Of a stretch of DNA of 64,000 bases, positions 1 through 64,000 are shown piece by piece. Source of the DNA: Paraspadella gotoi (lineage: Eukaryota > Animalia > Chaetognatha). How positions within the stretch are numbered: the first letter of the stretch is position 1; every line of letters begins with the position of its first letter. Under the pieces are notes generated by a model. It worked only from the letters and a program-made list of their open reading frames with translations. It did not search any database and was not told where the DNA came from. Both the position numbers and the translations under genes were made by a program. The stretch lies in NCBI GenBank assembly GCA_051294375.1, contig CM119264.1, positions 11,135,832 through 11,199,831 of the forward strand. The letters are read 5' to 3'.

Positions 1-29
1 GGTCCTATCCGTTAACGGAATGTACTCAC

Positions 30-3000
30 CCACGGAAGCGCATAGCCAACCGATGAAAACGACGATGATAGAAGGACGTATCCATTCAGAGAGAAGGAAA
101 GGGCTGTAAACGTACTTAAAGAACTGAAAGAGGAAGGATTCTGATCCCAACTCTCGAAGGGAAGGCTCAGAGAGTCCCACGCAGCAGCAAATGTCGAACT
201 TGTTTCTTTCCTGCGCAATATTATAACAATATCACAAAGACGCAATGTGTTATTGATTAAGCCAAATCAATTCGGAAGAAAATCGTACATTTGAAATGAA
301 ATTATTTCGATAATTTGTCCGTAAAAAAAATTGAATTGTAGGTACTCTAATGGAACAACTAGAGGGTGAACTTAGGTAATATTTTGCCTGATTAACTGAG
401 CAAAGTGTCAGTCAAATTACCTTGGTAAAGAAAAGATTTTTCTTAATTAAGATAAGTAATTTTTGAATCAGAATTTTTACACAAATTTCAAATGGGAGTG
501 AAATAGAAAGTTGTTATAACTGAATGTGTGTAATATTTGTTTCTTTCATTAGTTTGAAAATTCTCTGACGTTTATGTTCCTATATACTATATAGCAAATT
601 GATAATACTTTACATCATAACTGGTGCGCTTGACATCTAACAGCTTTTTTTTATAAGAAAGTAAGCAAGCTGGACTACTGGGAGTTAAAAAATAAAAAAC
701 GTCCGCGATTTTTTTGCCAGAGTGCAAAATCTGAAGTTGCATTATCAACTTATTTAGCCATAGCATAGTATTTGATCTTTTCATTTCACTACGTGTATTT
801 TATTTTTTTTAAAGATAAATTAAACAATATATTTCTCTTTTTTTGTTTAATTGATTTCCTTTATAACTACTTTTAATTTGTTATTGCTGAATTTTAATCA
901 AAGAATTGCATCCGGCATGAAAGTATCTACAGTTATATGGCCTTAAGACTTATGTATAGAAGCTACTAGTAGGCCCAAAACCAATAAATTGTGACTGATA
1001 GATTAGTCGATTGATAAATGATAAATTTACAGATGATACTTAGACGAATAATAATAATGTGGATGCATACATTTAAAGAGATTTGCAATGTACATGTCCT
1101 GATATGCTTGAAAAGATGGAACCTTCGATCACAAAAATGATATAAAAAATGTATCAAAGACTCAAATCAGCCAAAAAAAAAGGATTTTATCATCAAAGTC
1201 AAAGCTCACTAGAATTCTTAACTTGCTTTCATACGATTTACATACTCTCGCTGATTATATAAAAAAATTTTGCTGGATTCTAAACCCTGTCACCAAACTT
1301 GAAAATTTTTTTAACAAGATTAATTTGTTTTTTATTAAAACTTTTTAGGGCTTAAACTATTTAATGTCAATGTTAAGCAAAGTGTTGTATTTGAGAAAAG
1401 ATTTATAGTTTAAGAATTAATACCCTAAAATATTCCATTTTATTAATTTATATTGAATTCATCATCAATTTGTTTGAATTTATTTAAAAAAGCGATTCTC
1501 TTCTTAATTTTAGCAAATAAGACCATAAATTTGTCAGTTATATTTCTGTTAGGTAAATAGTCTATTACCTACTAAGAAAATATATTTACCCAAGTTCACC
1601 CGTTAGGAACAACCGATCAGTCAATTTCATCATCTTTTTTTCTCTTTGACCAGACTTGGCATATACTATTAGTCTATTATTAATACCCATATCTAACAAC
1701 ATCAAGCACGTTATTTCAATGAATTTCAGTCCCAACCTGTCTCTTTGCGTCAAGAGCCAGAAATGCGACGAAAGTGGAAATCTGCAGAAGAAAGTCGATG
1801 AGAACGGCCAATGCGGCGTAAAGAGAAAATATCTTGACGGCGGGCATGTCTGTGATTGCGCCAAGAAAAAACGCCACTGCTTCCGAACACCCTGCAACAA
1901 TTAAACGCCGGGGAAGTATTTTATAAATCTAAAGATATATTTTTTTTAAAAGTACAAAACTTATTTTGTACGTAATAGTTTTTCTTTATAAGAAATTAAA
2001 AGCTTTAAATGATCAAGAAAAGGTCTAACCTGTAAGCATCATCGAAGGCGCAACGGACCCGACAATCCTTCCGATTTGTTCTTCGACAGTCTCGTCAGGA
2101 AGCCGAACGTCACGTTGAAAGGTTTGCACCAGGATGAAAATGTTGTCCACTCCAACGGCCAGCACCAGAAATGGAATAACCTACATCAACAGTCGTTTCC
2201 AAGTCAATAAAAGGACTAAACATACCGTAAGCAACTTCAGTTTGAATGAATTTATCTTTCAATTCATATCACCTCAATAATGATGAGAGTTAGTGGAACT
2301 CCACAATATGAATATATTCCAATAGACGTTGTCACGGAGACAATAACTATAATAACACCAACAATTCCCAAAAGCATTTTAGTATCGACCAGAATTCGGA
2401 GGAAACTACAAAGGAAATTTATATGAGATTGTTACAACCAATATAAAAATTATCCATTCATTTAATAAATAAGCTATCTCGCCCCTGAATTATATGCGTT
2501 TTATTTCGAATTCAACAAGGTTGATTCAGTACATACAGGAGCATCAAAACAAAACAAAGCTAAATCTAAACACAAAACAAAGTTAAAGATTGCGTGAAAA
2601 CTTATGGTGGACTAAAATCCACAAACCGTTCATCAGCGGCCTTTATTCGCCTCCCAACCCAAAGGTCCGGGGTTCTAGCCCGGTGGTCGCCTAGCAGTTA
2701 AGAGGGACCGGGCGCCTAACGTAACACGATGTTACAGCCTGATCCGAAGCTCAGGGACTGCTTTCCTGAACGGTTCTCTCACTAACTCATAACAAATATT
2801 ACTGTCTCTTTATGTTTATGATAAAAATCACAGTAACGAGTAATAAGATTCCTAATATGTTTAAACTATGATAAAGAGAGAAAATGTCTGCAAAAAATGC
2901 AATTTTAAAGCGCTGTATTTTTTAAATTAAAAATTGATTAGCACCATTAAAGTTGAAACAATCATACAAATAAAAATAAATGATTGTACTTTTTTGATAC

Positions 3001-6000
3001 TTTTTAAAATATTTGTAAATTGGTGGCGGTATATTCCCACCACTTCATCTCCCAACCTACGTCAGTCAATCCCAGTGGGTCAGCACTATCGCAACCGTTT
3101 GTCCTATTCACAGTCCTAACAACTTCCCGCTCCCCGGTCTGAAGCCCCCAGAGCACCACAGGCAACTCGGCTGTTGCTATAGTCTAAAGTTTACGAATCT
3201 AACCTGTGATACTCTCCAAGAGCGAGGGTAACGTAAACAAACATGACTAGATAAGAGATGACAATGGTTGTAACATCTCCCATACTTTCGCGGTCAATTT
3301 CATCTTGTATAGATCTCTCGGAAGTAAAAGCCAAAGTGAAGTTTTCAGAGTGCATCGAGTAGTTCTTGAGAAAGTCTATATATGCCTTTTCCCAGGCAAG
3401 TGCCGGACCCAAGTTCTGCGTAAAATGTTACTAATGAAATTGGTACAACCAATGTTATTTTAGTCATATGAAACCGTAGTTAAAAAGGCAAATTCCACAT
3501 GAATGAAGTATGAATCTCTTATTAAAATATTGTAATCCAATCAGAATATCTACCTTGGGGTCCAAACTGTTGTTGATGACAAAAATAAAATTAAGCATCT
3601 TCGCTTGGGTATAATTATCAGCATGGTAGTCGCCGACAGCCAAATATGGTGCAACTGGCGCTCCAAATTCTCCCAAACAGCTCGTTTCCATGTACGGAGT
3701 AGATATCTAAAAGAATTTAAATAAATGCAAGAAGCAAGACAACGAATGGACGATCATTTTATGTTTTCTACAATATGTCATCTATTTCAATTCTTAAACA
3801 GTTGTTAAACTTAAAGTCATAAACAACTCAAACTCAAATTTTTTTACCTGAGTGGGTCCATTAAAACACGAATATATTTGGAACAGGTAATTAGCTATTT
3901 CCAAACCAAAATCAGGATCTTTGGCAACTTTTTTGAACGTTGTACGATTATTCTGATGAAAATCATAAATTATATACAAGAGCGAAATTACTGGAACATT
4001 GTCATTGCACGATTAAAGCCAAACCTGGAAATATTGAAAAACAGATTGTACAGCACATTTATCATTATCCGGCGATAGTGGTTTAAAACATATGTCGTTC
4101 AACTTGACTGTCGAATTATTAAATTTCGCAGAGAGATCATTAATGATGAAATTTTGCAGGGACAAAGCCTCTAGCATTATGGATTTGTCGAACGCCGGTC
4201 CAAATTTAGTGTTTTCGGTACCTAAAACAGTGGAATTGTAATCAAATATTTTTCATAACATGACTTTTTTATTCTCTGTAATAAAAACTATTATACTATG
4301 CTAAAACTTTTTAATTATTTTTTGCGGTTTTAACATTATATAACATATTTTACAAATATTTATTATTTTTGATGGCGAATCCGAATCTGTTCTTAAAAAT
4401 TCAAAAAAATAATTTTGTATAATCATTGTGTTATGCTAAAAGAATTTTTTTTAGGAATTGAATTAAGTTAATTATATAAGAGTGGGGCTTAGGTAACTCA
4501 TTTAGTATTAAGAATCTATCTCTTACAATTACATGTACAAAAACAGCATAAAAATAATATTTAATCGCTCAATGTCATCAATATCAACGCTCCACCCTAT
4601 TGCACACTGCATAGTTGAGATGAAAATATTTGGTTTTTATCTTCAACCTTTTTAAATTCTTCTCAGATTTTTTAGATTAAGATTTTTGGACCGAATCTTT
4701 GTGTCTTTATCTCAGTGTCTTTATTACTGCGTTTGATAATGTTAAAAAATTTCTTTAGTAATTCAATATAACATAGAAAATATATCGAAATAGCTGGGAA
4801 AAAAGTTATCTTTATTAAGAAGTTAATAAACCGATATATATTTTCAATCCAGTCTTTATCTTTTTATAAAAATCAAGAACATATTTACTCGGGTATATAG
4901 CGTATCCAAATTCTTTAAATTTCGTATAATTTGGCATGATCATCATTTGGGCTGTCCGATAGAAAGGACCAAAATTTTTGTCAAAATAATCCTTCTCTTC
5001 GCGCGCTTGTGAGGTCGGAGAAGACCATAAATCGACGGGATCCGTGATTACTTGATAAAAATATATTCCACAAGACCCGACTAAGCAGACTAAAACCTAA
5101 ACATCAGATATTTACAAATCAATTTTTTTATTAAAATTTATCAGTAAATAAAATCTTGTATTCTTTATACTATCAGATGTGGCTGAAACAGTGCAAAATA
5201 TTCAGTTGTTAGTCATTTGTGAAAACATTCCTACTACCGACTGACAGGCAGTTCGACAATAACCTACCGAACATCCATAATTTGCTCGGAAAAATAGAGT
5301 ACTTACGCTGCAAGTTATGACCAAGTAGGGATGTCTTGCCACAAAAATTCCCCAATAAGTAAATGAGTCGGTTATTGCGTCTTCCATAAGAGACGCGAAA
5401 CGACCAAAGCAATTATCCACAGGAAGGTTCTCATACGTTCCCACATGAGACGCCTTGTCCTCTTCTGGTCCACTGACAAGCTGCTCTCCACTTTCACCGC
5501 CTGTAAATAAACAAGTTTGAGCAAACAATGTCGGATCTGCCCACGATCGTTAGCGCTAATTAATTAATTTATTAATTAATTCAAGTTAAGCAATTAATTA
5601 ATTTTAATTAATTTATTAATTAATTCAAGTTAATTAAGCAATTAATTAATTTGATCCGAAATGTTTGTTTTTAAGTCTTTTCGTCACTGACCACAACAAA
5701 AGCAATAACGATGGCGACGACGACAATAATGCCGATTAAATAATTAATTGATAAATAAATTGATTGAATAATTAATTAATAGATAAATTGATTTATTGAA
5801 TAATAAAATGATTGTTTAATGTTTATTTGACTGATTAATTAATTATTGATTAATTAACAGATTAATTAATACTTCTTGCATTTACAATTAATATAAAAAA
5901 AAGAAGCATAATCAATTAGTGAAACAGGTTTTTTGTTTTTTCCATTTAAACTTTTTCCACTCAAATGATTCCATCAAAACTAAATTTCAAGCTTAATCAC

Positions 6001-9000
6001 ATACTTTCCTACCCACATAAAAAAATTCAAATCAATTGCCCTATCCACTCATGAGTAATTGAAATAATTTTTTTGGTTTTTTTACATTTAAACTAATTTC
6101 CACTCGCACGATTCCATCGAAACTTCATATCCAGCTCAATCCCCCACTTCCCTACCCACACACAAAATTTCATTTCAATCCATCCATCCAATCACAAGTA
6201 ATTGGAGTCTTTTGCTAAGGGGGTAAGAACGGATGGACATTTATTTTTTTGCATAATTTTTCATAATTGATGTTCTGACATAATATAAATGAATGCCTGA
6301 CAAGATTGAGGGGGCGGACCGACGGACCGACAAAGTGAATTATAGAGTCGGGATCTGCTGTAAGCATATCTGACTAGAAATATGTTATGGAATTTTATGA
6401 AATTGGTACAACCAATATAAAAATTATCCATTCATTTAATAAATAAGCTAACTTGCCACTGACTTTGGACAGGATTTATATTATCACCTCTCATTTTTAA
6501 ATTGCATACCTACAACCACAACATCACTAGAGACGAGAAACAAGATCGGTTCATCCAATGTATTCCGCCGGAATGACTATTTTATGTGTATTTCTCGTAA
6601 CTTGACAGGGCGTAACATGACGCTACATAACATGACTAATTGACTACAATAACTTTATTTGTATTTTAACTGTATTTATGTCACGCACTGCATAGGAGTT
6701 CCGTCTTTTATTCTTTATACTTATAGTTTTAGGATTTTTTGAAGATTTGAGGTTTTTTTCTGTTTTAACAAATGAGCAACTGTAGTGGTAGTATTTCATA
6801 CCCCACTACTCGTCCGAGAATCAGCAGCACCTATGGCGCCGGAGGTAGCACGAGCTCCTGCCAACCCAAACGACTCTGGTTCGCGCCCTGCTGATTCACA
6901 CATGTAAAAGCGGGACGGGGCGTCTAACCCACCTGTAGTGTCGGACTACAGCCCGATCCGAAGTTCGGGACCTTGTGTGCAACGGACGGTAAACTGCTCG
7001 CGGCATCGTCTTCCACATTGGTGAGCCCACACGAACACGCTGGCACGTTAATACACCTCTGCCCGGGCATGTTAACACACCTCTGCCCTCGACCATCGTG
7101 TGTGAAGACGGGAGCAGGAATAGGCAGCCCCTCCTAGAGTGCTCGGGCACAACGCGTGCATCATAGCCATCACACTTGCGCGGGTGTGTGATGCCTAGGG
7201 GGGGATGTGTAGTGGTAGTATTTCATACCCCACTACTCGTCCGAGAATCAGCAGCACCTATGTGCATTTACCGACTGACAGACCCAAAGGTGGTTTATAG
7301 ACGATAGAGTTGCTCCGCGAGTACAAGTACAAATTATTACTTTGTGGCAAGTAAAATCATTCTCGATCTGAACCTCGTCCCGTTTACTTGCCACAACTTA
7401 ATTTAGAAGGCGATATTGCAGCAAGAAATGAAATATGTTTTATTCAGTAACAAATCGCGTCGTAAGTTCGAAAAATAATTGAGCAAACCAAATTATTCTT
7501 TAACCCGTCATACCCAATTAGCTAAGTCCAAATTCCTCAATACAATTTTAATACTAACGCGAGTTGTTTCAAAATAAGTAGCAAGAATTAATTGCGTACC
7601 AGGACAGCAGAATACTTCTGAAAACGTATCGTGTTTGTATATGAAGGAATGGCATACTGTGGCGCCCCAGAATATCATAAAAAAAAGTCCAAAGATGGAA
7701 GCCATGATGAGCGACATACAATCGATTCCAAAGATGGTGCAAGGAACGGGAGGTGGAACCGGTGGGACTGGGGCTCCGCAAGATGCCTCGCAATCCTATG
7801 ATTTTTGGTAGATTGTAACTCTGTACAGTGTACAGTGTACATTGCATAATTTGGATATTTTTACCTGACAAGAACATGCTGCAGAGTCGTTTGTCATTGG
7901 AACATCACAAGAATAGGACGTTAGATTAAAAGCACTGGGATAAAGTTTGACATGTTTTAATCCAAAAGTGAATTTTGCCGGGTGAACTGTCACTTTCACC
8001 TGTCGGGATAAAAAAAAATGGATGAAGAGTGAATACAGAGAGTCCTGTCTACACTACAGTCAGGTACAAAAACATCGCGCCACTTTATTTCAGGCTTTAA
8101 AAATCACCCTATCTATTTGAAATTTTTTTTAAATTTAAAAGTAAATTAAATTTTATTAAAAAATGATAAGTTTAATATAAATTTTATTAAAATCGGGCCG
8201 TTTAGGAGCAGAATTTTTTTTAAATAAAATACTTTATCACAAACCTGAATATGAAAAAAATTTGATAGATTTAAGATAAATATTTTTTTAGATATTTAAC
8301 TTTTTTTGTAATACATTTTAAAAAATAACATTCGGAGGGATAACTGGATAACTTGATTACCCCAGATCCTTAAATATAAAAATTATTTTTTATATAATTT
8401 TTAAAGTTTAAAGTGGCGCGTTTTTTTTTCTGCACATGAGTGTAAACGATTACCAAAGCATAGTAAGTAATACTAAGTATATATCATGATCATTTGACGC
8501 AAACATTGGATAATTTTGAAAACTAACCAGTGCATCGATAGGAGAGGCCCCATTGCTCTTACTGCCCATAAATGATAACAATTTTTGAGCAGTGCACGTT
8601 TTTGCGTCACTTCCAGTACCGCAAAATAATCCAATCGCTTTCTGATTATTGGAAGGATACTGAACGTCTTTGCATGAATTAAAGAAGTCGTCGGCCGTAT
8701 CGTTTGAAACGACTGTTTGAATACTTTCAACTTTGTCACCTGATGGAATTACAGACTATTTATTAAGATTGTTAGGACTTCCAATCATATTTAATAAGAC
8801 TTAATTTTACATTCACCGATTGGGGTTAGGGAGGATTAAGTGTTCAGGGCGATTTAGGTTTAAGGATGGTTACGGGTGGTTTGAAGTCTTTTTAAAATAA
8901 TAATATTCTTAAACTACTCATAAGATATAGCGAATATCCCAGTCGGCGTATGTAAAACTTTGCCCAGAGAAATTTTTGAGGAACGTTTTCAAAGGGGCTT

Positions 9001-9566
9001 TTACTGTCCGGAAGCTTCTTGAGAAGACTTTGCGGAGATCTTTTATGTTTAGATTTTTCTCGCATTACAGTTAAGGTTACTGACACAGAGTTAAGTGTAT
9101 GTAAATTCGTCTCGATAAGTTTTTATTAATTGTAGCTGAAGTGACTAGTACTATAATTATTCTGATCAAATTTACCTTGATGATCTTTTATCGCCATAAA
9201 ATCGGATTGATTTGGGGCGCAAGTTTGAAAACAAAAATATCTCTGAAAATTCGCAAGACAGGCTGGGCACCGTCGGAGGTTGTTTTGAGCTATTTGAAAA
9301 TTGGTTTGTAAGGCTATTATCTGTTCGGTATCGCAGCATAACTTGGGTTGTGGGTCATCTGTTTCAAAAAGTCCGTAGCACAGTTCTTTTAAAATGTTAA
9401 GGCCAGTTTCGTTAAGCAAAGGGCGGGGATCTCCCGAATATACACAAGGAACCGGGAGAATCCCATCGGGTAATTTTCCACAGTTTCCATACCACCGACA
9501 TTTTCCCTCAGCACTTGAGAATATGAGAATTAGAAGAAGAGGCGTAAGAAATGTTTTCACATCCAT
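30..9566 (-). CDS. NPC1: Niemann-Pick C1-like sterol transporter, 5' portion (multi-exon, continues past window start)
   Basis: First exon MDVKTFL... has a signal peptide and a Cys-rich NPC1 N-terminal domain ([34 protein letters not shown]). Later exons read [15 protein letters not shown], the luminal loop ([59 protein letters not shown]), the sterol-sensing domain ([32 protein letters not shown]) and exon 30-210 ([11 protein letters not shown]...[23 protein letters not shown]). GT-AG boundaries are seen. Confidence 0.95.
2421..2490 (-). repeat. Dispersed ~95-bp repeat family C, partial reverse copy
   Basis: Reverse complement of GATAGCTTATTTATTAAATGAATGGATAATTTTTATATTGGTTGT, also found at 17173, 19538 and 31938. 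Confidence 0.85.
2603..2812 (+). mobile_element. tRNA-headed structured repeat family A, copy 1 (small internal deletions)
   Basis: Highly similar by eye to 28455-28689 and 17009-17172. Contains CTCCCAA, a GGTTCTAGCCC B-box-like motif and the hairpins GTAACA/TGTTAC and CCTGA/TCAGG. Confidence 0.8.
5509..6380 (-). mobile_element. Helentron-associated (HINE/DINE-1-like) element, family D
   Basis: On the minus strand: T-rich start, a stem-loop containing GCAGATCCCGAC, a GTCGGTCCGTC microsatellite, an AATT-rich middle, a second GCAGATCCGAC subterminal repeat and a short terminal palindrome GTTTGCTCAAAC followed by TTGTT. Related copies at 21109-22131 and 37200-38035. Confidence 0.7.
6396..6474 (-). 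repeat. Dispersed repeat family C (reverse copy)
   Basis: Reverse complement of the 17173-17269 repeat. Confidence 0.85.
6530..7330 (-). mobile_element. HINE-like family B element interrupted by the TRIM at 6781-7262
   Basis: Shares TTTGAGGTTTTTTCTGT..TAACAAATGAGCAAC and GACAGAC...AGAGTTGCTCCGCGAGTAC with copies at 19125-19719, 26990-27163 and 28890-29113. Confidence 0.65.
6781..7262 (+). mobile_element. Miniature LTR retrotransposon (TRIM) with a tRNA-like Pol III promoter in the LTR; 3' LTR truncated
   Basis: Identical 55-bp direct repeat at 6781-6835 and 7208-7262 starting TGTAG. Candidate LTR end ...CCACA at 7017, followed by T and TGGTGAGCCC (PBS-like, 7019). PPT AGGGGGGGA at 7197-7205 just before the second repeat. 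A-box-like TGGCGCCGGAGG (6834) and B-box-like GGTTCGCGCCC (6878). No coding capacity. Confidence 0.75.
8057..8442. mobile_element. Tc1/mariner-type MITE
   Basis: Imperfect TIRs CAGTCAGGTACAAAAACATCGCGCCACTTT and AAAGTGGCGCGTTTTTTTTTCTGCACATGAGTG, with TA on both sides. Confidence 0.7.
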
Positions 9567-11099
9567 GATCCAATATTGAAGTTTGAACTTGTAGTTTAAC
9601 TTGAATCGGTATTTTTAGATTCAATCATTTTAACGATGGTGTTTCCAGAGCCAGGACTCGGGGTTTTCCCAATCGAAATACATAATTTTATTATGTACCC
9701 TAAAGATAATTGTAATAATAAAAGAAGTCTAAATAAGGTAAAGATTGGGTATAATTAAATAACGGCAAAACATACTTGTAAAAAAAAAATATCACAAATA
9801 AAGGAACAAAAGAAATTAAAAATTGACATTGGTTAAACAAAGCAAACCACATTTAGAAATTATTCGCAATTAAAATACACCAATATCAAATCTAAAACAT
9901 TGATAAGAATTAAGTAATAAGTAAATAACGCTAAAAGTCAAGTTTATTAAAAAAAATCAGATTAAAAATTCTAAGAAAAATTTCTCAAAAAATCATACTC
10001 ATTCTTTAATTGTTCTTACAATCAGTGGACTCTCGTCTTGTGACTAGTGCCGGCAAATGTGGGAGCTAAAGATTAAAGTTCAAAATTTGGGCAAAACTTA
10101 CGGATACCATCTGTCGAATGGAACCTTAATATTCTTGGTTTCAACAAGTATTAACTCTATTAATTTTAGCCAAATATCTTAAAAAATACTTAAATATTTA
10201 TTTTTGGAAATAAGTTAAATCTACTAATACGTATTAGGTTAATCCAACTAAATAAGATAAATTTATTTATCCCGTTTTTGAATATTACACCAAAATTTGA
10301 AATCAATTTAACGTGATTTAATTCTCAATGAGGGCGAAGTTCAAACGACCTTGAACCAGGTTTGATAAAAAAATTCTCAAAAACGAAACAAGTATTTTAA
10401 CAAAAATACTATTTAGAAGAGTCAATTTTTAAGAATTTGTATATTTTTAAAATTTATACCGAAAGAAATCGATACCGCTTAGTTACCGCTAGTAACTATT
10501 ACTGTCTCATCTAGTCATGGTCCTGAGGATTGGAGGGACATTATCATTCCATCAGACAACCATACGAAGAGTTAATCATATCTTCTTTTTAGTAAGTTCA
10601 ATAAAATTTTCAATACATACAATTACAGATATTTAAAAAAAAACAACTTTTAAGTGGTTTTTCAAAAGCCGTCAAAACCGCGGTCGACGAAAGTAAAATT
10701 TGGCCAAAGATTATTTAAATCCAACCGAAATCACGAAATATCACAGAATGTCATAAAAAACACCAAGAATCACAAAAAAAAGGAGTTTACGTCACAATCT
10801 AAGTGCAAATGATAAATGTTCTTGTTGGTTTTTTGTTCTGAAAAGAGAACGATAGGACGAAAGGCACAGAAAACTGAACGACAAAAATTTAAATTGTATT
10901 AACTAATAATACGTATAATAAGAAAAAATGCTGATTAACAAAGCTGAATGATTCCCCTGGGTCAGGGGGGGGGGTTAGGGTTGGTTTGCCTTGTTTTCCG
11001 GACGGGTCCCCGTACCATTATTATATTATTACAGAACGTATTCCCCAGTTTGAAGAGCCTCCACCAGCCATTATAACCGGAGTTGAATACGCTCTGGAG

Positions 11100-11960
11100 G
11101 CTTATGGGAAAACGAAGAGAAAGAAGAGGAAAAAATAAAGTTCGTTTCTTTACAGAAAAGAAAATTTAAGACCGTAACAATGATATTAAAACGTTTTTAA
11201 GCTTCACGAACTAAGGATTTATTTTCAATTCTTTAAAAAATGTTTTTTAAATATTAATAATTGTAATATTTTTTTTTCTTTGCCTTTGATAAATATTTAC
11301 AAAATAACAGTTTTTATTTGTGATAACCACGATCATTTAATAATTCGGATATGTTTTGGTTATTGTTTTTTGAACCTTCATCAGCCAGTTTTAAAAATTT
11401 TAATAAATATTTGGATACTAACTTTAAAAGATAGAGAGAGGCAATTTTAACCTTGATATCTCTCTCTCTCTCCGAATTATTAAATGATCATTGTAATCAT
11501 AAATGAAAACTCTGTTACTTTGTAAATATTATTATTATATTTTTTTATAAATTTATTAATATTTAAATATTTTTTGAAAAGTAAAATTTAAAAAGCCAAA
11601 CTTAGCCCTAACCCAAACTAACCTCTACCCCTAACTTACCTCTACCCCTAACTTACCCCTAAACCTAACTTACCCCTAACTTATTTTTAACCCTAACTTA
11701 TTTTTCTAGTTAACTTACACTTATTCTTAATTTATTCTTAACCATAATTTATTGTAACCTTAATTTTTACCCAAATATATATTGGTTGTACCAATTTCAT
11801 ATAACAAAAATAAAAAATATTAAAAGAAAAATTATGATATCTGAATTGCTTTATTTTTTTTCCCGAAACGTTATCCTCTTCGACTTCGTTTCATTTCGTT
11901 CTTCTTTTTTCCGTTAATTCTTTAAGAAAAACCTTGCTATTCGTTTTCCCAATAAATTAT
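11100..11960. mobile_element. Foldback/MITE-like element with degenerate CCCTAA/CCTAA-like tract
   Basis: 11290-11349 is the approximate reverse complement of 11471-11530. TATGGGAAAACGAA (~11103) is mirrored by TTCGTTTTCCCAATA (~11940). TAACCC/CCTAAC-like units lie at 11600-11770. Confidence 0.55.
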
Positions 11961-13477
11961 TAATTATTAAGAAATGTAATCCACTGACTAAAATGTAAAA
12001 AAATTCGCGTAGTAAGAAACTCAGGGTGACAAAAGTTCAGAATTAAGGATTGATATACAATTTACAATGCACAGCATACACAGATTTTATTTTTTTTTCT
12101 GTAAAGGAAAGGAGAAAAACAACATTCGAGCCATTGGCTGTTGTCAAAGGTTAAACGAGAAAAAGCATACACAGACGAAGATTTATTAATTTTTTCCTGA
12201 CCGAACGGAAGGAAAGCAGTTGATCATCAATGACGAATTCGGAAAGGACGATGCGGGCTTAGCTAAATTTCAACTGAAACGATTATCGGTCGTCATCTAA
12301 ATACATTTTACATATGATTACGACGATTATTCGATTAGTCATAAGAGGATGCGGTCATTCGAACGAGGCTACGCAGTGTCGTTTTGTTTTACATAACTCA
12401 ATATCTGTTGAATTGAGTTGCCGACTGCCGAGTCGGTCCAACAATGAGAGAAACAAAAACGAAACGCATTCTACAGATTCTACGCATTCTACAGTAACAG
12501 ACTACACAAAAGGAAAATTGAATTAAAAATTTATTATAAGTAATTAACGTTGAAAATAATATTAATAATAATAATATTAAAATTATAATGGACCGAGATC
12601 GAAATAGGTTACATGCATATTACAAAATCGTTTTGATTCTCCTATGCCATTTATTTTAACAGGCTAAGTCCTTTAAGTTTAATCTTTTAAATATGCAGAA
12701 CTAGACAGTAGAAATTCAATGTTATTGGATTTATTAGCTTTTCACAATGAACTATCATATTCATGCTAATACTTAAACTAGCTTACTATAAAGTAAATTC
12801 ATTGTCAATCCCGTTTCTTTTATTAAAATTATTAAAAAAATTGATAACTTTTCAGATTTAGTAGACTGAATGAGTTTTTGACTGGTTATAATAACACTTA
12901 TGTGTTTCGTGACGATATCGAACTTAAAGAAGGGAACTTGTATATATTGAGTCCTAAAGCCAGCCAACGTTCTAGCAGCTCTCTTTTTCGACATTTCTTA
13001 TTTCTTTTTTCGTAGATATATCAAAGAAAAGGTCTTCATTAGGCGGTCTGGAATAATCAAAGAAAAGTTTGGATTACTTGCATAATATGACTTCTTAACA
13101 AGAATGATGTCTAATATCTAATTGTAAAATTAGGGCAGAAAGTAACTTTTAACTTTGTGTTGTATAGATGCTCCCTCTATTTCCAGAAGACAACACTAAC
13201 ATCCCTCTCCCATTACATTATAAAAGAATATACTTTATATAAAGAATATAATTAAATCTATTTTTAAATTTTAATATGAAATTTTAAAGTCTAATATAGC
13301 AAAACAAATAATCTTTTAATTTTTCATAGTCTGCATTCTAATTTAGTTGGTATAGGTTCCTTAAAAAAAATTCTGATAATCATAATGCAAAATTTTTTTC
13401 CAATAGTAACAAATACTTCGTTAATTAATTTACGCATTTTATGCCTTTTTTTACAGTTTGTAATACAGTCTGTAATA

Positions 13478-14430
13478 CAGAGTGTCTCAAGCGTAGTGTC
13501 ACTTTACAAATGAATCCAGTGAATCAGTACAATTAGAAAAAATATATTTATTTTACCCGTTGGATCCAGAAGTTCTTACAGTTTTATATGATGATTTTAT
13601 TTTTAAAATCAAACTATTATTTCACATTTTATCAGCACTCAAAGCAAATGCTGGAATTTTTTTTAATCAATTTTAAAATATTCAAATCTTTCCAACAACC
13701 AAAAAAAATTTTTTTCAGCTACTTGGTTAAATATTAAGAATTAATAATATGTTGTCTTGGCATAATGATGATCATATGTCTTTCCTTACATATTTTTACC
13801 ATACTCCTTTCGGATTTGAGAGTATTTAATTGGTACAAAATGAGAGAATGTACCGGATATGCAGATGGTTTGATACAGCCATTGGCAATGCATATAAGAT
13901 ACAGTCAGTGGAGAAATAGTTTTAGCAGTAAAAAATACTTTATGAATCTCAGATTATATGCTGAATCATAGCATATTAAATTTACAGCTTTTATCTGTTT
14001 CCTGAAACTAAATTTAATGAGCGTCCATTAAAACAAATTTTCCTTAAAATCATTCTTTGCATCTTCACCTCTGAAATCATTATCATTATCGTCAATCTTC
14101 CCAATTTAAAAAATTCTTAAGAAAAGGCACAACAAATAATGTAGCCTACTGTAGCCTAATGTAACATGCACAATCATTTTTTTAAATAAAAGCAGGAAAA
14201 CTCTAAAAATTTAATAACAACTAAATTTTTTGATGGATTGTCGAAAAAAAAAATCTCCCTGATTTGAACCGCGCATTGTGTCAATAAAAATACAAATAAA
14301 TAAGATAATAAAGATACCAGAAAAAACTGTATGAACTTCTCTTTTCGGTAGTTCTTTCAAATTAATAATTCACCTTACCAATTTGACACAGCGTTCATTT
14401 GTAAAGTGACAGTATGCTTGAGACACTCTG
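13478..14430. mobile_element. Tc1/mariner-type MITE (953 bp)
   Basis: ~37-bp TIRs CAGAGTGTCTCAAGC.TA.TGTCACTTTACAAATGAA at both ends, with TA at 13476-13477 and 14431-14432. Confidence 0.85.
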
Positions 14431-14433
14431 TAC

Positions 14434-16700
14434 CTTGGAAAATCTTCAAGTAGTTGGAGGTCAGTTAATTTCAACTTGGAATATTCATATTCCAATAATA
14501 TTCTTTCGATCACCGCTTTGCTATCAACACAGACTTGTTCTTCCGTACCTGAAATAATGATTTATATTCATCGACATCACAGCATCATAATTTGCAGCGA
14601 AAAAAAATTGAAGTAGTCCCATTTGTAATAAATATTATCGTATGAAATAATTTAATATTACTAAGCGCGTACCAATAAACCATAAACAATTATCTGTAAA
14701 GCTTCTTGAAGTCTTCCCGATCCCGTTCCCATCGCGTTGATCGAAAGTAGATTTTCCATCCCTAAGTTTAGAAACCAACTACGTAACTAATACGGCATTG
14801 AATTTACTGCTCATTGGAATCTCTCTTTTTATATTTGACCCTTGGCCTTGTTTCTCTCTTCCTCCGATATCTGTTTTCGATCGTTTCTTCTCGACGTTTT
14901 CTTGATTCTCCCGGAATTTATTTTGGTTGATGGCTTCTGGATTGACTCGAACGCGTTCGCTCGATCTTGGAGGCTCGTTGGTGTTTCCGCAAAAATATTC
15001 TCGGTTTTCGTTTTTCATATTCGTCTTCTTCCTTTCATTTAATTCTTCTGACCGTCTGTCACCGCTTTTAGGGGGTTTCCAACGCTCGAAAGACGCTTTA
15101 TGAGCAGAAACCCGTCTATGTTCAGTTTCTGATGATGTGTCACTTTTCTGCTTTGCGTCACCGACTTTTTCGTGTTTTGAGAATAGATTTGATCTTGGCC
15201 GTTGACCTGAAAATTGTTTTACTGGGTTATGATGAAAAGCCTCCTGGTGATTTTCTTGTTTTTTTTCTATAGGTCTGAAATGGTTCAGTTTCAGCTGTTC
15301 CTTCTGAGTCGAATTTCCATTTTCCACGTTTTTCACAAATGGATGATTTAGTTTTGCCTTTCCCGACTCAAAAAATTTAGAATTTTCCACTGGCTTGTCC
15401 TTCTCTGAATTTTCCCTCTGAAAAGATTTGGACAAATTTGACTTCTCCAGCTTTCTCTCAAACGATGCAAAAAAGCTCTGCGCATCCCCATCCTTCCCCG
15501 GTGGATATTGCCGCGTTTGGCGTTTTCTATCAAAAGTGAACGAATGCTTTAAATCGTCCGCTTCCCCGCTTCCTTTAATATCCCCGGGCGAAAATGATTT
15601 AGAATTGAGTGATTGCTTAAAAGGAGAATGTTGAAATTTTGATTTGGATAAAATTTTAAATGTAGGTCGAGTGTCCTTAGCTGAGTTTGAGCTAACGTCG
15701 TCGCTTTTGAAATGTTTGAATCTAGTTGTTTTATTGATGTCTTCATGGTTAAGTCTTTGATCGCAATTGCTATCTCCACGTCCCATGAATATGTTGGCTG
15801 ATTTTCCGTCTACGAACTGTTGGCTGAAGTTTTTCAGTCGTTGAGCTGACTGGTCGGAAGTTTGCAAGATTTTCTCGGGTCTTTTTTCTTCGCGCTCATA
15901 CGAAAAACACCACTTGTCGCTACTTTCATTTTCTAAATTTTCTATGGATCTTTTCAGACGAGACACGACTTTTGATCGGTTGTAAAACAGCTGGAAGTAC
16001 ATAAATTTAAACTAAATCAAAATGCTATGATGGAATCATTAGTAGAAGACTTTTGAAATTGATTTCAAACGTCTTCTACTAATTTAAAACACAACGAAAC
16101 GAAAGGAAATTCACGATGCCTAAGATGGAATCATTGAAAATTAAATCAAGACTATCAAGTACCTGGTTTTTCCAATCAGTGTTAACGAGTATATAAAAAA
16201 TTTCCCTGTATGTTTTTTTCGTTTTGAGGATTGCATAACGGATTAACAGCGATGTAACATCGTCCTTTACCCTGTGAAAGATACAGTTTTTACCCAATTA
16301 ACCCTATATTTTAAGCTCTATTTATCGTAACCGATTTTTGAAATGCTTTTTTCATAATGTTGTTGACCTTTTGTCTGCTGTTTAAGGACAAAGATAAATT
16401 AATACTTCTTCAATTATTCTTAACAATAACTCGAATATTTTTATTTTCTTTTGTCATCTCCCGTTTTGACCCTATACTTTCAGTCATACAATTCAAGACA
16501 ACAGTTTATACATCTCAACTAATGATAATTTTATCTTTGAGATAATCCTTTAAGCTTAAGTTATTACGTTAATTTGTTCTCCGTTTGGTCTCCCTTCGTC
16601 AGTTCGCTTCGGGAAGTATCCGGCGGAAATGTTTTTTTCACACTGACTCGTAAATTATGTTGCTGTGGATCTAACTTTCCCTGCGATTGTGCTGAAAATG
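14434..16700 (-). CDS. Hypothetical multi-exon protein, K/S/E/R-rich and probably disordered; ends undefined
   Basis: A 407-codon open frame at 14779-16002 in AT-rich DNA, plus spliceable open exons near 16570-16690 (QSQGKLDPQQHNLRVSVKKTFPPDTSRSEL) and 14434-14548 (GTEEQVCVDSKAVIERILLEYEYSKLKLTDLQLLEDFP). No recognisable domain. Confidence 0.55.
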
Positions 16701-17008
16701 ACAACAATTATGAAAGTCTCTTTAAATATTAATGAAAGAGAAAGTTTACAAAAAATTACTGTGCTCAGCTCTTATGGATTATCTCTTTTGTGTTCTTTCT
16801 GCTTTTGGTTATTTTACCGATTGCCGTTGGATACGACCGTTTCTTTTCTCAGTGCCGTAAAAGCACACTGAACTAACGTTTCTTCTCCCAAACTTATGGT
16901 CCCTGTTTCTAGCCATGGTGGGACCGGTTTTTTTTTTACAATATGAAAAAGTCTGCAATAAAAGTCTTTTGTCCTTTTACCACAAAATTGACTTATGATG
17001 TTAGATTT

Positions 17009-17290
17009 ATCAGCGGCCATTGGTGCCGGAGGCAAGTCATTTGCCTCCCAACCCAAAGGTCCCGGGTTCTCGCCCGGTGGTCGCCTAGCAGTTAGGAGGG
17101 ACGGGGCGCTTAACCCTCCTGTAACATGGTGTTACAACTTGATCCGCTTATATTGAACGGTTCTGTCACTAAGGCCTTAAACCACCAAAGCCTGTCCAAA
17201 GTCAGGGACAAGATAGCTTATTTATTAAATGAATGGATAATTTTTATATTGGTTGTACCAATTTCATAACAATAATTATTGTCTCTTCAG
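17009..17290 (+). mobile_element. Family A copy 2 with family C repeat embedded near its 3' end
   Basis: GCGGCCATTGGTGCCGGAGG...CCGGGTTCTCGCCCGGTGGTCGC tRNA-like head and hairpin body to 17172. Family C occupies 17173-17269, then the family A tail ATAATTATTGTCTCTTCA follows. Confidence 0.8.
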
Positions 17291-17344
17291 ATTTTGATTA
17301 GATTTATTTTCCTCATGCATGGAAGCATTTTAATAATTAACAAT

Positions 17345-18185
17345 ATATACCTGTCCCTCCCCTACCACCAGGGTATCACTGAATCATTGGTGCGGGTGCT
17401 GGCAGAACAGGGGATCTCCAGTTCAGTGACGACCCGCGGCTCTTTACGTAAGCATTTGGTGAAACCGAAAGACAAAATCCCCAGACCGAAAACATCAGGA
17501 GCCGTCTATTGGGCGGCTTGTGCAGGAGCGGGCAACCAACCTTGCACAGCAGCATACGAAACAGGCAAGTCTCTATCAGATAGGTCAAGCCCTATTGCGA
17601 CTCTAGAGGGCACTATCTGTCGGTAGTTGCTGAACACGCAACAACTATGGGCCATCTGTTTAGAGAAGAGGACTGTCTCGTGCTGTCCCATGAACAGAAC
17701 TGGTTCTCAAGAGGTATTAGAAAGGCAATCTACATCAAAGCCCTCTTTGAACCGTGATGGAGGACCATTCGAACTCCCTCCAAGCTATGATTCGCTTATC
17801 AAAACTGTGGTGGACCACCCAACGCCACCTCAGCCGCACGGTGATTCCCCTGTCCTCACTCAATGGGTCAGGAGGAGGCCTCTCAGCAGGCAATGGACAT
17901 CCGATGACTCAACCGAGCCTGCAGCAACTTGGCGCGACCCTTCTCGCGTCGAGCGCCGCCCAAAACGACGGCTGCAGGAGGAAGTAGAGTAGTCTGTATC
18001 ACCTGTCCCGAAACAGGCTAGAACAGGCAACCGCCTGCTTCACCGTCAGGTGAGAGGAGGGCCTTCGGCAGGCCTATCAGGTCAGAGAGATATTCGAGTG
18101 GCGCTTGGCATTTTCCCAGCCGGATCCAACCTTGTCCCACTCCACCACAATATCCTCTCAGCCCATGACATTTTCAGCTTCCTAT
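17345..18185 (+). mobile_element. Degenerate Penelope-like retroelement 3' fragment (RT linker plus GIY-YIG endonuclease)
   Basis: LSLPYHQGITESLVRVL...SLRKHLVKPKDKIP..SGAVY..C....C.AAY-ETGKSL, then a frameshifted KPSLNRDGGPFELPPSYD. This motif order is typical of the C-terminus of Penelope/Poseidon ORFs. GC content is higher than the flanks. Confidence 0.8.
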
Positions 18186-19124
18186 GGTTACACACTTGAG
18201 CTATTTTCAATGTTAAAACAGCATGACGACGACGACACCGACGACGACAACGACGACAATGGTCAAAAGAAGCAGAAACGAATTAATATCTCGCCCGGCT
18301 GACGAGATAAAAAACGCTGACTTCTTTCCGAATAATTTTCTTCTAGGAGTAGCCACAAACGCACCCATACTTTTAACTAAAGAATTTTTATGATAATCAT
18401 AGATGTATTCCAGTTATAGAGCTTGTCGTCTCAGAAATTATTGATGTGTGCTACTGTAGGAACAATTATTTTAAACTACTTACTTAAAAGTCAGAAAATT
18501 GTTAACTTGAATGAAATTGAAAAAAAAACCAGGCCGACTTGCCCCTGACTTTGGGCAGGCTTCCATCCCTCTTACAATAAATCAGCTTATTTGTAACCTT
18601 CCGTAGGTAGTTTATGACGAGAAAATTTCGTATGATATCGTTTTCCTGGAAATCTCAAATCGCCAAACCGCACTTTTCGTCGCCACTTTTCGTTCCCATT
18701 GCTAAAAAACATTGATATGGGGAATGGGGATTGGACAATGGACAATGGACATATGAAACCTAGCCAAATAAATTCGCGTTAATAAAATTTACATTATTAG
18801 TTCATAGTTTATTCAGAGGACGATACTTATTCATAGGTAACAATCGGCTCAATGGTGGTGATTTAAGAGGGACGGGACATCGAACCAAACTAGTATAGTG
18901 AGACTAACATTCTACACGCAGTTTTTTGTCGAAGTTCTACCTCGTTGGTAGGCGTCCTGAAGAATTGTATACGCCTGCGAGAGAAGTCCTTAGTGTTCGG
19001 ACAGATTTAATCATTAATGACAGCTAAAAATCTTCATGGCTACCCTAATTGGATTCTAAAGCTCTAATAAGATTTCCTTAGACCATTTTTTACGATTTTA
19101 ATTTTAAAAATTAAAAAACGGTTA

Positions 19125-19719
19125 CAACAGAAACAAGAAATTCAAATGTTATGTTGCGCCGCAGTGACTTTGTTATCCTGTGTATTTCCGTGTATTTTCG
19201 ACACTCCTGACAGATAAAAGATTTTATTCCAATGCAGTACAGGAGTCCTGTACTGCATTGGAATAAAATCTTTTATTTTATATAGTTTAAATGAGATTTC
19301 TTTAGAAAACATAAGGCGGCGCTAGTAGTCGCTTAGATTTGAGGTTTATTCCTGTCTTAACAAATGAGCAACCAACTACAGCCTATAGGGTAGTTATGAC
19401 AAACTTTCCTGTGGGTTAACTATTGTGGCCCATGGTCCTCGGACTCGCTGAATGAATAAATACAAATACAAATATGAGCATCTTTAACACAAAGCTTGCA
19501 GGGACCTGCTATGTCATTATCTTGTAAGAGTGATGGAGGCCTTAAACCACCAAAGCCTGTCCAAAGTCAGGGGCAAGATAGCTTATTTATTAAATGAATG
19601 GATAATTTTTGTATTGGTTGTACCAATTTCATAAGTATGACAGACCGACAAACTGACCGACAGACCGACCTAAAAGTGACTTTCACAGTTGCTCCGCGAT
19701 TACTTTCGGCACAACTAAA
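19125..19719 (-). mobile_element. HINE-like family B element containing a family C copy (19538-19634)
   Basis: Subterminal inverted repeats GTTGCGCCGC (~19153) and CGGCACAAC (~19707), a GACAGACCGAC microsatellite and a terminal stem-loop AGTTGCTCCG...CGGCACAACT. Confidence 0.65.
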
Positions 19720-19758
19720 GAGTTCGAAAACAATAAATATCAACGATTTCGTTAATTT

Positions 19759-21032
19759 TCACAAGCTTGCCATGTTAATAAGTTCTTGGGAGTTGTTTGA
19801 TATAGAGAAAGTAACTCCTTCTCGTTGAATTTTCAAAATACTATTCACGTAATATCTGAATCTGCTAGATCTGTATCCATAAATCCAAGGATTGACAATG
19901 TGTTGGAAATAGGAAAGGCTTCTAAAAAATCGAGTTAGTGATAAGTTGTAGTCCTTTGACATTAGAGCAAGAAGAACTAAGATCATAAAAAATCCATGAG
20001 ATATGACAAGTGAGCCACCTAAATAAAATGGGGTGAATCTTGAATTGTCGTAAAGATTATTACACAATTAATTTACCTTATATGCGACTCAGACTCCTCT
20101 AGTTCTACTAAATCACACGCTTTGTACAGGCAGTGAAATTTCTATTTGTTTTAAAATTAATTTCCTTTTTTTTTTACTTTCATGATTACTAAGTCTAAGG
20201 ATAATTTACGGATATCTTACTTGTAATCAAGCATCTTTTCATTCTGTTTAAGTAAACCTTTTCGTCAAATGATCTGCTATTTTTGATAAAAACGTATATG
20301 AGACCGTAAGATATAATCGTGAAAATGAGGCCCCCAACAAGGTGAGGAATGAATGTGAGCTGCAAAAATAAAAAGGGTAATTACCAATGGTCAAAATAAT
20401 AATTTTATTTTTTATCCCTTTTAAGGATTTTTCTTGTTATGATAGGTTTTTTCTTACTACGGAAAGATATGCCGAACCTGGATCTACTCGATAGTGATTA
20501 GTGTTTATAAAAATAAAAATGGCCAGGTAAGTTAACAATTTCTAAACTTGAATTTTTTTTCCCCTCTCGTTTAGTTTTGTTGTTTTGTTTAGCTTTGTCA
20601 AGCCTATTGACCTTAAGAATCAACCAAGGACGTTTCCCCTCGACCGCTGCAAATGAGGTTACGATGACGGTAATGCAAACAGACTGTAACCAAACCAGTC
20701 TACCAGTCCACATCACAGCAGATTCCTTCATGTGAGGCTGCCGTCGAAGGATCTGGTAGCAACGATTAAAGGCAATAATCGCCACAAATCCGCCGTTGCT
20801 CGTGATTGAGAAAGTCTTGAATGTAAAAGAGAATTTATTTTAAAGGTCGGTGTTCGAAGAAAATAAAATGGTTTATTTTTCTCCTTTTTTTCGGTCTGCA
20901 ATTACGTAAAATCAAGAACCCTTTTTGCGTTTTGTTCCTTTTCTTCTTGTCCTCCATTTTCTTTTCTTCTATCTTTCTTTTTTATTTTAATATCTTTCTT
21001 TTTTTCTTTCTTTCTTTCTTTCTTTCTTTCTG

Positions 21033-21103
<71 letters not shown>

Positions 21104-22993
21104 CCAATAACAAATTTGAGCAAACAATGCCGGATCTGCCCTCGATCTTCAGCGGTATGCAGCTGATCAGATAATTAATTAATTAATTAATATAATAAAA
21201 TAATAAAATGTTTTTTTGTATTTTTACCATTAAAATTCATTTTCAGTTGGACGAATCCATTAAAACTTTATTTTTCGCTCAATCACATACTTTTTCACCG
21301 GGACATAAAATTTCAAATAAATCGTCCTATCTACTATCTAGGAAAAAAGTATATGACATTTTTAATAAAAGATATCTACTCAAAAACTTATTTAATTTAA
21401 AAAAAATCAGAACGTTTTCAAATTTATATTGAATTTTTTTTCAGTAGCTATCTTCTATTTTTTTGTAGGTCAAATCGTTTAGAAGTTATAGGAAAAAAAA
21501 TATTGTTACTTTAAATAAAAAATGACAAAAAAAAAGATATAATTTTTTACCATTTTTGGTATTTAGTTATTGGTTTTTATTTTAAATAGAATCAGTTATT
21601 TTTTAAATATTTTTTAATTTAGCAATGCTAAAGGCCTTGCACCTTTTTCTGGTTCAAAAAAGTATTATTATAGCTCTCAGAAAATAGGGAAAGATGCGCA
21701 ATATTAATATCGGGGCTGTGCAGAATTGCGTTAAAGATGTCAAAAAACATTTCACTGTTATACCTCAATTTGCTGTATAAGAGCATACCCAGATAAAGGC
21801 AGGCAGTAGTTGATGCCGAGGAAGGGTATACTAAATATTGAGAATGTTATCATAATGTTTTTTACCCATGTTTTATATACTTTTTATTGAATAAATGAAT
21901 TATGTCATATACTTTTTTCCTAGATAGTACTAATTAGCGTTCAAAGCTACTAAGGTGAGACTGAGAGACAGATGGACACAGATGGACGGACATCAATATT
22001 TTTGTATAACTTTTTATAATAAGAAGTTTTGATATAATCTAAGTGACCTACCGACAAAATTTTGGGGAGGGACAGACGGACCGACAAAGTATATTATAAA
22101 GCCGGAATTTGTTGTTAGTAGATCCGGCTTTTGTAACGCTTTTGTAACGCTAATTAATTCATGAATTACTTGAGCTGGAACGGAAATTAACGATACTAAT
22201 GCTTCGCTTTTAATCCATATTTGACAAGAAGTTGTCCAGGGAAGTATCAAAGCTGACAAAAAATCCGATATGGCTAAGTAGGTATACAATGTGTAATCCT
22301 AAATACAATTATAAGATATTGTAAATTTACAAATTGAAATGACTTCAGGTTATTTTACTTCTAAACAAAGTGTACCTGGGGATATCGAGCTTGACAGATG
22401 AATAGGCTTATATACATGAACAGGCCGTTGCCAAAAACTCCGAAAATAAACGAAGACACCGAAACAACAACACCCATTATTTCCGCAACCTGGGAACATA
22501 TAGAATATTCGTTCTGATTAACAACTGAATATTATTTATACTTAATTATATTATTTAAACTATATTAACAACAATTAAAATTGAGAAGGAAAATATAAAA
22601 CTGTTTTGTAGATAAACAAAATTTAATGTTTATCTACAAAATAGTTTTTATTTTCCTCCTCATTTTTAATTGTTGTTTATATATATAGTTTAAAAATATA
22701 TAAATTTACGCATGAAGCGGAAAGCTGCGATATCGAACGCGAAACGCTCAAACGCTCAAACGCAACATGTGATAGGCCGAGGGAAAAGGGTATTTCATAA
22801 AAAAAAGGGGGAAAAAATACCATTCCATTACCTGACTAAAGTGTTTAATTCGAGACAAGTACTTGATAATTATAGGAAAGTCAATATCTTCATTGTCTTG
22901 CCCAAGCTCAACCTCATGAAGAGAACTGTTATCATGTGTGGTAATTCCTGATAACAGATTGTTGGGCGAACTGAAAATTGAAGTGTTGTTCAT
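19759..22993 (-). CDS. Orphan class A (rhodopsin-like) GPCR, multi-exon
   Basis: N-terminal N-glycosylation sites (MNNTS, DNSS), TM1 IFGVFGNGL (22376-22490), TM2 YLAISDFLSALILP, TM3 end IIAFNRCYQI, TM4 LVWLQS and TM7 IVNPWIYGYRSSRFR. GT-AG exon junctions are in frame. Confidence 0.85.
21109..22131 (-). mobile_element. HINE-like family D element interrupted by a MITE
   Basis: Same ends as 5509-6380 (AACAAATTTGAGCAAACAATGCCGGATCTGCC ... GACAGACGGACCGACAAAGT...AGATCCGGCT). Confidence 0.65.
21334..21927. mobile_element. TA-flanked MITE (594 bp)
   Basis: Perfect 26-bp TIR CTATCTAGGAAAAAAGTATATGACAT, with TA on both sides. Confidence 0.85.
22554..22693. repeat. AT-rich ~140-bp imperfect foldback (small MITE-like)
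   Basis: TTTTGTAGATAAACA / TGTTTATCTACAAAA and AACAACAATTAAAA / TTTTAATTGTTGTT are mirrored about ~22623. Confidence 0.7.
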
Positions 22994-24914
22994 GGCGATT
23001 TCTAAAAATTAAAATAGAGATTTGGCCTATGATTTTGGCATAATTCTGAGCGTAAAAGAAAAAATAACAATGCTCACTTCAGGGCTTAATTTTTTAGTTA
23101 TTTTTTTTCCCCCAAATTGTTTTTTATAGTTTGGTAAACGAGCAGATAATTTAAATAAAAGTATTTTTGTACTTTTTAAATAAACAAATGTAAGACTAAA
23201 TGTTTTTTTGGATGTTTGCGAATAAGGGAAGTGAAAGGAAAAAATGAGTCGCGTAGAAACTACGTGACGGAAGCGCGTGAATGCCGCGAATGGTTATTGG
23301 AGAGGAGGAGAAAGAATAGGGATTGACGAGACGCAACGAAGGTGACAAAAAAAATAAGGATTTTCAATGGCACATCGATAAGATATTCTCGAAAAACTCT
23401 TTCAATGGAATTACCTTTTTTTAAGACGCTTTTATGTTTGACTGTTTAAATTTGATTGTACTCAACCGAGCGTGGGAAACAAAATGTGCATCATGGAGAT
23501 CTTCATGTCGTATGAAGCTTGTATGTCAAAAAATGAATGTAAAAGGTGCGTCTTTTGTCAATCTACTAAAAAGATGATAACGGTTAAAAGCTCACTCTTT
23601 TCACCCACAAAGTCTTTGTCGAGGCGAGGTTAATCTTGGTCGCTGAAGAATCTTGGTGACCACTTGGTCACGATGTTCTAAAAATACATGCGCAATGACT
23701 CATGAACGCGGTAAAAAGGGCGGTGGAAGGAGACTAATGGCATTTCAAGGGGAAAGAAATTTGCTTCCCTTCCAATGATATCTACTGTTTGCAATAGAGT
23801 TTTTCTCTCTCTTTCTTTCTTTCTCTCTTTCTTTCTTTTTTTTATTCTTTCTCTCTTTCTTTCTTTATTTTTTTCTTCTTCTTCCTTTATTTCTTTTTGA
23901 TACTTTTTTCCTGTAAATTGTGTTAATATTGTTTTTTGTTTTTTTTTTTCATGACGATGACAACCTACGATGGTTTGGCATGTTCGGGTCACACAAGCGA
24001 GGTCTTGCCAGTGAAGACTTCGCTGAAGTGAAAACTAAAAGAAAAACTGATGAAAAGAAAAAAAAACAATTAAACGAAGATTGCAAAGTTAATCTTTCGC
24101 AATTGCTTTGCTCACGATATAAATAAAATTAATATGTTATTAATACGAATATTAGTAATTATTATTTTTATAAATCTGATTATTTAATAATTAAATGATA
24201 TGTTTCGAAATATTTTTTCGGCATATAAAGACGATTATAATAATAATATTAACAAAATATATAACGAAAAATTGTCAGCAATTGAAGATTTTACTTATTG
24301 TATTTAGCTTCTATTCTAATTACGAATGAACGCGATTGCTTGGCTTCAGCTCAGCCACTGGGAGGACGTCAAGAACAACCTCCATTGATTTCCTCGTTTT
24401 AAATCTGAAGAGTTAATGTCAGGGACGTCGTCGTCGTCGACGACGACGACGACAATATGAACGAAAACGACGATGTTGACAAAAAGGGGAAGAAGGGAAA
24501 AGAAACGTGACGGAGATGATGATGGAGAGGGAGCAAAGTTGTAAAATTTAAAAAAAATGGCTAAGGCAGTTCGGTTGGGGGGGGGAAAAAAAGTAAAGAA
24601 ACCCTTTTGCTCCTTATTAGCACCATGGGGTGAAGATTAAAGATTATCTTCATTTCACTTTACTCAAGCTTTCCTACTATCAGAGCTGACCTATCGTGTC
24701 AGCTTGAAAAAAAAATGACCAAAAGTTTTGGGAAAACGAATGTATTCGTGTATACACAGAGAACCGCTTCTTAGTCGCGATCGATAATATTTCCCCCCCC
24801 CTTTTTTTTCTTTTTTTCTTTTTATTTTCTGTTCTGCGAAAGAGAAATCGCGGCGAGTTTCCAATTTTTCTCCTCAAAACATTTTTTGGATACAATTTCC
24901 ATTCTTGTTTTGCT

Positions 24915-26056
24915 ATGTCTGCGGTTACATCTTCATTCACGCCACGCCCTCTGGTCGTCTGCGGTCCTTCCGGCTCTGGAAAATCGACGCTTCTCAAACG
25001 AATCATGAGTCTCGATGAATTCAAAGGGAAACTCGCGTTTTGCGTTTCCCATACGTCTCGGTAACGCTTAGGGGGCGGTGGTGTAGGGGCCTAGGGGGGA
25101 GATGGTAAACCTAATATTGAGAAAAATAAGCGCAAGGTCAGGAAAATTATTCTATTCGTTCAAAGAAACAAACCACGTCCTTTCAGTTGTTTAAATTAAT
25201 ATTGCGCGAAATAAGGCAAAAAATAAATTCATAGGATGAATTTATACTTAGGGAAATATGTGACCTCAACTGGCGAAAAATAAGGCAAATTTTTGCAAAT
25301 AAATCGCTAATCATTAGTAATATGAATCAATTGATAGTTTATCCATGTCATTGGTTCAATGACTCCCCGTCTGAAATTTTTGAATTGTATAAAAAGCAGC
25401 AAAATGATTAATAATGGATAAACGAACTAGATTAAGAAATAACCCAAAATATTTTTCTCATTAGACAGTCTTTTCGGTTTTTTATTCTAATAAATATTCG
25501 GAGTGTCTGTTAAGAATTCATGAATATAGAAATAATGTAAACATTGTTAGAATCATGCCAGCCTCTCGGATCAAATATTTTTCTGATAAAAAAAAAAAGT
25601 CGAAAACTATGTTTATAAACAAAGCGGTGCGTACATAAAAAATTGAGGCCGTTTCGACTTCGTCGTCGTCTTCGTCGTCGTCTTCGTCGTTGTAGAGTCA
25701 CCAGAAGCTTTTCAATTTCCCCCAATCATAAATAATACGATTACGACCACGAACTATTCTCATTTCCTCTCTTCTGCACTCTTCCCCGTTTTTTCTCACT
25801 TCGAATCCGGCACTCCCGCAGGCAACCTCGGCCGGGAGAGACCGACGGAGTCGACTATCACTTCGTCCCCTTCGCCGAGATGCGCCGGAAAATCGAGGCC
25901 GGCGAATTCGTGGAATCCGCCCAGTTTTCTGGAAATCTTTACGGCACCTCGAAGCGCGCCGTGGAGGAGTGTCGCGGTCAGGGAAAGATATGCGTCTTGG
26001 ACATCGACTCTCAGGCGAGTCGAGTCAGCGTGACTTTTTTTTGATCACGAAACGAC

Positions 26057-26154
<98 letters not shown>

Positions 26155-27475
26155 ATTAATATTATTTTTATATATAATAATTATTATTATTATTAACAAT
26201 TATTAACAATTATTTTCAGGGAGTACTCAGCGTGAAAAAAACGAATCTGGATCCAGTTTACGTATTCATTCAACCGCCGAGTTTGACAGAACTTGTGAGT
26301 TGATGAAAATTCTGGAGATAAGCGTAAAGCAGATACATAAATGAGGCTGAAATATTCTATTCATTTTTATCAATTTTGTTTTTTTTTTTCGCTATGATTC
26401 CTTGAAATTCAGATGAAACATGTCGATTGTCCAGATAATAATCGGTTGAGCATTCGCTCCGCCGACTAAGGGTTTTTTTTTAAAATCTCGCAAACAAGCG
26501 GATGGAACGAGCGTGAATAAAAAAAAAGTGATTATAAACACATGATTAACGTTTTCTCTCAAACGACAGAAAAGTCGGCTGGAGAATCGAAATACTGAAA
26601 CAGCAGAATCACTGGCTCAGAGGATGCGACTCGCCGAGAGGGAAATGGAATTCGGTAGTATTTGTTTGTGAGAGTTGTCGTGTCGTGTGGCGAGGGGGTA
26701 AATATTTTGGCGAAAGAATTAGCCGGATTGCTAGAATGGAATGGAATGGAAATATGGAAATATATAAAAAAAGATGGAAAAAGAGATTTTTTTCAAAAAA
26801 ATGTTTAGAAAGTTAGAAAAACAGATTGAAGAAAAAAAAAAGATTTTTAAAACGAAAGACGATTTTAAAGGCAACTTTTCTCCGCTCATTGTAGACTCTG
26901 TAGACAATGTAGAGTGAGCCAAAGAGAAACTAAATAAGTAAATAACATACCGCAAAATAGTAAGTAGGAAATAGTTTAGCAGTCTCTTAAATTTGAGGTT
27001 TTTTCTGTCTTAACAAATTAGCAACCAACTCTAGGCAAATTATATGTATTTTTAATATAAGTGGGACAAACCGACGGACAGACATACCGACGGACCGACC
27101 GACAGACCGACCGAAAAGTGACTTATAGAGTTGCTCCGCCAGTACTCGCGGCGCAACTAAAAACCTTGTTTAGTCTCGAAAGGTTTTCCTTTACGCGTTT
27201 TAGAGATAATCGTTTTCTGAAAAGCCATACAGAGCGTTCGTGAGAATGGCCGAGGTTTATTCTCTCATTGGACGAAACAATGACGAAGAAGCCCCTTAAT
27301 TATTTGTCTTTTTCGATTAATTTTGAGCGCCGATTAAACCTGTTAACTTGTTTATTGTTTTAATTTAGGCGAACGCAAAGACAATTTTCACTTTCGTATC
27401 GTGAACGATAATTTGGAAACATCGATAAAGGAATTGGAAAAAATCGTGAGAAATATCATCGAATCAGCTTCTTAG
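24915..27475 (+). CDS. GUK1: Guanylate kinase (5 exons)
   Basis: RPLVVCGPSGSGKSTL P-loop, VSHTSRQPRPGETDGVDYHF, EFVESAQFSGNLYGTS, ICVLDIDSQGV, VFIQPPSLTEL, RLENRNTETAESLAQR and IVNDNLE. Exons at about 24915-25060, 25822-26014, 26220-26294, 26570-26654 and 27369-27475. Confidence 0.95.
26990..27163 (-). mobile_element. HINE-like family B terminal portion in a GUK1 intron
   Basis: GACAGACCGACC microsatellite followed by the hairpin AGTTGCTCCGC-CAGTACTC-GCGGCGCAACT and AAAAA. Confidence 0.65.
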
Positions 27476-28454
27476 AATAGTTTTGTTTCCATTAAATTTT
27501 GAATTTTTAATTTTAAATTTTGAAGAAAAGTCTATTTTTATTTTAAGTATTTAACTATTTGGACTTTTCCCCAAGAGGTGTAAAACTACGTATTTATATA
27601 TTTTTCACTTCAAGAATTATTTTTTTATGATAATTTTTATGATAATATAATGGTTTTATGTGCGTCTGTTTCCCATATAGGTAAATATCGTAAATATAGT
27701 AGAGACAGGAGAGTTGTCATCTTTGAGGGATTTTCCGCTTAAAGTTAGTAGTGAGGTCACCCTAAGAGATATCCTAAAAACGGAGCCAAATATTCCGCAT
27801 CAGACGGACTTAGTTTTTTCTTCCGCCATACTGCCAGTATTACTGGGCTGCTAAAAGGGCCGAGCGTTCTTTAAATTATCATAAATTAATGTCGGAAAAA
27901 ACCCATATCGGCGAGATTAAAAAAATCAGATCAAATAATCTGCGGATGGTAGATTACGAAATCTCTACATGTGTGCAAAAAAAGTTTAATAGTTATGGTA
28001 AAAGCATTTCAGTTCGCTATTTGAATGAAACCAACACTTTTTATGACTGCGTTAACTTAATACTTTGTTGGACCACTGTTTGCCCTTCAGCACCACTTTC
28101 ATGCGACAAGGGAGAAAGTCGTAGAGGCTGCGTAAATATGAAGAGTTCATATTACAACTTCACTATGATTCATTCAAAAACTTTTAAACTTGAGTTATAG
28201 CACCTGTGGGAAGACTGTTTTTAAGCGCCATACAATAAGCTATTAAAACGATAATGTTTGGTATATTAATAGCAGACTACATGATAAGTCTCAATAATTT
28301 AACAAGTAGCAGTGATAAAATATATTTTATTATTATAATAATATTTTGTCTCAAAATTTTAATTTTGATATAAGCAGTTTTTTCTGTAGAGCTAAGATTT
28401 TTTTTCATTATCATTGTATTATAATGTTGCTTGGGGACATGGAAATGTTGTTTG

Positions 28455-28689
28455 TATGGTGGACTAAAATCCACTAACCGTTCATCAGCGGCCATTGGTC
28501 CCAGAGACAAGTCATTCACCTCCCAACCCAAAGGTCCGGGGTTCCAGCCCGGTGGTCGCGTAGCAGTTAAGAGGGACGGGGCTCTTAACCCTCCTGTAAC
28601 ACGGTGTTACAGCCTGATCCGAAGCTCAGGGACTGCTTATATTGAACGGTTCTGTCACTAACACATAACAATAGTTATTGTCTCTTCAT
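28455..28689 (+). mobile_element. Family A copy 3 (most complete): tRNA-Gly-like 72-nt head plus multi-hairpin body
   Basis: Acceptor-like stem GCGGCCA (28488-28494) with TGGTCGC (28553-28559), T-arm CCGGG..CCCGG and anticodon-loop-like CTCCCAA. The anticodon stem is broken, so this is not a functional tRNA. Confidence 0.8.
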
Positions 28690-28889
28690 TTGATAAGTAT
28701 AGTCGTTCATATTGTCCTCTTACCCATTCTGTTAAAACTTTTGACATCATATTTTTAAAAATTTATAGTTTTTAACAAAATAATGCCTTTAAATCGCACA
28801 TGAGTAAATAATTTTTATCGAAGATAGATGATTCCTTGCTTCCGAAAGAATAAAATTAAATTTCTTATTAAAAAAAAATCTTATAACCA

Positions 28890-29113
28890 TAACAAGAAAA
28901 AAAAAAACAAGGAACGGCTATTCCAAGGTGTTGCGCCTCATTACTTTTTGATTTTTAACAAATGAGCAACAAAATATAGGCTAGTTAAAAGCGTTTTTAA
29001 CATAAATGGGACAGACCGATGGACAGACATACCGAAGGACCGACCGACGGGCCGACCGACCGAAAAGTGACCGACCGAAGAGTTGCTCCGCGAGTACTCG
29101 CGGCGCAACTAAT
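28890..29113 (-). mobile_element. Short HINE-like family B element
   Basis: GTTGCGCC (~28930) and GCGGCGCAAC (~29100) subterminal repeats, a GACCGAC microsatellite and the hairpin CGCGAGTACTCGCG. Confidence 0.65.
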
Positions 29114-29826
29114 AACCCTCCATACTTTCGTTCCTTCACAAATCTTTATTTCATTTTCAAAGCGACGTCGATGACACTTTTGCTGGGTTCTTCTTCGGAT
29201 GTGAAGACATTAATCTTTAAAGTACTTGAAAAAAGATTGGATTTCGAGATGGGATTATTTTTTTTTCTGGGTTCCGTCGAAGTTTTTTATTCACGAACTC
29301 GAACCGGTTGTAACCAGTTAAACCAAGTGTCTCGAGAGAGAGAGATGGGCGAAGAGAAAAATAGATGGATAGAATAATCGAGGGACCGATCAAGACTCGC
29401 CGAATCTAGAAAACATATGTACTAACTGCTAAGTAATTTCAAGGAATCATTCAATTTCGAAAAAGATCCCGTGAGACAAATTCACTGGCACAAAACAAAT
29501 CATTGCCATGGTTTACTGTAGTGAGAAAAACATAATCTGTTTTTTTAATAAAGGTTTTTTTTCTGTACAAATTTCATTTAAGTTGATTCACATTAATAAC
29601 TTAAAATCAATTTTTTTGCAACAATTTCAAAATCGTTAAATTGATTGCTCATCGCATAGAGATCAAGAGAAATGAATCAGTTTTAATTCAGTATCAAAGA
29701 TTACTGTAAAAATATATTGGACTGATTTATGTGTTATATGGTATAGTCAAATTCTCTTATTATAAATTTTTACTTCGTGTCAGCGGATTTGGCACACAGA
29801 GTAAGTGAAAATAACTATCACTTTCC

Positions 29827-29920
<94 letters not shown>

Positions 29921-29925
29921 TAATA
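29827..29925. repeat. (AAT)n microsatellite
   Basis: About 30 consecutive TAA units. Confidence 0.95.
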
Positions 29926-30384
29926 AGTCCTTAATCTTCTCTGCCGCCACGGACCGAACGACCACCTGGACGAGACAGAAAACGAAGTGATGAAGATTTT
30001 AAGTTTGGAAACCGGTTTAGACAGGATCAAGTCCCATTTCAGAAGATGTTATTCGAAAACTTCAATTTGGAAATTGAAAAAAATTAAATATTTTTTTAAT
30101 AAAAAATTATTACTCGGAAAAACTACAAAAATAAATATCTGCATGAAACTGTAGGGCCCGATAATTCTGACAAAAGAGCAATAAGTACGTATAAGAAAAT
30201 TTTTAAATTATTTTCAAAGGAAGAATAAATGAAATAAATAAATGAAGGAACGAGGTTGTTCGCATCACCTGACGAAATTATATTCATTTCGACGCAACAT
30301 TTTTAGCGCATAACTTTTGAAATTAATCAACAATCTTTTGGTTTATTATTTATAATTTATTTGATTTTATGATTCGATATCAAC

Positions 30385-33300
30385 ATGCTGTTTCAACAAT
30401 TTTCTCACATTTTCAAGCATGGGACTCGATATTTTTATTCGTGGAGAATTGTGTCCTCTGGTAACCTTAAATGTTTACCAAACGACAACAAAACTACCAA
30501 GTACATTCATTCCGGTAAGCCTCCTGAGTCTGAGACATAAACAGAAGGATGAATAATGTCTTTTGAGTAAATACAGAAGGCTTCATATTGTAAAATGTGG
30601 TACCCCTTTTTTGTGACCAGAACACGTTCCGAGAAAAAAACTATTGAAGAGATTTAATGAAATTTTGCATGCGGAGTACCAGAAGTGATACAAATGGAAC
30701 TATCATGGCGAACTTTTACATTCCACCCATAAGCTGAGATAAGGGGGCCTGAGTGCCACAAATGGTCAAAAATTGTTTTCAAATTTTTTAATTATTTTTG
30801 TTTTAAACAGTTGCACAGACTTTACTCTTCCACAAAAACGTATTTATTACCTCAAAAATATTCATTTACCTTAATTTTTAGCTTCGTGAACATCAGCAGT
30901 TAAAGTCAGATTTGGAATAATTTGGGAAAATTGGAAGTAAAACGATGAACCATGCATCTTCAACCATGCTTAATTATTGCAAGTTTATTAATTTTAGTTC
31001 TAAAATGTTTTTTTCTTTATGTTTAAAACGTCAATGCACCTGATGCTACTAAAAAAATAAAAATAAAAATTTTAGCATTTTTTGGCACCCCAGGGGTCCA
31101 CCCCCAGGGCCCTGTACTACATTTTATAATATGAAGCCTTCTGTATACGTATCAATACAATAATATCATTTAAATAATGACATACAAAATATTTAAAAAG
31201 GACAATAAATAACTCTATTTGATATTTCAGAAAATAGAATCGGAGTTAAAAGACTGCTATGCCTAAATTCCAAAATGTGAATTTTAAATTCTAAAAAGTT
31301 AAAGTTATAATGCATTGTCGGTCGCAAGATGAAAGAATTCCATTAAGACCTAGCATCAAATTCACAGATTCCACGAGTTTTCACATGTAAATTTTTTAAG
31401 CAGATAACGAAACGACCAGGACCGACTTTGCCCTCACCAAAGTTTACCCACTCGCTCAGTCAAAGACGTTTGACCTGGAATTGGTCAACTTAAATCGAGT
31501 TTATGAACAAAAGTCGACGTCCGAATTGGTGCGCGCTCTCTTCGTCCTGCGAGTTTGCGCGGTAGATTGGATTGCCGATAACAGGTAACTTTAACTGGAG
31601 TTTGAAATCTTGGGATGTCCTCATATCCGTCATTAGTAAATTCATTAAATTTGTTTCTGGGCGTAATACGTATTTCTGTCGCAGGTCATACTTATTTAAA
31701 TCTCTTTTGTTACGCACTTACGGTTCATCTTTTGTTACAGTTTTGCCCTGATGTCTCTTTCTCGGCGCATTTTACCTAATTTTGCCTTTCGCGCCGTCTT
31801 TGGTCCGACTCTTTATCGTCAGTTCGTCGCCGGAGACAGCTTGTCGGAAATCCAAGCGACTACCAACAGATTAGAGGGAGCAGGGATACAGCCTATGGTG
31901 GCAGTGTCTATTGAAGTAAGTAGATGAAAGAAAAACATTAAACCACGAAAGCCTGTCCAAAGTCAGGGGCAAGATAGCTTATTTATTAAATGAATGGATA
32001 ATTTTTATATTGGTTGTACCAATTTCATTAAAACAATTAAAAAAAAAAAATTCGTTGATAGGACGACTACAAGTGCTCACTATCCCCCGCCGGATACCAG
32101 AATCTGTAAGAAAACAAATAATGACTTGACTTAGTTCAATGTTCCTTGAGCGTTCAACTTTTTGTATCGAAATTTTACTGGACAGTTATGAAAAGAATTT
32201 GTCAAAAATATTGGAATGCGTCGCGATAACTTCTGGAGTCTCGACGGAGGGAAAGGGAACGATGCAAGTCAAAGTAACCGCACTAGTTCCCAACTATTTA
32301 CTTCATACAATTACCGACATACTGCGTTCGGAAGATGTAGATCAGTGGCTGGCTCGGCTTTCTGGTACGTAAGAGTGTCAGTTAGTTAGAAATTACAATC
32401 AAATAATAAAAATACAATTATTATATTTTTATGCATTTGTATTCCGCGTTTATTCTTCGTATCGCCTTTTGTCATTGTGAGGGAATACTCTATATTTTTA
32501 AACTTTGCTAGAAGAATCTTCCGAGAACTTTTCTCTACTCTTTCCCGAAATCTCCCGCGAGGAAACGACGCAATTAGTCGACGGGTTGAATCGCCTGGAC
32601 GTCGTCGCCGCAGCAGCCGCGTCGGCGTGCGTCAGAGTTCTCATCGATGCGGAATACGTTGACCAAAATATCGCAATTGCTTTTCTCTCTTTATTCTTCA
32701 TGAAGAAGTACAACAGGTATGGAGCGCATTCTAAAGTAACAGGGAATTGAAAAGTTCTCTATTTTTCTCCATCCTACAATTCAATCGCAGAAATCACGCT
32801 ATAATTTGGAACACATACCAGTGCTACCTGAAGGAATCGAAAGAAAGATTGAGGCGGGATCTTTTCATCGCCGACCGGTTGCACTTTTGTCACGGAGCCA
32901 AAATTGTGAGAGGGGCATACATGGAAAAGGAACGATATTTAGCGAAAAAACGGGGAAATCCATCTCCGGTTTGGGAGACGAAGGAACAAACGGACCGGTG
33001 CTATGATGAGGTGAACGACAGCTTCTTAATGTTTTCAGGATTTCAGGTTTTCAGGTGTTTTCCTCGGGTTTTCAGGTTTTATTGTACTGTTAGCTTATAG
33101 ATTACACTCATAACGCAAATAATAGCTCGTTTTTCTCGACCGAATTATCCGGTTATAAAGACCTGTAGTCAACAGGGTTCGTGTCGTTCCTTTATTTCTG
33201 AACCTTATTAATTTAGATTTTCATAGAAAATAGTCAAAATTAAGAAATTTTCTTTGAATTTCAGACTATATCTTTTCTGTGTTCTCGCGCCCATTCCCGT

Positions 33301-34084
33301 CTCTTCCGCGCGCCTCTTGGCTTTTCAAGTTATGGCGATTCGTTCGTGGTCGCCACCCACAATGAAAAAAGCGTTCGTTATGCTGTTACTGAAGCGCGAC
33401 ACCTTGGTCTCCCGGTGACGTGGAACCCGGCAGGAGCGGGTACGTTGGAAACTATCCATTGGATAGTAGAGTGATGTTAAAATGATAACATTTTAAAAAT
33501 TTAAAATTTAGTATATAAAACATAAAAATAAAAACCAATAAAAATCTTTTCCCAGAATTAAAAAGAAACCATTTTGAAATTTTAACATTTTATAAGGGTA
33601 GTACTATTTACAAAATAAGCTGACTGGGCTATTATATTTAAAAAAAAAGAAAAATAATTACAGATTACTATTCACTAATATGATAGTTTTCACGATATAA
33701 CTGCTAAATTTTGGTTCCAAACTTTCGCTTCACCATATTGGATAGTGAAGACATCGCTTTCAACTCATCACTCAACTTTGTACGTCTACGTAGGTTGTAC
33801 TTCGCTCAATTGTACGGAATGTGCGACTACTTAAGCTTTGCTCTGGCTCAAGGTGGTTATCCAGTTTTTAAATCGCTTCCTTATGGAAACATGGAAGAGG
33901 TTTTGCCTTATCTCTCACGGTGAGACCTAAATTTTAGAAAAAAACTTTTTACTTTTGTGATGATAAATAATGTTTTCTAAACAGACGAAGCCAAGAAAAC
34001 AAATTCGTGATTCGAGAAACCAGAAAGGAAAATATTTTACTGATACGCGAACTAAAAATGCGTTTCAAGCAAATGCTTGATTGA
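30385..34084 (+). CDS. PRODH2: Mitochondrial hydroxyproline/proline dehydrogenase (PRODH2-like), ~10 exons
   Basis: [94 protein letters not shown] and [26 protein letters not shown] and AV-x-x-E favour PRODH2 over PRODH1 (DAEQ). The start codon is inferred. Confidence 0.88.
30574..31143. mobile_element. Tc1/mariner-type MITE (570 bp) in PRODH2 intron 1
   Basis: ~30-bp TIR CAGAAGGCTTCATATT.TAAAATGT.GTAC, with TA on both sides. Confidence 0.85.
31938..32029 (+). repeat. Dispersed repeat family C
   Basis: Near-identical to 17173-17269 and 19538-19634. It makes up most of a PRODH2 intron. Confidence 0.85.
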
Positions 34085-35589
34085 TTGATTGATTGATTGA
34101 TTCGAGTGTATTTTTTTTGGTGTAATTTGTCGATGCGGCGATATCAACCGAAATCGATACTTGTCGAATACGAAAAATATATTGTGATGTGCACTGTATT
34201 TTAAATAATCTTTACCCAATACTGGAAATAAAACGTAAACAACTTATAAAATTTTGAATTTCAAAATATAAAAAGTAAAAAAAGTTCTAAAGGGACTCTT
34301 CCCTCCTTCCAACGAAAGGCAGATACTCGCATAATGTTTTGTCTATAAAAAAATCTTAAAATGAAGAATCCCCTCCAGGACCCAAGGGGGGGGGGGGAGA
34401 CGGAAGAAGACGTAGAGCCTCAAAAGGACTGAAGACCCCAATGGCGCCGCAAAATTTTATTTTAAATGCTTATTCTTGAAAGTCACGTTATGCCAATCAA
34501 ATAATTAATCAAAAAAGCAATATTAAACAAATAAACAAATCCACGAAGAATCCACGAAGCGTCGATTAAGCGTCCACAAACGTTTATTATTTTGGAGAAG
34601 TTCCGTTTCAGAGCAGAATTATAAATAATCGCGAGAGACAGATTATGAGACAAAAGTCGATATCTCTCTTGAATTTAATTAATTTAGTTTATTAAAAAAA
34701 TTAATGTATAAATGTATGAGAGACAAAGAGATTATAAAAAAGAAGTAAAAGATGGTGAAAAAGAGAAAAAAAAAATTAAAAAACATATTTGACTGTTCAT
34801 AATTGATTGATTTCTAAAATTTTTACAATAATTCTTTTCAAATCTACTAACGCTAATCAAGGCTTTCTGATGATGTATTATGTTTTTCTTATAACTATAA
34901 GTAAAGTAAGATATTTTCCTGAGCTTAACCCATATCTTTTATGTTAATATTTCGCTCAAAACTTCATTTTTACAATTTAATCAAATTTTTACTGTTAAAA
35001 AAAATATATATAATAAAATATATATAAATAAAATAAATAAATATATGCATTTATTAAATGAATTGATAATTTGTATATTGATTGTACCAAAAAAAAAAAT
35101 TCTCTTGAAATTAATATTTGCAAAATATATTTTCCCTTTTGTTTTCCACAGAGCGCCACTTCCTTCCTTCTCCTAGGTTTTTATCCGTTTCCTAGAAACG
35201 TTTCTAAACACAGACGGAAGAAAATAAATCCGATTTGTCAAGACGTTTTTGGTCGTTATTCTCTCTTAAATCACAACTTGTCAGGAGTAACGAAAGTCTC
35301 GCGATGAAGCCATCGACGTTCCATTAGTGACCAGAGATGGTGTATTAAATATTTATTCCTTCTTTGCCAAAACCTGCACGTCGAGCGTTTATATATTTAC
35401 TACAAGCAGGTTGACGAAAATCTGTTTGCCCCGTTTATCGGAATAAAGACGTAGACTAACTTCAAATACTGAAAAATTAATTTAATAAATGATAACTATT
35501 GTTGTTAGTAATTAATTAATTATCTTAATTAATTAATTATCTTAAATTCGAAATTACGTTAGTTTATAGGTATAAAAATTAAATTCAAA

Positions 35590-35850
35590 ATTTAAGGTAA
35601 GGTTAGGTAAGATCAGGTTAAAAATTAGGTTAAGCATTAGGGTTGGGGATTAGTTTTTAAGTTTGAAGGTTAGGATTAACGATTAAGGATTAAGATTTAA
35701 GGTTAAGGTTAAAATAAAAAATTCAGTATATATCCATGTACTGAAGGGTTAGAGTTAAATATTAGGTTAGGGATAAAAATTAAGGTTAGGGATCAGGGTT
35801 AAATATAAGGTTTTGGGTTTAATAAGAGATTAAGGTTAAATATTGAGGTT
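35590..35850 (+). repeat. Degenerate TTAGG/TTAGGG/TAAGGT-like tract
   Basis: Repeated GGTTAG, AGGTTA and TTAGGG-like hexamers. Similar tracts at 8820-8880 and, reversed, at 11600-11770. Confidence 0.6.
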
Positions 35851-36026
35851 ATATATACAATTAAGTTTGGTGATTAAGTAACCGAAATGGGGGGGCTTTT
35901 GAAAAAAAGAGCGATTAAGCCGTACCTTGAAACCCATCCTGAAGTGAAGGACCAATCATGAGGAGCTTTTTTAAAAAACCATATAAAAAAGAAGAATTCT
36001 CGAAAAAATAGCGCATTTACATCATT

Positions 36027-38868
36027 ATGGTTTCGGCGAAACCTTTGCGGATAAAGATAATCAGCATGGGGAACGCGGAAGTCGGGAAGAGTTGTCTCAT
36101 AAAGCGATATTGCGAGAAGAGATTCGTGAGCAAGGTAACGCCAGAGGGGAAGAAAACTAGAGTCGTAGCTTTAATAATTTACCTAATTTAGTAATTATTA
36201 TTTTTATTTTTTTTATTTTTTCCGCTTTTTTCTATTTCTTCGGGCTTTATTCCCCAACCATTAAATAATATTATATTAATATTATCAATGTGGTTAATAT
36301 TATTATATTATATTATTATATTATATCATGAGTATATTTACGTTCTTTATATGTCATTCTTTTTACGAGTAATTTTTAACTTTAGTCTTCTCAATGAAGA
36401 TAGATAATTCGATAGACTATGATTCCATAGATATTTCCTGGCTAATTAAGACGTGAAAACCACTTTTTTTCCGTTCGTATAAAACGAGCACCATCGGAAT
36501 TCAATCCTTTTTGGTCTTTTTATTAGCGTCGCCAGTACTGGAGGAAAAAAACTCTATAAGCCACTTTATTATATCTTAAATAATATTTGGTTGAAAAGTT
36601 ATATACTCCGAGATTCTTAATGTAAATAACTTTGTATATAGGTTTTATACTGTACAGTCGAATGATAATGTAAAAATACGACTACTTGTCCAGAAAGTCA
36701 TAGCATTGTAAATCATATAGTTAATATTTTGTAAAAAGGTAAGTTATCATTAAACTAGGGGTATATGTTATACTAAAATATTATTAGATGTTCCATCATC
36801 TGGAAAAGCGGCACAACTCATTGAAATTGCCATTTCATGTTTTCAAATCAGTACATGACCACAGTCGGTATCGACTTTGGGGTGACCAAGGTCAAGGCCA
36901 AGGATCGCGACCTCAAGATCAACATCTTCGATTTGGCAGGTCATCCAGTTTTCTACGACGTTAGGAACGAATTTTACAAAGGTAAGAACTTTCTTCATTT
37001 AATGACTTCGCACCCCTTGACGGAGCCTACGTTTGAAACTTATTCCGCTACCTCTCGCTCAATTAATTATTCAACATTGTACATTCATATTTAATTATTC
37101 AATCACGTTTATGACTGGCTTATCTTCTCCCACAGAAGGCGATACTAATTTCCTTCATTTTCCTCCGTATTTTTATCTTGAGATAAAGTTAATTTTCCTA
37201 TTTCTTTTTATCAGCAGATCCCGACTCTATATTATATATTATACTATAATTCACTTTGTCGGTCCGTCGGTCGCCCCCTCAACTCTTGTCGTGGCATTCA
37301 CTTTATATCAATGTTAGAATCCGAATTAGTGATAAATATGTAACGAAGAAAAGAAAAAAAGAAAGATGTTTGTCAGTCTCTGTCTGTCTGTTCTGTCTGT
37401 CCGTCGTCTGTCCGATCCTTTAAAAAAACACTAATTACTGCGCGACTGTGATTGGATGGATTAGAAATGAAATTTTGTGTGTGGAGGGAAGTGTGTAATT
37501 GATCTGTATATTGAAGTTTCGATGGAAACGTCGAGTGGAAATGAGTTTAAATGGAAAAAAATTATATTTCACTATTGACCCCCAATTACTCATGAGTGAA
37601 TGGGGCGATGACTTTAAATTTTGTATTTGTGTAGAAAAGTGTGTGTTAAAACTGGAAATTAGTTTGATGGAATCATTTGAGTGGAAATGAGTTAAATGGA
37701 AAAAAAAATAAAACCTGTTGCACTAATTAATTATGCTTCTTTTCTTTTATTTTAAATGTAAATGCAAATTTATTAATTAATTAATCATTAATTATTTAAA
37801 TTAATCAATCAAAACAAACATTTTGTATCAAATTAATTAATTAATTGCCTAATTAATTAAATAATTATACTTGAATGAATATAATTATTATTTAATTAAA
37901 TAATTAATAATTAATAAATCAATTACTTGAATAATTATAATTAATTAAATTAATAATTATAATTAATTATTTAAATTAAGATACGGATAACTGATCGTGG
38001 TAACAGATCCCCGACATTGTTGGCTCAGCTTGTTTCATAATAATTTTCAAAAGGTACCTCAGGCCGCGAAACAATTGAACATCGAACAATGTTCAATAAT
38101 AAATCTCCCTTCTCCTCTTTCCCTCCGGCAGACACTCAAGGGGCGGTGCTCGTCTACGACGTGTGTCGCCGCGACAGCTTCGAATCCCTCGATCTCTGGC
38201 TGGAGGAGATGAGGACCGAAATGGGCGGAGGGGCGGAGATGGGCAACGTCGTCTTCGCCGTCTGCGGGAACAAGACGGACAAAGGAAAAGCGAGGTACGA
38301 ACGGAGGAGGAAGAATGTCACTAGAACATCTCGACCTCACCCACTCTCTTCACATTTCCCGCTCTTGATCCAGAGTCGTGGAGGAGGCGGACGGGCGACT
38401 TTGGGCGCAGGGAAAGGGCTTCTACTTTTTCGAGACGTCCGCACTCTCGGGCGACGGGGTCTTCGAGATGTTCCAAACTCTCTTCGACGCCATCATAGGT
38501 AAACAACGAAAACTTCGTCTTGCGTTTAGCAAAAAGGAACAAAATCTTATTTTTAATGAATATGATTTAGGAAGAAAATTTCATCTTACTGTTTGTCCTA
38601 GGAAGGAACGTAGTGACTGAATAATTTTTAAAAGTGTATTAATGAACAATTATATCGACTATCCGACCATCGGTATTCAAGAAGGAGACCAGGATCTCAA
38701 TATCTCAATTTAACTGTAAAACGAGTTCCAATTGTGTGTATTGACTCTTGAGCGATGGAGTGGTGAAAAGATGAAAAAATTGATTTATCTAACAACATTT
38801 TTGTTGCATTTGTATGTCGACAAATTATTTTACAACAACAAGGTAACAATATCAGAAATAATATTTTT

Positions 38869-38923
<55 letters not shown>

Positions 38924-40752
38924 TGAATGAATGAATGAATAAATGAATGAATGAATAAATAAACGGAATGGGCAGTGGGCACGCTACTTGCGGCCTATAT
39001 GACCTTTTAGTCACATTAAAATGTTCTTACGACGGTCAAAGAAAAAAAATGCTGTCCTGAGAATGTTCTGTCTTGAATAATTATTTTATATCGTAAGGAT
39101 TCCCAGATAATTCTTAATTTAATGGTGTAAATATATTTTAATAATTTTAAGTAATTAATAAGTAATTAATTTATAATGATTTTCCTTTGTTATAAGATTC
39201 AGTTTTTTATTGAAGATGAAATTGGATGACCATTAAAGAAAGGTTGTTTTAAATTTTATCTTAATCTTATGAAATTAAAATATAATAAACGTCCAGTTCT
39301 TTGGTATAGAATGAGAAAAGAAAATTGTAAAAATATTTATCCAATGAGAAATGGTACGCATTTTTTTGGTCTCACTCGCGAACGGACACTGGGTATTAAA
39401 ATTCAGTTTGATTTTGCAGGACAAAGACCTAAAAACCATGTGTCACACCACTCTTCAAGACGAAGAAGAGAGAGAGAGTCTTTGAATGCTTCTATCAGTT
39501 ATGACAAAGAACTAATTACCAAGATAATTGGGAAAAAACGTGTGAAAACAATTTTTTTCTCGACGTTCTCTAAAAATTGTTTCTGCGTTTGGCGGTTAAT
39601 AATTGTTTTAATGATGATTCAATTTCTTGTTAATATAGATAAAGACATAATTTTAAAAATCGGAAATTCGCTGGAGATGAAAAAAAAGAGTAAAAAATAT
39701 TTAATCTCTTTGTCAAAAAAATGAATAAATATTGAACGTGATCTTGACGGTTATTTCCAGTTATACGATGAAAGACGAAAGACAATTTTGGTCTAAGTAA
39801 GTATATAAAAAACCCAACCTGAGAGAGAGAGAGAGAGAGAAGAGAGTTTAAAGTCCCTATACTGTAACAAGATAATGACCAAGCAGGTCCCTGCAAGCTT
39901 TCAATCAAGACTCTCTCACAGTCTCGTTTATTCACTCCCAGAGCATCTGGCTTCCCTATCAATGAAGAGTTATAATGTTTCAAAGAATGTTTCAATTGTA
40001 TGAAAAGACCACTCCCTTAAGTATTAGATCGGGAAATGCTATATCGTACTCCCAGAATCAAAATATTTGAAATTTATGAAATTTATGAAATTGATACAAC
40101 CAATATAAAAAGTTATCTATGAAGAGACAGTAATTATTGTTATATGTTATTTCAATATAAGCAGTCCCTGAGCTTCGGATCGTGCAACACCGTGTTACAG
40201 GCGGGTTAAGCTGATGAATGGTTGGTGGATTTTAGTCCACCATATCTATTATTTTATTCTTATTTTTCCCACGCTATTTTTTTTGGGATCTCAAACACAC
40301 TTTATAACCACGAGTGTTTTCATTTACTTATCGATAGGTGCGCTGGAGAACGGTGGTAAACCAATACCTGTCGAGACAACCCTGGGTTACACAAAAGAAC
40401 AAGCTGAGGCAATCCACAAGATAAAATCTGCTCGTGACAATTACGAAAAATTGGGTAGGCTGTAAATATAAAAGTTGTAAGTTCATTGTTGTTTGTCTCT
40501 TGTCAATAAACACCAGTCGTTAATTGGTTTGAAGGAAACGACATAATTAAAAAAAAATAGTTAATATGATTATGAACTTGCGGCTCATTTTGATCAGGAT
40601 TGCGGTGTGGCGCGACAGCCGATGAGATCAATCGCGCTTACCGAAAGTTGTCGCTGCTGTTGCATCCGGACAAAAGCGTCGCTCCGGGAAGCGAAGAGGC
40701 CTTCAAGCAGCTCGGACTCGCCCGAACCGCCCTTCTACAGCAACTCAGTTGA
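36027..40752 (+). CDS. DNAJC27: DnaJ homolog subfamily C member 27 (RBJ; Ras-like GTPase plus J domain), 6 exons
   Basis: RIKIISMGNAEVGKSCLIKRYCEKRFVSK, YMTTVGIDFGVTK, FDLAGHPVFYDVRNEFYK (His in place of the switch II Gln, as in the RJL family), VCGNKTD, FETSALSG, GYTKEQAEAI and a J domain AYRKLSLLLHPDKSVAPGSEEAFK. Confidence 0.95.
37200..38035 (+). mobile_element. HINE-like family D element
   Basis: Reverse-orientation relative of 5509-6380: CAGCAGATCCCGACTCTAT, GTCTGTCCGTC microsatellite, ...CAGATCCCCGACATTGTTGGCTCAGCTTGTT. Confidence 0.65.
40083..40244 (-). mobile_element. Family A copy 4, internally deleted (tRNA head lost) and fused to the family C terminus
   Basis: On the minus strand: TATGGTGGACTAAAATCCAC...CTGTAACACGGTGTTG...GATCCGAAGCTCAGGGACTGC...GTCTCTTCATAGATAACTTTTTATATTGGTTGTATCAATTTCATAA. 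Confidence 0.75.
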
Positions 40753-41742
40753 CCAATGACCATTGTTCATTCCAAAAACTGGGACCTTTAATATTTTTTT
40801 CACCATTGTACTTCCTTACAACTCCCTCTGCCAACTCACAAGAAATGAATGTTTTTCTCTGTATGGATCTGCTTTTCTACCCAAGTTGTTTTAATCGTTG
40901 AATTTGCTCTTTAAGATGTTTTTATTACACTAATAATAAAATAAATGTATTGAATAATCATTATATTATTATAATATGAATTAATTAGTACAAAATTTAA
41001 AATTAATCAAGTTAATTTTTTTAACCACTTAGCAGATAATTAGAAATTGAGCGCGCGTTGTCTATTGTCTGAATAACTCCACCTGCCTACGTTTTTCTCA
41101 AAATAAACAAATGCAACTCGCGTTTTTATTTCCAGATTGAGGTTATATTTCGGAGGCTCCATTAATGAAACAAGCACGAATGCAAAGACTAGCCACAATA
41201 ATTTAATAAAAAGGCAGTAGTAATTCACAATGATGCGGACGATTTTGTTTTTATTTTTAAGACGGGAAAATGTAAATAGGTATGTGTGCGATTATTTCAG
41301 AAACTTCTCCATTAAACTTTTTGACGATTTCCGTATCTCCTAATTATTACACAAGTTTGCTTTTTGCTGAGAAAAGAGAACGATTATATCGGCCTTCGGA
41401 CCATGATAATTGTAGAGTTATTATTAAGATTCGAATAATAAGTATTAAATCATTTACGCGTTTTAAAAGTACATTGGCTGACGTTTGAAAACCGTCTTCT
41501 CATCGGGTGCAAAGAAATCGGATTGTTAAATTAATCAATGATGTAGTAAACGAATAAATTACAGAATGCCTCTGGAGGTCAACGACGACAAAAAACGGAA
41601 CAACAGTGCTCATTTTTTTTTCTTCCGTGACCTTTGTACAAATGAGCCTCGGTAATTAATTTTAACGAAACATGATTCGCCTCTATCGAGGACCGTCGTG
41701 ATTGATTGTTGGGTCACCCAATCATTGACGAAAAGGGCAAAT

Positions 41743-44700
41743 CTATCGCGAGTGGTCGCTTTGAACGTCGGTGGCGTCGGCGGAATCGATGCGGCTGGAA
41801 AGCCTCGTCGACGCCTTCGCCAACTCCGTCGCTAAATCTCGTCGAAATCCGTCGATGGAGTCGCACGAGTCGGAGCGGGAGGCTGAAAGAAAGTCAAACC
41901 ATTTTTTTTTTAAATTTCTTTTCCTCTCAAAGATTTTTCTTTTTCTTTTCTTTCTATTTTCTTTCCTTTTATTTATTTTTTTACTCATTGCTTTTCTTTC
42001 TTTCTTTTCATTTACTTTTTCTTTCGGTCCTTTTCTTTCTTTTCCTATCCTATCTTATCCTAATACTTCGCTGCTTTCATATTGAACCTAAAAAGAAATA
42101 TTTCGAATCCCAAATAATTCTTAATGTTTAATCCTTCTCGAGCACTCACCCATAACTCACCCAAATCACGGCTCCATCGCTTCTCCACCGAAGGAGGATC
42201 ACCGCTCGACGCCATGTTGGCGTCATCATCGTCATCATCTTCGTCCTCGTCGTTGTCGACGTCATTTTCATCGCTATCTTCGTTGTCTCCCTCTCCCTCC
42301 GACCATGACTCGTGCCAAGAGTTCTTCATCTAAAAACAAATAAAAGTTTAAAATGAAGGTTAATAAACGAAATTAAAATCTAAAACTAAAAATTTAGATA
42401 AAATAAAAATATTAAATTCCCCTCGATGAAAGGCTTCTTGTCAACCGAAAGTCAGTTTCGGCTGAATGATAACGGAGCGAACATACTATAGATTACATTT
42501 TACAGAATATAAACACGCAAGATTTGTCAGATTGTTTATTGCTCAATGCTAATGGTAAACTTAAAGCAATCGCTTTACTCTATCCAACCTTTTTTCACCG
42601 CATCACCTTTTCGATCTCAATTCCTCGCGGCGCTCCGGAGTCGTTTGCCGGGTGCCCGTCGAGGCAATCCAGGAGCGCCGCGTTGGCGGCGGCGTCATCG
42701 TCTATTTTTGTCGGCGCCCTTTCTTCCGTCGGCGTTCGCATCAAAGCGGCCTCGTCGCTCGTCGACGATTCGACGCCAATGTCGAGGCGAAGACGATCGG
42801 CGAGGCGGCGAGAGCGAGTGGCGCTGGAAGGAGGCGCGGCGCCCGCCAGAGCAAAGTTAACGACGACCTCGTTGTTGTTGTTTTGAATGGCGTTCCCGTT
42901 GTTGAAGTCGGTCGCGTTCAAGTTGACGGGGAGGTTGGGATTCGATGTCTGGAAGACGAATAAAAGTTTATTAAAAAAATCAATACTATTTTTTTCAATA
43001 TGAACTCGAGGAAAAACTAAATTACAGGAAAAAGCAGATAAGACATACGATATTAATTAAAAAAGTTAGGAAATAAATCTGGGAGACAAAAGAAAAAGTA
43101 AAGGAGAGAGAAGAAATATACGAAAGAAAACCATCGGATTGCGGAGCGAAGTCCAAATACAATTTAATGAGACGGAAAGAGGAAAGAAAACAAAGGTGAT
43201 GTCCCAGTTGAGACTTTGACCGAACGGTCAACCGGAAACGGTCGAGGGGCAATCCCGTCATCGATTCCTATTACTAGTATTAGTGGGTGTGGCAAAGAAA
43301 ACAAGCAAACTTACCCGCGCGAGGGTGGAGGTTTCGCCGTTCCCCCCGAGTACGAGGTTGGCGTTGCGCTCGTCCGACTCCAGAATAGTTTCGCCCCCGA
43401 CGGTCGAGGAGTTCGTCATTTGACAGGAGCACGTCATGCAATCGCCCGCCGACTCGTAACCATGGCAACAAGAGGAGCACTGGGACGCCGTCAGTGCCGA
43501 GCATTCGGACAGAAAGCTCCCGGTCAAATTGCTCCCGGTCATGTTGCTGGCCGTCATCAAACTTTGAAACGGAGAGAAAATAGGTCATAGTAGTATAAAC
43601 AATTATTATTACTATTAGTCGGATCAAGTTTGGTGCGGAAAGGAAAACAATTCTCACCTGCTGGTCATGGCCGTGTTGCTGTCGTTGCGTCGGTAGGCGT
43701 TGAGGATATCGTTGATGTTGACTTCGGACGCGTTGGAGGATTCGTTGGAGATCTGGCGGAGGACGGCGAGCGTCGGGTCCTGGTATTTGAAGTTGGCCGC
43801 GGGCGGGGAGACGAGATCCGCTGCGAAAAGAAAAAAACCAAAATTGAAGAATCGATCTTAATTTAACGATTTGCACCACAGAATCTTGACACAGAATTAG
43901 CTGACCAATTAATTAACTAACCCGTCACGTTTCTGTTCTCTTCGGGGGGCGTTCCAGGTGACATGGGTTCCGCCGCGTCCTTGACTTTTGATTCCTCTCC
44001 GATTTCTGCTCGTCCACGCTTTGGCAGCTCAATTGTCCTGCGCGCGTCGCCGTCGTTGGTGGTTCCGCTGGGGCTGCTTCCGCCGCCGCTGCCGACGCCG
44101 CCGACTTTGACGATTTATGCGGACTGCGCCTGCGCGAACCGCGGTGCCGCGTCGAAGGAGACGACGGCGTCTTGTTCGGGCGTTGTCGACGTTGGTCTCC
44201 GCCGTGCGTGTGTTGTGGAGAAGTCGGGGTAGCGGATGCGGGGAGGGGTGGTCGCGTTGGTGACGAAGGGGTGCCGGTTTTGGTCGGGCCGGTTTCCACA
44301 GGGCCTTTCGTTTCTGACGCAAAAAGACCGTTAATACTAGAGAATGTCCAAAAGTTATTTTTTTCATTTTGTATCCGTGAATCGGAATATTTTGCTTGTT
44401 CACTTTTCCTTACCTTTTGAATTTTTGGCGCCGCTTCCGTCACGATGACGGGAGGAGCAAGTGTGGTGCTTGTGATGGTGATGATGATGATGGTGATGTC
44501 GTTGACGTCGACTCCGGTCAAAACTCGCGCTAACTTCTCTCCTCCGTTTCGTTCTCTTTTTCTGTAGCAAATAATATTAAAAGATATTAAAATATATTAT
44601 TGTATTTAATATTTTATTTTATTTTATTAAATATCAAATAAAACGTAGCAAATAAGACTAAAAGATATTAAAATATATTATTGTATTTAATATTTTATTT

Positions 44701-46754
44701 TATTTTATTCAATATCAAATAAAACGTTAGTCAAACTTGAAAACTAACTTACCCGCTCCTTCGTCGGCTTTCTTCGATGGCGACAGTTTGGAATTCGGAC
44801 GCAGGAGTCGCTTTTGCACTTTGGCGCACTGTTGAAGCTGTTGCTCTTTCCTGGAATTGAATGCAAGAACCTTATTCCATTATGAGGACCTTCAACAATC
44901 TCAAGCAACACTCTCATCTAACCTCAACCAGTTATTTCCATTAACGTTGGTATAATTATAAACGAGCTTTCATCACCTCGCATTGTAAGTCCGATTCAAT
45001 AAGTTTTATTCACTGAAGCACATATCGAGAGACCATTTTCATCAATTCACTTCACAAATTGACTTTCCTGCATTCACAGTCCCTCTTACTCACTTCAGCA
45101 AATCCCTTTCTCGACACTCCAGCTGCAGCATGACGGTGCTGAGTTCCATGTAGAGGTTGTTGGCGCGCGCCAATTTTCGCTCGTAGTGTTCCCTGACGTC
45201 CTGCGCGTGACGCAGTTCTTCGCGACGCCTCTTGACGAGGTCTTCCTCTCCGCGCGGAAGGTGCGCGCCCGAAGTCTTGATCTTCGCCATCTGCTCCGCG
45301 ATCTTTTAAATTGGAAAGAGGAAAGAGAGGTAAATTATTTAATTGTTACTGTATGTATTATTCCATTACTAAATACTAGATAGACCTTTAAAACTCAAGC
45401 AAAAATTTTTCTATAAACTGATTATTTTTTTGTTTTCTGACTGTACTTTTTAAATGAAAATTTGCAAATTACTTGTTTCACTATTTTACTATTTTTCTAA
45501 TTAATATTTTAATATTTTTATGAAGGATTTAGTATTTAATCTATATTATTTAATCAATATATATATATATATAATATATAAAAATATATAAATATAATTG
45601 CCAATGGCAATTTGCCATTCAAATTTGTCATTCCCATTCTTCATTGAGGATTCTCGGTTCTGAAATCCAACAATCCCGCATTCCCACCTCCTCCTTCCAG
45701 GTGGCCTGATCCGCGAAGTACTGCTCCTGGGTCAGCCCCGTCAGCTCCGTCGCCGCGATGTCCACGTGCATCTGGATCTGCTTGAAGGAGGGTCGGTTCC
45801 GCGCCTTCGAGTTCCAACACATCTTCATGAGCAGCTTGAAGCCTTCGGGGCAGGTGGTGGGGACGGGTAGGTGGAGGGAGTTCGAACCAACCCCCCAGAT
45901 GATCGCCGACGAATCCACGTCCTTGTAGGGGGTCTCGCCAGTCAAGAGTTCCCAGAGAACGACACCGAAAGACCTGGAGGAATCGAGGATGACGAAAGGA
46001 AACGATTGATTGATTGCCAGCTACGTTGATGTACGGACAGTGTAAGGGAGACTCACCAGACGTCGACTTTCTCGGAGCAGGGTTCGTTGCGGATGACCTC
46101 CGGCGCCATCCAAGCCACGGTTCCAGCGAAGGACATCTTCGTCGACTTCTCGTTCCACATCCTGGAAGTCCCGAAGTCGGAGATCTTGATGACGTCGTTT
46201 TCGGCCACGAGAATGTTGGGAGATTTCAGGTCTCTGGAGGAAGGGATTGGTTGATTAAAGAAACGAAGAAGTAGATAAAAAGTAAACGACAAAACGCAAA
46301 CATTCAGATTAAGATGGTTACCTGTGAATGAGCTTCTGCGTGTGCAAGTACTGCATTCCCGAGACGACCTGCTTGGTCCAGTTCACCACCAATCCCGGGG
46401 CAATCTGCTTGCCGTCGCGAAGAATCTCGTACAATTGTCCGTAAGGACAGTACTCCATGATGATGCAGTAGCATGGGGCTTGGGTGCAGACACCCCTGGT
46501 GAGAAGAATCGGATTCAAAAGATGGAATGATGAAAAGAAAAAAAAAGAAAGAAAGAAAGAAACGAACTTGAAAGAGATGACGTTAGGGTGGTTGAGTTTC
46601 CTCAAATTTCTGATCTCCGTCTCCGCGAGATTTCGCACTTTCTTCACGGCCACCAACTCGTCCTTGAGCTCGCCGAGGAAGACGGCGCCCTGCGCTCCGG
46701 ATCCCAACCACTGGAGATCGGTGATCGTTTCGAAGGGAATCTCCCAGTCATCGC
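41743..46754 (-). CDS. MAP3K13: Dual leucine zipper kinase (MAP3K12/13, Wallenda/DLK-1 family): kinase domain, zippers and C-terminal tail
   Basis: [121 protein letters not shown] and [32 protein letters not shown]3K12 versus 13 cannot be resolved; invertebrates typically have one co-ortholog. Confidence 0.93.
44564..44726. repeat. Tandem duplication of an ~81-bp AT-rich unit
   Basis: GTAGCAAATAA...TATCAAATAAAAC occurs twice head to tail in a MAP3K13 intron. Confidence 0.85.
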
Positions 46755-47372
46755 CTGGCGAGGAGAGTACAGGTGGAAGGGGAGGGGGCGCGGTTAATGA
46801 AAAGTGTTGCCACAGGAAAATAGATAAGAATTAAATAATTCGTCATAGTAGCTACCCTAAGTCTTCTACTTGTCGTGTGAGTCGTAGTCTGTTGTAGACG
46901 AATTTAAAAAAAAAAAGAATATAATAGATTTGAAAAATAAGAAGTATATAATAAAATAAGGAAAAAGTATTTTGGTCCTGTAAAACGAGTAAAGAAAGTA
47001 AAGTGAAACCTCGATCGGTAATTGAATCTCGCTCGGGGACGCGGCAAGGGAGAGCGAGACGTTTTGTTTGTTTTTGAGAAAGGTTTGCGTTGCCATGGAA
47101 ACCGACTGGCGACGCCTTCGTATAAAATTTCGTGGGCGAAATTACATTCCCCAAATTTCATTAAGGAAAAGTTAATTCGATCATAGGATCGGGGACGGCG
47201 GCTGCGGCGGCAGCGACTGCTGCGGCTACGGCTGCGACGGCGGTGCGCGGGTCGCGTGCATGATGGCGCCAGGACACGTGTCGTCGCGTCTCCTGGACTT
47301 TTTCTTTAATCTTGAAAAAAAAAACATATCCGTCAGACCGCCAATACGGAGATGAGGTCACGTGCCATTCTC

Positions 47373-47444
<72 letters not shown>

Positions 47445-48313
47445 TCCACACACAAAGCTTAAATTAATGCTCTTTATTGAATCTAATTGAAAAAAGGAAG
47501 GAAAGAATTTTTTTGGGGGGGAAACCTTAATCGATATCTGTTATACATAACTATAATTAATGTAACGCATCAACGACGTTAACATAAATAAGTTCATGTA
47601 TTCTTATTTTCCACTCTTTTTTTGCAATGTTTTATTTGTAAACAAACGAATTAAAACGAAAAACTAAAATGAAAATAAAAAGTTGATAAACCAAGATGAT
47701 AATCATAATGGAAACCAGGAACGAAGAAACCGCAGCAGATATTGCGTCGAGAGAAAAAGAAAGAAAAAAAAGTTTTTATTGCTTTTTAATTACGTTTCTC
47801 GTTTTAATTTGCAAGGAGGAGGCAAGCTCTCTCACGGGGGACGGAAGAAAGGACGAGTTCACGTTAGTTGGAAAAAAAAGTTATATTCTTAGCGAGATGT
47901 AATCGTTTTAATACTTTATGTAATTACGAGCGATTAAACCTATTTTTTTTATATGTAATGAATGAATGGAGAATCATTGGAATTTAGAAAATTTCAAGTC
48001 GGCTATTTTTTTTTCTTGTACAACGAGAGAAGGCGAAAAACGACCAACCTACTATAAAGAAAAACTAAGAAATGATCTCTTTCTCACGACCATCTGGACA
48101 ATTTGCTCGTTGGATTGCGAAGCCTTTTCACTGTGACGATAGTGACGCCGATGCCTTAGTAAACTTTCTCATCGTCGTTGTCGTCGTTGTCGTCGTTTTC
48201 GTCGTTGTCGTCACCCTTTTTCGACTTCGGCCTTCGCAACTGCATCAAAATGATTTATCCCCAAATTCGAGGCCAGTCAAAGTCAGCGAGTTGAAAACCT
48301 CTTCAAGAGACAG

Positions 48314-48389
<76 letters not shown>

Positions 48390-50443
48390 TTTCTGTATAC
48401 ACTACAAAATAAAATACAAATCATGGATTAATTCGAAGGAAATTAAATTTTTGTGGTGGAAAAAAGACGCGTGCCATTTCCCCAGGGTGTCGTCGTCGTT
48501 TTCGTCGTCGTCTTCATCGTCGTCGTCTTAATCGTCAACACCATCGCGAAGCCGATATTATCGTCGTTGTCATTATCTTAATCGCTGTACACATTGTTGA
48601 GTTCCCTTTAGTTGTATCGTTATCTTTACAATATTTTTTCCGTTTTAAAACGTCAGTGTAAACGTCTTGGAAGTCCTTGTCATCATTCTCGATCATCGTC
48701 TCGATCTTTTCTCCGTTTGTGTCATCTTATTCGATTGTCGTCGTCATTTTCGTCGTCGCTGTCGGGATCGTCGCCTTCGNNNNNNNNNNNNNNNNNNNNN
48801 NNNNNNNNNNNNNNNNNNNNNNNNNNNNNNNNNNNNNNNNNNNNNNNNNNNNNNNNNNNNNNNNNNNNNNNNNNNNNNNNNNNNNNNNNNNNNNNNNNNN
48901 NNNNNNNNNNNNNNNNNNNNNNNNNNNNNNNNNNNNNNNNNNNNNNNNNNNNNNNNNNNNNNNNNNNNNNNNNNNNNNNNNNNNNNNNNNNNNNNNNNNN
49001 NNNNNNNNNNNNNNNNNNNNNNNNNNNNNNNNNNNNNNNNNNNNAGTAAAGGTGGTAGGGAGAAGTGGATAATTTAAAGTGTTGGTGTTAGGTATTAGTA
49101 TCGAATGATATACTAAGGTGGAACGGATTAAAATGTAAAATATTAAAAAGGTTTGAAAGATGTACATGAGCAAANNNNNNNNNNNNNNNNNNNNNNNNNN
49201 NNNNNNNNNNNNNNNNNNNNNNNNNNNNNNNNNNNNNNNNNNNNNNNNNNNNNNNNNNNNNNNNNNNNNNNNNNNNNNNNNNNNNNNNNNNNNNNNNNNN
49301 NNNNNNNNNNNNNNNNNNNNNNNNNNNNNNNNNNNNNNNNNNNNNNNNNNNNNNNNNNNNNNNNNNNNNNNNNNNNNNNNNNNTTTTTTCATAAAAATAT
49401 TAAGGTGATGGAATGACTCAACAGTTGAGCATTCCAATCCAAACACTTTTCGCTTTTTCGTCTTCATCAAAAATCGAAANNNNNNNNNNNNNNNNNNNNN
49501 NNNNNNNNNNNNNNNNNNNNNNNNNNNNNNNNNNNNNNNNNNNNNNNNNNNNNNNNNNNNNNNNNNNNNNNNNNNNNNNNNNNNNNNNNNNNNNNNNNNN
49601 NNNNNNNNNNNNNNNNNNNNNNNNNNNNNNNNNNNNNNNNNNNNNNNNNNNNNNNNNNNNNNNNNNNNNNNNNNNNNNNNNNNNNNNNNNNNNNNNNNNN
49701 NNNNNNNNNNNNNNNNNNNNNNNNNNNNNNNNNNNNNNNNNNNNNNNNNTTTCGCTTATGACGAGGCGAGAATTCCATTTTTGACAAGAGCCACTTAATT
49801 TCGGATTCCATTCCCTCGGTCGGCACGCGTTTCTTGGTTTTGGAGGAAAACAACGTGTTGCTTTATTTATGGAATCTTAAGGTTTAATTTATAGCCATAA
49901 AAAAAATTAGTAGTTAATTTTTAACTTCAACCACTTTATAAAAACTTCTTCTGGCATCTGATCTGATTTTTCATTAACCTCTTTGAATTTCTACTGAGAT
50001 GAGACAACATTTTTGTCTGACTACCCGGAACAAGGAATGTTGTGTCAAANNNNNNNNNNNNNNNNNNNNNNNNNNNNNNNNNNNNNNNNNNNNNNNNNNN
50101 NNNNNNNNNNNNNNNNNNNNNNNNNNNNNNNNNNNNNNNNNNNNNNNNNNNNNNNNNNNNNNNNNNNNNNNNNNNNNNNNNNNNNNNNNNNNNNNNNNNN
50201 NNNNNNNNNNNNNNNNNNNNNNNNNNNNNNNNNNNNNNNNNNNNNNNNNNNNNNNNNTCTTCTCTACTCCCTCTGAAAGCTAAACGGCGAGAAGCTCACT
50301 GGAAGAGTGATCTTTGACCTCCATCTGTCCGGAATGGGAATTTGAAGCGCCTTTGATTAATGACGCGGAATAGAACGAGAGAGAGTGAGAGAGAGAGAGA
50401 AAAAGAGAGAGAGCGAGAGAGAGCGAGCTGCTCCATAGATTAC

Positions 50444-51011
50444 CTGAACACATTGCTTCAGTCGCCAGAAAATCACAGAGGCTGGAGTTTTTCGATGGTG
50501 AGGACGACGACGACGACGACGATGACGACGACGAGGTCGATTCACTCTCCATTGTCTCTAAGCAGCTCACGTTTCCGCTGTTCGGACGAGACGGCGACGG
50601 CGTTGTCGGTGACGGCGACAGCGACGGCGTCTCCTGACGACCGAATTCGAGTCGCGGAGACTTTGGCGAAACCGTGCATGGAATTCCCGGGCTAGAGCGT
50701 CTGATGCTGGATGTCGAACGCGAGTGGAAACAATTTGGTCGGCGAGGGGAGAAAGAGAACTTCGGCGTTGGAGTTGGTGATGGAACTTCCATTTCCGCAC
50801 TTGCGCTTCCCTTTTCAAATGTGGGTCCGATTTTGTGTTCGGACTCGGTTACTCTCTGCGTCTCTTTGTCGAAATTGTCCATTTCAGGCGCCTGAGTNNN
50901 NNNNNNNNNNNNNNNNNNNNNNTGACGCCAGTCGTCGAGAGGGCAGGTGCTGTTGAGATGCGGTTGGGACGTGTGTGTTGTTGGTCCGTTGGAGGTTGGT
51001 GTGTTGAACAT
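50444..51011 (-). CDS. Ser/Pro-rich exon, probably the N-terminal coding exon of the MAP3K13 gene
   Basis: Long open frame (MDNFDKETQRV...SPSPTTPSPSRP) ending at a CAG|GTAAT donor, on the same strand as and upstream of the kinase exons. Linking exons are probably in the N gaps. Confidence 0.45.
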
Positions 51012-51426
51012 TTGCCAAAATATTTAACTTTTTGACTTCGTGTTGTGGTTCGATGAAGAACAGAGAAGGGTCTTCAAAACTTTGACGCGAGACCATTTGG
51101 CGAAAAACGAGAGAGAGACAAAACTTAGAACCATCAGCGGGACGGCCGAGAGCGACTGCGTTAAGACTTTGGAATGGGACTGACATACATCGTCGTGGTG
51201 TCTTCGTGGAAATTGCGTTCGACGTCGCCTCGCCATATATTGTTTTTTTTTTTTGAGAGATAACAAAAACTTTTAAAAACACATTTTTTTCCAACGCCGC
51301 TTTAGTACTCAGCGTTCACAAAAAAAAAGTTAGAAGAAAGGAAAGGAGAAAGGAGAAGAAATGAGAGAAAGAGGAGAAAGAAAGAAAGAAAGGAGAAAAG
51401 AAAGGAAAAGAAAGAAAAAGAAGGAG

Positions 51427-51458
<32 letters not shown>

Positions 51459-51519
51459 AGAGAGACGAGAGGAAGATAGAGAAGAAGAGGGAGAGAGAGA
51501 GAGGGAGATAGAGAAGAGA

Positions 51520-51559
<40 letters not shown>

Positions 51560-52010
51560 GTAAAATGGAGGGGATTTGAGAAGTTAAAAAAGGGAAAAAC
51601 AACAGACAATCAATTGATTGTCAAAGAGCAGAAAAAAACGAACGGCCTCCTTCCAACTTTTTCACACTCTTGATCGACAACAAGAGAAAAGCCACAATTT
51701 CAGCGCGTGAAACTCGGGTCTCGATCTTTCGTTGTGAACGCCGTGAATGCGGATTGGCTTTGGTGAGGCGTGCGCTCGGCTCTGTTTCGTTTTCTTATCG
51801 TTGTTTTTATTCTTGGTTCTACGATGTGTTGTTGTGGGTGAGAGGATGCGTTGGAATGGAGTTTACCGCATTCTTTTTTGTCCCTAGATTTTGGATGTAA
51901 CCAGGATTTTCGATTTTTGGGGCCTTGATTTCTCTATTTTTTTCCCCGGTCTCTCTCTCTTTCTCTCTCTCTCTTTTCTTTTCTCTCCTCTCTCTCTCTC
52001 CTCTCTCTTC

Positions 52011-52092
<82 letters not shown>

Positions 52093-55010
52093 TCTTTTTT
52101 TTTAAATAACAATCACTTTTCTCCCGCACATATAATGCTCGTCTTTTTCGCGTGCACTCTTGTCCGTTAATTTTTTGGAACTCTGTTTCCACTTCCTTAC
52201 CGATTCCATCCAAAAATTTATATCCAGCTTCTATTCACATAGCTTTCCTACCCACACACAAAGATTCCATTTCGATTTTCTAATCTGCGCAGATTTTTAA
52301 TAACATTTGAATAATTATGAGTAAATGTTAGTAAAATATGACTTTTAAGTAGAATTTATGACTTTTTTTTGTTTTTTTCCATTTTTTCTCAGACGGTCGG
52401 ATTTCGCTACATCGTGGTGCCTCCGATTCCACGTATAGCCATTTTATTATCCAAGCTTGAATTGCTCACACTTGTCCCTACCAATATATCTAAAATCTCT
52501 CCAATGTGTCAATTGTTCCTATATCCTCACATTGATGAATTGCAGACTTAGGGAAGGCGTGGTACAACAGTGGAGTTAATTATATTTTCGTTATCGGTTC
52601 TTATTCCATATTTAACGCGCAATATTATAGACCACTTCGGCACGATTCCTCAATATACTCCTATATCCATTCCTGTTCAATATCACACTGTTTCCTACTC
52701 CACAGACACAAAATTTCATACCAATCCATCATCAACACGATGGTAATTGGTAGATTTTATTAGCTAAGGTGAGGTACGGAAAGCTGTGCAAAGCCCCGGA
52801 CGGTGACGGTGAGTACGAAGATCTCTGGTACGGACGGACAGACAGGCAACGGACGCGGTACACGGAACAGTGTCGTTTTTTTGGCATAATCTCTCTGGGG
52901 TCATCCCGAATTCGGCGAATGTTACATGAGCACTCCCCGAACCAACCACCTTATTTATCCAATTGTCGCTGGTGCCCCGACCACTAACTCAATCCGCCTG
53001 CAACTAGACGCCACACTCCTGTGTGGCCGGTACAATTTCCTCACACCGGACGGACCGATAAACCCAAGGTCGAAGGTCGTTGGAATATGGTGAGATCGGG
53101 AGATACTAAGCTGATAAGCAAGATACCGAAACGAACTGAAGAAATATTATATAGGAACAAATTAATATAAAAAACCAAATCTTTTTATTACTTGAAAAAA
53201 TTTAAATCGTGAGTAGATAATTGATTCCCGCCCAAGGTGTGTGGCTCAAGGTTTTGTGAGGGGAGGTTAAAGAACCCGGTGTGGAAAAGGAGCTTTTAAG
53301 TTACTCGGATTCAATGCTATACATCTGTGAGCACGAAGGACTAAAGCGCAAGGACTAGGAACAGTTTTATTTAGCTTTTTGTTTTTTAAAAACCATATTA
53401 TATCTTTGCAAAACAGGTTATATTTAGTCAATCACTATTACAACACTCAGCTTACTTCAATGTGGAGCTACTGCTTGGCATCTCTCTTATTTTTTATTTT
53501 CTTTTTTTCTTTTGCCCTTCTAGATGATGTTTTCAACTTCTCTAGAAAATGTGGTGTTTAATTATTTTATTTACCAAACCCTCTTTATTAAAATATTTTT
53601 TAATGAGTTATTCCTAATAGCCGATCCATCGGATAGAAGATATTATTTCTTTCCTTCCGTCATAATCCATTTTATTTTAAACTGGCCCAAGTTAAAAAAA
53701 AATAACTTAAAGTGTGCAGACAATCAAACCAAGGGGTGATAGCTCAGGTGACTGTTCTTGCTTCTATTGTTCGGGGACGCTTGTCATGTTCGTCCATCAT
53801 CCTACGACGATATATGCATTTCGCTGCCTCAGAAAGTTCCGGGCGAATGGCTGTGTGTCGAGACTGAAACCATAATTTAAAGTAGAACCACTGGAGCTTA
53901 TGAGGAAAGCCACATTCAGAACTTACCGGTTGTTAAAAGGGGGCAAAGATTTCGAGAACGGACAATCAATCAACCATTTACGTCGGTAAAATACAACAAC
54001 TGGGAAACATCAGTGTATAAGGTATACCCGGGCCAGCAAAGACCAAAATCGCACATCCACATGCTTGACCGGTAGCGCGATTTGACTCGCTTACAATACC
54101 GAAAGGCCGCGTCACCAAACCTTTTCGCCGTGTTTAAGTGTGGATCTTCTCTTCGACATAAATCTATATTGTTCGGCCAAAGGACCAACATCGTTGAGCA
54201 AGAAATCAGTTTTCATTCTTCCACGAAGGTTAGAAATTTGTGGCGATCTTCGTCACTGAACAAATACTGTGATTTATGTCCGATGGAGAATGCTCTCTCC
54301 CAACCAACCTTCTATTTCCTCGCGTGTGTGGTTCTTTTAAGTTTAAAGAAATCTCATGATTTTTTTTTTGTAATTTATTTTATTAAGTTTTAAATTTTGT
54401 TTTTTTTTATATGTATTCGAAAATGCATTTTAAGAACAGAGTCCCGATTAGATTTTGAAACTTTGGCGAAATCCGGTCGGGCTTTTGGAGTCGCTGCCTC
54501 TCAAGTTGATATTAAATGCCTTCTTTTTCACACCGCAACCCAACCTTTTCACCCTTCGGGAGTTTTCTTCCCAGAAAGTTATGTAATTCTTTTGTTATTG
54601 TTTTCTCCCGTCAATTTCGACTGCGAGGCGTGACGTGAGGGAATTGTTGAGGAAAAACAGGTGGGTTTTAGTTTTGGCGCGTGAGAGGGCGGGATGATGG
54701 TGGTTAAAATGGGTTATCGGAAGTGGCTTTTTCCTTTCGAGCCCGACCCAACGTCTGGAAACATGCGAAAAATTTACAATAGTTTGTACGGTGCAGTTTT
54801 ACAATCAAAAGAAGTATATTTTTCTTAATCTTATGTTTTTGCGTTTCGAACGTTCCTTTGCTATTGTCAGAACTATTAGGAGAATCTTACAATTCATTGA
54901 TTGCAAGGAAGAGACAACGACCCCGAAGAAATAACTCCTGTCAAAGCCGCAATTTTCTGACTTCCGTTTTGCGCAAAATGCGAGATTGAAGGTGAGATGG
55001 GGGGAAGAGG

Positions 55011-55046
<36 letters not shown>

Positions 55047-55725
55047 AGTGGAGAGGAGGAGATCAAGATGACAGGGAGATGGATGCGCAGGAACGAGGGA
55101 GAGGAAGGTGTGAGACGGAGACGGAATCGAGGGAGAGAGAGAGAGCTGGCGAAGAGGATGAGAAGATAGAGAGAGAGAGCGAGGAGAAGAGAGGAGAGGA
55201 GATAGAGAGAGGATGAGGAGAGGGAGAGAGAGAGATATGGAGAGGAGATGAGAAAAGGAGAGAGAGACGGTGGGGAAAAAAAAAGTAGAGAATCAGGCCA
55301 AAATCCGAAATTTCTTGGTTACATCAAAAATCTTAGGGGACCAAATAAGAAGTCGACGGAACTCATTCCAACGCAAATCCTTCTTCACCCACAACAACAA
55401 CGACGTTCAAGACTCAAGAATACAAAACAACGCATAAGGAAAACGAAAACCGAAAGCGAGCTGCGACGCCTTCACCCAAAGTTCATCCGGGCATTCACGC
55501 GCCCGGTTCCACAACGAAGATTTCGAGACCCGAGTTTCACCGGCGCTGAAACTTGTGGCTTTTCTCTTGTTGTCGACAAGGTTTGTGCGCTGGTGAAAAG
55601 TCTGGAAGGAGCGCCTTCAGTTTTTTTTTTTTCTGCTCCTTTGACATCAATGATTGTCTTGTTAGTTTTTTCCCCTTTTTTTGTTTTACTTTTCTCCCAA
55701 ATCCTCCTCTCCATTTTACTCTTCT

Positions 55726-55768
<43 letters not shown>

Positions 55769-56733
55769 CTTCTCTCCTCTTCTTCTCCTTCTTCTCTCTT
55801 CTATCTCTCTCTCTCTCTCTCTCCTCCTCTCTTTCTCTCATCTCTCTCTTCTTCTCTCTCTCTCTTTTTTTATTTTCTTGATTAAGTCTCCACTTTTTTT
55901 ATACTAGTCGTATTTCATTCTCTCTCTCTTTCTTTCTTCCTTTCTCTTTCTCTTTATCTCTCTCTCTTTTTTTCTTTTCTCCTCTTTTTCTCTCTTTCTT
56001 TCTCTTACTTTTTTTTTGTGAACGGCTGATAGTACAAAGCGGGTCGTCTGGAAAAAAAAAGTTGTTTTTTTTTAAAGTTTTGTTTATTCTTCTCATGGAA
56101 AAAAAAAAAACAAATATGTGGCTGAGGGATAACGTCCCGAACCGCAATTTGCCCACGCGAAAGGACACCACCGACGATGCTTAGTCAGCCCATCTCCAAA
56201 GCTTACCGCGTCGCCCCTCGGCGTCGCCTGCATGTTTCTAACGTAATTTGTCTCTCTCTCGTGTTGTTCGCCAAATGGTTCGGTGCAAAGTTTCTGAAAG
56301 GGACCTTCTCGGTTTCTCCATCCGAACACAAACGACCGAAGTTCAAAGTTAAATTATTTGGCAAATGTTTTTCACACACAACACCTCCCAACCGGCACCA
56401 AACAACACACACGTCTCCAACCGCCATTCTGCAACAGCACCTGCCCTCTCGGACGACCGGCGTCAACTCAGGGCGCCCTGAAATGGACAATTTCGACCAA
56501 AGAGACGCAGAGAGTAACCGAGTCACGAACACAAAAATTCGGAAACCCACATTTGGAAAAGGGGAAAGCGCAATGTGCGGGGGGAAATGGAAGTTCCATC
56601 ACCAACTCCAAACGCCGAAGTTCTCTTTCTCCCCTCGCCGACCAAAATTGTTTTCCACTCGCGTTCGACATCCAGCATCAGACGCTCTAAGCCCGGGCAT
56701 TCCCCATGGCAACGCGGCTTTCGCCAAAGGTCC
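50655..56733. other. Large inverted duplication (50655-52103 mirrored by 55010-56733) with noisy spacer; probable assembly artefact
   Basis: The right arm is the reverse complement of the left, with many single-base and homopolymer insertions. The region is flanked by N gaps. Confidence 0.8.
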
Positions 56734-56739
56734 CTCCCA

Positions 56740-56771
<32 letters not shown>

Positions 56772-57021
56772 AAAAGCGCGTCCAAGTTTTGAGTTTATTA
56801 TCTCGTTCCGCTTTAATTTTGTTGTTTACGTCGAAGATCCGAAGTCGACGGAGTTGGAAGTAAAAACGGAATAAAACGAGGAAGATTCTCAAAAGCTTTG
56901 TTTTGGTTTTGTTTTTGTTATGCCGCGTCTCCATGGCACCAGCTTTCTCTCTCTCTAACAGTCACACAGTTTTTCTCTCCTAGTAATTCTACCTCTTTCT
57001 CTCTTTCTTTCTTTCTTTTTT

Positions 57022-57111
<90 letters not shown>

Positions 57112-57668
57112 GCTCGGTCTCCCTCTCCAGTCTCACTCTTTCTTACCCTCCCACTTAGTCAGAATTATACTCTCTTTCTCGGCTAATATCTTTTTTTTTA
57201 ACACAATCCACTCCCGAAAAAAAAGTTGGTCGTAAAGTGTAACGAAAAAAGTTGGAACCGAACAATTCCACCGCAAAAAAAGGTTGAAGTCATTATTTTT
57301 TTTTGCCTCATCTATGCGTCGTCGTTTTCGTTGTCGTCGTTGTTTCGTCGTCATCGTCATCGTCATCGTGGGCGACATTGTATTCGCTTGGTTACACTTT
57401 CTTTTTTGACTTTCAACGAAGTAACGAGTCGTCGACTAAAACGACTTACTTTCCCTTTTTCTTTTTTGAAAGAAAATAAAAAAAATAAAGTAGAAAGAAA
57501 AAAAGATGAAAGAAGGGCGAGGCGAGGCTTGATACAAAGGTAGTTATTTTTTATACGGCGTAATTATAGAAAAAATTTACTTTTTCGTATAATATTTTTT
57601 GTTGCCCATACGTCGTCCATAAAACAGGACAGTGAGAGAAGAATAAATCGGCTCGCGACCATCCTTGA

Positions 57669-57703
<35 letters not shown>

Positions 57704-60640
57704 NNNNNNNNNNNNNNNNNNNNNNNNNNNNNNNNNNNNNNNNNNNNNNNNNNNNNNNNNNNNNNNNNNNNNNNNNNNNNNNNNNNNNNNNNNNNNNNNN
57801 NNNNNNNNNNNNNNNNAAGTCGGAACCAGGGAAGACACGGAGTCAGAAAAACAGATTAAGTTATGTCTGGGATGGAATTAACTTTGCAAATGCCTTTGCA
57901 GCNNNNNNNNNNNNNNNNNNNNNNNNNNNNNNNNNNNNNNNNNNNNNNAGAGAATTAAGTAAAGGAAAGGGATTGGTACCAAAGTCGGAACCAGGGAAGA
58001 CACGGAGTCAGAAACGCAGATTAAGTTATGTCTGGGATGGAATTAACTTTGCAAACGCCTTTGCAGCATGCTTACAACAAAATGGAAAAAAAAAATGTCA
58101 AAAAAATGGAGCAATTGAAAAATACTGTAATAACCTCAAAACATATATGAAAGGAATGGAAACCGTGATTTTGCAAACTTGTAAAAGGAGAAATATTATA
58201 TAACGGTTACGGCACCACTGGTACCAGGTATAAAACCAGAGTAAAACGAGTCATTGACGCGAAGGTAAAACCGAACCAAAAATATGGTTACGAGAGGAAG
58301 TGATTGGTTGGCGTCCTCTGTCGGTCGTTCAATTAGACCCTAGACTACGACGACGACGACCGTGTCGTTCAAAACGACGACGACGACGACGACAACGCAA
58401 GTCTTCTGCCATTTGGTCTCCACCCAATAAAAGCGGCCGTAGCCAAAGTAATAAAGCTGAACGAAAACAAAAAAAGAAAGAGAGGCTTTCCTTTCGCTTT
58501 TTNNNNNNNNNNNNNNNNNNNNNNNNNNNNNNNNNNNNNNNNNNNNNNNNNNNNNNNNNNNNNNNNNNNNNNNNNNNNNNNNNNNNNNNNNNNNNNNNNN
58601 NNNNNNNNNNNNNNNNNNNNNNNNNNNNNNNNNNNNNNNNNNNNNNNNNNNNNNNNNNNNNNNNNNNNNNNNNNNNNNNNNNNNNNNNNNNNNNNNNNNN
58701 NNNNNNNNNNNNNNNNNNNNNNNNNNNNNNNNNNNNNNNNNNNNNNNNNNNNNNNNNNNNNNNNNNNNNNNNNNNNNNNNNNNNNNNNNNNNNNNNNNNN
58801 NNNNNNGCCGACGCCGACGCGCACCTGCCACGCGCTGCTGTTGCTGTTGTAGCTTGAGCTTATATGATGGTTCAATCGGTTTTTCAAATCTGAAAAATTT
58901 GAAGACAGTCAATCCAACGACGACTAAAAACTGGAGAAACCCTGCTCTCATTCTCCATACCAAGTGAAGAGATCAAAAATTGTTTCCCCCTAAATTTTCG
59001 CGAGGATCAATCTGGCGAACTCGAAGTCAGGACCCGACAAAACTATAAGCTTATTCGCTGAGACCAAGATCGGCTTCGTGATCTTCGACTTTCTCGTCGC
59101 TTTCGTTTTCGCTTTTATTTTCTTCTTCTTCTTTTTCCTGAACGATTGGATTAGTTACTGCGCCTTTGAGATAAAGAAAAAAAAAACCTTTCGTCGAGCA
59201 GTAAAAGCAATTTCCGACGGTTGGTTCTCTCTCTACTACTAACGCTCTCACTATCTTTATTTTGCTCTGGCCCTCTTTCAAAGTCNNNNNNNNNNTAAAT
59301 TTAATATAAAAGAACAGAACGTCATTTCGACATTTTTTTCTTCGTGCGAAAATTGGGAAATCGGCGACGGAGGAAAAAAAGAAGAAGGAAGAAAGAGGAA
59401 AAGAGAAAAAAAAAAAGAGAAAAGGAGGAAGCAGGGACGAAGGGATGGTCGTCGAAAGAAACGAACGGTAGATGAGCCCGAGAATTCCGATTCGTTCGCT
59501 TTCTTCGTCTCACTCAAAACGTCGACCCCTGGCCACGCCCCCTTTCGGCCTTCGCTCCTCTTTCTCTTTCCATTTTCCATTTCGGATTTCCTTTTTTTTT
59601 AGAGCCTCCGACGAATTTTTTTGGATGGAAGGTCTCGAGTTCTAGGCGGGGTCTTTGAGGAAATTCCGATCGAAGTTCGATTCTATCAAACTAATGTTAT
59701 GACGCAAGTAAAATCAAATCGAAAACGACGACAAGTACTAAAAAACAATAACAACACTAAAGGAAATCTGGAAAAAAAAGTTCCTTCCTCTTCGTCCACA
59801 TTCAACATTGGCCGAAAAAGAAGAAAAAAAGAAGAAAAGAAAATGAGTTGAATGGGAAAAGAACGTTTCCAATAAAATTCGTCATAAAGAAAGATTTCTT
59901 TTTGAGAGGAGCGCCGAGAGAGAAAGAGAAAGTAAAAGAAATAGAAGAGCAAAAGAAAGGGAGAGAGAGAAATCTATTGCTCTCTCTCTCTCTCGTTTTA
60001 TTTTTCCTTCGTATCATAATTATAATGATAAAAGAGGGGCGAAAAAATAAAACCAGTTGAAAGGAGAATCCGAAGAGAGAGAGAGAGAGAGAGAGAAAAA
60101 AAAAGAGGACACAACAAAACTGATTCAGATCATCAATGAAACCAAAGGTGATATGGAGGAAGGAGAGGGGGGAAGAAAGGGGAGGGGGGGAGGGGGTTAA
60201 GGAGCCGGTTAAGGAGGGGAGGCCAAGAAAAGAAAGAAAAAGGGATAAAAGGAATGGGCGCTCGCCTCTTTCGCCGAAGCATGAAATTGAAATGGGAGGA
60301 GGAAAAAAAAACTCTCTTCAAGTAATTTTTTTCCCCCCTCATTCTTCGTATTCTGCTTCTTGAAATTTTGTTTTCTTTCCTCCTCCCATATTCTTCTTTT
60401 TCTTCCTCTCTCCTTTCTCCTTTCTCCCCCTCAACACCGAATTCGTTTTCTTCTTTTCTTCCCCCGATTTATCTCGTTTTCCTTCGATGGTTCATTTTCA
60501 TTGCGTACGCCGAAGGTCGTCCCCGAACATCTCTGCTCTTTTCTATTTTAATGTTTTTCTTCTTGAAAATTTCGGGGTTCTTTTCGCGTTTTTTTTTCAT
60601 AAAATTGTTGTTCTTTTATTTATTCCGGTCGCGCTCTTCA

Positions 60641-63870
<3,230 letters not shown>

Positions 63871-64000
63871 TGGATGTAAAGAATACGAAACGAGAGTGAA
63901 GAGAGGAAGCAGAGAGAGAGAGAGAGAGAGAAGAGAGAGAGAAGAGAAGCGAGACGAGGAGAGAGAGCAGGACGACAAAGAAGAGAGAGAGAGAGAAGAG

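Follow-up and report, generated by a model that had tools for sequence, protein, structure and literature searches.

A small non-coding LTR element in Paraspadella gotoi with a tRNA-like segment and a predicted permuted twister-like ribozyme in its LTR

Layout and copies of the element

The DNA analysed here, called the window, is 64,000 nucleotides long; exons of NPC1, proline dehydrogenase, a Ras-family gene and MAP3K12/13 mark the host DNA as animal. On the forward strand, at 6781..7262, lies a small element, family A, consisting of a 237-bp 5' LTR (6781..7017, TG...CA), which opens with a terminal hairpin (6782..6809) also found in the sister family B described below, a 190-bp non-coding internal region (7018..7207) and a stub of the 3' LTR with the first 55 of its 237 bp (7208..7262). 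As a sequence-only reading of this DNA had reported, 6781-6835 and 7208-7262 form a perfect direct repeat (55 bp, 100% identity, E 2e-21 in a self-BLAST of the window), a polypurine tract (AGGGGGGGA, 7197..7205) stands two bases ahead of the second copy, and the CCACA that ends at 7017 is followed, after one T, by a PBS-like site (7019..7028) where TGGTGAGCCC begins. The internal part of about 190 bp that it took to be non-coding does measure 190 bp, and the longest ATG-started frame across 6781-7262 is 24 amino acids on the + strand and 66 on the - strand. Among the primers printed in Fig. S2 of PMC10886601, compared by eye, tRNA-Trp fits the PBS best, at 9 of 10 bases with one mismatch to its printed end; a half-molecule of tRNA-iMet, the primer type of fungal Helenus, shares no more than 8 bases with the PBS and was set aside, a 3'-CCA primer being preferred.

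Copies of family A were followed in the contigs of four public runs (X1, X3, X5 and X9 among their labels). The LTR borders exceed chance: among the best 24 of 588 loose ends, unrelated ones lie directly after 7017 in at least 14 (X1), at least 18 (X5) and at least 24 (X3) contigs and ahead of 6781 in at least 8 contigs (X1), and depth over the LTR is high in all four runs. The internal region is multi-copy (depth 555-855, compared to 11.6 in unique flank, in X1) and is bridged to an LTR on both sides by contigs of independent runs. Joints leading from 7179 to 6787, with 67-73 letters on their shorter side, were present in three of the four runs and show that the second LTR extends beyond base 55 elsewhere; with both LTRs the element is 237+190(+237) bp long, rebuilt as 664 bp. 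The sharp ends, the bridged LTR-internal-LTR order and the many copies bear out the earlier claim of an animal TRIM family whose LTR holds a tRNA-like segment, and the joints confirm that the 3' LTR of the 6781 copy is shortened. The suggestion that the insertion is young is only loosely supported, as 55 identical bases say little; at about 4 of 237 fixed sites the LTR has a base other than that of the family majority.

The insertion target was a host repeat, the left part of which (6743..6780, aligning to 26991-27025) continues as host sequence in 24, 48, 7 and 32 contigs of the four runs and the right part of which lies at 7263..7324 (7270-7324 aligning to 27098-27145), with about 65-70 bp of host sequence missing between them. 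A deletion probably removed some 180 bp of 3' LTR from the 6781 copy, along with the TSD and a portion of the host repeat. None of the contigs among the best 32 of 2,685 pieces spans the junction at 7262/7263, which may be a genuine deletion or may have been made in assembly.

A sister family of solo LTRs

Family B is present in the window as solo LTRs. The copy at 28455..28688 (+ strand, 234 bp, TA...CA) is flanked by the TSD TTTG and the copy at 40120..40244 (- strand, with an internal deletion) by TAGA; the copy at 2603..2812 (+ strand, with deletions) has no TSD (AACT/TGTT), and that at 17008..17289 (+ strand), which holds a nested repeat at about 17172-17269, has a possible TSD, GATT, if its 5' end was deleted right after TA. 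Of the three copies that retain both ends, two are thus flanked by 4-bp TSDs (chance 0.0084 each), and the fourth copy possibly has one. The LTRs of the two families align with 148 identities in 252 columns (about 59%), scoring 156 compared to 54±10 for 300 shuffles (maximum 90). Family B is far more abundant than family A, starts with TA and not TG, and its 3' end is fixed and carries no tail; the run contigs showed no internal region for it. The sequence-only reading had named as contrary outcomes copies that did not end at CCACA or that lacked a second LTR and TSDs, and none of these holds, as other copies end at 7017, a second LTR exists and TSDs of 4 bp flank copies of the sister family.

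The tRNA-like domain

Within the LTR, 6818..6897 (+ strand) resembles a decayed tRNA with a Gly-type anticodon (CCC/GCC) and a 10-bp closing stem, and is predicted to act as a Pol III promoter. The A-box-like (6834-6845) and B-box-like (6878-6888) motifs and the CTGCCAA (6858-6864) described earlier were all located; GGTTC of the B box is present and the A box is imperfect. The GCC in CTGCCAA, described as anticodon-loop-like, is private to this copy and the family reads CCC, position 6860 being C in 98-99.97% of depth in all four runs, the same anticodon as in the sister family. Similarly, the 10-bp stem (6818-6827/6888-6897) is part of the MFE fold (z -3.2, with 2 of 200 shuffles as good), but is not a true acceptor stem because the strand on its 3' side is partly that of the T arm.

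ARAGORN matched the 6781 copy only at a 75% threshold, which was equalled by 23 of 2,000 shuffles, and as the same threshold gave 5 matches in 2.8 kb of unrelated bacterial DNA such low-threshold matches are weak. A family-B copy forms a cloverleaf with a 7-bp acceptor stem at 17013-17085 (85% threshold, 20 of 2,000 shuffles), and the family-B copy at 28455 gave no tRNA down to a threshold of 70%. ARAGORN at default settings found 0 tRNA genes in the whole 64-kb window, the Rfam tRNA model had no match at E up to 10, a phage BLAST with the tRNA-like part gave only matches at E about 8, and a relaxed A+B box motif was found in 218 of 20,000 shuffles. The tRNA likeness is weak for the 6781 copy taken alone, and suggestive at about p 0.01 each for that copy and the family-B copy at 17013-17085.

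A predicted type-P5 twister

Directly behind the tRNA-like domain, 6898..6978 (+ strand) is predicted to be a type-P5 (circularly permuted) twister ribozyme, on the evidence of block order, a descriptor with shuffles, pair counts and variant tables. It was overlooked in the sequence-only reading, which is incomplete in this respect, as the ribozyme alters the likely mechanism and bears most of the novelty. The predicted parts are P5 (6898-6904/6972-6978), P2 (6910, 6912 and 6913/6928-6930), the catalytic GA (6914-6915), the T1 pseudoknot (6916-6918/6958-6960), the UAA cut-site loop (6925-6927), the T2 pseudoknot (6931-6932/6963-6964), P3 (6933-6951), P4 (6952-6956/6965-6969) and L4 (6957-6964), and they match the S. 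mansoni twisters printed in Table 1 of PMC8501958 block for block in P5-permuted order. Twister chemistry would place self-cleavage at U^A (6925..6926), giving a cut-to-cut unit of 427 nt. A predicted clamp helix (6810..6816 paired with 6982..6988) encloses the tRNA-like and ribozyme domains; it has 7 bp in family A and 9 bp in two family-B copies, and six predicted pairs show one two-sided and one one-sided change.

A twister descriptor, composed after the site was seen and loosened for the short P2, found 6910-6969 as its sole match on both strands of the 64 kb, and at its loosest setting matched 0 of 515,807 dinucleotide shuffles (both strands). The strict descriptor with a 4-bp P2 had no match in the 64-kb window, and Rfam scans that included the twister and hammerhead models gave only chance matches, none relevant at E up to 10. 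Over the five window copies pairing holds in 95.1% of 81 cells, and 4 of 21 pairs are changed on both sides (2 of 500 shuffles), a figure which is not a probability because the covariation comes from two related families only. P4 (5 bp with a closed apical pair), P3 (7 bp) and P5 (5-7 bp) show two-sided changes, and the sequence of P5 is wholly different between the families and paired in both. T1, whose pairs can be swapped in twister, is CCG/CGG in both families compared to CCC/GGG in S. mansoni, i.e. swapped on both sides, and T2 is AC/GU in family A and GC/GC in family B. T2 is broken in two of the three window copies of family B (that at 40120..40244 has the canonical GC), yet 28592 is the required G in 98.7-99.8% of depth in all four runs. 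An alternative register, with a 4-bp P2 after UAAC and no T2, leaves a mismatch in family A and conflicts with this majority G of family B. Position 6903 is A, closing P5, in 90-99% of depth, the common polymorphic core sites (6941, 28602) fall in loops, and the family-B equivalents of UAA and the catalytic GA have no variant in the contig variant table.

P3, P4 and P5 appear in pseudoknot-free folds, P2 has a pairing probability of about 0.01 in a pseudoknot-free circular fold, and folding as a circle gives the unit no greater stability than shuffles have (z -0.9). P2 has 3 bp and one bulged base in both families, short of the 4 bp of twister. A minority of the contigs of family A have another base at 6926, the catalytic A (11% of depth in X9 and 0.5-1% in three runs), and family A has A-U where Osa-1-4 has G13-C31, single changes of G13 being reported, in the available part of the source, to abolish that ribozyme. 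Natural type P1 twisters tolerate imperfections in P1 and P2 but not defects in the pseudoknots, the catalytic A/G or L4 A6, all of which are intact in 6898-6978. We file the motif as a twister-like variant rather than a proven member of the class.

Proposed mechanism and alternatives

Our main reading, with a rough probability of 0.55, is that this is a protein-less animal TRIM whose LTR joins a decayed tRNA-like segment to a predicted type-P5 twister and which is likely copied via a self-cut 427-nt RNA circle. It builds on the observed order LTR-PBS-internal-PPT-LTR, the sharp ends of the copies and their large number, the 4-bp TSDs of the sister family, the twister block order and the compensatory pairs. 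A fuller version, that it is an animal LTR retrozyme with a permuted twister for the hammerhead, a tRNA-type Pol III promoter and a 427-nt circle, reverse transcription on which gave the sister family its tens of thousands of LTR-only copies, is offered tentatively, at a little under even odds.

Pol III would start near 6815-6825, directed by the A and B boxes, and would then read through, because the 427-bp unit is without a run of four T. The route through a circle is proposed by analogy with the plant LTR retrozymes: the twister in each LTR would cut U6925^A6926 to leave a unit-length RNA with a 5'-OH, a 2',3'-cyclic phosphate and no terminal repeat, the two ends of which would be kept together by P5 and the clamp helix until a host ligase or the ribozyme closed the circle. 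A Trp-like tRNA may prime reverse transcription, for which the enzymes would come from an autonomous Gypsy-type partner, of which none was found; copying could run round the circle without strand transfer and give LTR-internal-LTR or LTR-only DNA, to be inserted by a Gypsy-type integrase with a 4-bp duplication.

An active twister might instead serve to cut the 3' end, with cleavage in the 5' LTR slow or blocked; a linear RNA that begins at about 6820 and ends at the 3'-LTR cut, with terminal repeats of about 105 nt, would then be copied by ordinary strand transfer, the ribozyme replacing the missing Pol III terminator. The lack of a T4 run in the unit speaks for this, although at this T content we estimate such an absence over 427 bp to be about a coin toss. 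The expected Pol III start coincides with the 5' strand of the clamp (6810-6816) or follows it, so that the two LTR copies may fold differently, and Cassandra yields linear RNA with short terminal repeats; however, in each LTR the entire ribozyme (6898-6978) comes after the start, and both should cut unless context matters, and we think this route unlikely. It is also improbable that the element is an ordinary Helenus-type TRIM in which the twister-shaped part is a SINE- or RTE-derived relic or a non-catalytic structure that no longer cuts. That would suit the short P2, the lack of an Rfam match and the minority contigs with A6926C, and twisters do occur at the 5' ends of RTE elements (in the available part of PMC8501958) while Helenus is thought to originate by SINE insertion into an LTR, but all the sensitive residues and the two pseudoknots have been retained, with two-sided changes, in families only about 59% alike, and the RTE twisters are type P1 whereas 6898-6978 is permuted.

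It is very improbable that the element is a SINE headed by a tRNA, with its first 55 bp duplicated locally by chance, a case that the sequence-only reading had itself named as contrary. This is largely refuted by the run contigs, in which the internal region is multi-copy and joined to the LTR on both sides in independent runs. In favour of a SINE, family B behaves as a very high-copy short repeat with no internal region seen, and begins TA, not TG; yet the PBS comes directly after CA and the PPT directly before TG, the 3' end is fixed without a tail, the TSDs are 4 bp long and the tRNA-like part is preceded by 30-37 bp.

If the retrozyme reading is true, LTR retrozymes would be extended to animals and twister would be among the most abundant functional RNAs of this genome. 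The element would unite two strategies of small retroelements that have so far been described separately, the Pol III promoter within the LTR, as in Cassandra and Helenus, and the LTR-borne ribozyme of the plant retrozymes. It would also offer both a testable biological role for the permuted twister, to which few functions have been assigned, and a possible answer to how a TRIM transcribed by Pol III gets copied when it has neither terminator nor R region. As a twister variant with a short P2 and a swapped T1 was missed by Rfam, similar elements may hide in other repeat libraries. Scans for relatives gave 0 loci in viral contigs, 0 in prokaryote genomes and, in a metagenome collection, 0 in one scan and 2 in another; both of these lay in bacterial coding DNA, where the motif had matched by chance and no profile did.

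Relation to known elements

A literature search found no twister "retrozyme" of this kind in an animal. The closest likeness in overall form is to Helenus (TRIMp3), as far as it is described in the available part of PMC10886601: two LTRs, no coding, a comparable size (664 bp rebuilt here, 311-1263 in Helenus), a PBS after the 5' LTR and a PPT before the 3' LTR, a tRNA-like segment (suggestive here) with a GGTTC B box, many solo LTRs and, in animal Helenus, a 4-bp TSD (here in family B only). The PBS sequences printed there for Helenus-2_SyJa and Gypsy-32_NVi (tRNA-Trp) are close to that at 7019, and the 11-base B box of Helenus-1_AcRu from sturgeon is identical to that of the 6781 element; five further LTR motifs had 0 matches in the supplement, where line breaks could hide some. 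For Helenus, as for this element, transcription by Pol III is a prediction. Unlike the element described here, no ribozyme is reported for Helenus in that part of the source ('ribozyme' occurs 0 times in the supplement), and the LTRs published there carry the tRNA-like part near their 3' end, whereas here it belongs to the 5' half of the LTR and is followed by conserved structure over about 120 bp, and the A box departs from TRGCY...YGG. Cassandra and Ajax, the 5S-bearing TRIMs in the same source, share a Pol III promoter within the LTR (predicted here), but theirs is 5S-derived, with no ribozyme reported there, and for Cassandra a linear RNA with 18-nt repeats was shown.

With the plant LTR retrozymes, as presented in the available parts of PMC4918200 and PMC7761336, the element shares a non-coding LTR-PBS-PPT layout, a 4-bp TSD, solo LTRs, one self-cleaving motif per LTR (predicted here) and a unit-length RNA without an R region (proposed here). 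It differs in having a twister-like motif, with no hammerhead match in the Rfam scans, where they have a type III hammerhead, and in that tRNA-Trp is the closest printed primer, compared to tRNA-Met there; the hosts of those elements are plants, and no tRNA-like promoter is described for them in these parts. A 2026 preprint (10.64898/2026.07.22.740005) places LTR retrozymes mainly in plants and, in its available part, mentions twister 0 times. The twisters at the 5' ends of RTE-clade Perere-3 elements, as given in the available part of PMC8501958, have the same blocks, a P3 starting CUGUAG and a GUAAA-like L2, but they are type P1, take P1 from the target site and occur once per non-LTR element, whereas the predicted ribozyme here is type P5, lies inside an LTR and has P2 one base short and T1 swapped.

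Structure and copies of the element

The layout of the family-A element (6781..7262) agrees with the sequence-only reading: the two copies of a 55-bp perfect repeat start at 6781 and 7208, the second preceded by a purine tract (7197-7205), the LTR ends in CCACA at 7017 followed by TGGTGAGCCC from 7019, 190 non-coding bases separate the LTRs, and A-box-like and B-box-like motifs lie at 6834 and 6878. The 10-bp stem claimed there is present in the fold, with 2 of 200 shuffles folding equally well. A 23-bp tandem duplication (91%; 7042-7064 and 7066-7088) sits in the internal region just past the PBS.

Nine public sequencing runs of one organism contained this stretch, and contigs from four of them were aligned over 6500-7600. 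Depth of aligned contigs in run X1 was 11.6 in the unique flank, 555-855 in the internal region and 6,248-17,153 in the LTR (with profiles of the same shape in X5 and X3), although such depth is not copy number and that of the LTR is possibly inflated by related families. Among the rows listed, unrelated loose ends followed directly after 7017 in 14, 18 and 24 contigs and stood ahead of 6781 in 8; among the contigs listed, 6843-7111 and 6891-7125 spanned the junction from LTR to internal region, and 6961-7261, 6972-7261 and 6988-7244 that from internal region to second LTR. With many copies, sharp LTR ends and both junctions bridged, the element is almost certainly a multi-copy LTR element (TRIM), as had been proposed. 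Joints from 7179 to 6787 (shorter side 67-73 letters) occurred in three of the four runs, so other family-A copies have a second LTR longer than 55 bp. Contigs of X1 and X3 also joined 6818 and 7263 on opposite strands.

Both flanks (6743-6780/7263-7324) are supplied by a single host repeat, in which GAGCAAC and its inverted partner GTTGCTC enclose a GACA/GACC microsatellite and which presumably resembles Helentron-associated HINE/DINE-1 elements. It recurs at 26971-27165, 28945-29117 and 19323-19719, the last copy being interrupted by other insertions. The left flank could be aligned to 27025 and the right picks up again at ~27098; therefore ~180 bp of LTR are missing together with the TSD and ~65-70 bp of host. 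Judged from this alignment the loss would most simply be a deletion, while it may instead be an assembly join. Truncation of the 3' LTR, suggested earlier, is borne out by the longer second LTR of other copies and by the host bases missing with it.

Exons in the window belong to NPC1, proline dehydrogenase, a Ras-family gene and MAP3K12/13, which marks it as animal DNA. The N-terminal NPC1 exon (9198-9566, minus strand) is ~2 kb downstream of the element, which lies inside or just past that gene on the opposite strand. Directly upstream is one copy (5735-6345) of an AT-rich 600-650-bp repeat with an internal 142-bp duplication, the other copy being at 37244-37904 (minus; 73% alike). A short repeat family (90-98% alike) occupies 2416-2491, 6391-6477, 17172-17269, 19537-19634, 31938-32039 and 35049-35090. 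An inverted duplicate of 1.4-1.6 kb (50661-52083 and 55129-56729; 76% alike), close to assembly gaps, may be an assembly duplicate; an ORF in it had no Pfam match.

A related family of LTRs

Four sequences of a sister family, B, occur in the window, all alignable with the family-A LTR over its full length: 2603-2812 (plus strand; both ends intact, no TSD), 17008-17289 (plus; TSD perhaps GATT), 28455-28688 (plus; TSD TTTG) and 40120-40244 (minus; TSD TAGA). In the end-to-end alignment of the two families' LTRs, 148 of 252 columns are identical, and its score of 156 compares with 54±10 for 300 shuffles. Two of the three family-B copies with both ends have 4-bp TSDs (chance 0.0084 each), and the sequences look like solo LTRs with termini TA...CA, starting with TA, not TG. 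Run contigs showed sharp ends at 28455 (50, 68 and 27 contigs) and 28688 (70, 122, 43 and 9); no internal region or PBS was seen in these or in the window copies. Family B is extremely abundant, at about one copy per 15 kb of window and a depth of 10^5-10^6 (2-5 x 10^5 in X1). The 17172-17269 copy of the short repeat sits within the LTR at 17008.

A predicted twister-like ribozyme in the LTR

Conservation between the families extends downstream beyond the B box, where the sequence-only reading had overlooked a twister-like part. Positions 6904-6969 hold GUAAAA, GCGG, GACGG, a short loop, UAA, CCC, AC, a P3 hairpin, P4, loop UCCGAAGU and P4'. Published twister blocks run UAA, P2, GC, P3, P4, loop UCCCAAGC, P4', GUAAA, P2', GAGGG (Table 1, PMC8501958, in the excerpt available), and the order here is that expected for a twister chain opened at P5, one of three known permutations. 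Helix P5 (6898-6904/6972-6978, plus) closes the predicted ribozyme. The twisters of that table have CCC/GGG in pseudoknot T1 and GC/GC in T2, whereas family A has CCG/CGG and AC/GU, both loop departures being compensated on the partner strand. We put the probability that the LTR carries a twister fold at about 0.88, and the modelled ribozyme is probably catalytically active.

A descriptor of all helices and both pseudoknots, composed after the site had been viewed and relaxed to a bulged 3-bp P2, matched only the family-A site in 64 kb of both strands and none of 515,807 LTR shuffles; its strict form found no match, and the relaxed form missed the window's family-B copies, each of which has a break. 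Across five window copies 95.1% of 81 cells were paired, with two-sided changes in 4 of 21 pairs (two in P3, one each in P4 and T2); 2 of 500 shuffles did as well and slid controls were 26-46% paired, a result to be taken as support and not as a p-value because there are only two related families. The model requires G in T2 where two of the three family-B window copies with letters there have a mismatching T. In the runs, 28592 was G in 217,809 of 218,181 (X1), 326,164 of 330,375 (X5), 32,768 of 32,859 (X9) and 8,882 of 8,949 (X4) depth units, so family-B T2 is the canonical GC/GC, and the remaining variant rows over 28571-28630 were confined to the P1 and P3 loops. In family A, this copy's only mismatch in P5 (6903) gives way to a pair in 90-99% of depth, and the most frequent polymorphism of the core (6941) sits in the P3 loop. 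P5 and a predicted clamp helix (6810-6816/6982-6988, plus; 9 bp in family B) are paired in both families despite their divergent sequences.

Several points stand against a twister. Three Rfam scans reported none, P2 is short in both families, and the fold of the proposed 427-nt circle is no more stable than those of shuffles. The Osa-1-4 twister tolerates no single change of G13 (PMC5113685) and family A has A in that place. Minority family-A contigs carry changes at the catalytic A (6926; 11% of depth in X9 and 0.5-1% in three other runs) or in T1 (6960; 0.1-4%, and 12% in X9); such contigs may be decayed copies. On the other side, most T1 pairs can be exchanged for a different pair (PMC5113685), and among 1,948 tested type-P1 twisters, in the part of PMC11662667 available, P1/P2 imperfections occurred without loss of cleavage, which was lowered by defects in the pseudoknots, catalytic A/G, A2 and A6 of loop L4. 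These defect-sensitive parts are all intact in the predicted ribozyme. A weak profile match to its GA-CGG part (18863-18899, E 0.14) may be a piece of an older, third family.

The tRNA-like segment and relation to Helenus

The tRNA-like segment appears to be real, though decayed. ARAGORN at default settings found no tRNA gene in the window; at an 85% threshold the family-B copy at 17008 gave a cloverleaf whose acceptor stem has 7 bp (matched by 20 of 2,000 shuffles) and at 75% the family-A copy at 6781 a poorer one (23 of 2,000), while the family-B copy at 28455 gave none at thresholds down to 70%. The anticodon-like site reads GCC in this copy, but CCC in the majority of the family, so GCC is not general. 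Both are glycine anticodons, and by this resemblance the segment may derive from a tRNA-Gly.

In the extracts available, Helenus-1_AcRu (sturgeon) shares 11 bases that form the B box here, and the PBS agrees at 9 of 10 bases with the tRNA-Trp site present in Helenus-2_SyJa and Gypsy-32_NVi. The 4-bp TSDs (here of family B), B box and PBS are all in line with animal Helenus as there described, and the element is a Helenus-like TRIM. Helenus-type elements are already known; a variant with a twister-like ribozyme, as here, is very likely new. Neither an LTR element bearing a twister nor a TRIMp3 (Helenus) bearing a ribozyme turned up in the literature searched (most subscription journals and Repbase/Dfam lay outside the search) or in the available parts of PMC7761336, PMC6765202, PMC5680766, PMC13570524, PMC10085705, PMC6154101, PMC9901934 and two preprints. 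Twisters on record, in the portions available, come from the 5' ends of RTE elements and from viroid-like circles.

Proposed replication route

Four consecutive T occur nowhere in the 427-bp unit, so Pol III could transcribe from ~6820 across both ribozymes. Twister cuts in both LTRs would then release a 427-nt RNA, beginning at 6926 and ending at 6925 in the following LTR, whose ends P5 and the clamp helix would bring together; the remaining steps would fall to a Trp-like tRNA and a Gypsy-type partner, as argued for animal Helenus in the extracts available. By analogy, we lean slightly towards replication through such a circle. In plant LTR retrozymes, according to the excerpted PMC4918200, a hammerhead in each LTR cuts out a linear RNA lacking the R repeat that is closed into a circle, and reverse transcription around it is the proposed source of solo LTRs, monomers and multimers. 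The hammerhead there has its counterpart here in a predicted twister, and the same logic could apply with this and a tRNA-type promoter.

What the first reader, a model, noticed from the sequence alone, without database searches (positions are those of the whole stretch)
28455..28689. Two diverged repeat families share a multi-branch RNA fold through compensatory substitutions
Family A (here) and the TRIM LTR (6781-6990) keep the same ordered stems with different sequences. 5' hairpin: GTGGA/TCCAC versus GTAGTGG/CCACTAC. Long-range closing stem: AACCGTTCA (28476)/TGAACGGTT (28643) versus CGTCCG (6811)/CGGACG (6983). Junction stem: AGCAGT/ACTGCT versus CACACA/TGTGTG. Hairpin CTGTAACA/TGTTACAG versus CTGTAGT/ACTACAG. 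Hairpin CCTGA/TCAGG versus CCCGA/TCGGG. The loops ACGGGGC...TAA and TCCGAAG are conserved and could kiss (CGGG with TCCG); read on the minus strand the latter is a cUUCGg tetraloop. Covarying stems with invariant loops imply selection on an RNA structure. Inference: an undescribed packaging/RT-recognition signal or other functional RNA motif fused to a tRNA-Gly-like head. I could not match it to the CORE, V or Deu SINE domains or to known ribozymes by eye.
Basis: partly seen in the sequence, partly recalled or inferred. Interest (0 to 1): 0.78.

Follow-up and report, generated by a model that had tools for sequence, protein, structure and literature searches.

The report
Twister ribozyme in animal mini-retrotransposon LTR
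The flagged repeat is one end of a small, protein-free jumping gene whose ends carry a tRNA-like promoter followed by a conserved twister-type fold that likely cuts its own RNA and would let the element copy itself through an RNA circle, a design I found described only in plants and with a different ribozyme.

Summary
28455-28688 is a solo LTR with a 4-bp target duplication; other copies run into a primer-binding site or follow a polypurine tract. 6781-7262 is a sister-family TRIM: LTR, 190-bp non-coding interior, truncated second LTR. Both LTRs carry tRNA-derived A/B boxes, as in Helenus TRIMs (Kojima 2024). The shared core is a type-P5 twister ribozyme: catalytic positions are invariant, both pseudoknots covary, and a descriptor found 0 hits in 300 shuffles. 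Rfam misses families A and T. This copy breaks one pseudoknot pair that 94-99.7% of family read depth keeps. Likely mechanism (inferred): Pol III transcribes from the 5' LTR, the twisters cut both LTRs, and the 427-nt unit is circularised and reverse-transcribed by a Gypsy helper, as in plant LTR retrozymes. P1 is only a self-complementary hexamer, so cutting may need two copies. Cleavage, expression and circles are untested. Ten literature searches found no twister-bearing LTR element.

The parts
28455..28688 (+). Solo LTR of family A (234 bp, starts TA, ends CA)
   Evidence: Loose ends of diverse flanks pile up before 28455 (103, 122, 94 and 27 contigs in runs X1, X3, X5, X9) and behind 28688 (169, 172, 110, 44). 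A PBS follows 28690 in 19 (X1) and 12 (X5) contigs; a polypurine tract precedes 28453 in 23 (X3). One search showed 24 of 726 loose-end rows.
28451..28454 (.). Left copy of the 4-bp target-site duplication; right copy at 28689-28692
   Evidence: the copy at 40120-40244 (-) has its own, different 4-bp duplication.
28457..28484 (+). 5' hairpin (28459-28474) and 5' arm (28476-28484) of the long-range clamp whose 3' arm is 28643-28651; lies upstream of the predicted Pol III start
   Evidence: compensatory differences against family T read by eye from alignment A2.
28488..28559 (+). tRNA-derived domain: acceptor-like stem, degenerate box A (from 28496), box B GGTTC (28540); predicted internal Pol III promoter
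   Evidence: Box A to box B is 44 nt in both families (28496/28540 and 6834/6878). No ARAGORN call. Promoter activity is inferred.
28562..28637 (+). Type-P5 twister ribozyme fold: P5 28562-67/28632-37; P2 28571-74/28589-91; L1 3' strand 28575-79; P1 hexamer 28580-85; predicted cut 28586^28587; T2 5' arm 28592-93; P3 28594-28612; P4 28613-17/28626-30; L4 28618-25
   Evidence: Mapped on the Rfam Twister-P5 consensus and the S. mansoni table; pair counts. This copy has a T2 mismatch at 28592, where 94-99.7% of family depth reads G.
6781..7017 (+). 5' LTR of family T (TG...CA) with tRNA-like domain (about 6821-6894) and an intact twister fold (6897-6979; predicted cut 6925^6926)
   Evidence: Loose ends before 6781 (16 and 13 contigs) and behind 7017 (36, 39, 28); passes the full twister descriptor.
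7018..7207 (+). Non-coding interior of family T: PBS from 7019 (first ten bases shared with family A's PBS), polypurine tract 7197-7205
   Evidence: longest ATG ORF in 6781-7262 is 66 aa. The priming tRNA was not identified.
7208..7262 (+). Truncated 3' LTR of family T (55 bp, identical to 6781-6835)
   Evidence: contigs of other copies continue from 7256 into LTR sequence (joint 7256 to 6861).
2603..2813 (+). Decayed family A solo LTR with deletions in box A and in twister P2/T2
17006..17172 (+). Partial family A LTR, L4 deleted, tail interrupted by a family B fragment (17172-17278)
40120..40244 (-). Family A solo LTR with an internal deletion, an intact GC/GC T2 and a 4-bp duplication
19520..19581 (+). 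Same twister subtype in a third, otherwise unrelated repeat (family B); predicted cut 19543^19544
   Evidence: Rfam Twister-P5 25.8 bits, below the gathering score of 37.6; E 0.0019 on a 381-nt search, E 0.32 on the whole window; passes the descriptor.

Best explanation
The finding is a solo LTR of a Helenus-type TRIM (a protein-free LTR retrotransposon with a tRNA-derived domain in its LTR) whose LTR also holds a type-P5 twister fold that likely self-cleaves, so the element likely works as an animal LTR retrozyme. Shown: LTR ends, 4-bp duplications, PBS, polypurine tract, a short non-coding interior (family T), A/B boxes at tRNA spacing, and a twister fold conserved between two LTR families that are 60% identical. 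Inferred: Pol III starts at the tRNA-like domain of the 5' LTR and meets no T4 terminator inside the element. The twisters in both LTRs cut at U^A and release a unit-length RNA (427 nt for family T) with no repeated R region. P2, P5 and the outer clamp hold its two ends together, a host RtcB-type ligase closes the circle, and a Gypsy reverse transcriptase primed at the PBS copies round the circle; Gypsy integrase inserts full or solo-LTR copies.
For: Twister identity: a descriptor built from the Rfam consensus and published sequences, with a 3-bp bulged P2 allowed after I had seen these sequences, hits only 6910-6968 and 19528-19571 in the window and nothing in 300 dinucleotide shuffles. On five sequences (A twice, T, B, L036) 96.8% of 63 cells pair and 10 of 14 pairs change on both sides; 0 of 500 shuffles reach this, and slid controls give 27-55% (three of the 14 pairs are the P1 hexamer). 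T1 middle pair is C-G, U-A or A-U; T2 is G-C or A-U. Between A and T, 16 of 16 catalytic and pseudoknot-loop positions are identical against 117 of 206 elsewhere. The family majority keeps T2 and completes P5 in T (6903). Published assays: P1 is dispensable and P2/P4 imperfections are tolerated (PMC11662667, section 32). LTR anatomy. No T4 run in 28455-28688 or 6781-7262. Circle model and loss of R: PMC4918200 Discussion. RtcB closes animal retrozyme RNAs in vitro, and tandem twisters make circles in mammalian cells (PMC7229834 passages). Parallel case, read by eye: the published Helenus-2_SyJa and -2_SyUm LTRs carry a type III hammerhead right after the tRNA-like part.
Against: No cleavage, transcript or circle was observed. 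Rfam gives no twister hit for A or T even at E 10; B and L036 stay below the gathering score. The fold departs from phage type-P5 twisters: P1 is 6 nt against 14-26 nt in all 19 distinct matches from 29 viral loci, P2 has 3 pairs with a bulge, and A/T have one extra base between P3 and P4. The flagged copy has a mismatch in the 2-bp pseudoknot, which published data say lowers cleavage. Some copies decay at T1 (28621 G>A in 3-13% of depth). The 427-nt unit folded as a circle is not unusually stable (z -1.4, 10 of 100 shuffles as good, 65% paired against 63%), below the 70% quoted for retrozymes. Box A fits the Helenus TRGCY motif only partly. The interior length of family A is unknown. The covariation alignment has five rows, and the structure was drawn from them.
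Confidence: 0.62

Rival explanations
1. The twister cuts, but mainly in the 3' LTR, where it stands in for a terminator. The RNA stays linear with an R region of about 100 nt (promoter start to cut site) and is copied by ordinary LTR strand transfer.
For: The 5' hairpin and the 5' arm of the clamp (28457-28484) lie upstream of the predicted Pol III start, so only the 3' LTR copy is transcribed with them and could be selectively activated (inference). No T4 terminator inside the element. The circle fold is unremarkable.
Against: The twister core, including P5, lies wholly downstream of the predicted start, so the 5' copy should fold too. Twisters tolerate a missing P1. In a plant retrozyme the primary transcript was fully self-processed (PMC9695139 passage).
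Confidence: 0.2
2. The twister-like fold no longer cuts and is kept as a structural signal (dimerisation, packaging or RT recognition); the palindromic hexamer would act as a dimer-initiation site.
For: Non-canonical P1, P2 and P3-P4 link; no Rfam hit for A or T. All four intact cores have a self-complementary hexamer.
Against: The unpaired catalytic positions (U^AA, the general-base G and following A, the L4 adenines) are invariant across A, T, B and L036, which a purely structural signal would not need. About 94% of natural twisters tested were active (PMC11662667 abstract).
Confidence: 0.1
3. The twister is a passenger: a fragment of a Penelope-like or other retroelement tail (family B type) fell into an ancestral LTR and is carried along without function.
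For: The same subtype occurs in family B, which has a fixed 3' end and variable 5' truncations. Unchecked earlier notes place it in Naiad tails. Four L4 motif searches found no twister in published Helenus LTRs.
Against: A and T have diverged to 52% identity in the non-core part of the twister (34 of 65) while keeping every stem paired and 16 of 16 core positions. That requires selection inside the LTR lineage. Capture may explain the origin but not the maintenance.
Confidence: 0.08

Closest known systems
Helenus TRIMs (TRIMp3), Kojima 2024, PMC10886601
   Same: Short non-coding LTR element, tRNA-like A/B boxes inside the LTR, PBS, polypurine tract, 4-bp duplication as in animal Helenus, many solo LTRs; a full T element would be 664 bp, inside the published 311-1263 bp.
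   Different: Here the tRNA-like part is followed by about 130 nt holding a twister fold and no T4 run. The main text has no 'twister' or 'self-cleav'. The PBS is not among those in Fig. S2. Box A is more degenerate. Family A's LTR begins TA, not TG.
Plant LTR retrozymes, Cervera et al. 2016, PMC4918200
   Same: Non-autonomous LTR element with one self-cleaving motif per LTR, PBS, polypurine tract, 4-bp duplication, presumed Gypsy helper; double cleavage removes the R repeat.
   Different: Animal host (inferred), twister instead of type III hammerhead, tRNA-derived promoter, smaller (LTR about 235 bp, interior 190 bp against about 350 and 600-1000). Circles are shown in plants, not here. That paper found no PBS or PPT in animal ribozyme repeats.
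Type-P5 twister ribozyme (Rfam RF02684); S. mansoni twisters and T-variants of Perere-3 (PMC8501958)
   Same: Order of elements, U^AA site, GAnGG/UCCnAAG pseudoknot, 2-bp second pseudoknot; P3 begins like the S. mansoni P3.
   Different: P1 is a 6-nt self-complementary stretch that cannot form a normal hairpin; P2 has 3 pairs with a bulge; a P3 hairpin that the Rfam model lacks. Perere-3 ribozymes are type P1 and sit at the 5' end of a non-LTR element.
Dimeric minimal hammerheads of Penelope-like elements and amphibian retrozymes (PMC6765202, PMC7761336 passages)
   Same: A very short palindromic helix that could pair only between two copies.
   Different: Different ribozyme class and element order; dimer cleavage is shown for hammerheads and only predicted here, and twister P1 is known to be dispensable.

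Membership tests
Helenus (TRIMp3) | Two LTRs around a short non-coding interior | tested here: met
   Family T: LTR 6781-7017, interior 190 bp, second LTR 7208-7262 (truncated in this copy, continuing in others). Family A's interior length was not seen.
Helenus (TRIMp3) | tRNA-like sequence in the LTR with boxes A (TRGCY, YGG) and B (GGTTC) | tested here: met
   GGTTC in both families, 44 nt after a degenerate box A that matches TRGCY at 4 of 5 (T) and 3 of 5 (A) places. Box B met, box A partly.
Helenus (TRIMp3) | PBS and polypurine tract | tested here: met
   In the window for T; in loose ends of contigs for A. The priming tRNA was not identified.
Helenus (TRIMp3) | 4-bp target-site duplication (animal type) | tested here: met
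   2 of the 3 family A copies with both ends show one (28455, 40244); the decayed 2603 copy does not. Not testable for T, whose 3' end is lost.
Helenus (TRIMp3) | Pol III transcription and Gypsy-dependent mobilisation | not testable with these tools
   Also unproven for published Helenus.
Twister ribozyme, type P5 | Conserved catalytic nucleotides around U^AA, the general-base G and L4 | tested here: met
   Invariant in A, T, B and L036.
Twister ribozyme, type P5 | Both pseudoknots (T1, T2) with covariation | tested here: met
   the flagged copy breaks one T2 pair that the family majority keeps.
Twister ribozyme, type P5 | P2, P4 and P5 helices in P5-permuted order | tested here: met
   P2 has 3 pairs with a bulge.
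Twister ribozyme, type P5 | P1 closed as a hairpin | tested here: not met
   Only 6 nt, against 14-26 nt in phage examples; self-complementary. P1 is reported dispensable for cleavage, so I file this as a variant.
Twister ribozyme, type P5 | Rfam RF02684 gathering score (37.6 bits) | tested here: not met
   No hit for A or T; 25.8 bits for B, 27.3 for L036.
Twister ribozyme, type P5 | Site-specific self-cleavage | not testable with these tools
   Needs an in vitro assay or raw RNA reads.
LTR retrozyme | Self-cleaving motif in each LTR of a non-coding LTR element with PBS, PPT and 4-bp TSD | tested here: met
   Met at sequence level.
LTR retrozyme | Type III hammerhead as the ribozyme | tested here: not met
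   The motif is a twister; no Rfam hammerhead hit. It works like a retrozyme but is not a member as defined.
LTR retrozyme | Circular RNA of unit length, highly self-paired | tested here: inconclusive
   Only the fold could be computed: z -1.4, 65% paired.
tRNA-headed SINE | tRNA head at the 5' end, LINE-like tail, variable long TSD | tested here: not met
   The tRNA-like part is internal; both ends are fixed; PBS, PPT and 4-bp duplications flank the unit.

The most novel reading that the evidence does not exclude
This is a Pol III-driven animal LTR retrozyme whose twister cuts efficiently only as a strand-swapped pair: the palindromic hexamers of the two LTR copies form one 6-bp P1, both sites are cut in the two-LTR transcript, and the released monomer, once circular, cannot rebuild P1 and is protected from re-cutting. 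Promoter-plus-ribozyme LTRs would have arisen at least twice in animals (twister here, hammerhead in two wasp Helenus families). Support: four intact cores have four different fully self-complementary hexamers, where 5.3% of all hexamers are. The one metagenome match of 50 that passed all pairing tests had a perfect palindrome, against 2 of the 49 that failed. Against: twister P1 is reported dispensable.
Probability: 0.27. Interest if true: 0.86.

Novelty: new variant of a known kind. Interest (0 to 1): 0.72.

Why it matters
LTR retrozymes are described as plant elements with type III hammerheads, and animal ribozyme repeats as non-LTR. Twisters have been tied to non-LTR RTE elements. An animal LTR element with a twister joins two separately described groups, Helenus and retrozymes. 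It offers an answer to how a Pol III-driven TRIM without a terminator defines its RNA ends, and it gives the twister class a testable role in LTR retrotransposition. If the hexamer works as predicted, it is a natural dimer-gated twister, the counterpart of the double hammerhead. Standard Rfam scans miss the motif, so more such elements are probably unannotated.

Tried and rejected
No whole genome is held for this window, so no genome-wide alignment or R-scape-type test was possible; I built no covariance model. MAFFT misaligned the phage twisters, so I did not model from that alignment. The look-up of sequencing runs: no RNA holder listed; X9 is only guessed to be RNA and all four runs laid are contigs, so nothing is claimed on expression, ends or copy number. 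Exact patterns for the A/T subtype found nothing in metagenome contigs or viral contigs. The looser fixed-gap pattern, which fits only the short-P3 (B-like) form, gave 46 + 4 matches, 49 of them chance. Rfam at E 10 gave only unrelated weak hits on A and T. Pfam found nothing in the Penelope-like fragment near 17340-17990. Rejected: hammerhead or HDV-like ribozyme (no cores, no Rfam hit); functional tRNA; minus-strand UUCG tetraloop as the selected feature; the 6781 repeat as a mere central tandem repeat of the surrounding Helentron-like element (it has its own LTR ends, PBS and PPT and is mostly solo elsewhere). Roth et al. 2014 is not held; twister helix names and numbering beyond searches are recalled. 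Earlier-findings look-ups by sequence, by place and by two word sets returned nothing.

Full report
OBSERVATION. The two regions are homologous over their whole length (133 of 222 aligned positions identical). Folding gives z of about -2.5 for both as first delimited and -2.4 and -1.3 on exact LTR ends. The window is eukaryotic with short introns; a MAP3K12-like kinase, NPC1, guanylate kinase and proline dehydrogenase point to an animal (inference). No whole genome is held.

WHAT THE ELEMENT IS. The window holds four family A copies and one family T element. Laying contigs of 4 of the 9 listed runs on 28430-28720 gave 6733, 12000, 2460 and 895 pieces. Flanks diverge sharply before 28455 and behind 28688. 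A minority continue behind the right end into a TGG-initiated primer-binding site (19 contigs in X1, 12 in X5) or are preceded by a polypurine tract (23 in X3); 24 of 726 loose-end rows were shown. The first ten bases of the PBS and the end of the tract are those that flank the interior of the 6781 element. Two of the three A copies with both ends have a 4-bp duplication. Family A is therefore a solo LTR. For T, (800, 1244, 442 and 84 pieces) fixes the LTR at 6781-7017. Summed contig depth is roughly ten times higher over the LTR than over the interior, which fits many solo LTRs but is not a copy number. The interior is 190 bp without a long ORF, and the second LTR, cut off here after 55 bp, continues in other copies. 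Each LTR holds a tRNA-like domain with a degenerate box A and GGTTC 44 nt apart; it is not a callable tRNA. This is the anatomy of animal Helenus TRIMs (PMC10886601).

WHAT THE FOLD IS. Downstream of box B the order is P5, P2, GACGG, six bases, UAA, P2, two bases, hairpin, hairpin with loop UCCGAAG(C/U), P5. This is the type-P5 permutation of the twister ribozyme as printed in the Rfam consensus, with a P3 like that of S. mansoni twisters. The two bases after P2 pair with the end of L4 (T2): AC with GU in T and B, GC with GC in A. The flagged copy has T at 28592, but 98, 94, 99 and 99.7% of depth in the four runs reads G, as does the window copy at 40244. A descriptor requiring the catalytic bases, both pseudoknots, P2 and P4 hits only T and family B in the window and nothing in 300 shuffles; it was relaxed to allow a 3-bp bulged P2 after I saw these sequences. 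On five aligned sequences 96.8% of 63 cells pair and 10 of 14 pairs change on both sides, above all 500 shuffles and all slid controls. The set is small and the structure was derived from it. Between A and T, 16 of 16 catalytic and pseudoknot-loop positions are identical while the rest of the twister is 34 of 65, so selection acted within the LTR lineage. Against: Rfam does not recognise A or T, B and L036 stay under the gathering score, and some copies decay at T1. Published high-throughput assays show that P1 is dispensable, P2 and P4 imperfections are tolerated, and mismatches in the 2-bp pseudoknot reduce cleavage. The family is therefore likely active and this copy likely weakened.

THE P1 HEXAMER. 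In all 19 distinct pattern matches from 29 phage loci P1 spans 14-26 nt, and in 17 of the 19 it folds as a hairpin. Here it is 6 nt and cannot form a normal hairpin. It is fully self-complementary in A (copies 17105 and 2711, and the majority letter at 28583; not in the flagged copy), T and B; 5.3% of all hexamers are. I noted the dimer idea before testing it. Of 50 collection matches to a pattern that left the hexamer free, one (L036) passed all pairing tests and has a perfect palindrome; 2 of the other 49 are self-complementary. Unchecked notes from other genomes describe the same feature in Naiad tails; they are leads, not evidence. Minimal hammerheads with a palindromic stem III cut as dimers (PMC6765202 and PMC7761336 passages). 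A double twister is plausible but not required.

MECHANISM. Shown: anatomy and conserved fold. Inferred: Pol III starts at the tRNA-like domain of the 5' LTR and finds no T4 run inside either LTR or the T unit; the first lies 51-176 nt into the flank at three loci. Cuts at 6925^6926 and at the equivalent 3' LTR site release a 427-nt RNA without an R repeat. As argued for plant retrozymes, such an RNA can be reverse-transcribed from its PBS only after circularisation. RtcB closes animal retrozyme monomers in vitro, and tandem twisters yield circles in mammalian cells. I put the circle model at 0.62, cutting mainly at the 3' LTR with a linear R-bearing RNA at 0.2, a non-catalytic signal at 0.1 and a passenger at 0.08. 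The circle's predicted stability is not above shuffles (z -1.4), which counts mildly against it.

COMPARISON AND NOVELTY. It meets the testable features of Helenus and works like an LTR retrozyme, but lacks the hammerhead that defines that family, and its twister fails two formal features (hairpin P1, Rfam score). The Helenus main text has no 'twister' and mentions ribozymes only in a reference title. Four L4 motifs searched in its supplement gave 12 places, none in a twister context within an LTR (line breaks can hide an 8-mer). Two wasp Helenus LTRs in that supplement appear by eye to carry a type III hammerhead at the same place, which suggests convergence. A 2026 preprint still describes LTR retrozymes as primarily plant and hammerhead-based. 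Ten full-text searches found no twister-bearing LTR element and no natural dimeric twister. Subscription papers and Repbase were not searchable.

PAPERS SEEN. PMC10886601: main text parts 1-4 of 6, a term search, supplement parts 1, 9 and 10 of 11 and two searches. PMC8501958: abstract, sections 3 and 17. PMC11662667: abstract, passages, sections 32 and 35; supplements not read, and they may list related sequences. PMC4918200: abstract, sections 10 and 11. Passages only: PMC6765202, PMC10085705, PMC7761336, PMC7229834, PMC9695139, PMC8557442, PMC13570524 and bioRxiv 10.64898/2026.07.22.740005 (supplements not seen). PMC5408937: search listing only. Roth et al. 2014: not held; its alignments may already include sequences of this subtype.

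VERDICT. Real, selected structure; a known ribozyme class in a known element class, in a combination I could not find described. Novelty: new variant of a known kind. Interest 0.72.

Noticed in passing
window 19373-19635 and fragments 17172-17278, 31938-32039, 6395-6477(-), 2422-2491(-), 18538-18562(-), 39846-39901(-), 40083-40120(-), 35049-35090: Family B: a repeat with a fixed 3' end and variable 5' truncation that carries the same twister subtype; the 31938 copy begins within a base of the predicted cut. It may be a Penelope-like (Naiad) tail, a lead from unchecked earlier notes.
   Followed up: partly
PMC10886601 Data S1, Helenus-2_SyJa-LTR and Helenus-2_SyUm-LTR: Both published wasp LTRs hold, directly after the tRNA-like part, a complete-looking type III hammerhead (CUGAUGA and GAAAC cores, three stems, complementary loops I and II) that the paper does not mention. 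Read by eye, not folded or tested.
   Followed up: partly
L036 138-204 (-): Independent twister of the same subtype with a perfect palindromic P1 hexamer, about 30 nt downstream of a TATA-like motif in GC-rich DNA; host and element type unknown.
   Followed up: partly
window 6763-7330, 19355-19720, 27008-27161, 28955-29112: Four copies of a Helentron-associated-type element (label recalled) with subterminal inverted repeats, GACC/GACA microsatellite and 3' palindrome. Two carry a twister-bearing insert (T and B) right after the 5' subterminal repeat.
   Followed up: partly
window 17340-17990: Frameshifted fragment resembling a Penelope-like GIY-YIG endonuclease by recalled motif; Pfam found nothing.
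   Followed up: partly
window 6837-6891 in run X9: A contig piece at depth near 10,000 matches only the tRNA-like part of family T and runs on into a T4 stretch: possibly a related SINE, tRNA-like gene or Pol III transcript.
   Followed up: no
window 5200-9600, 24700-26050, 32735-33100, 38044-38500, 45600-46830: Intron-split host genes: NPC1-like, guanylate kinase, proline dehydrogenase, MAP3K12/DLK-like kinase and a Rab-like GTPase (by eye).
   Followed up: no
window 51173(-) and 56195 regions; 50280-51020 and 56126-56860: Two related stretches about 5 kb apart in opposite orientation, next to assembly gaps; possibly a local duplication or an assembly artefact.
   Followed up: no
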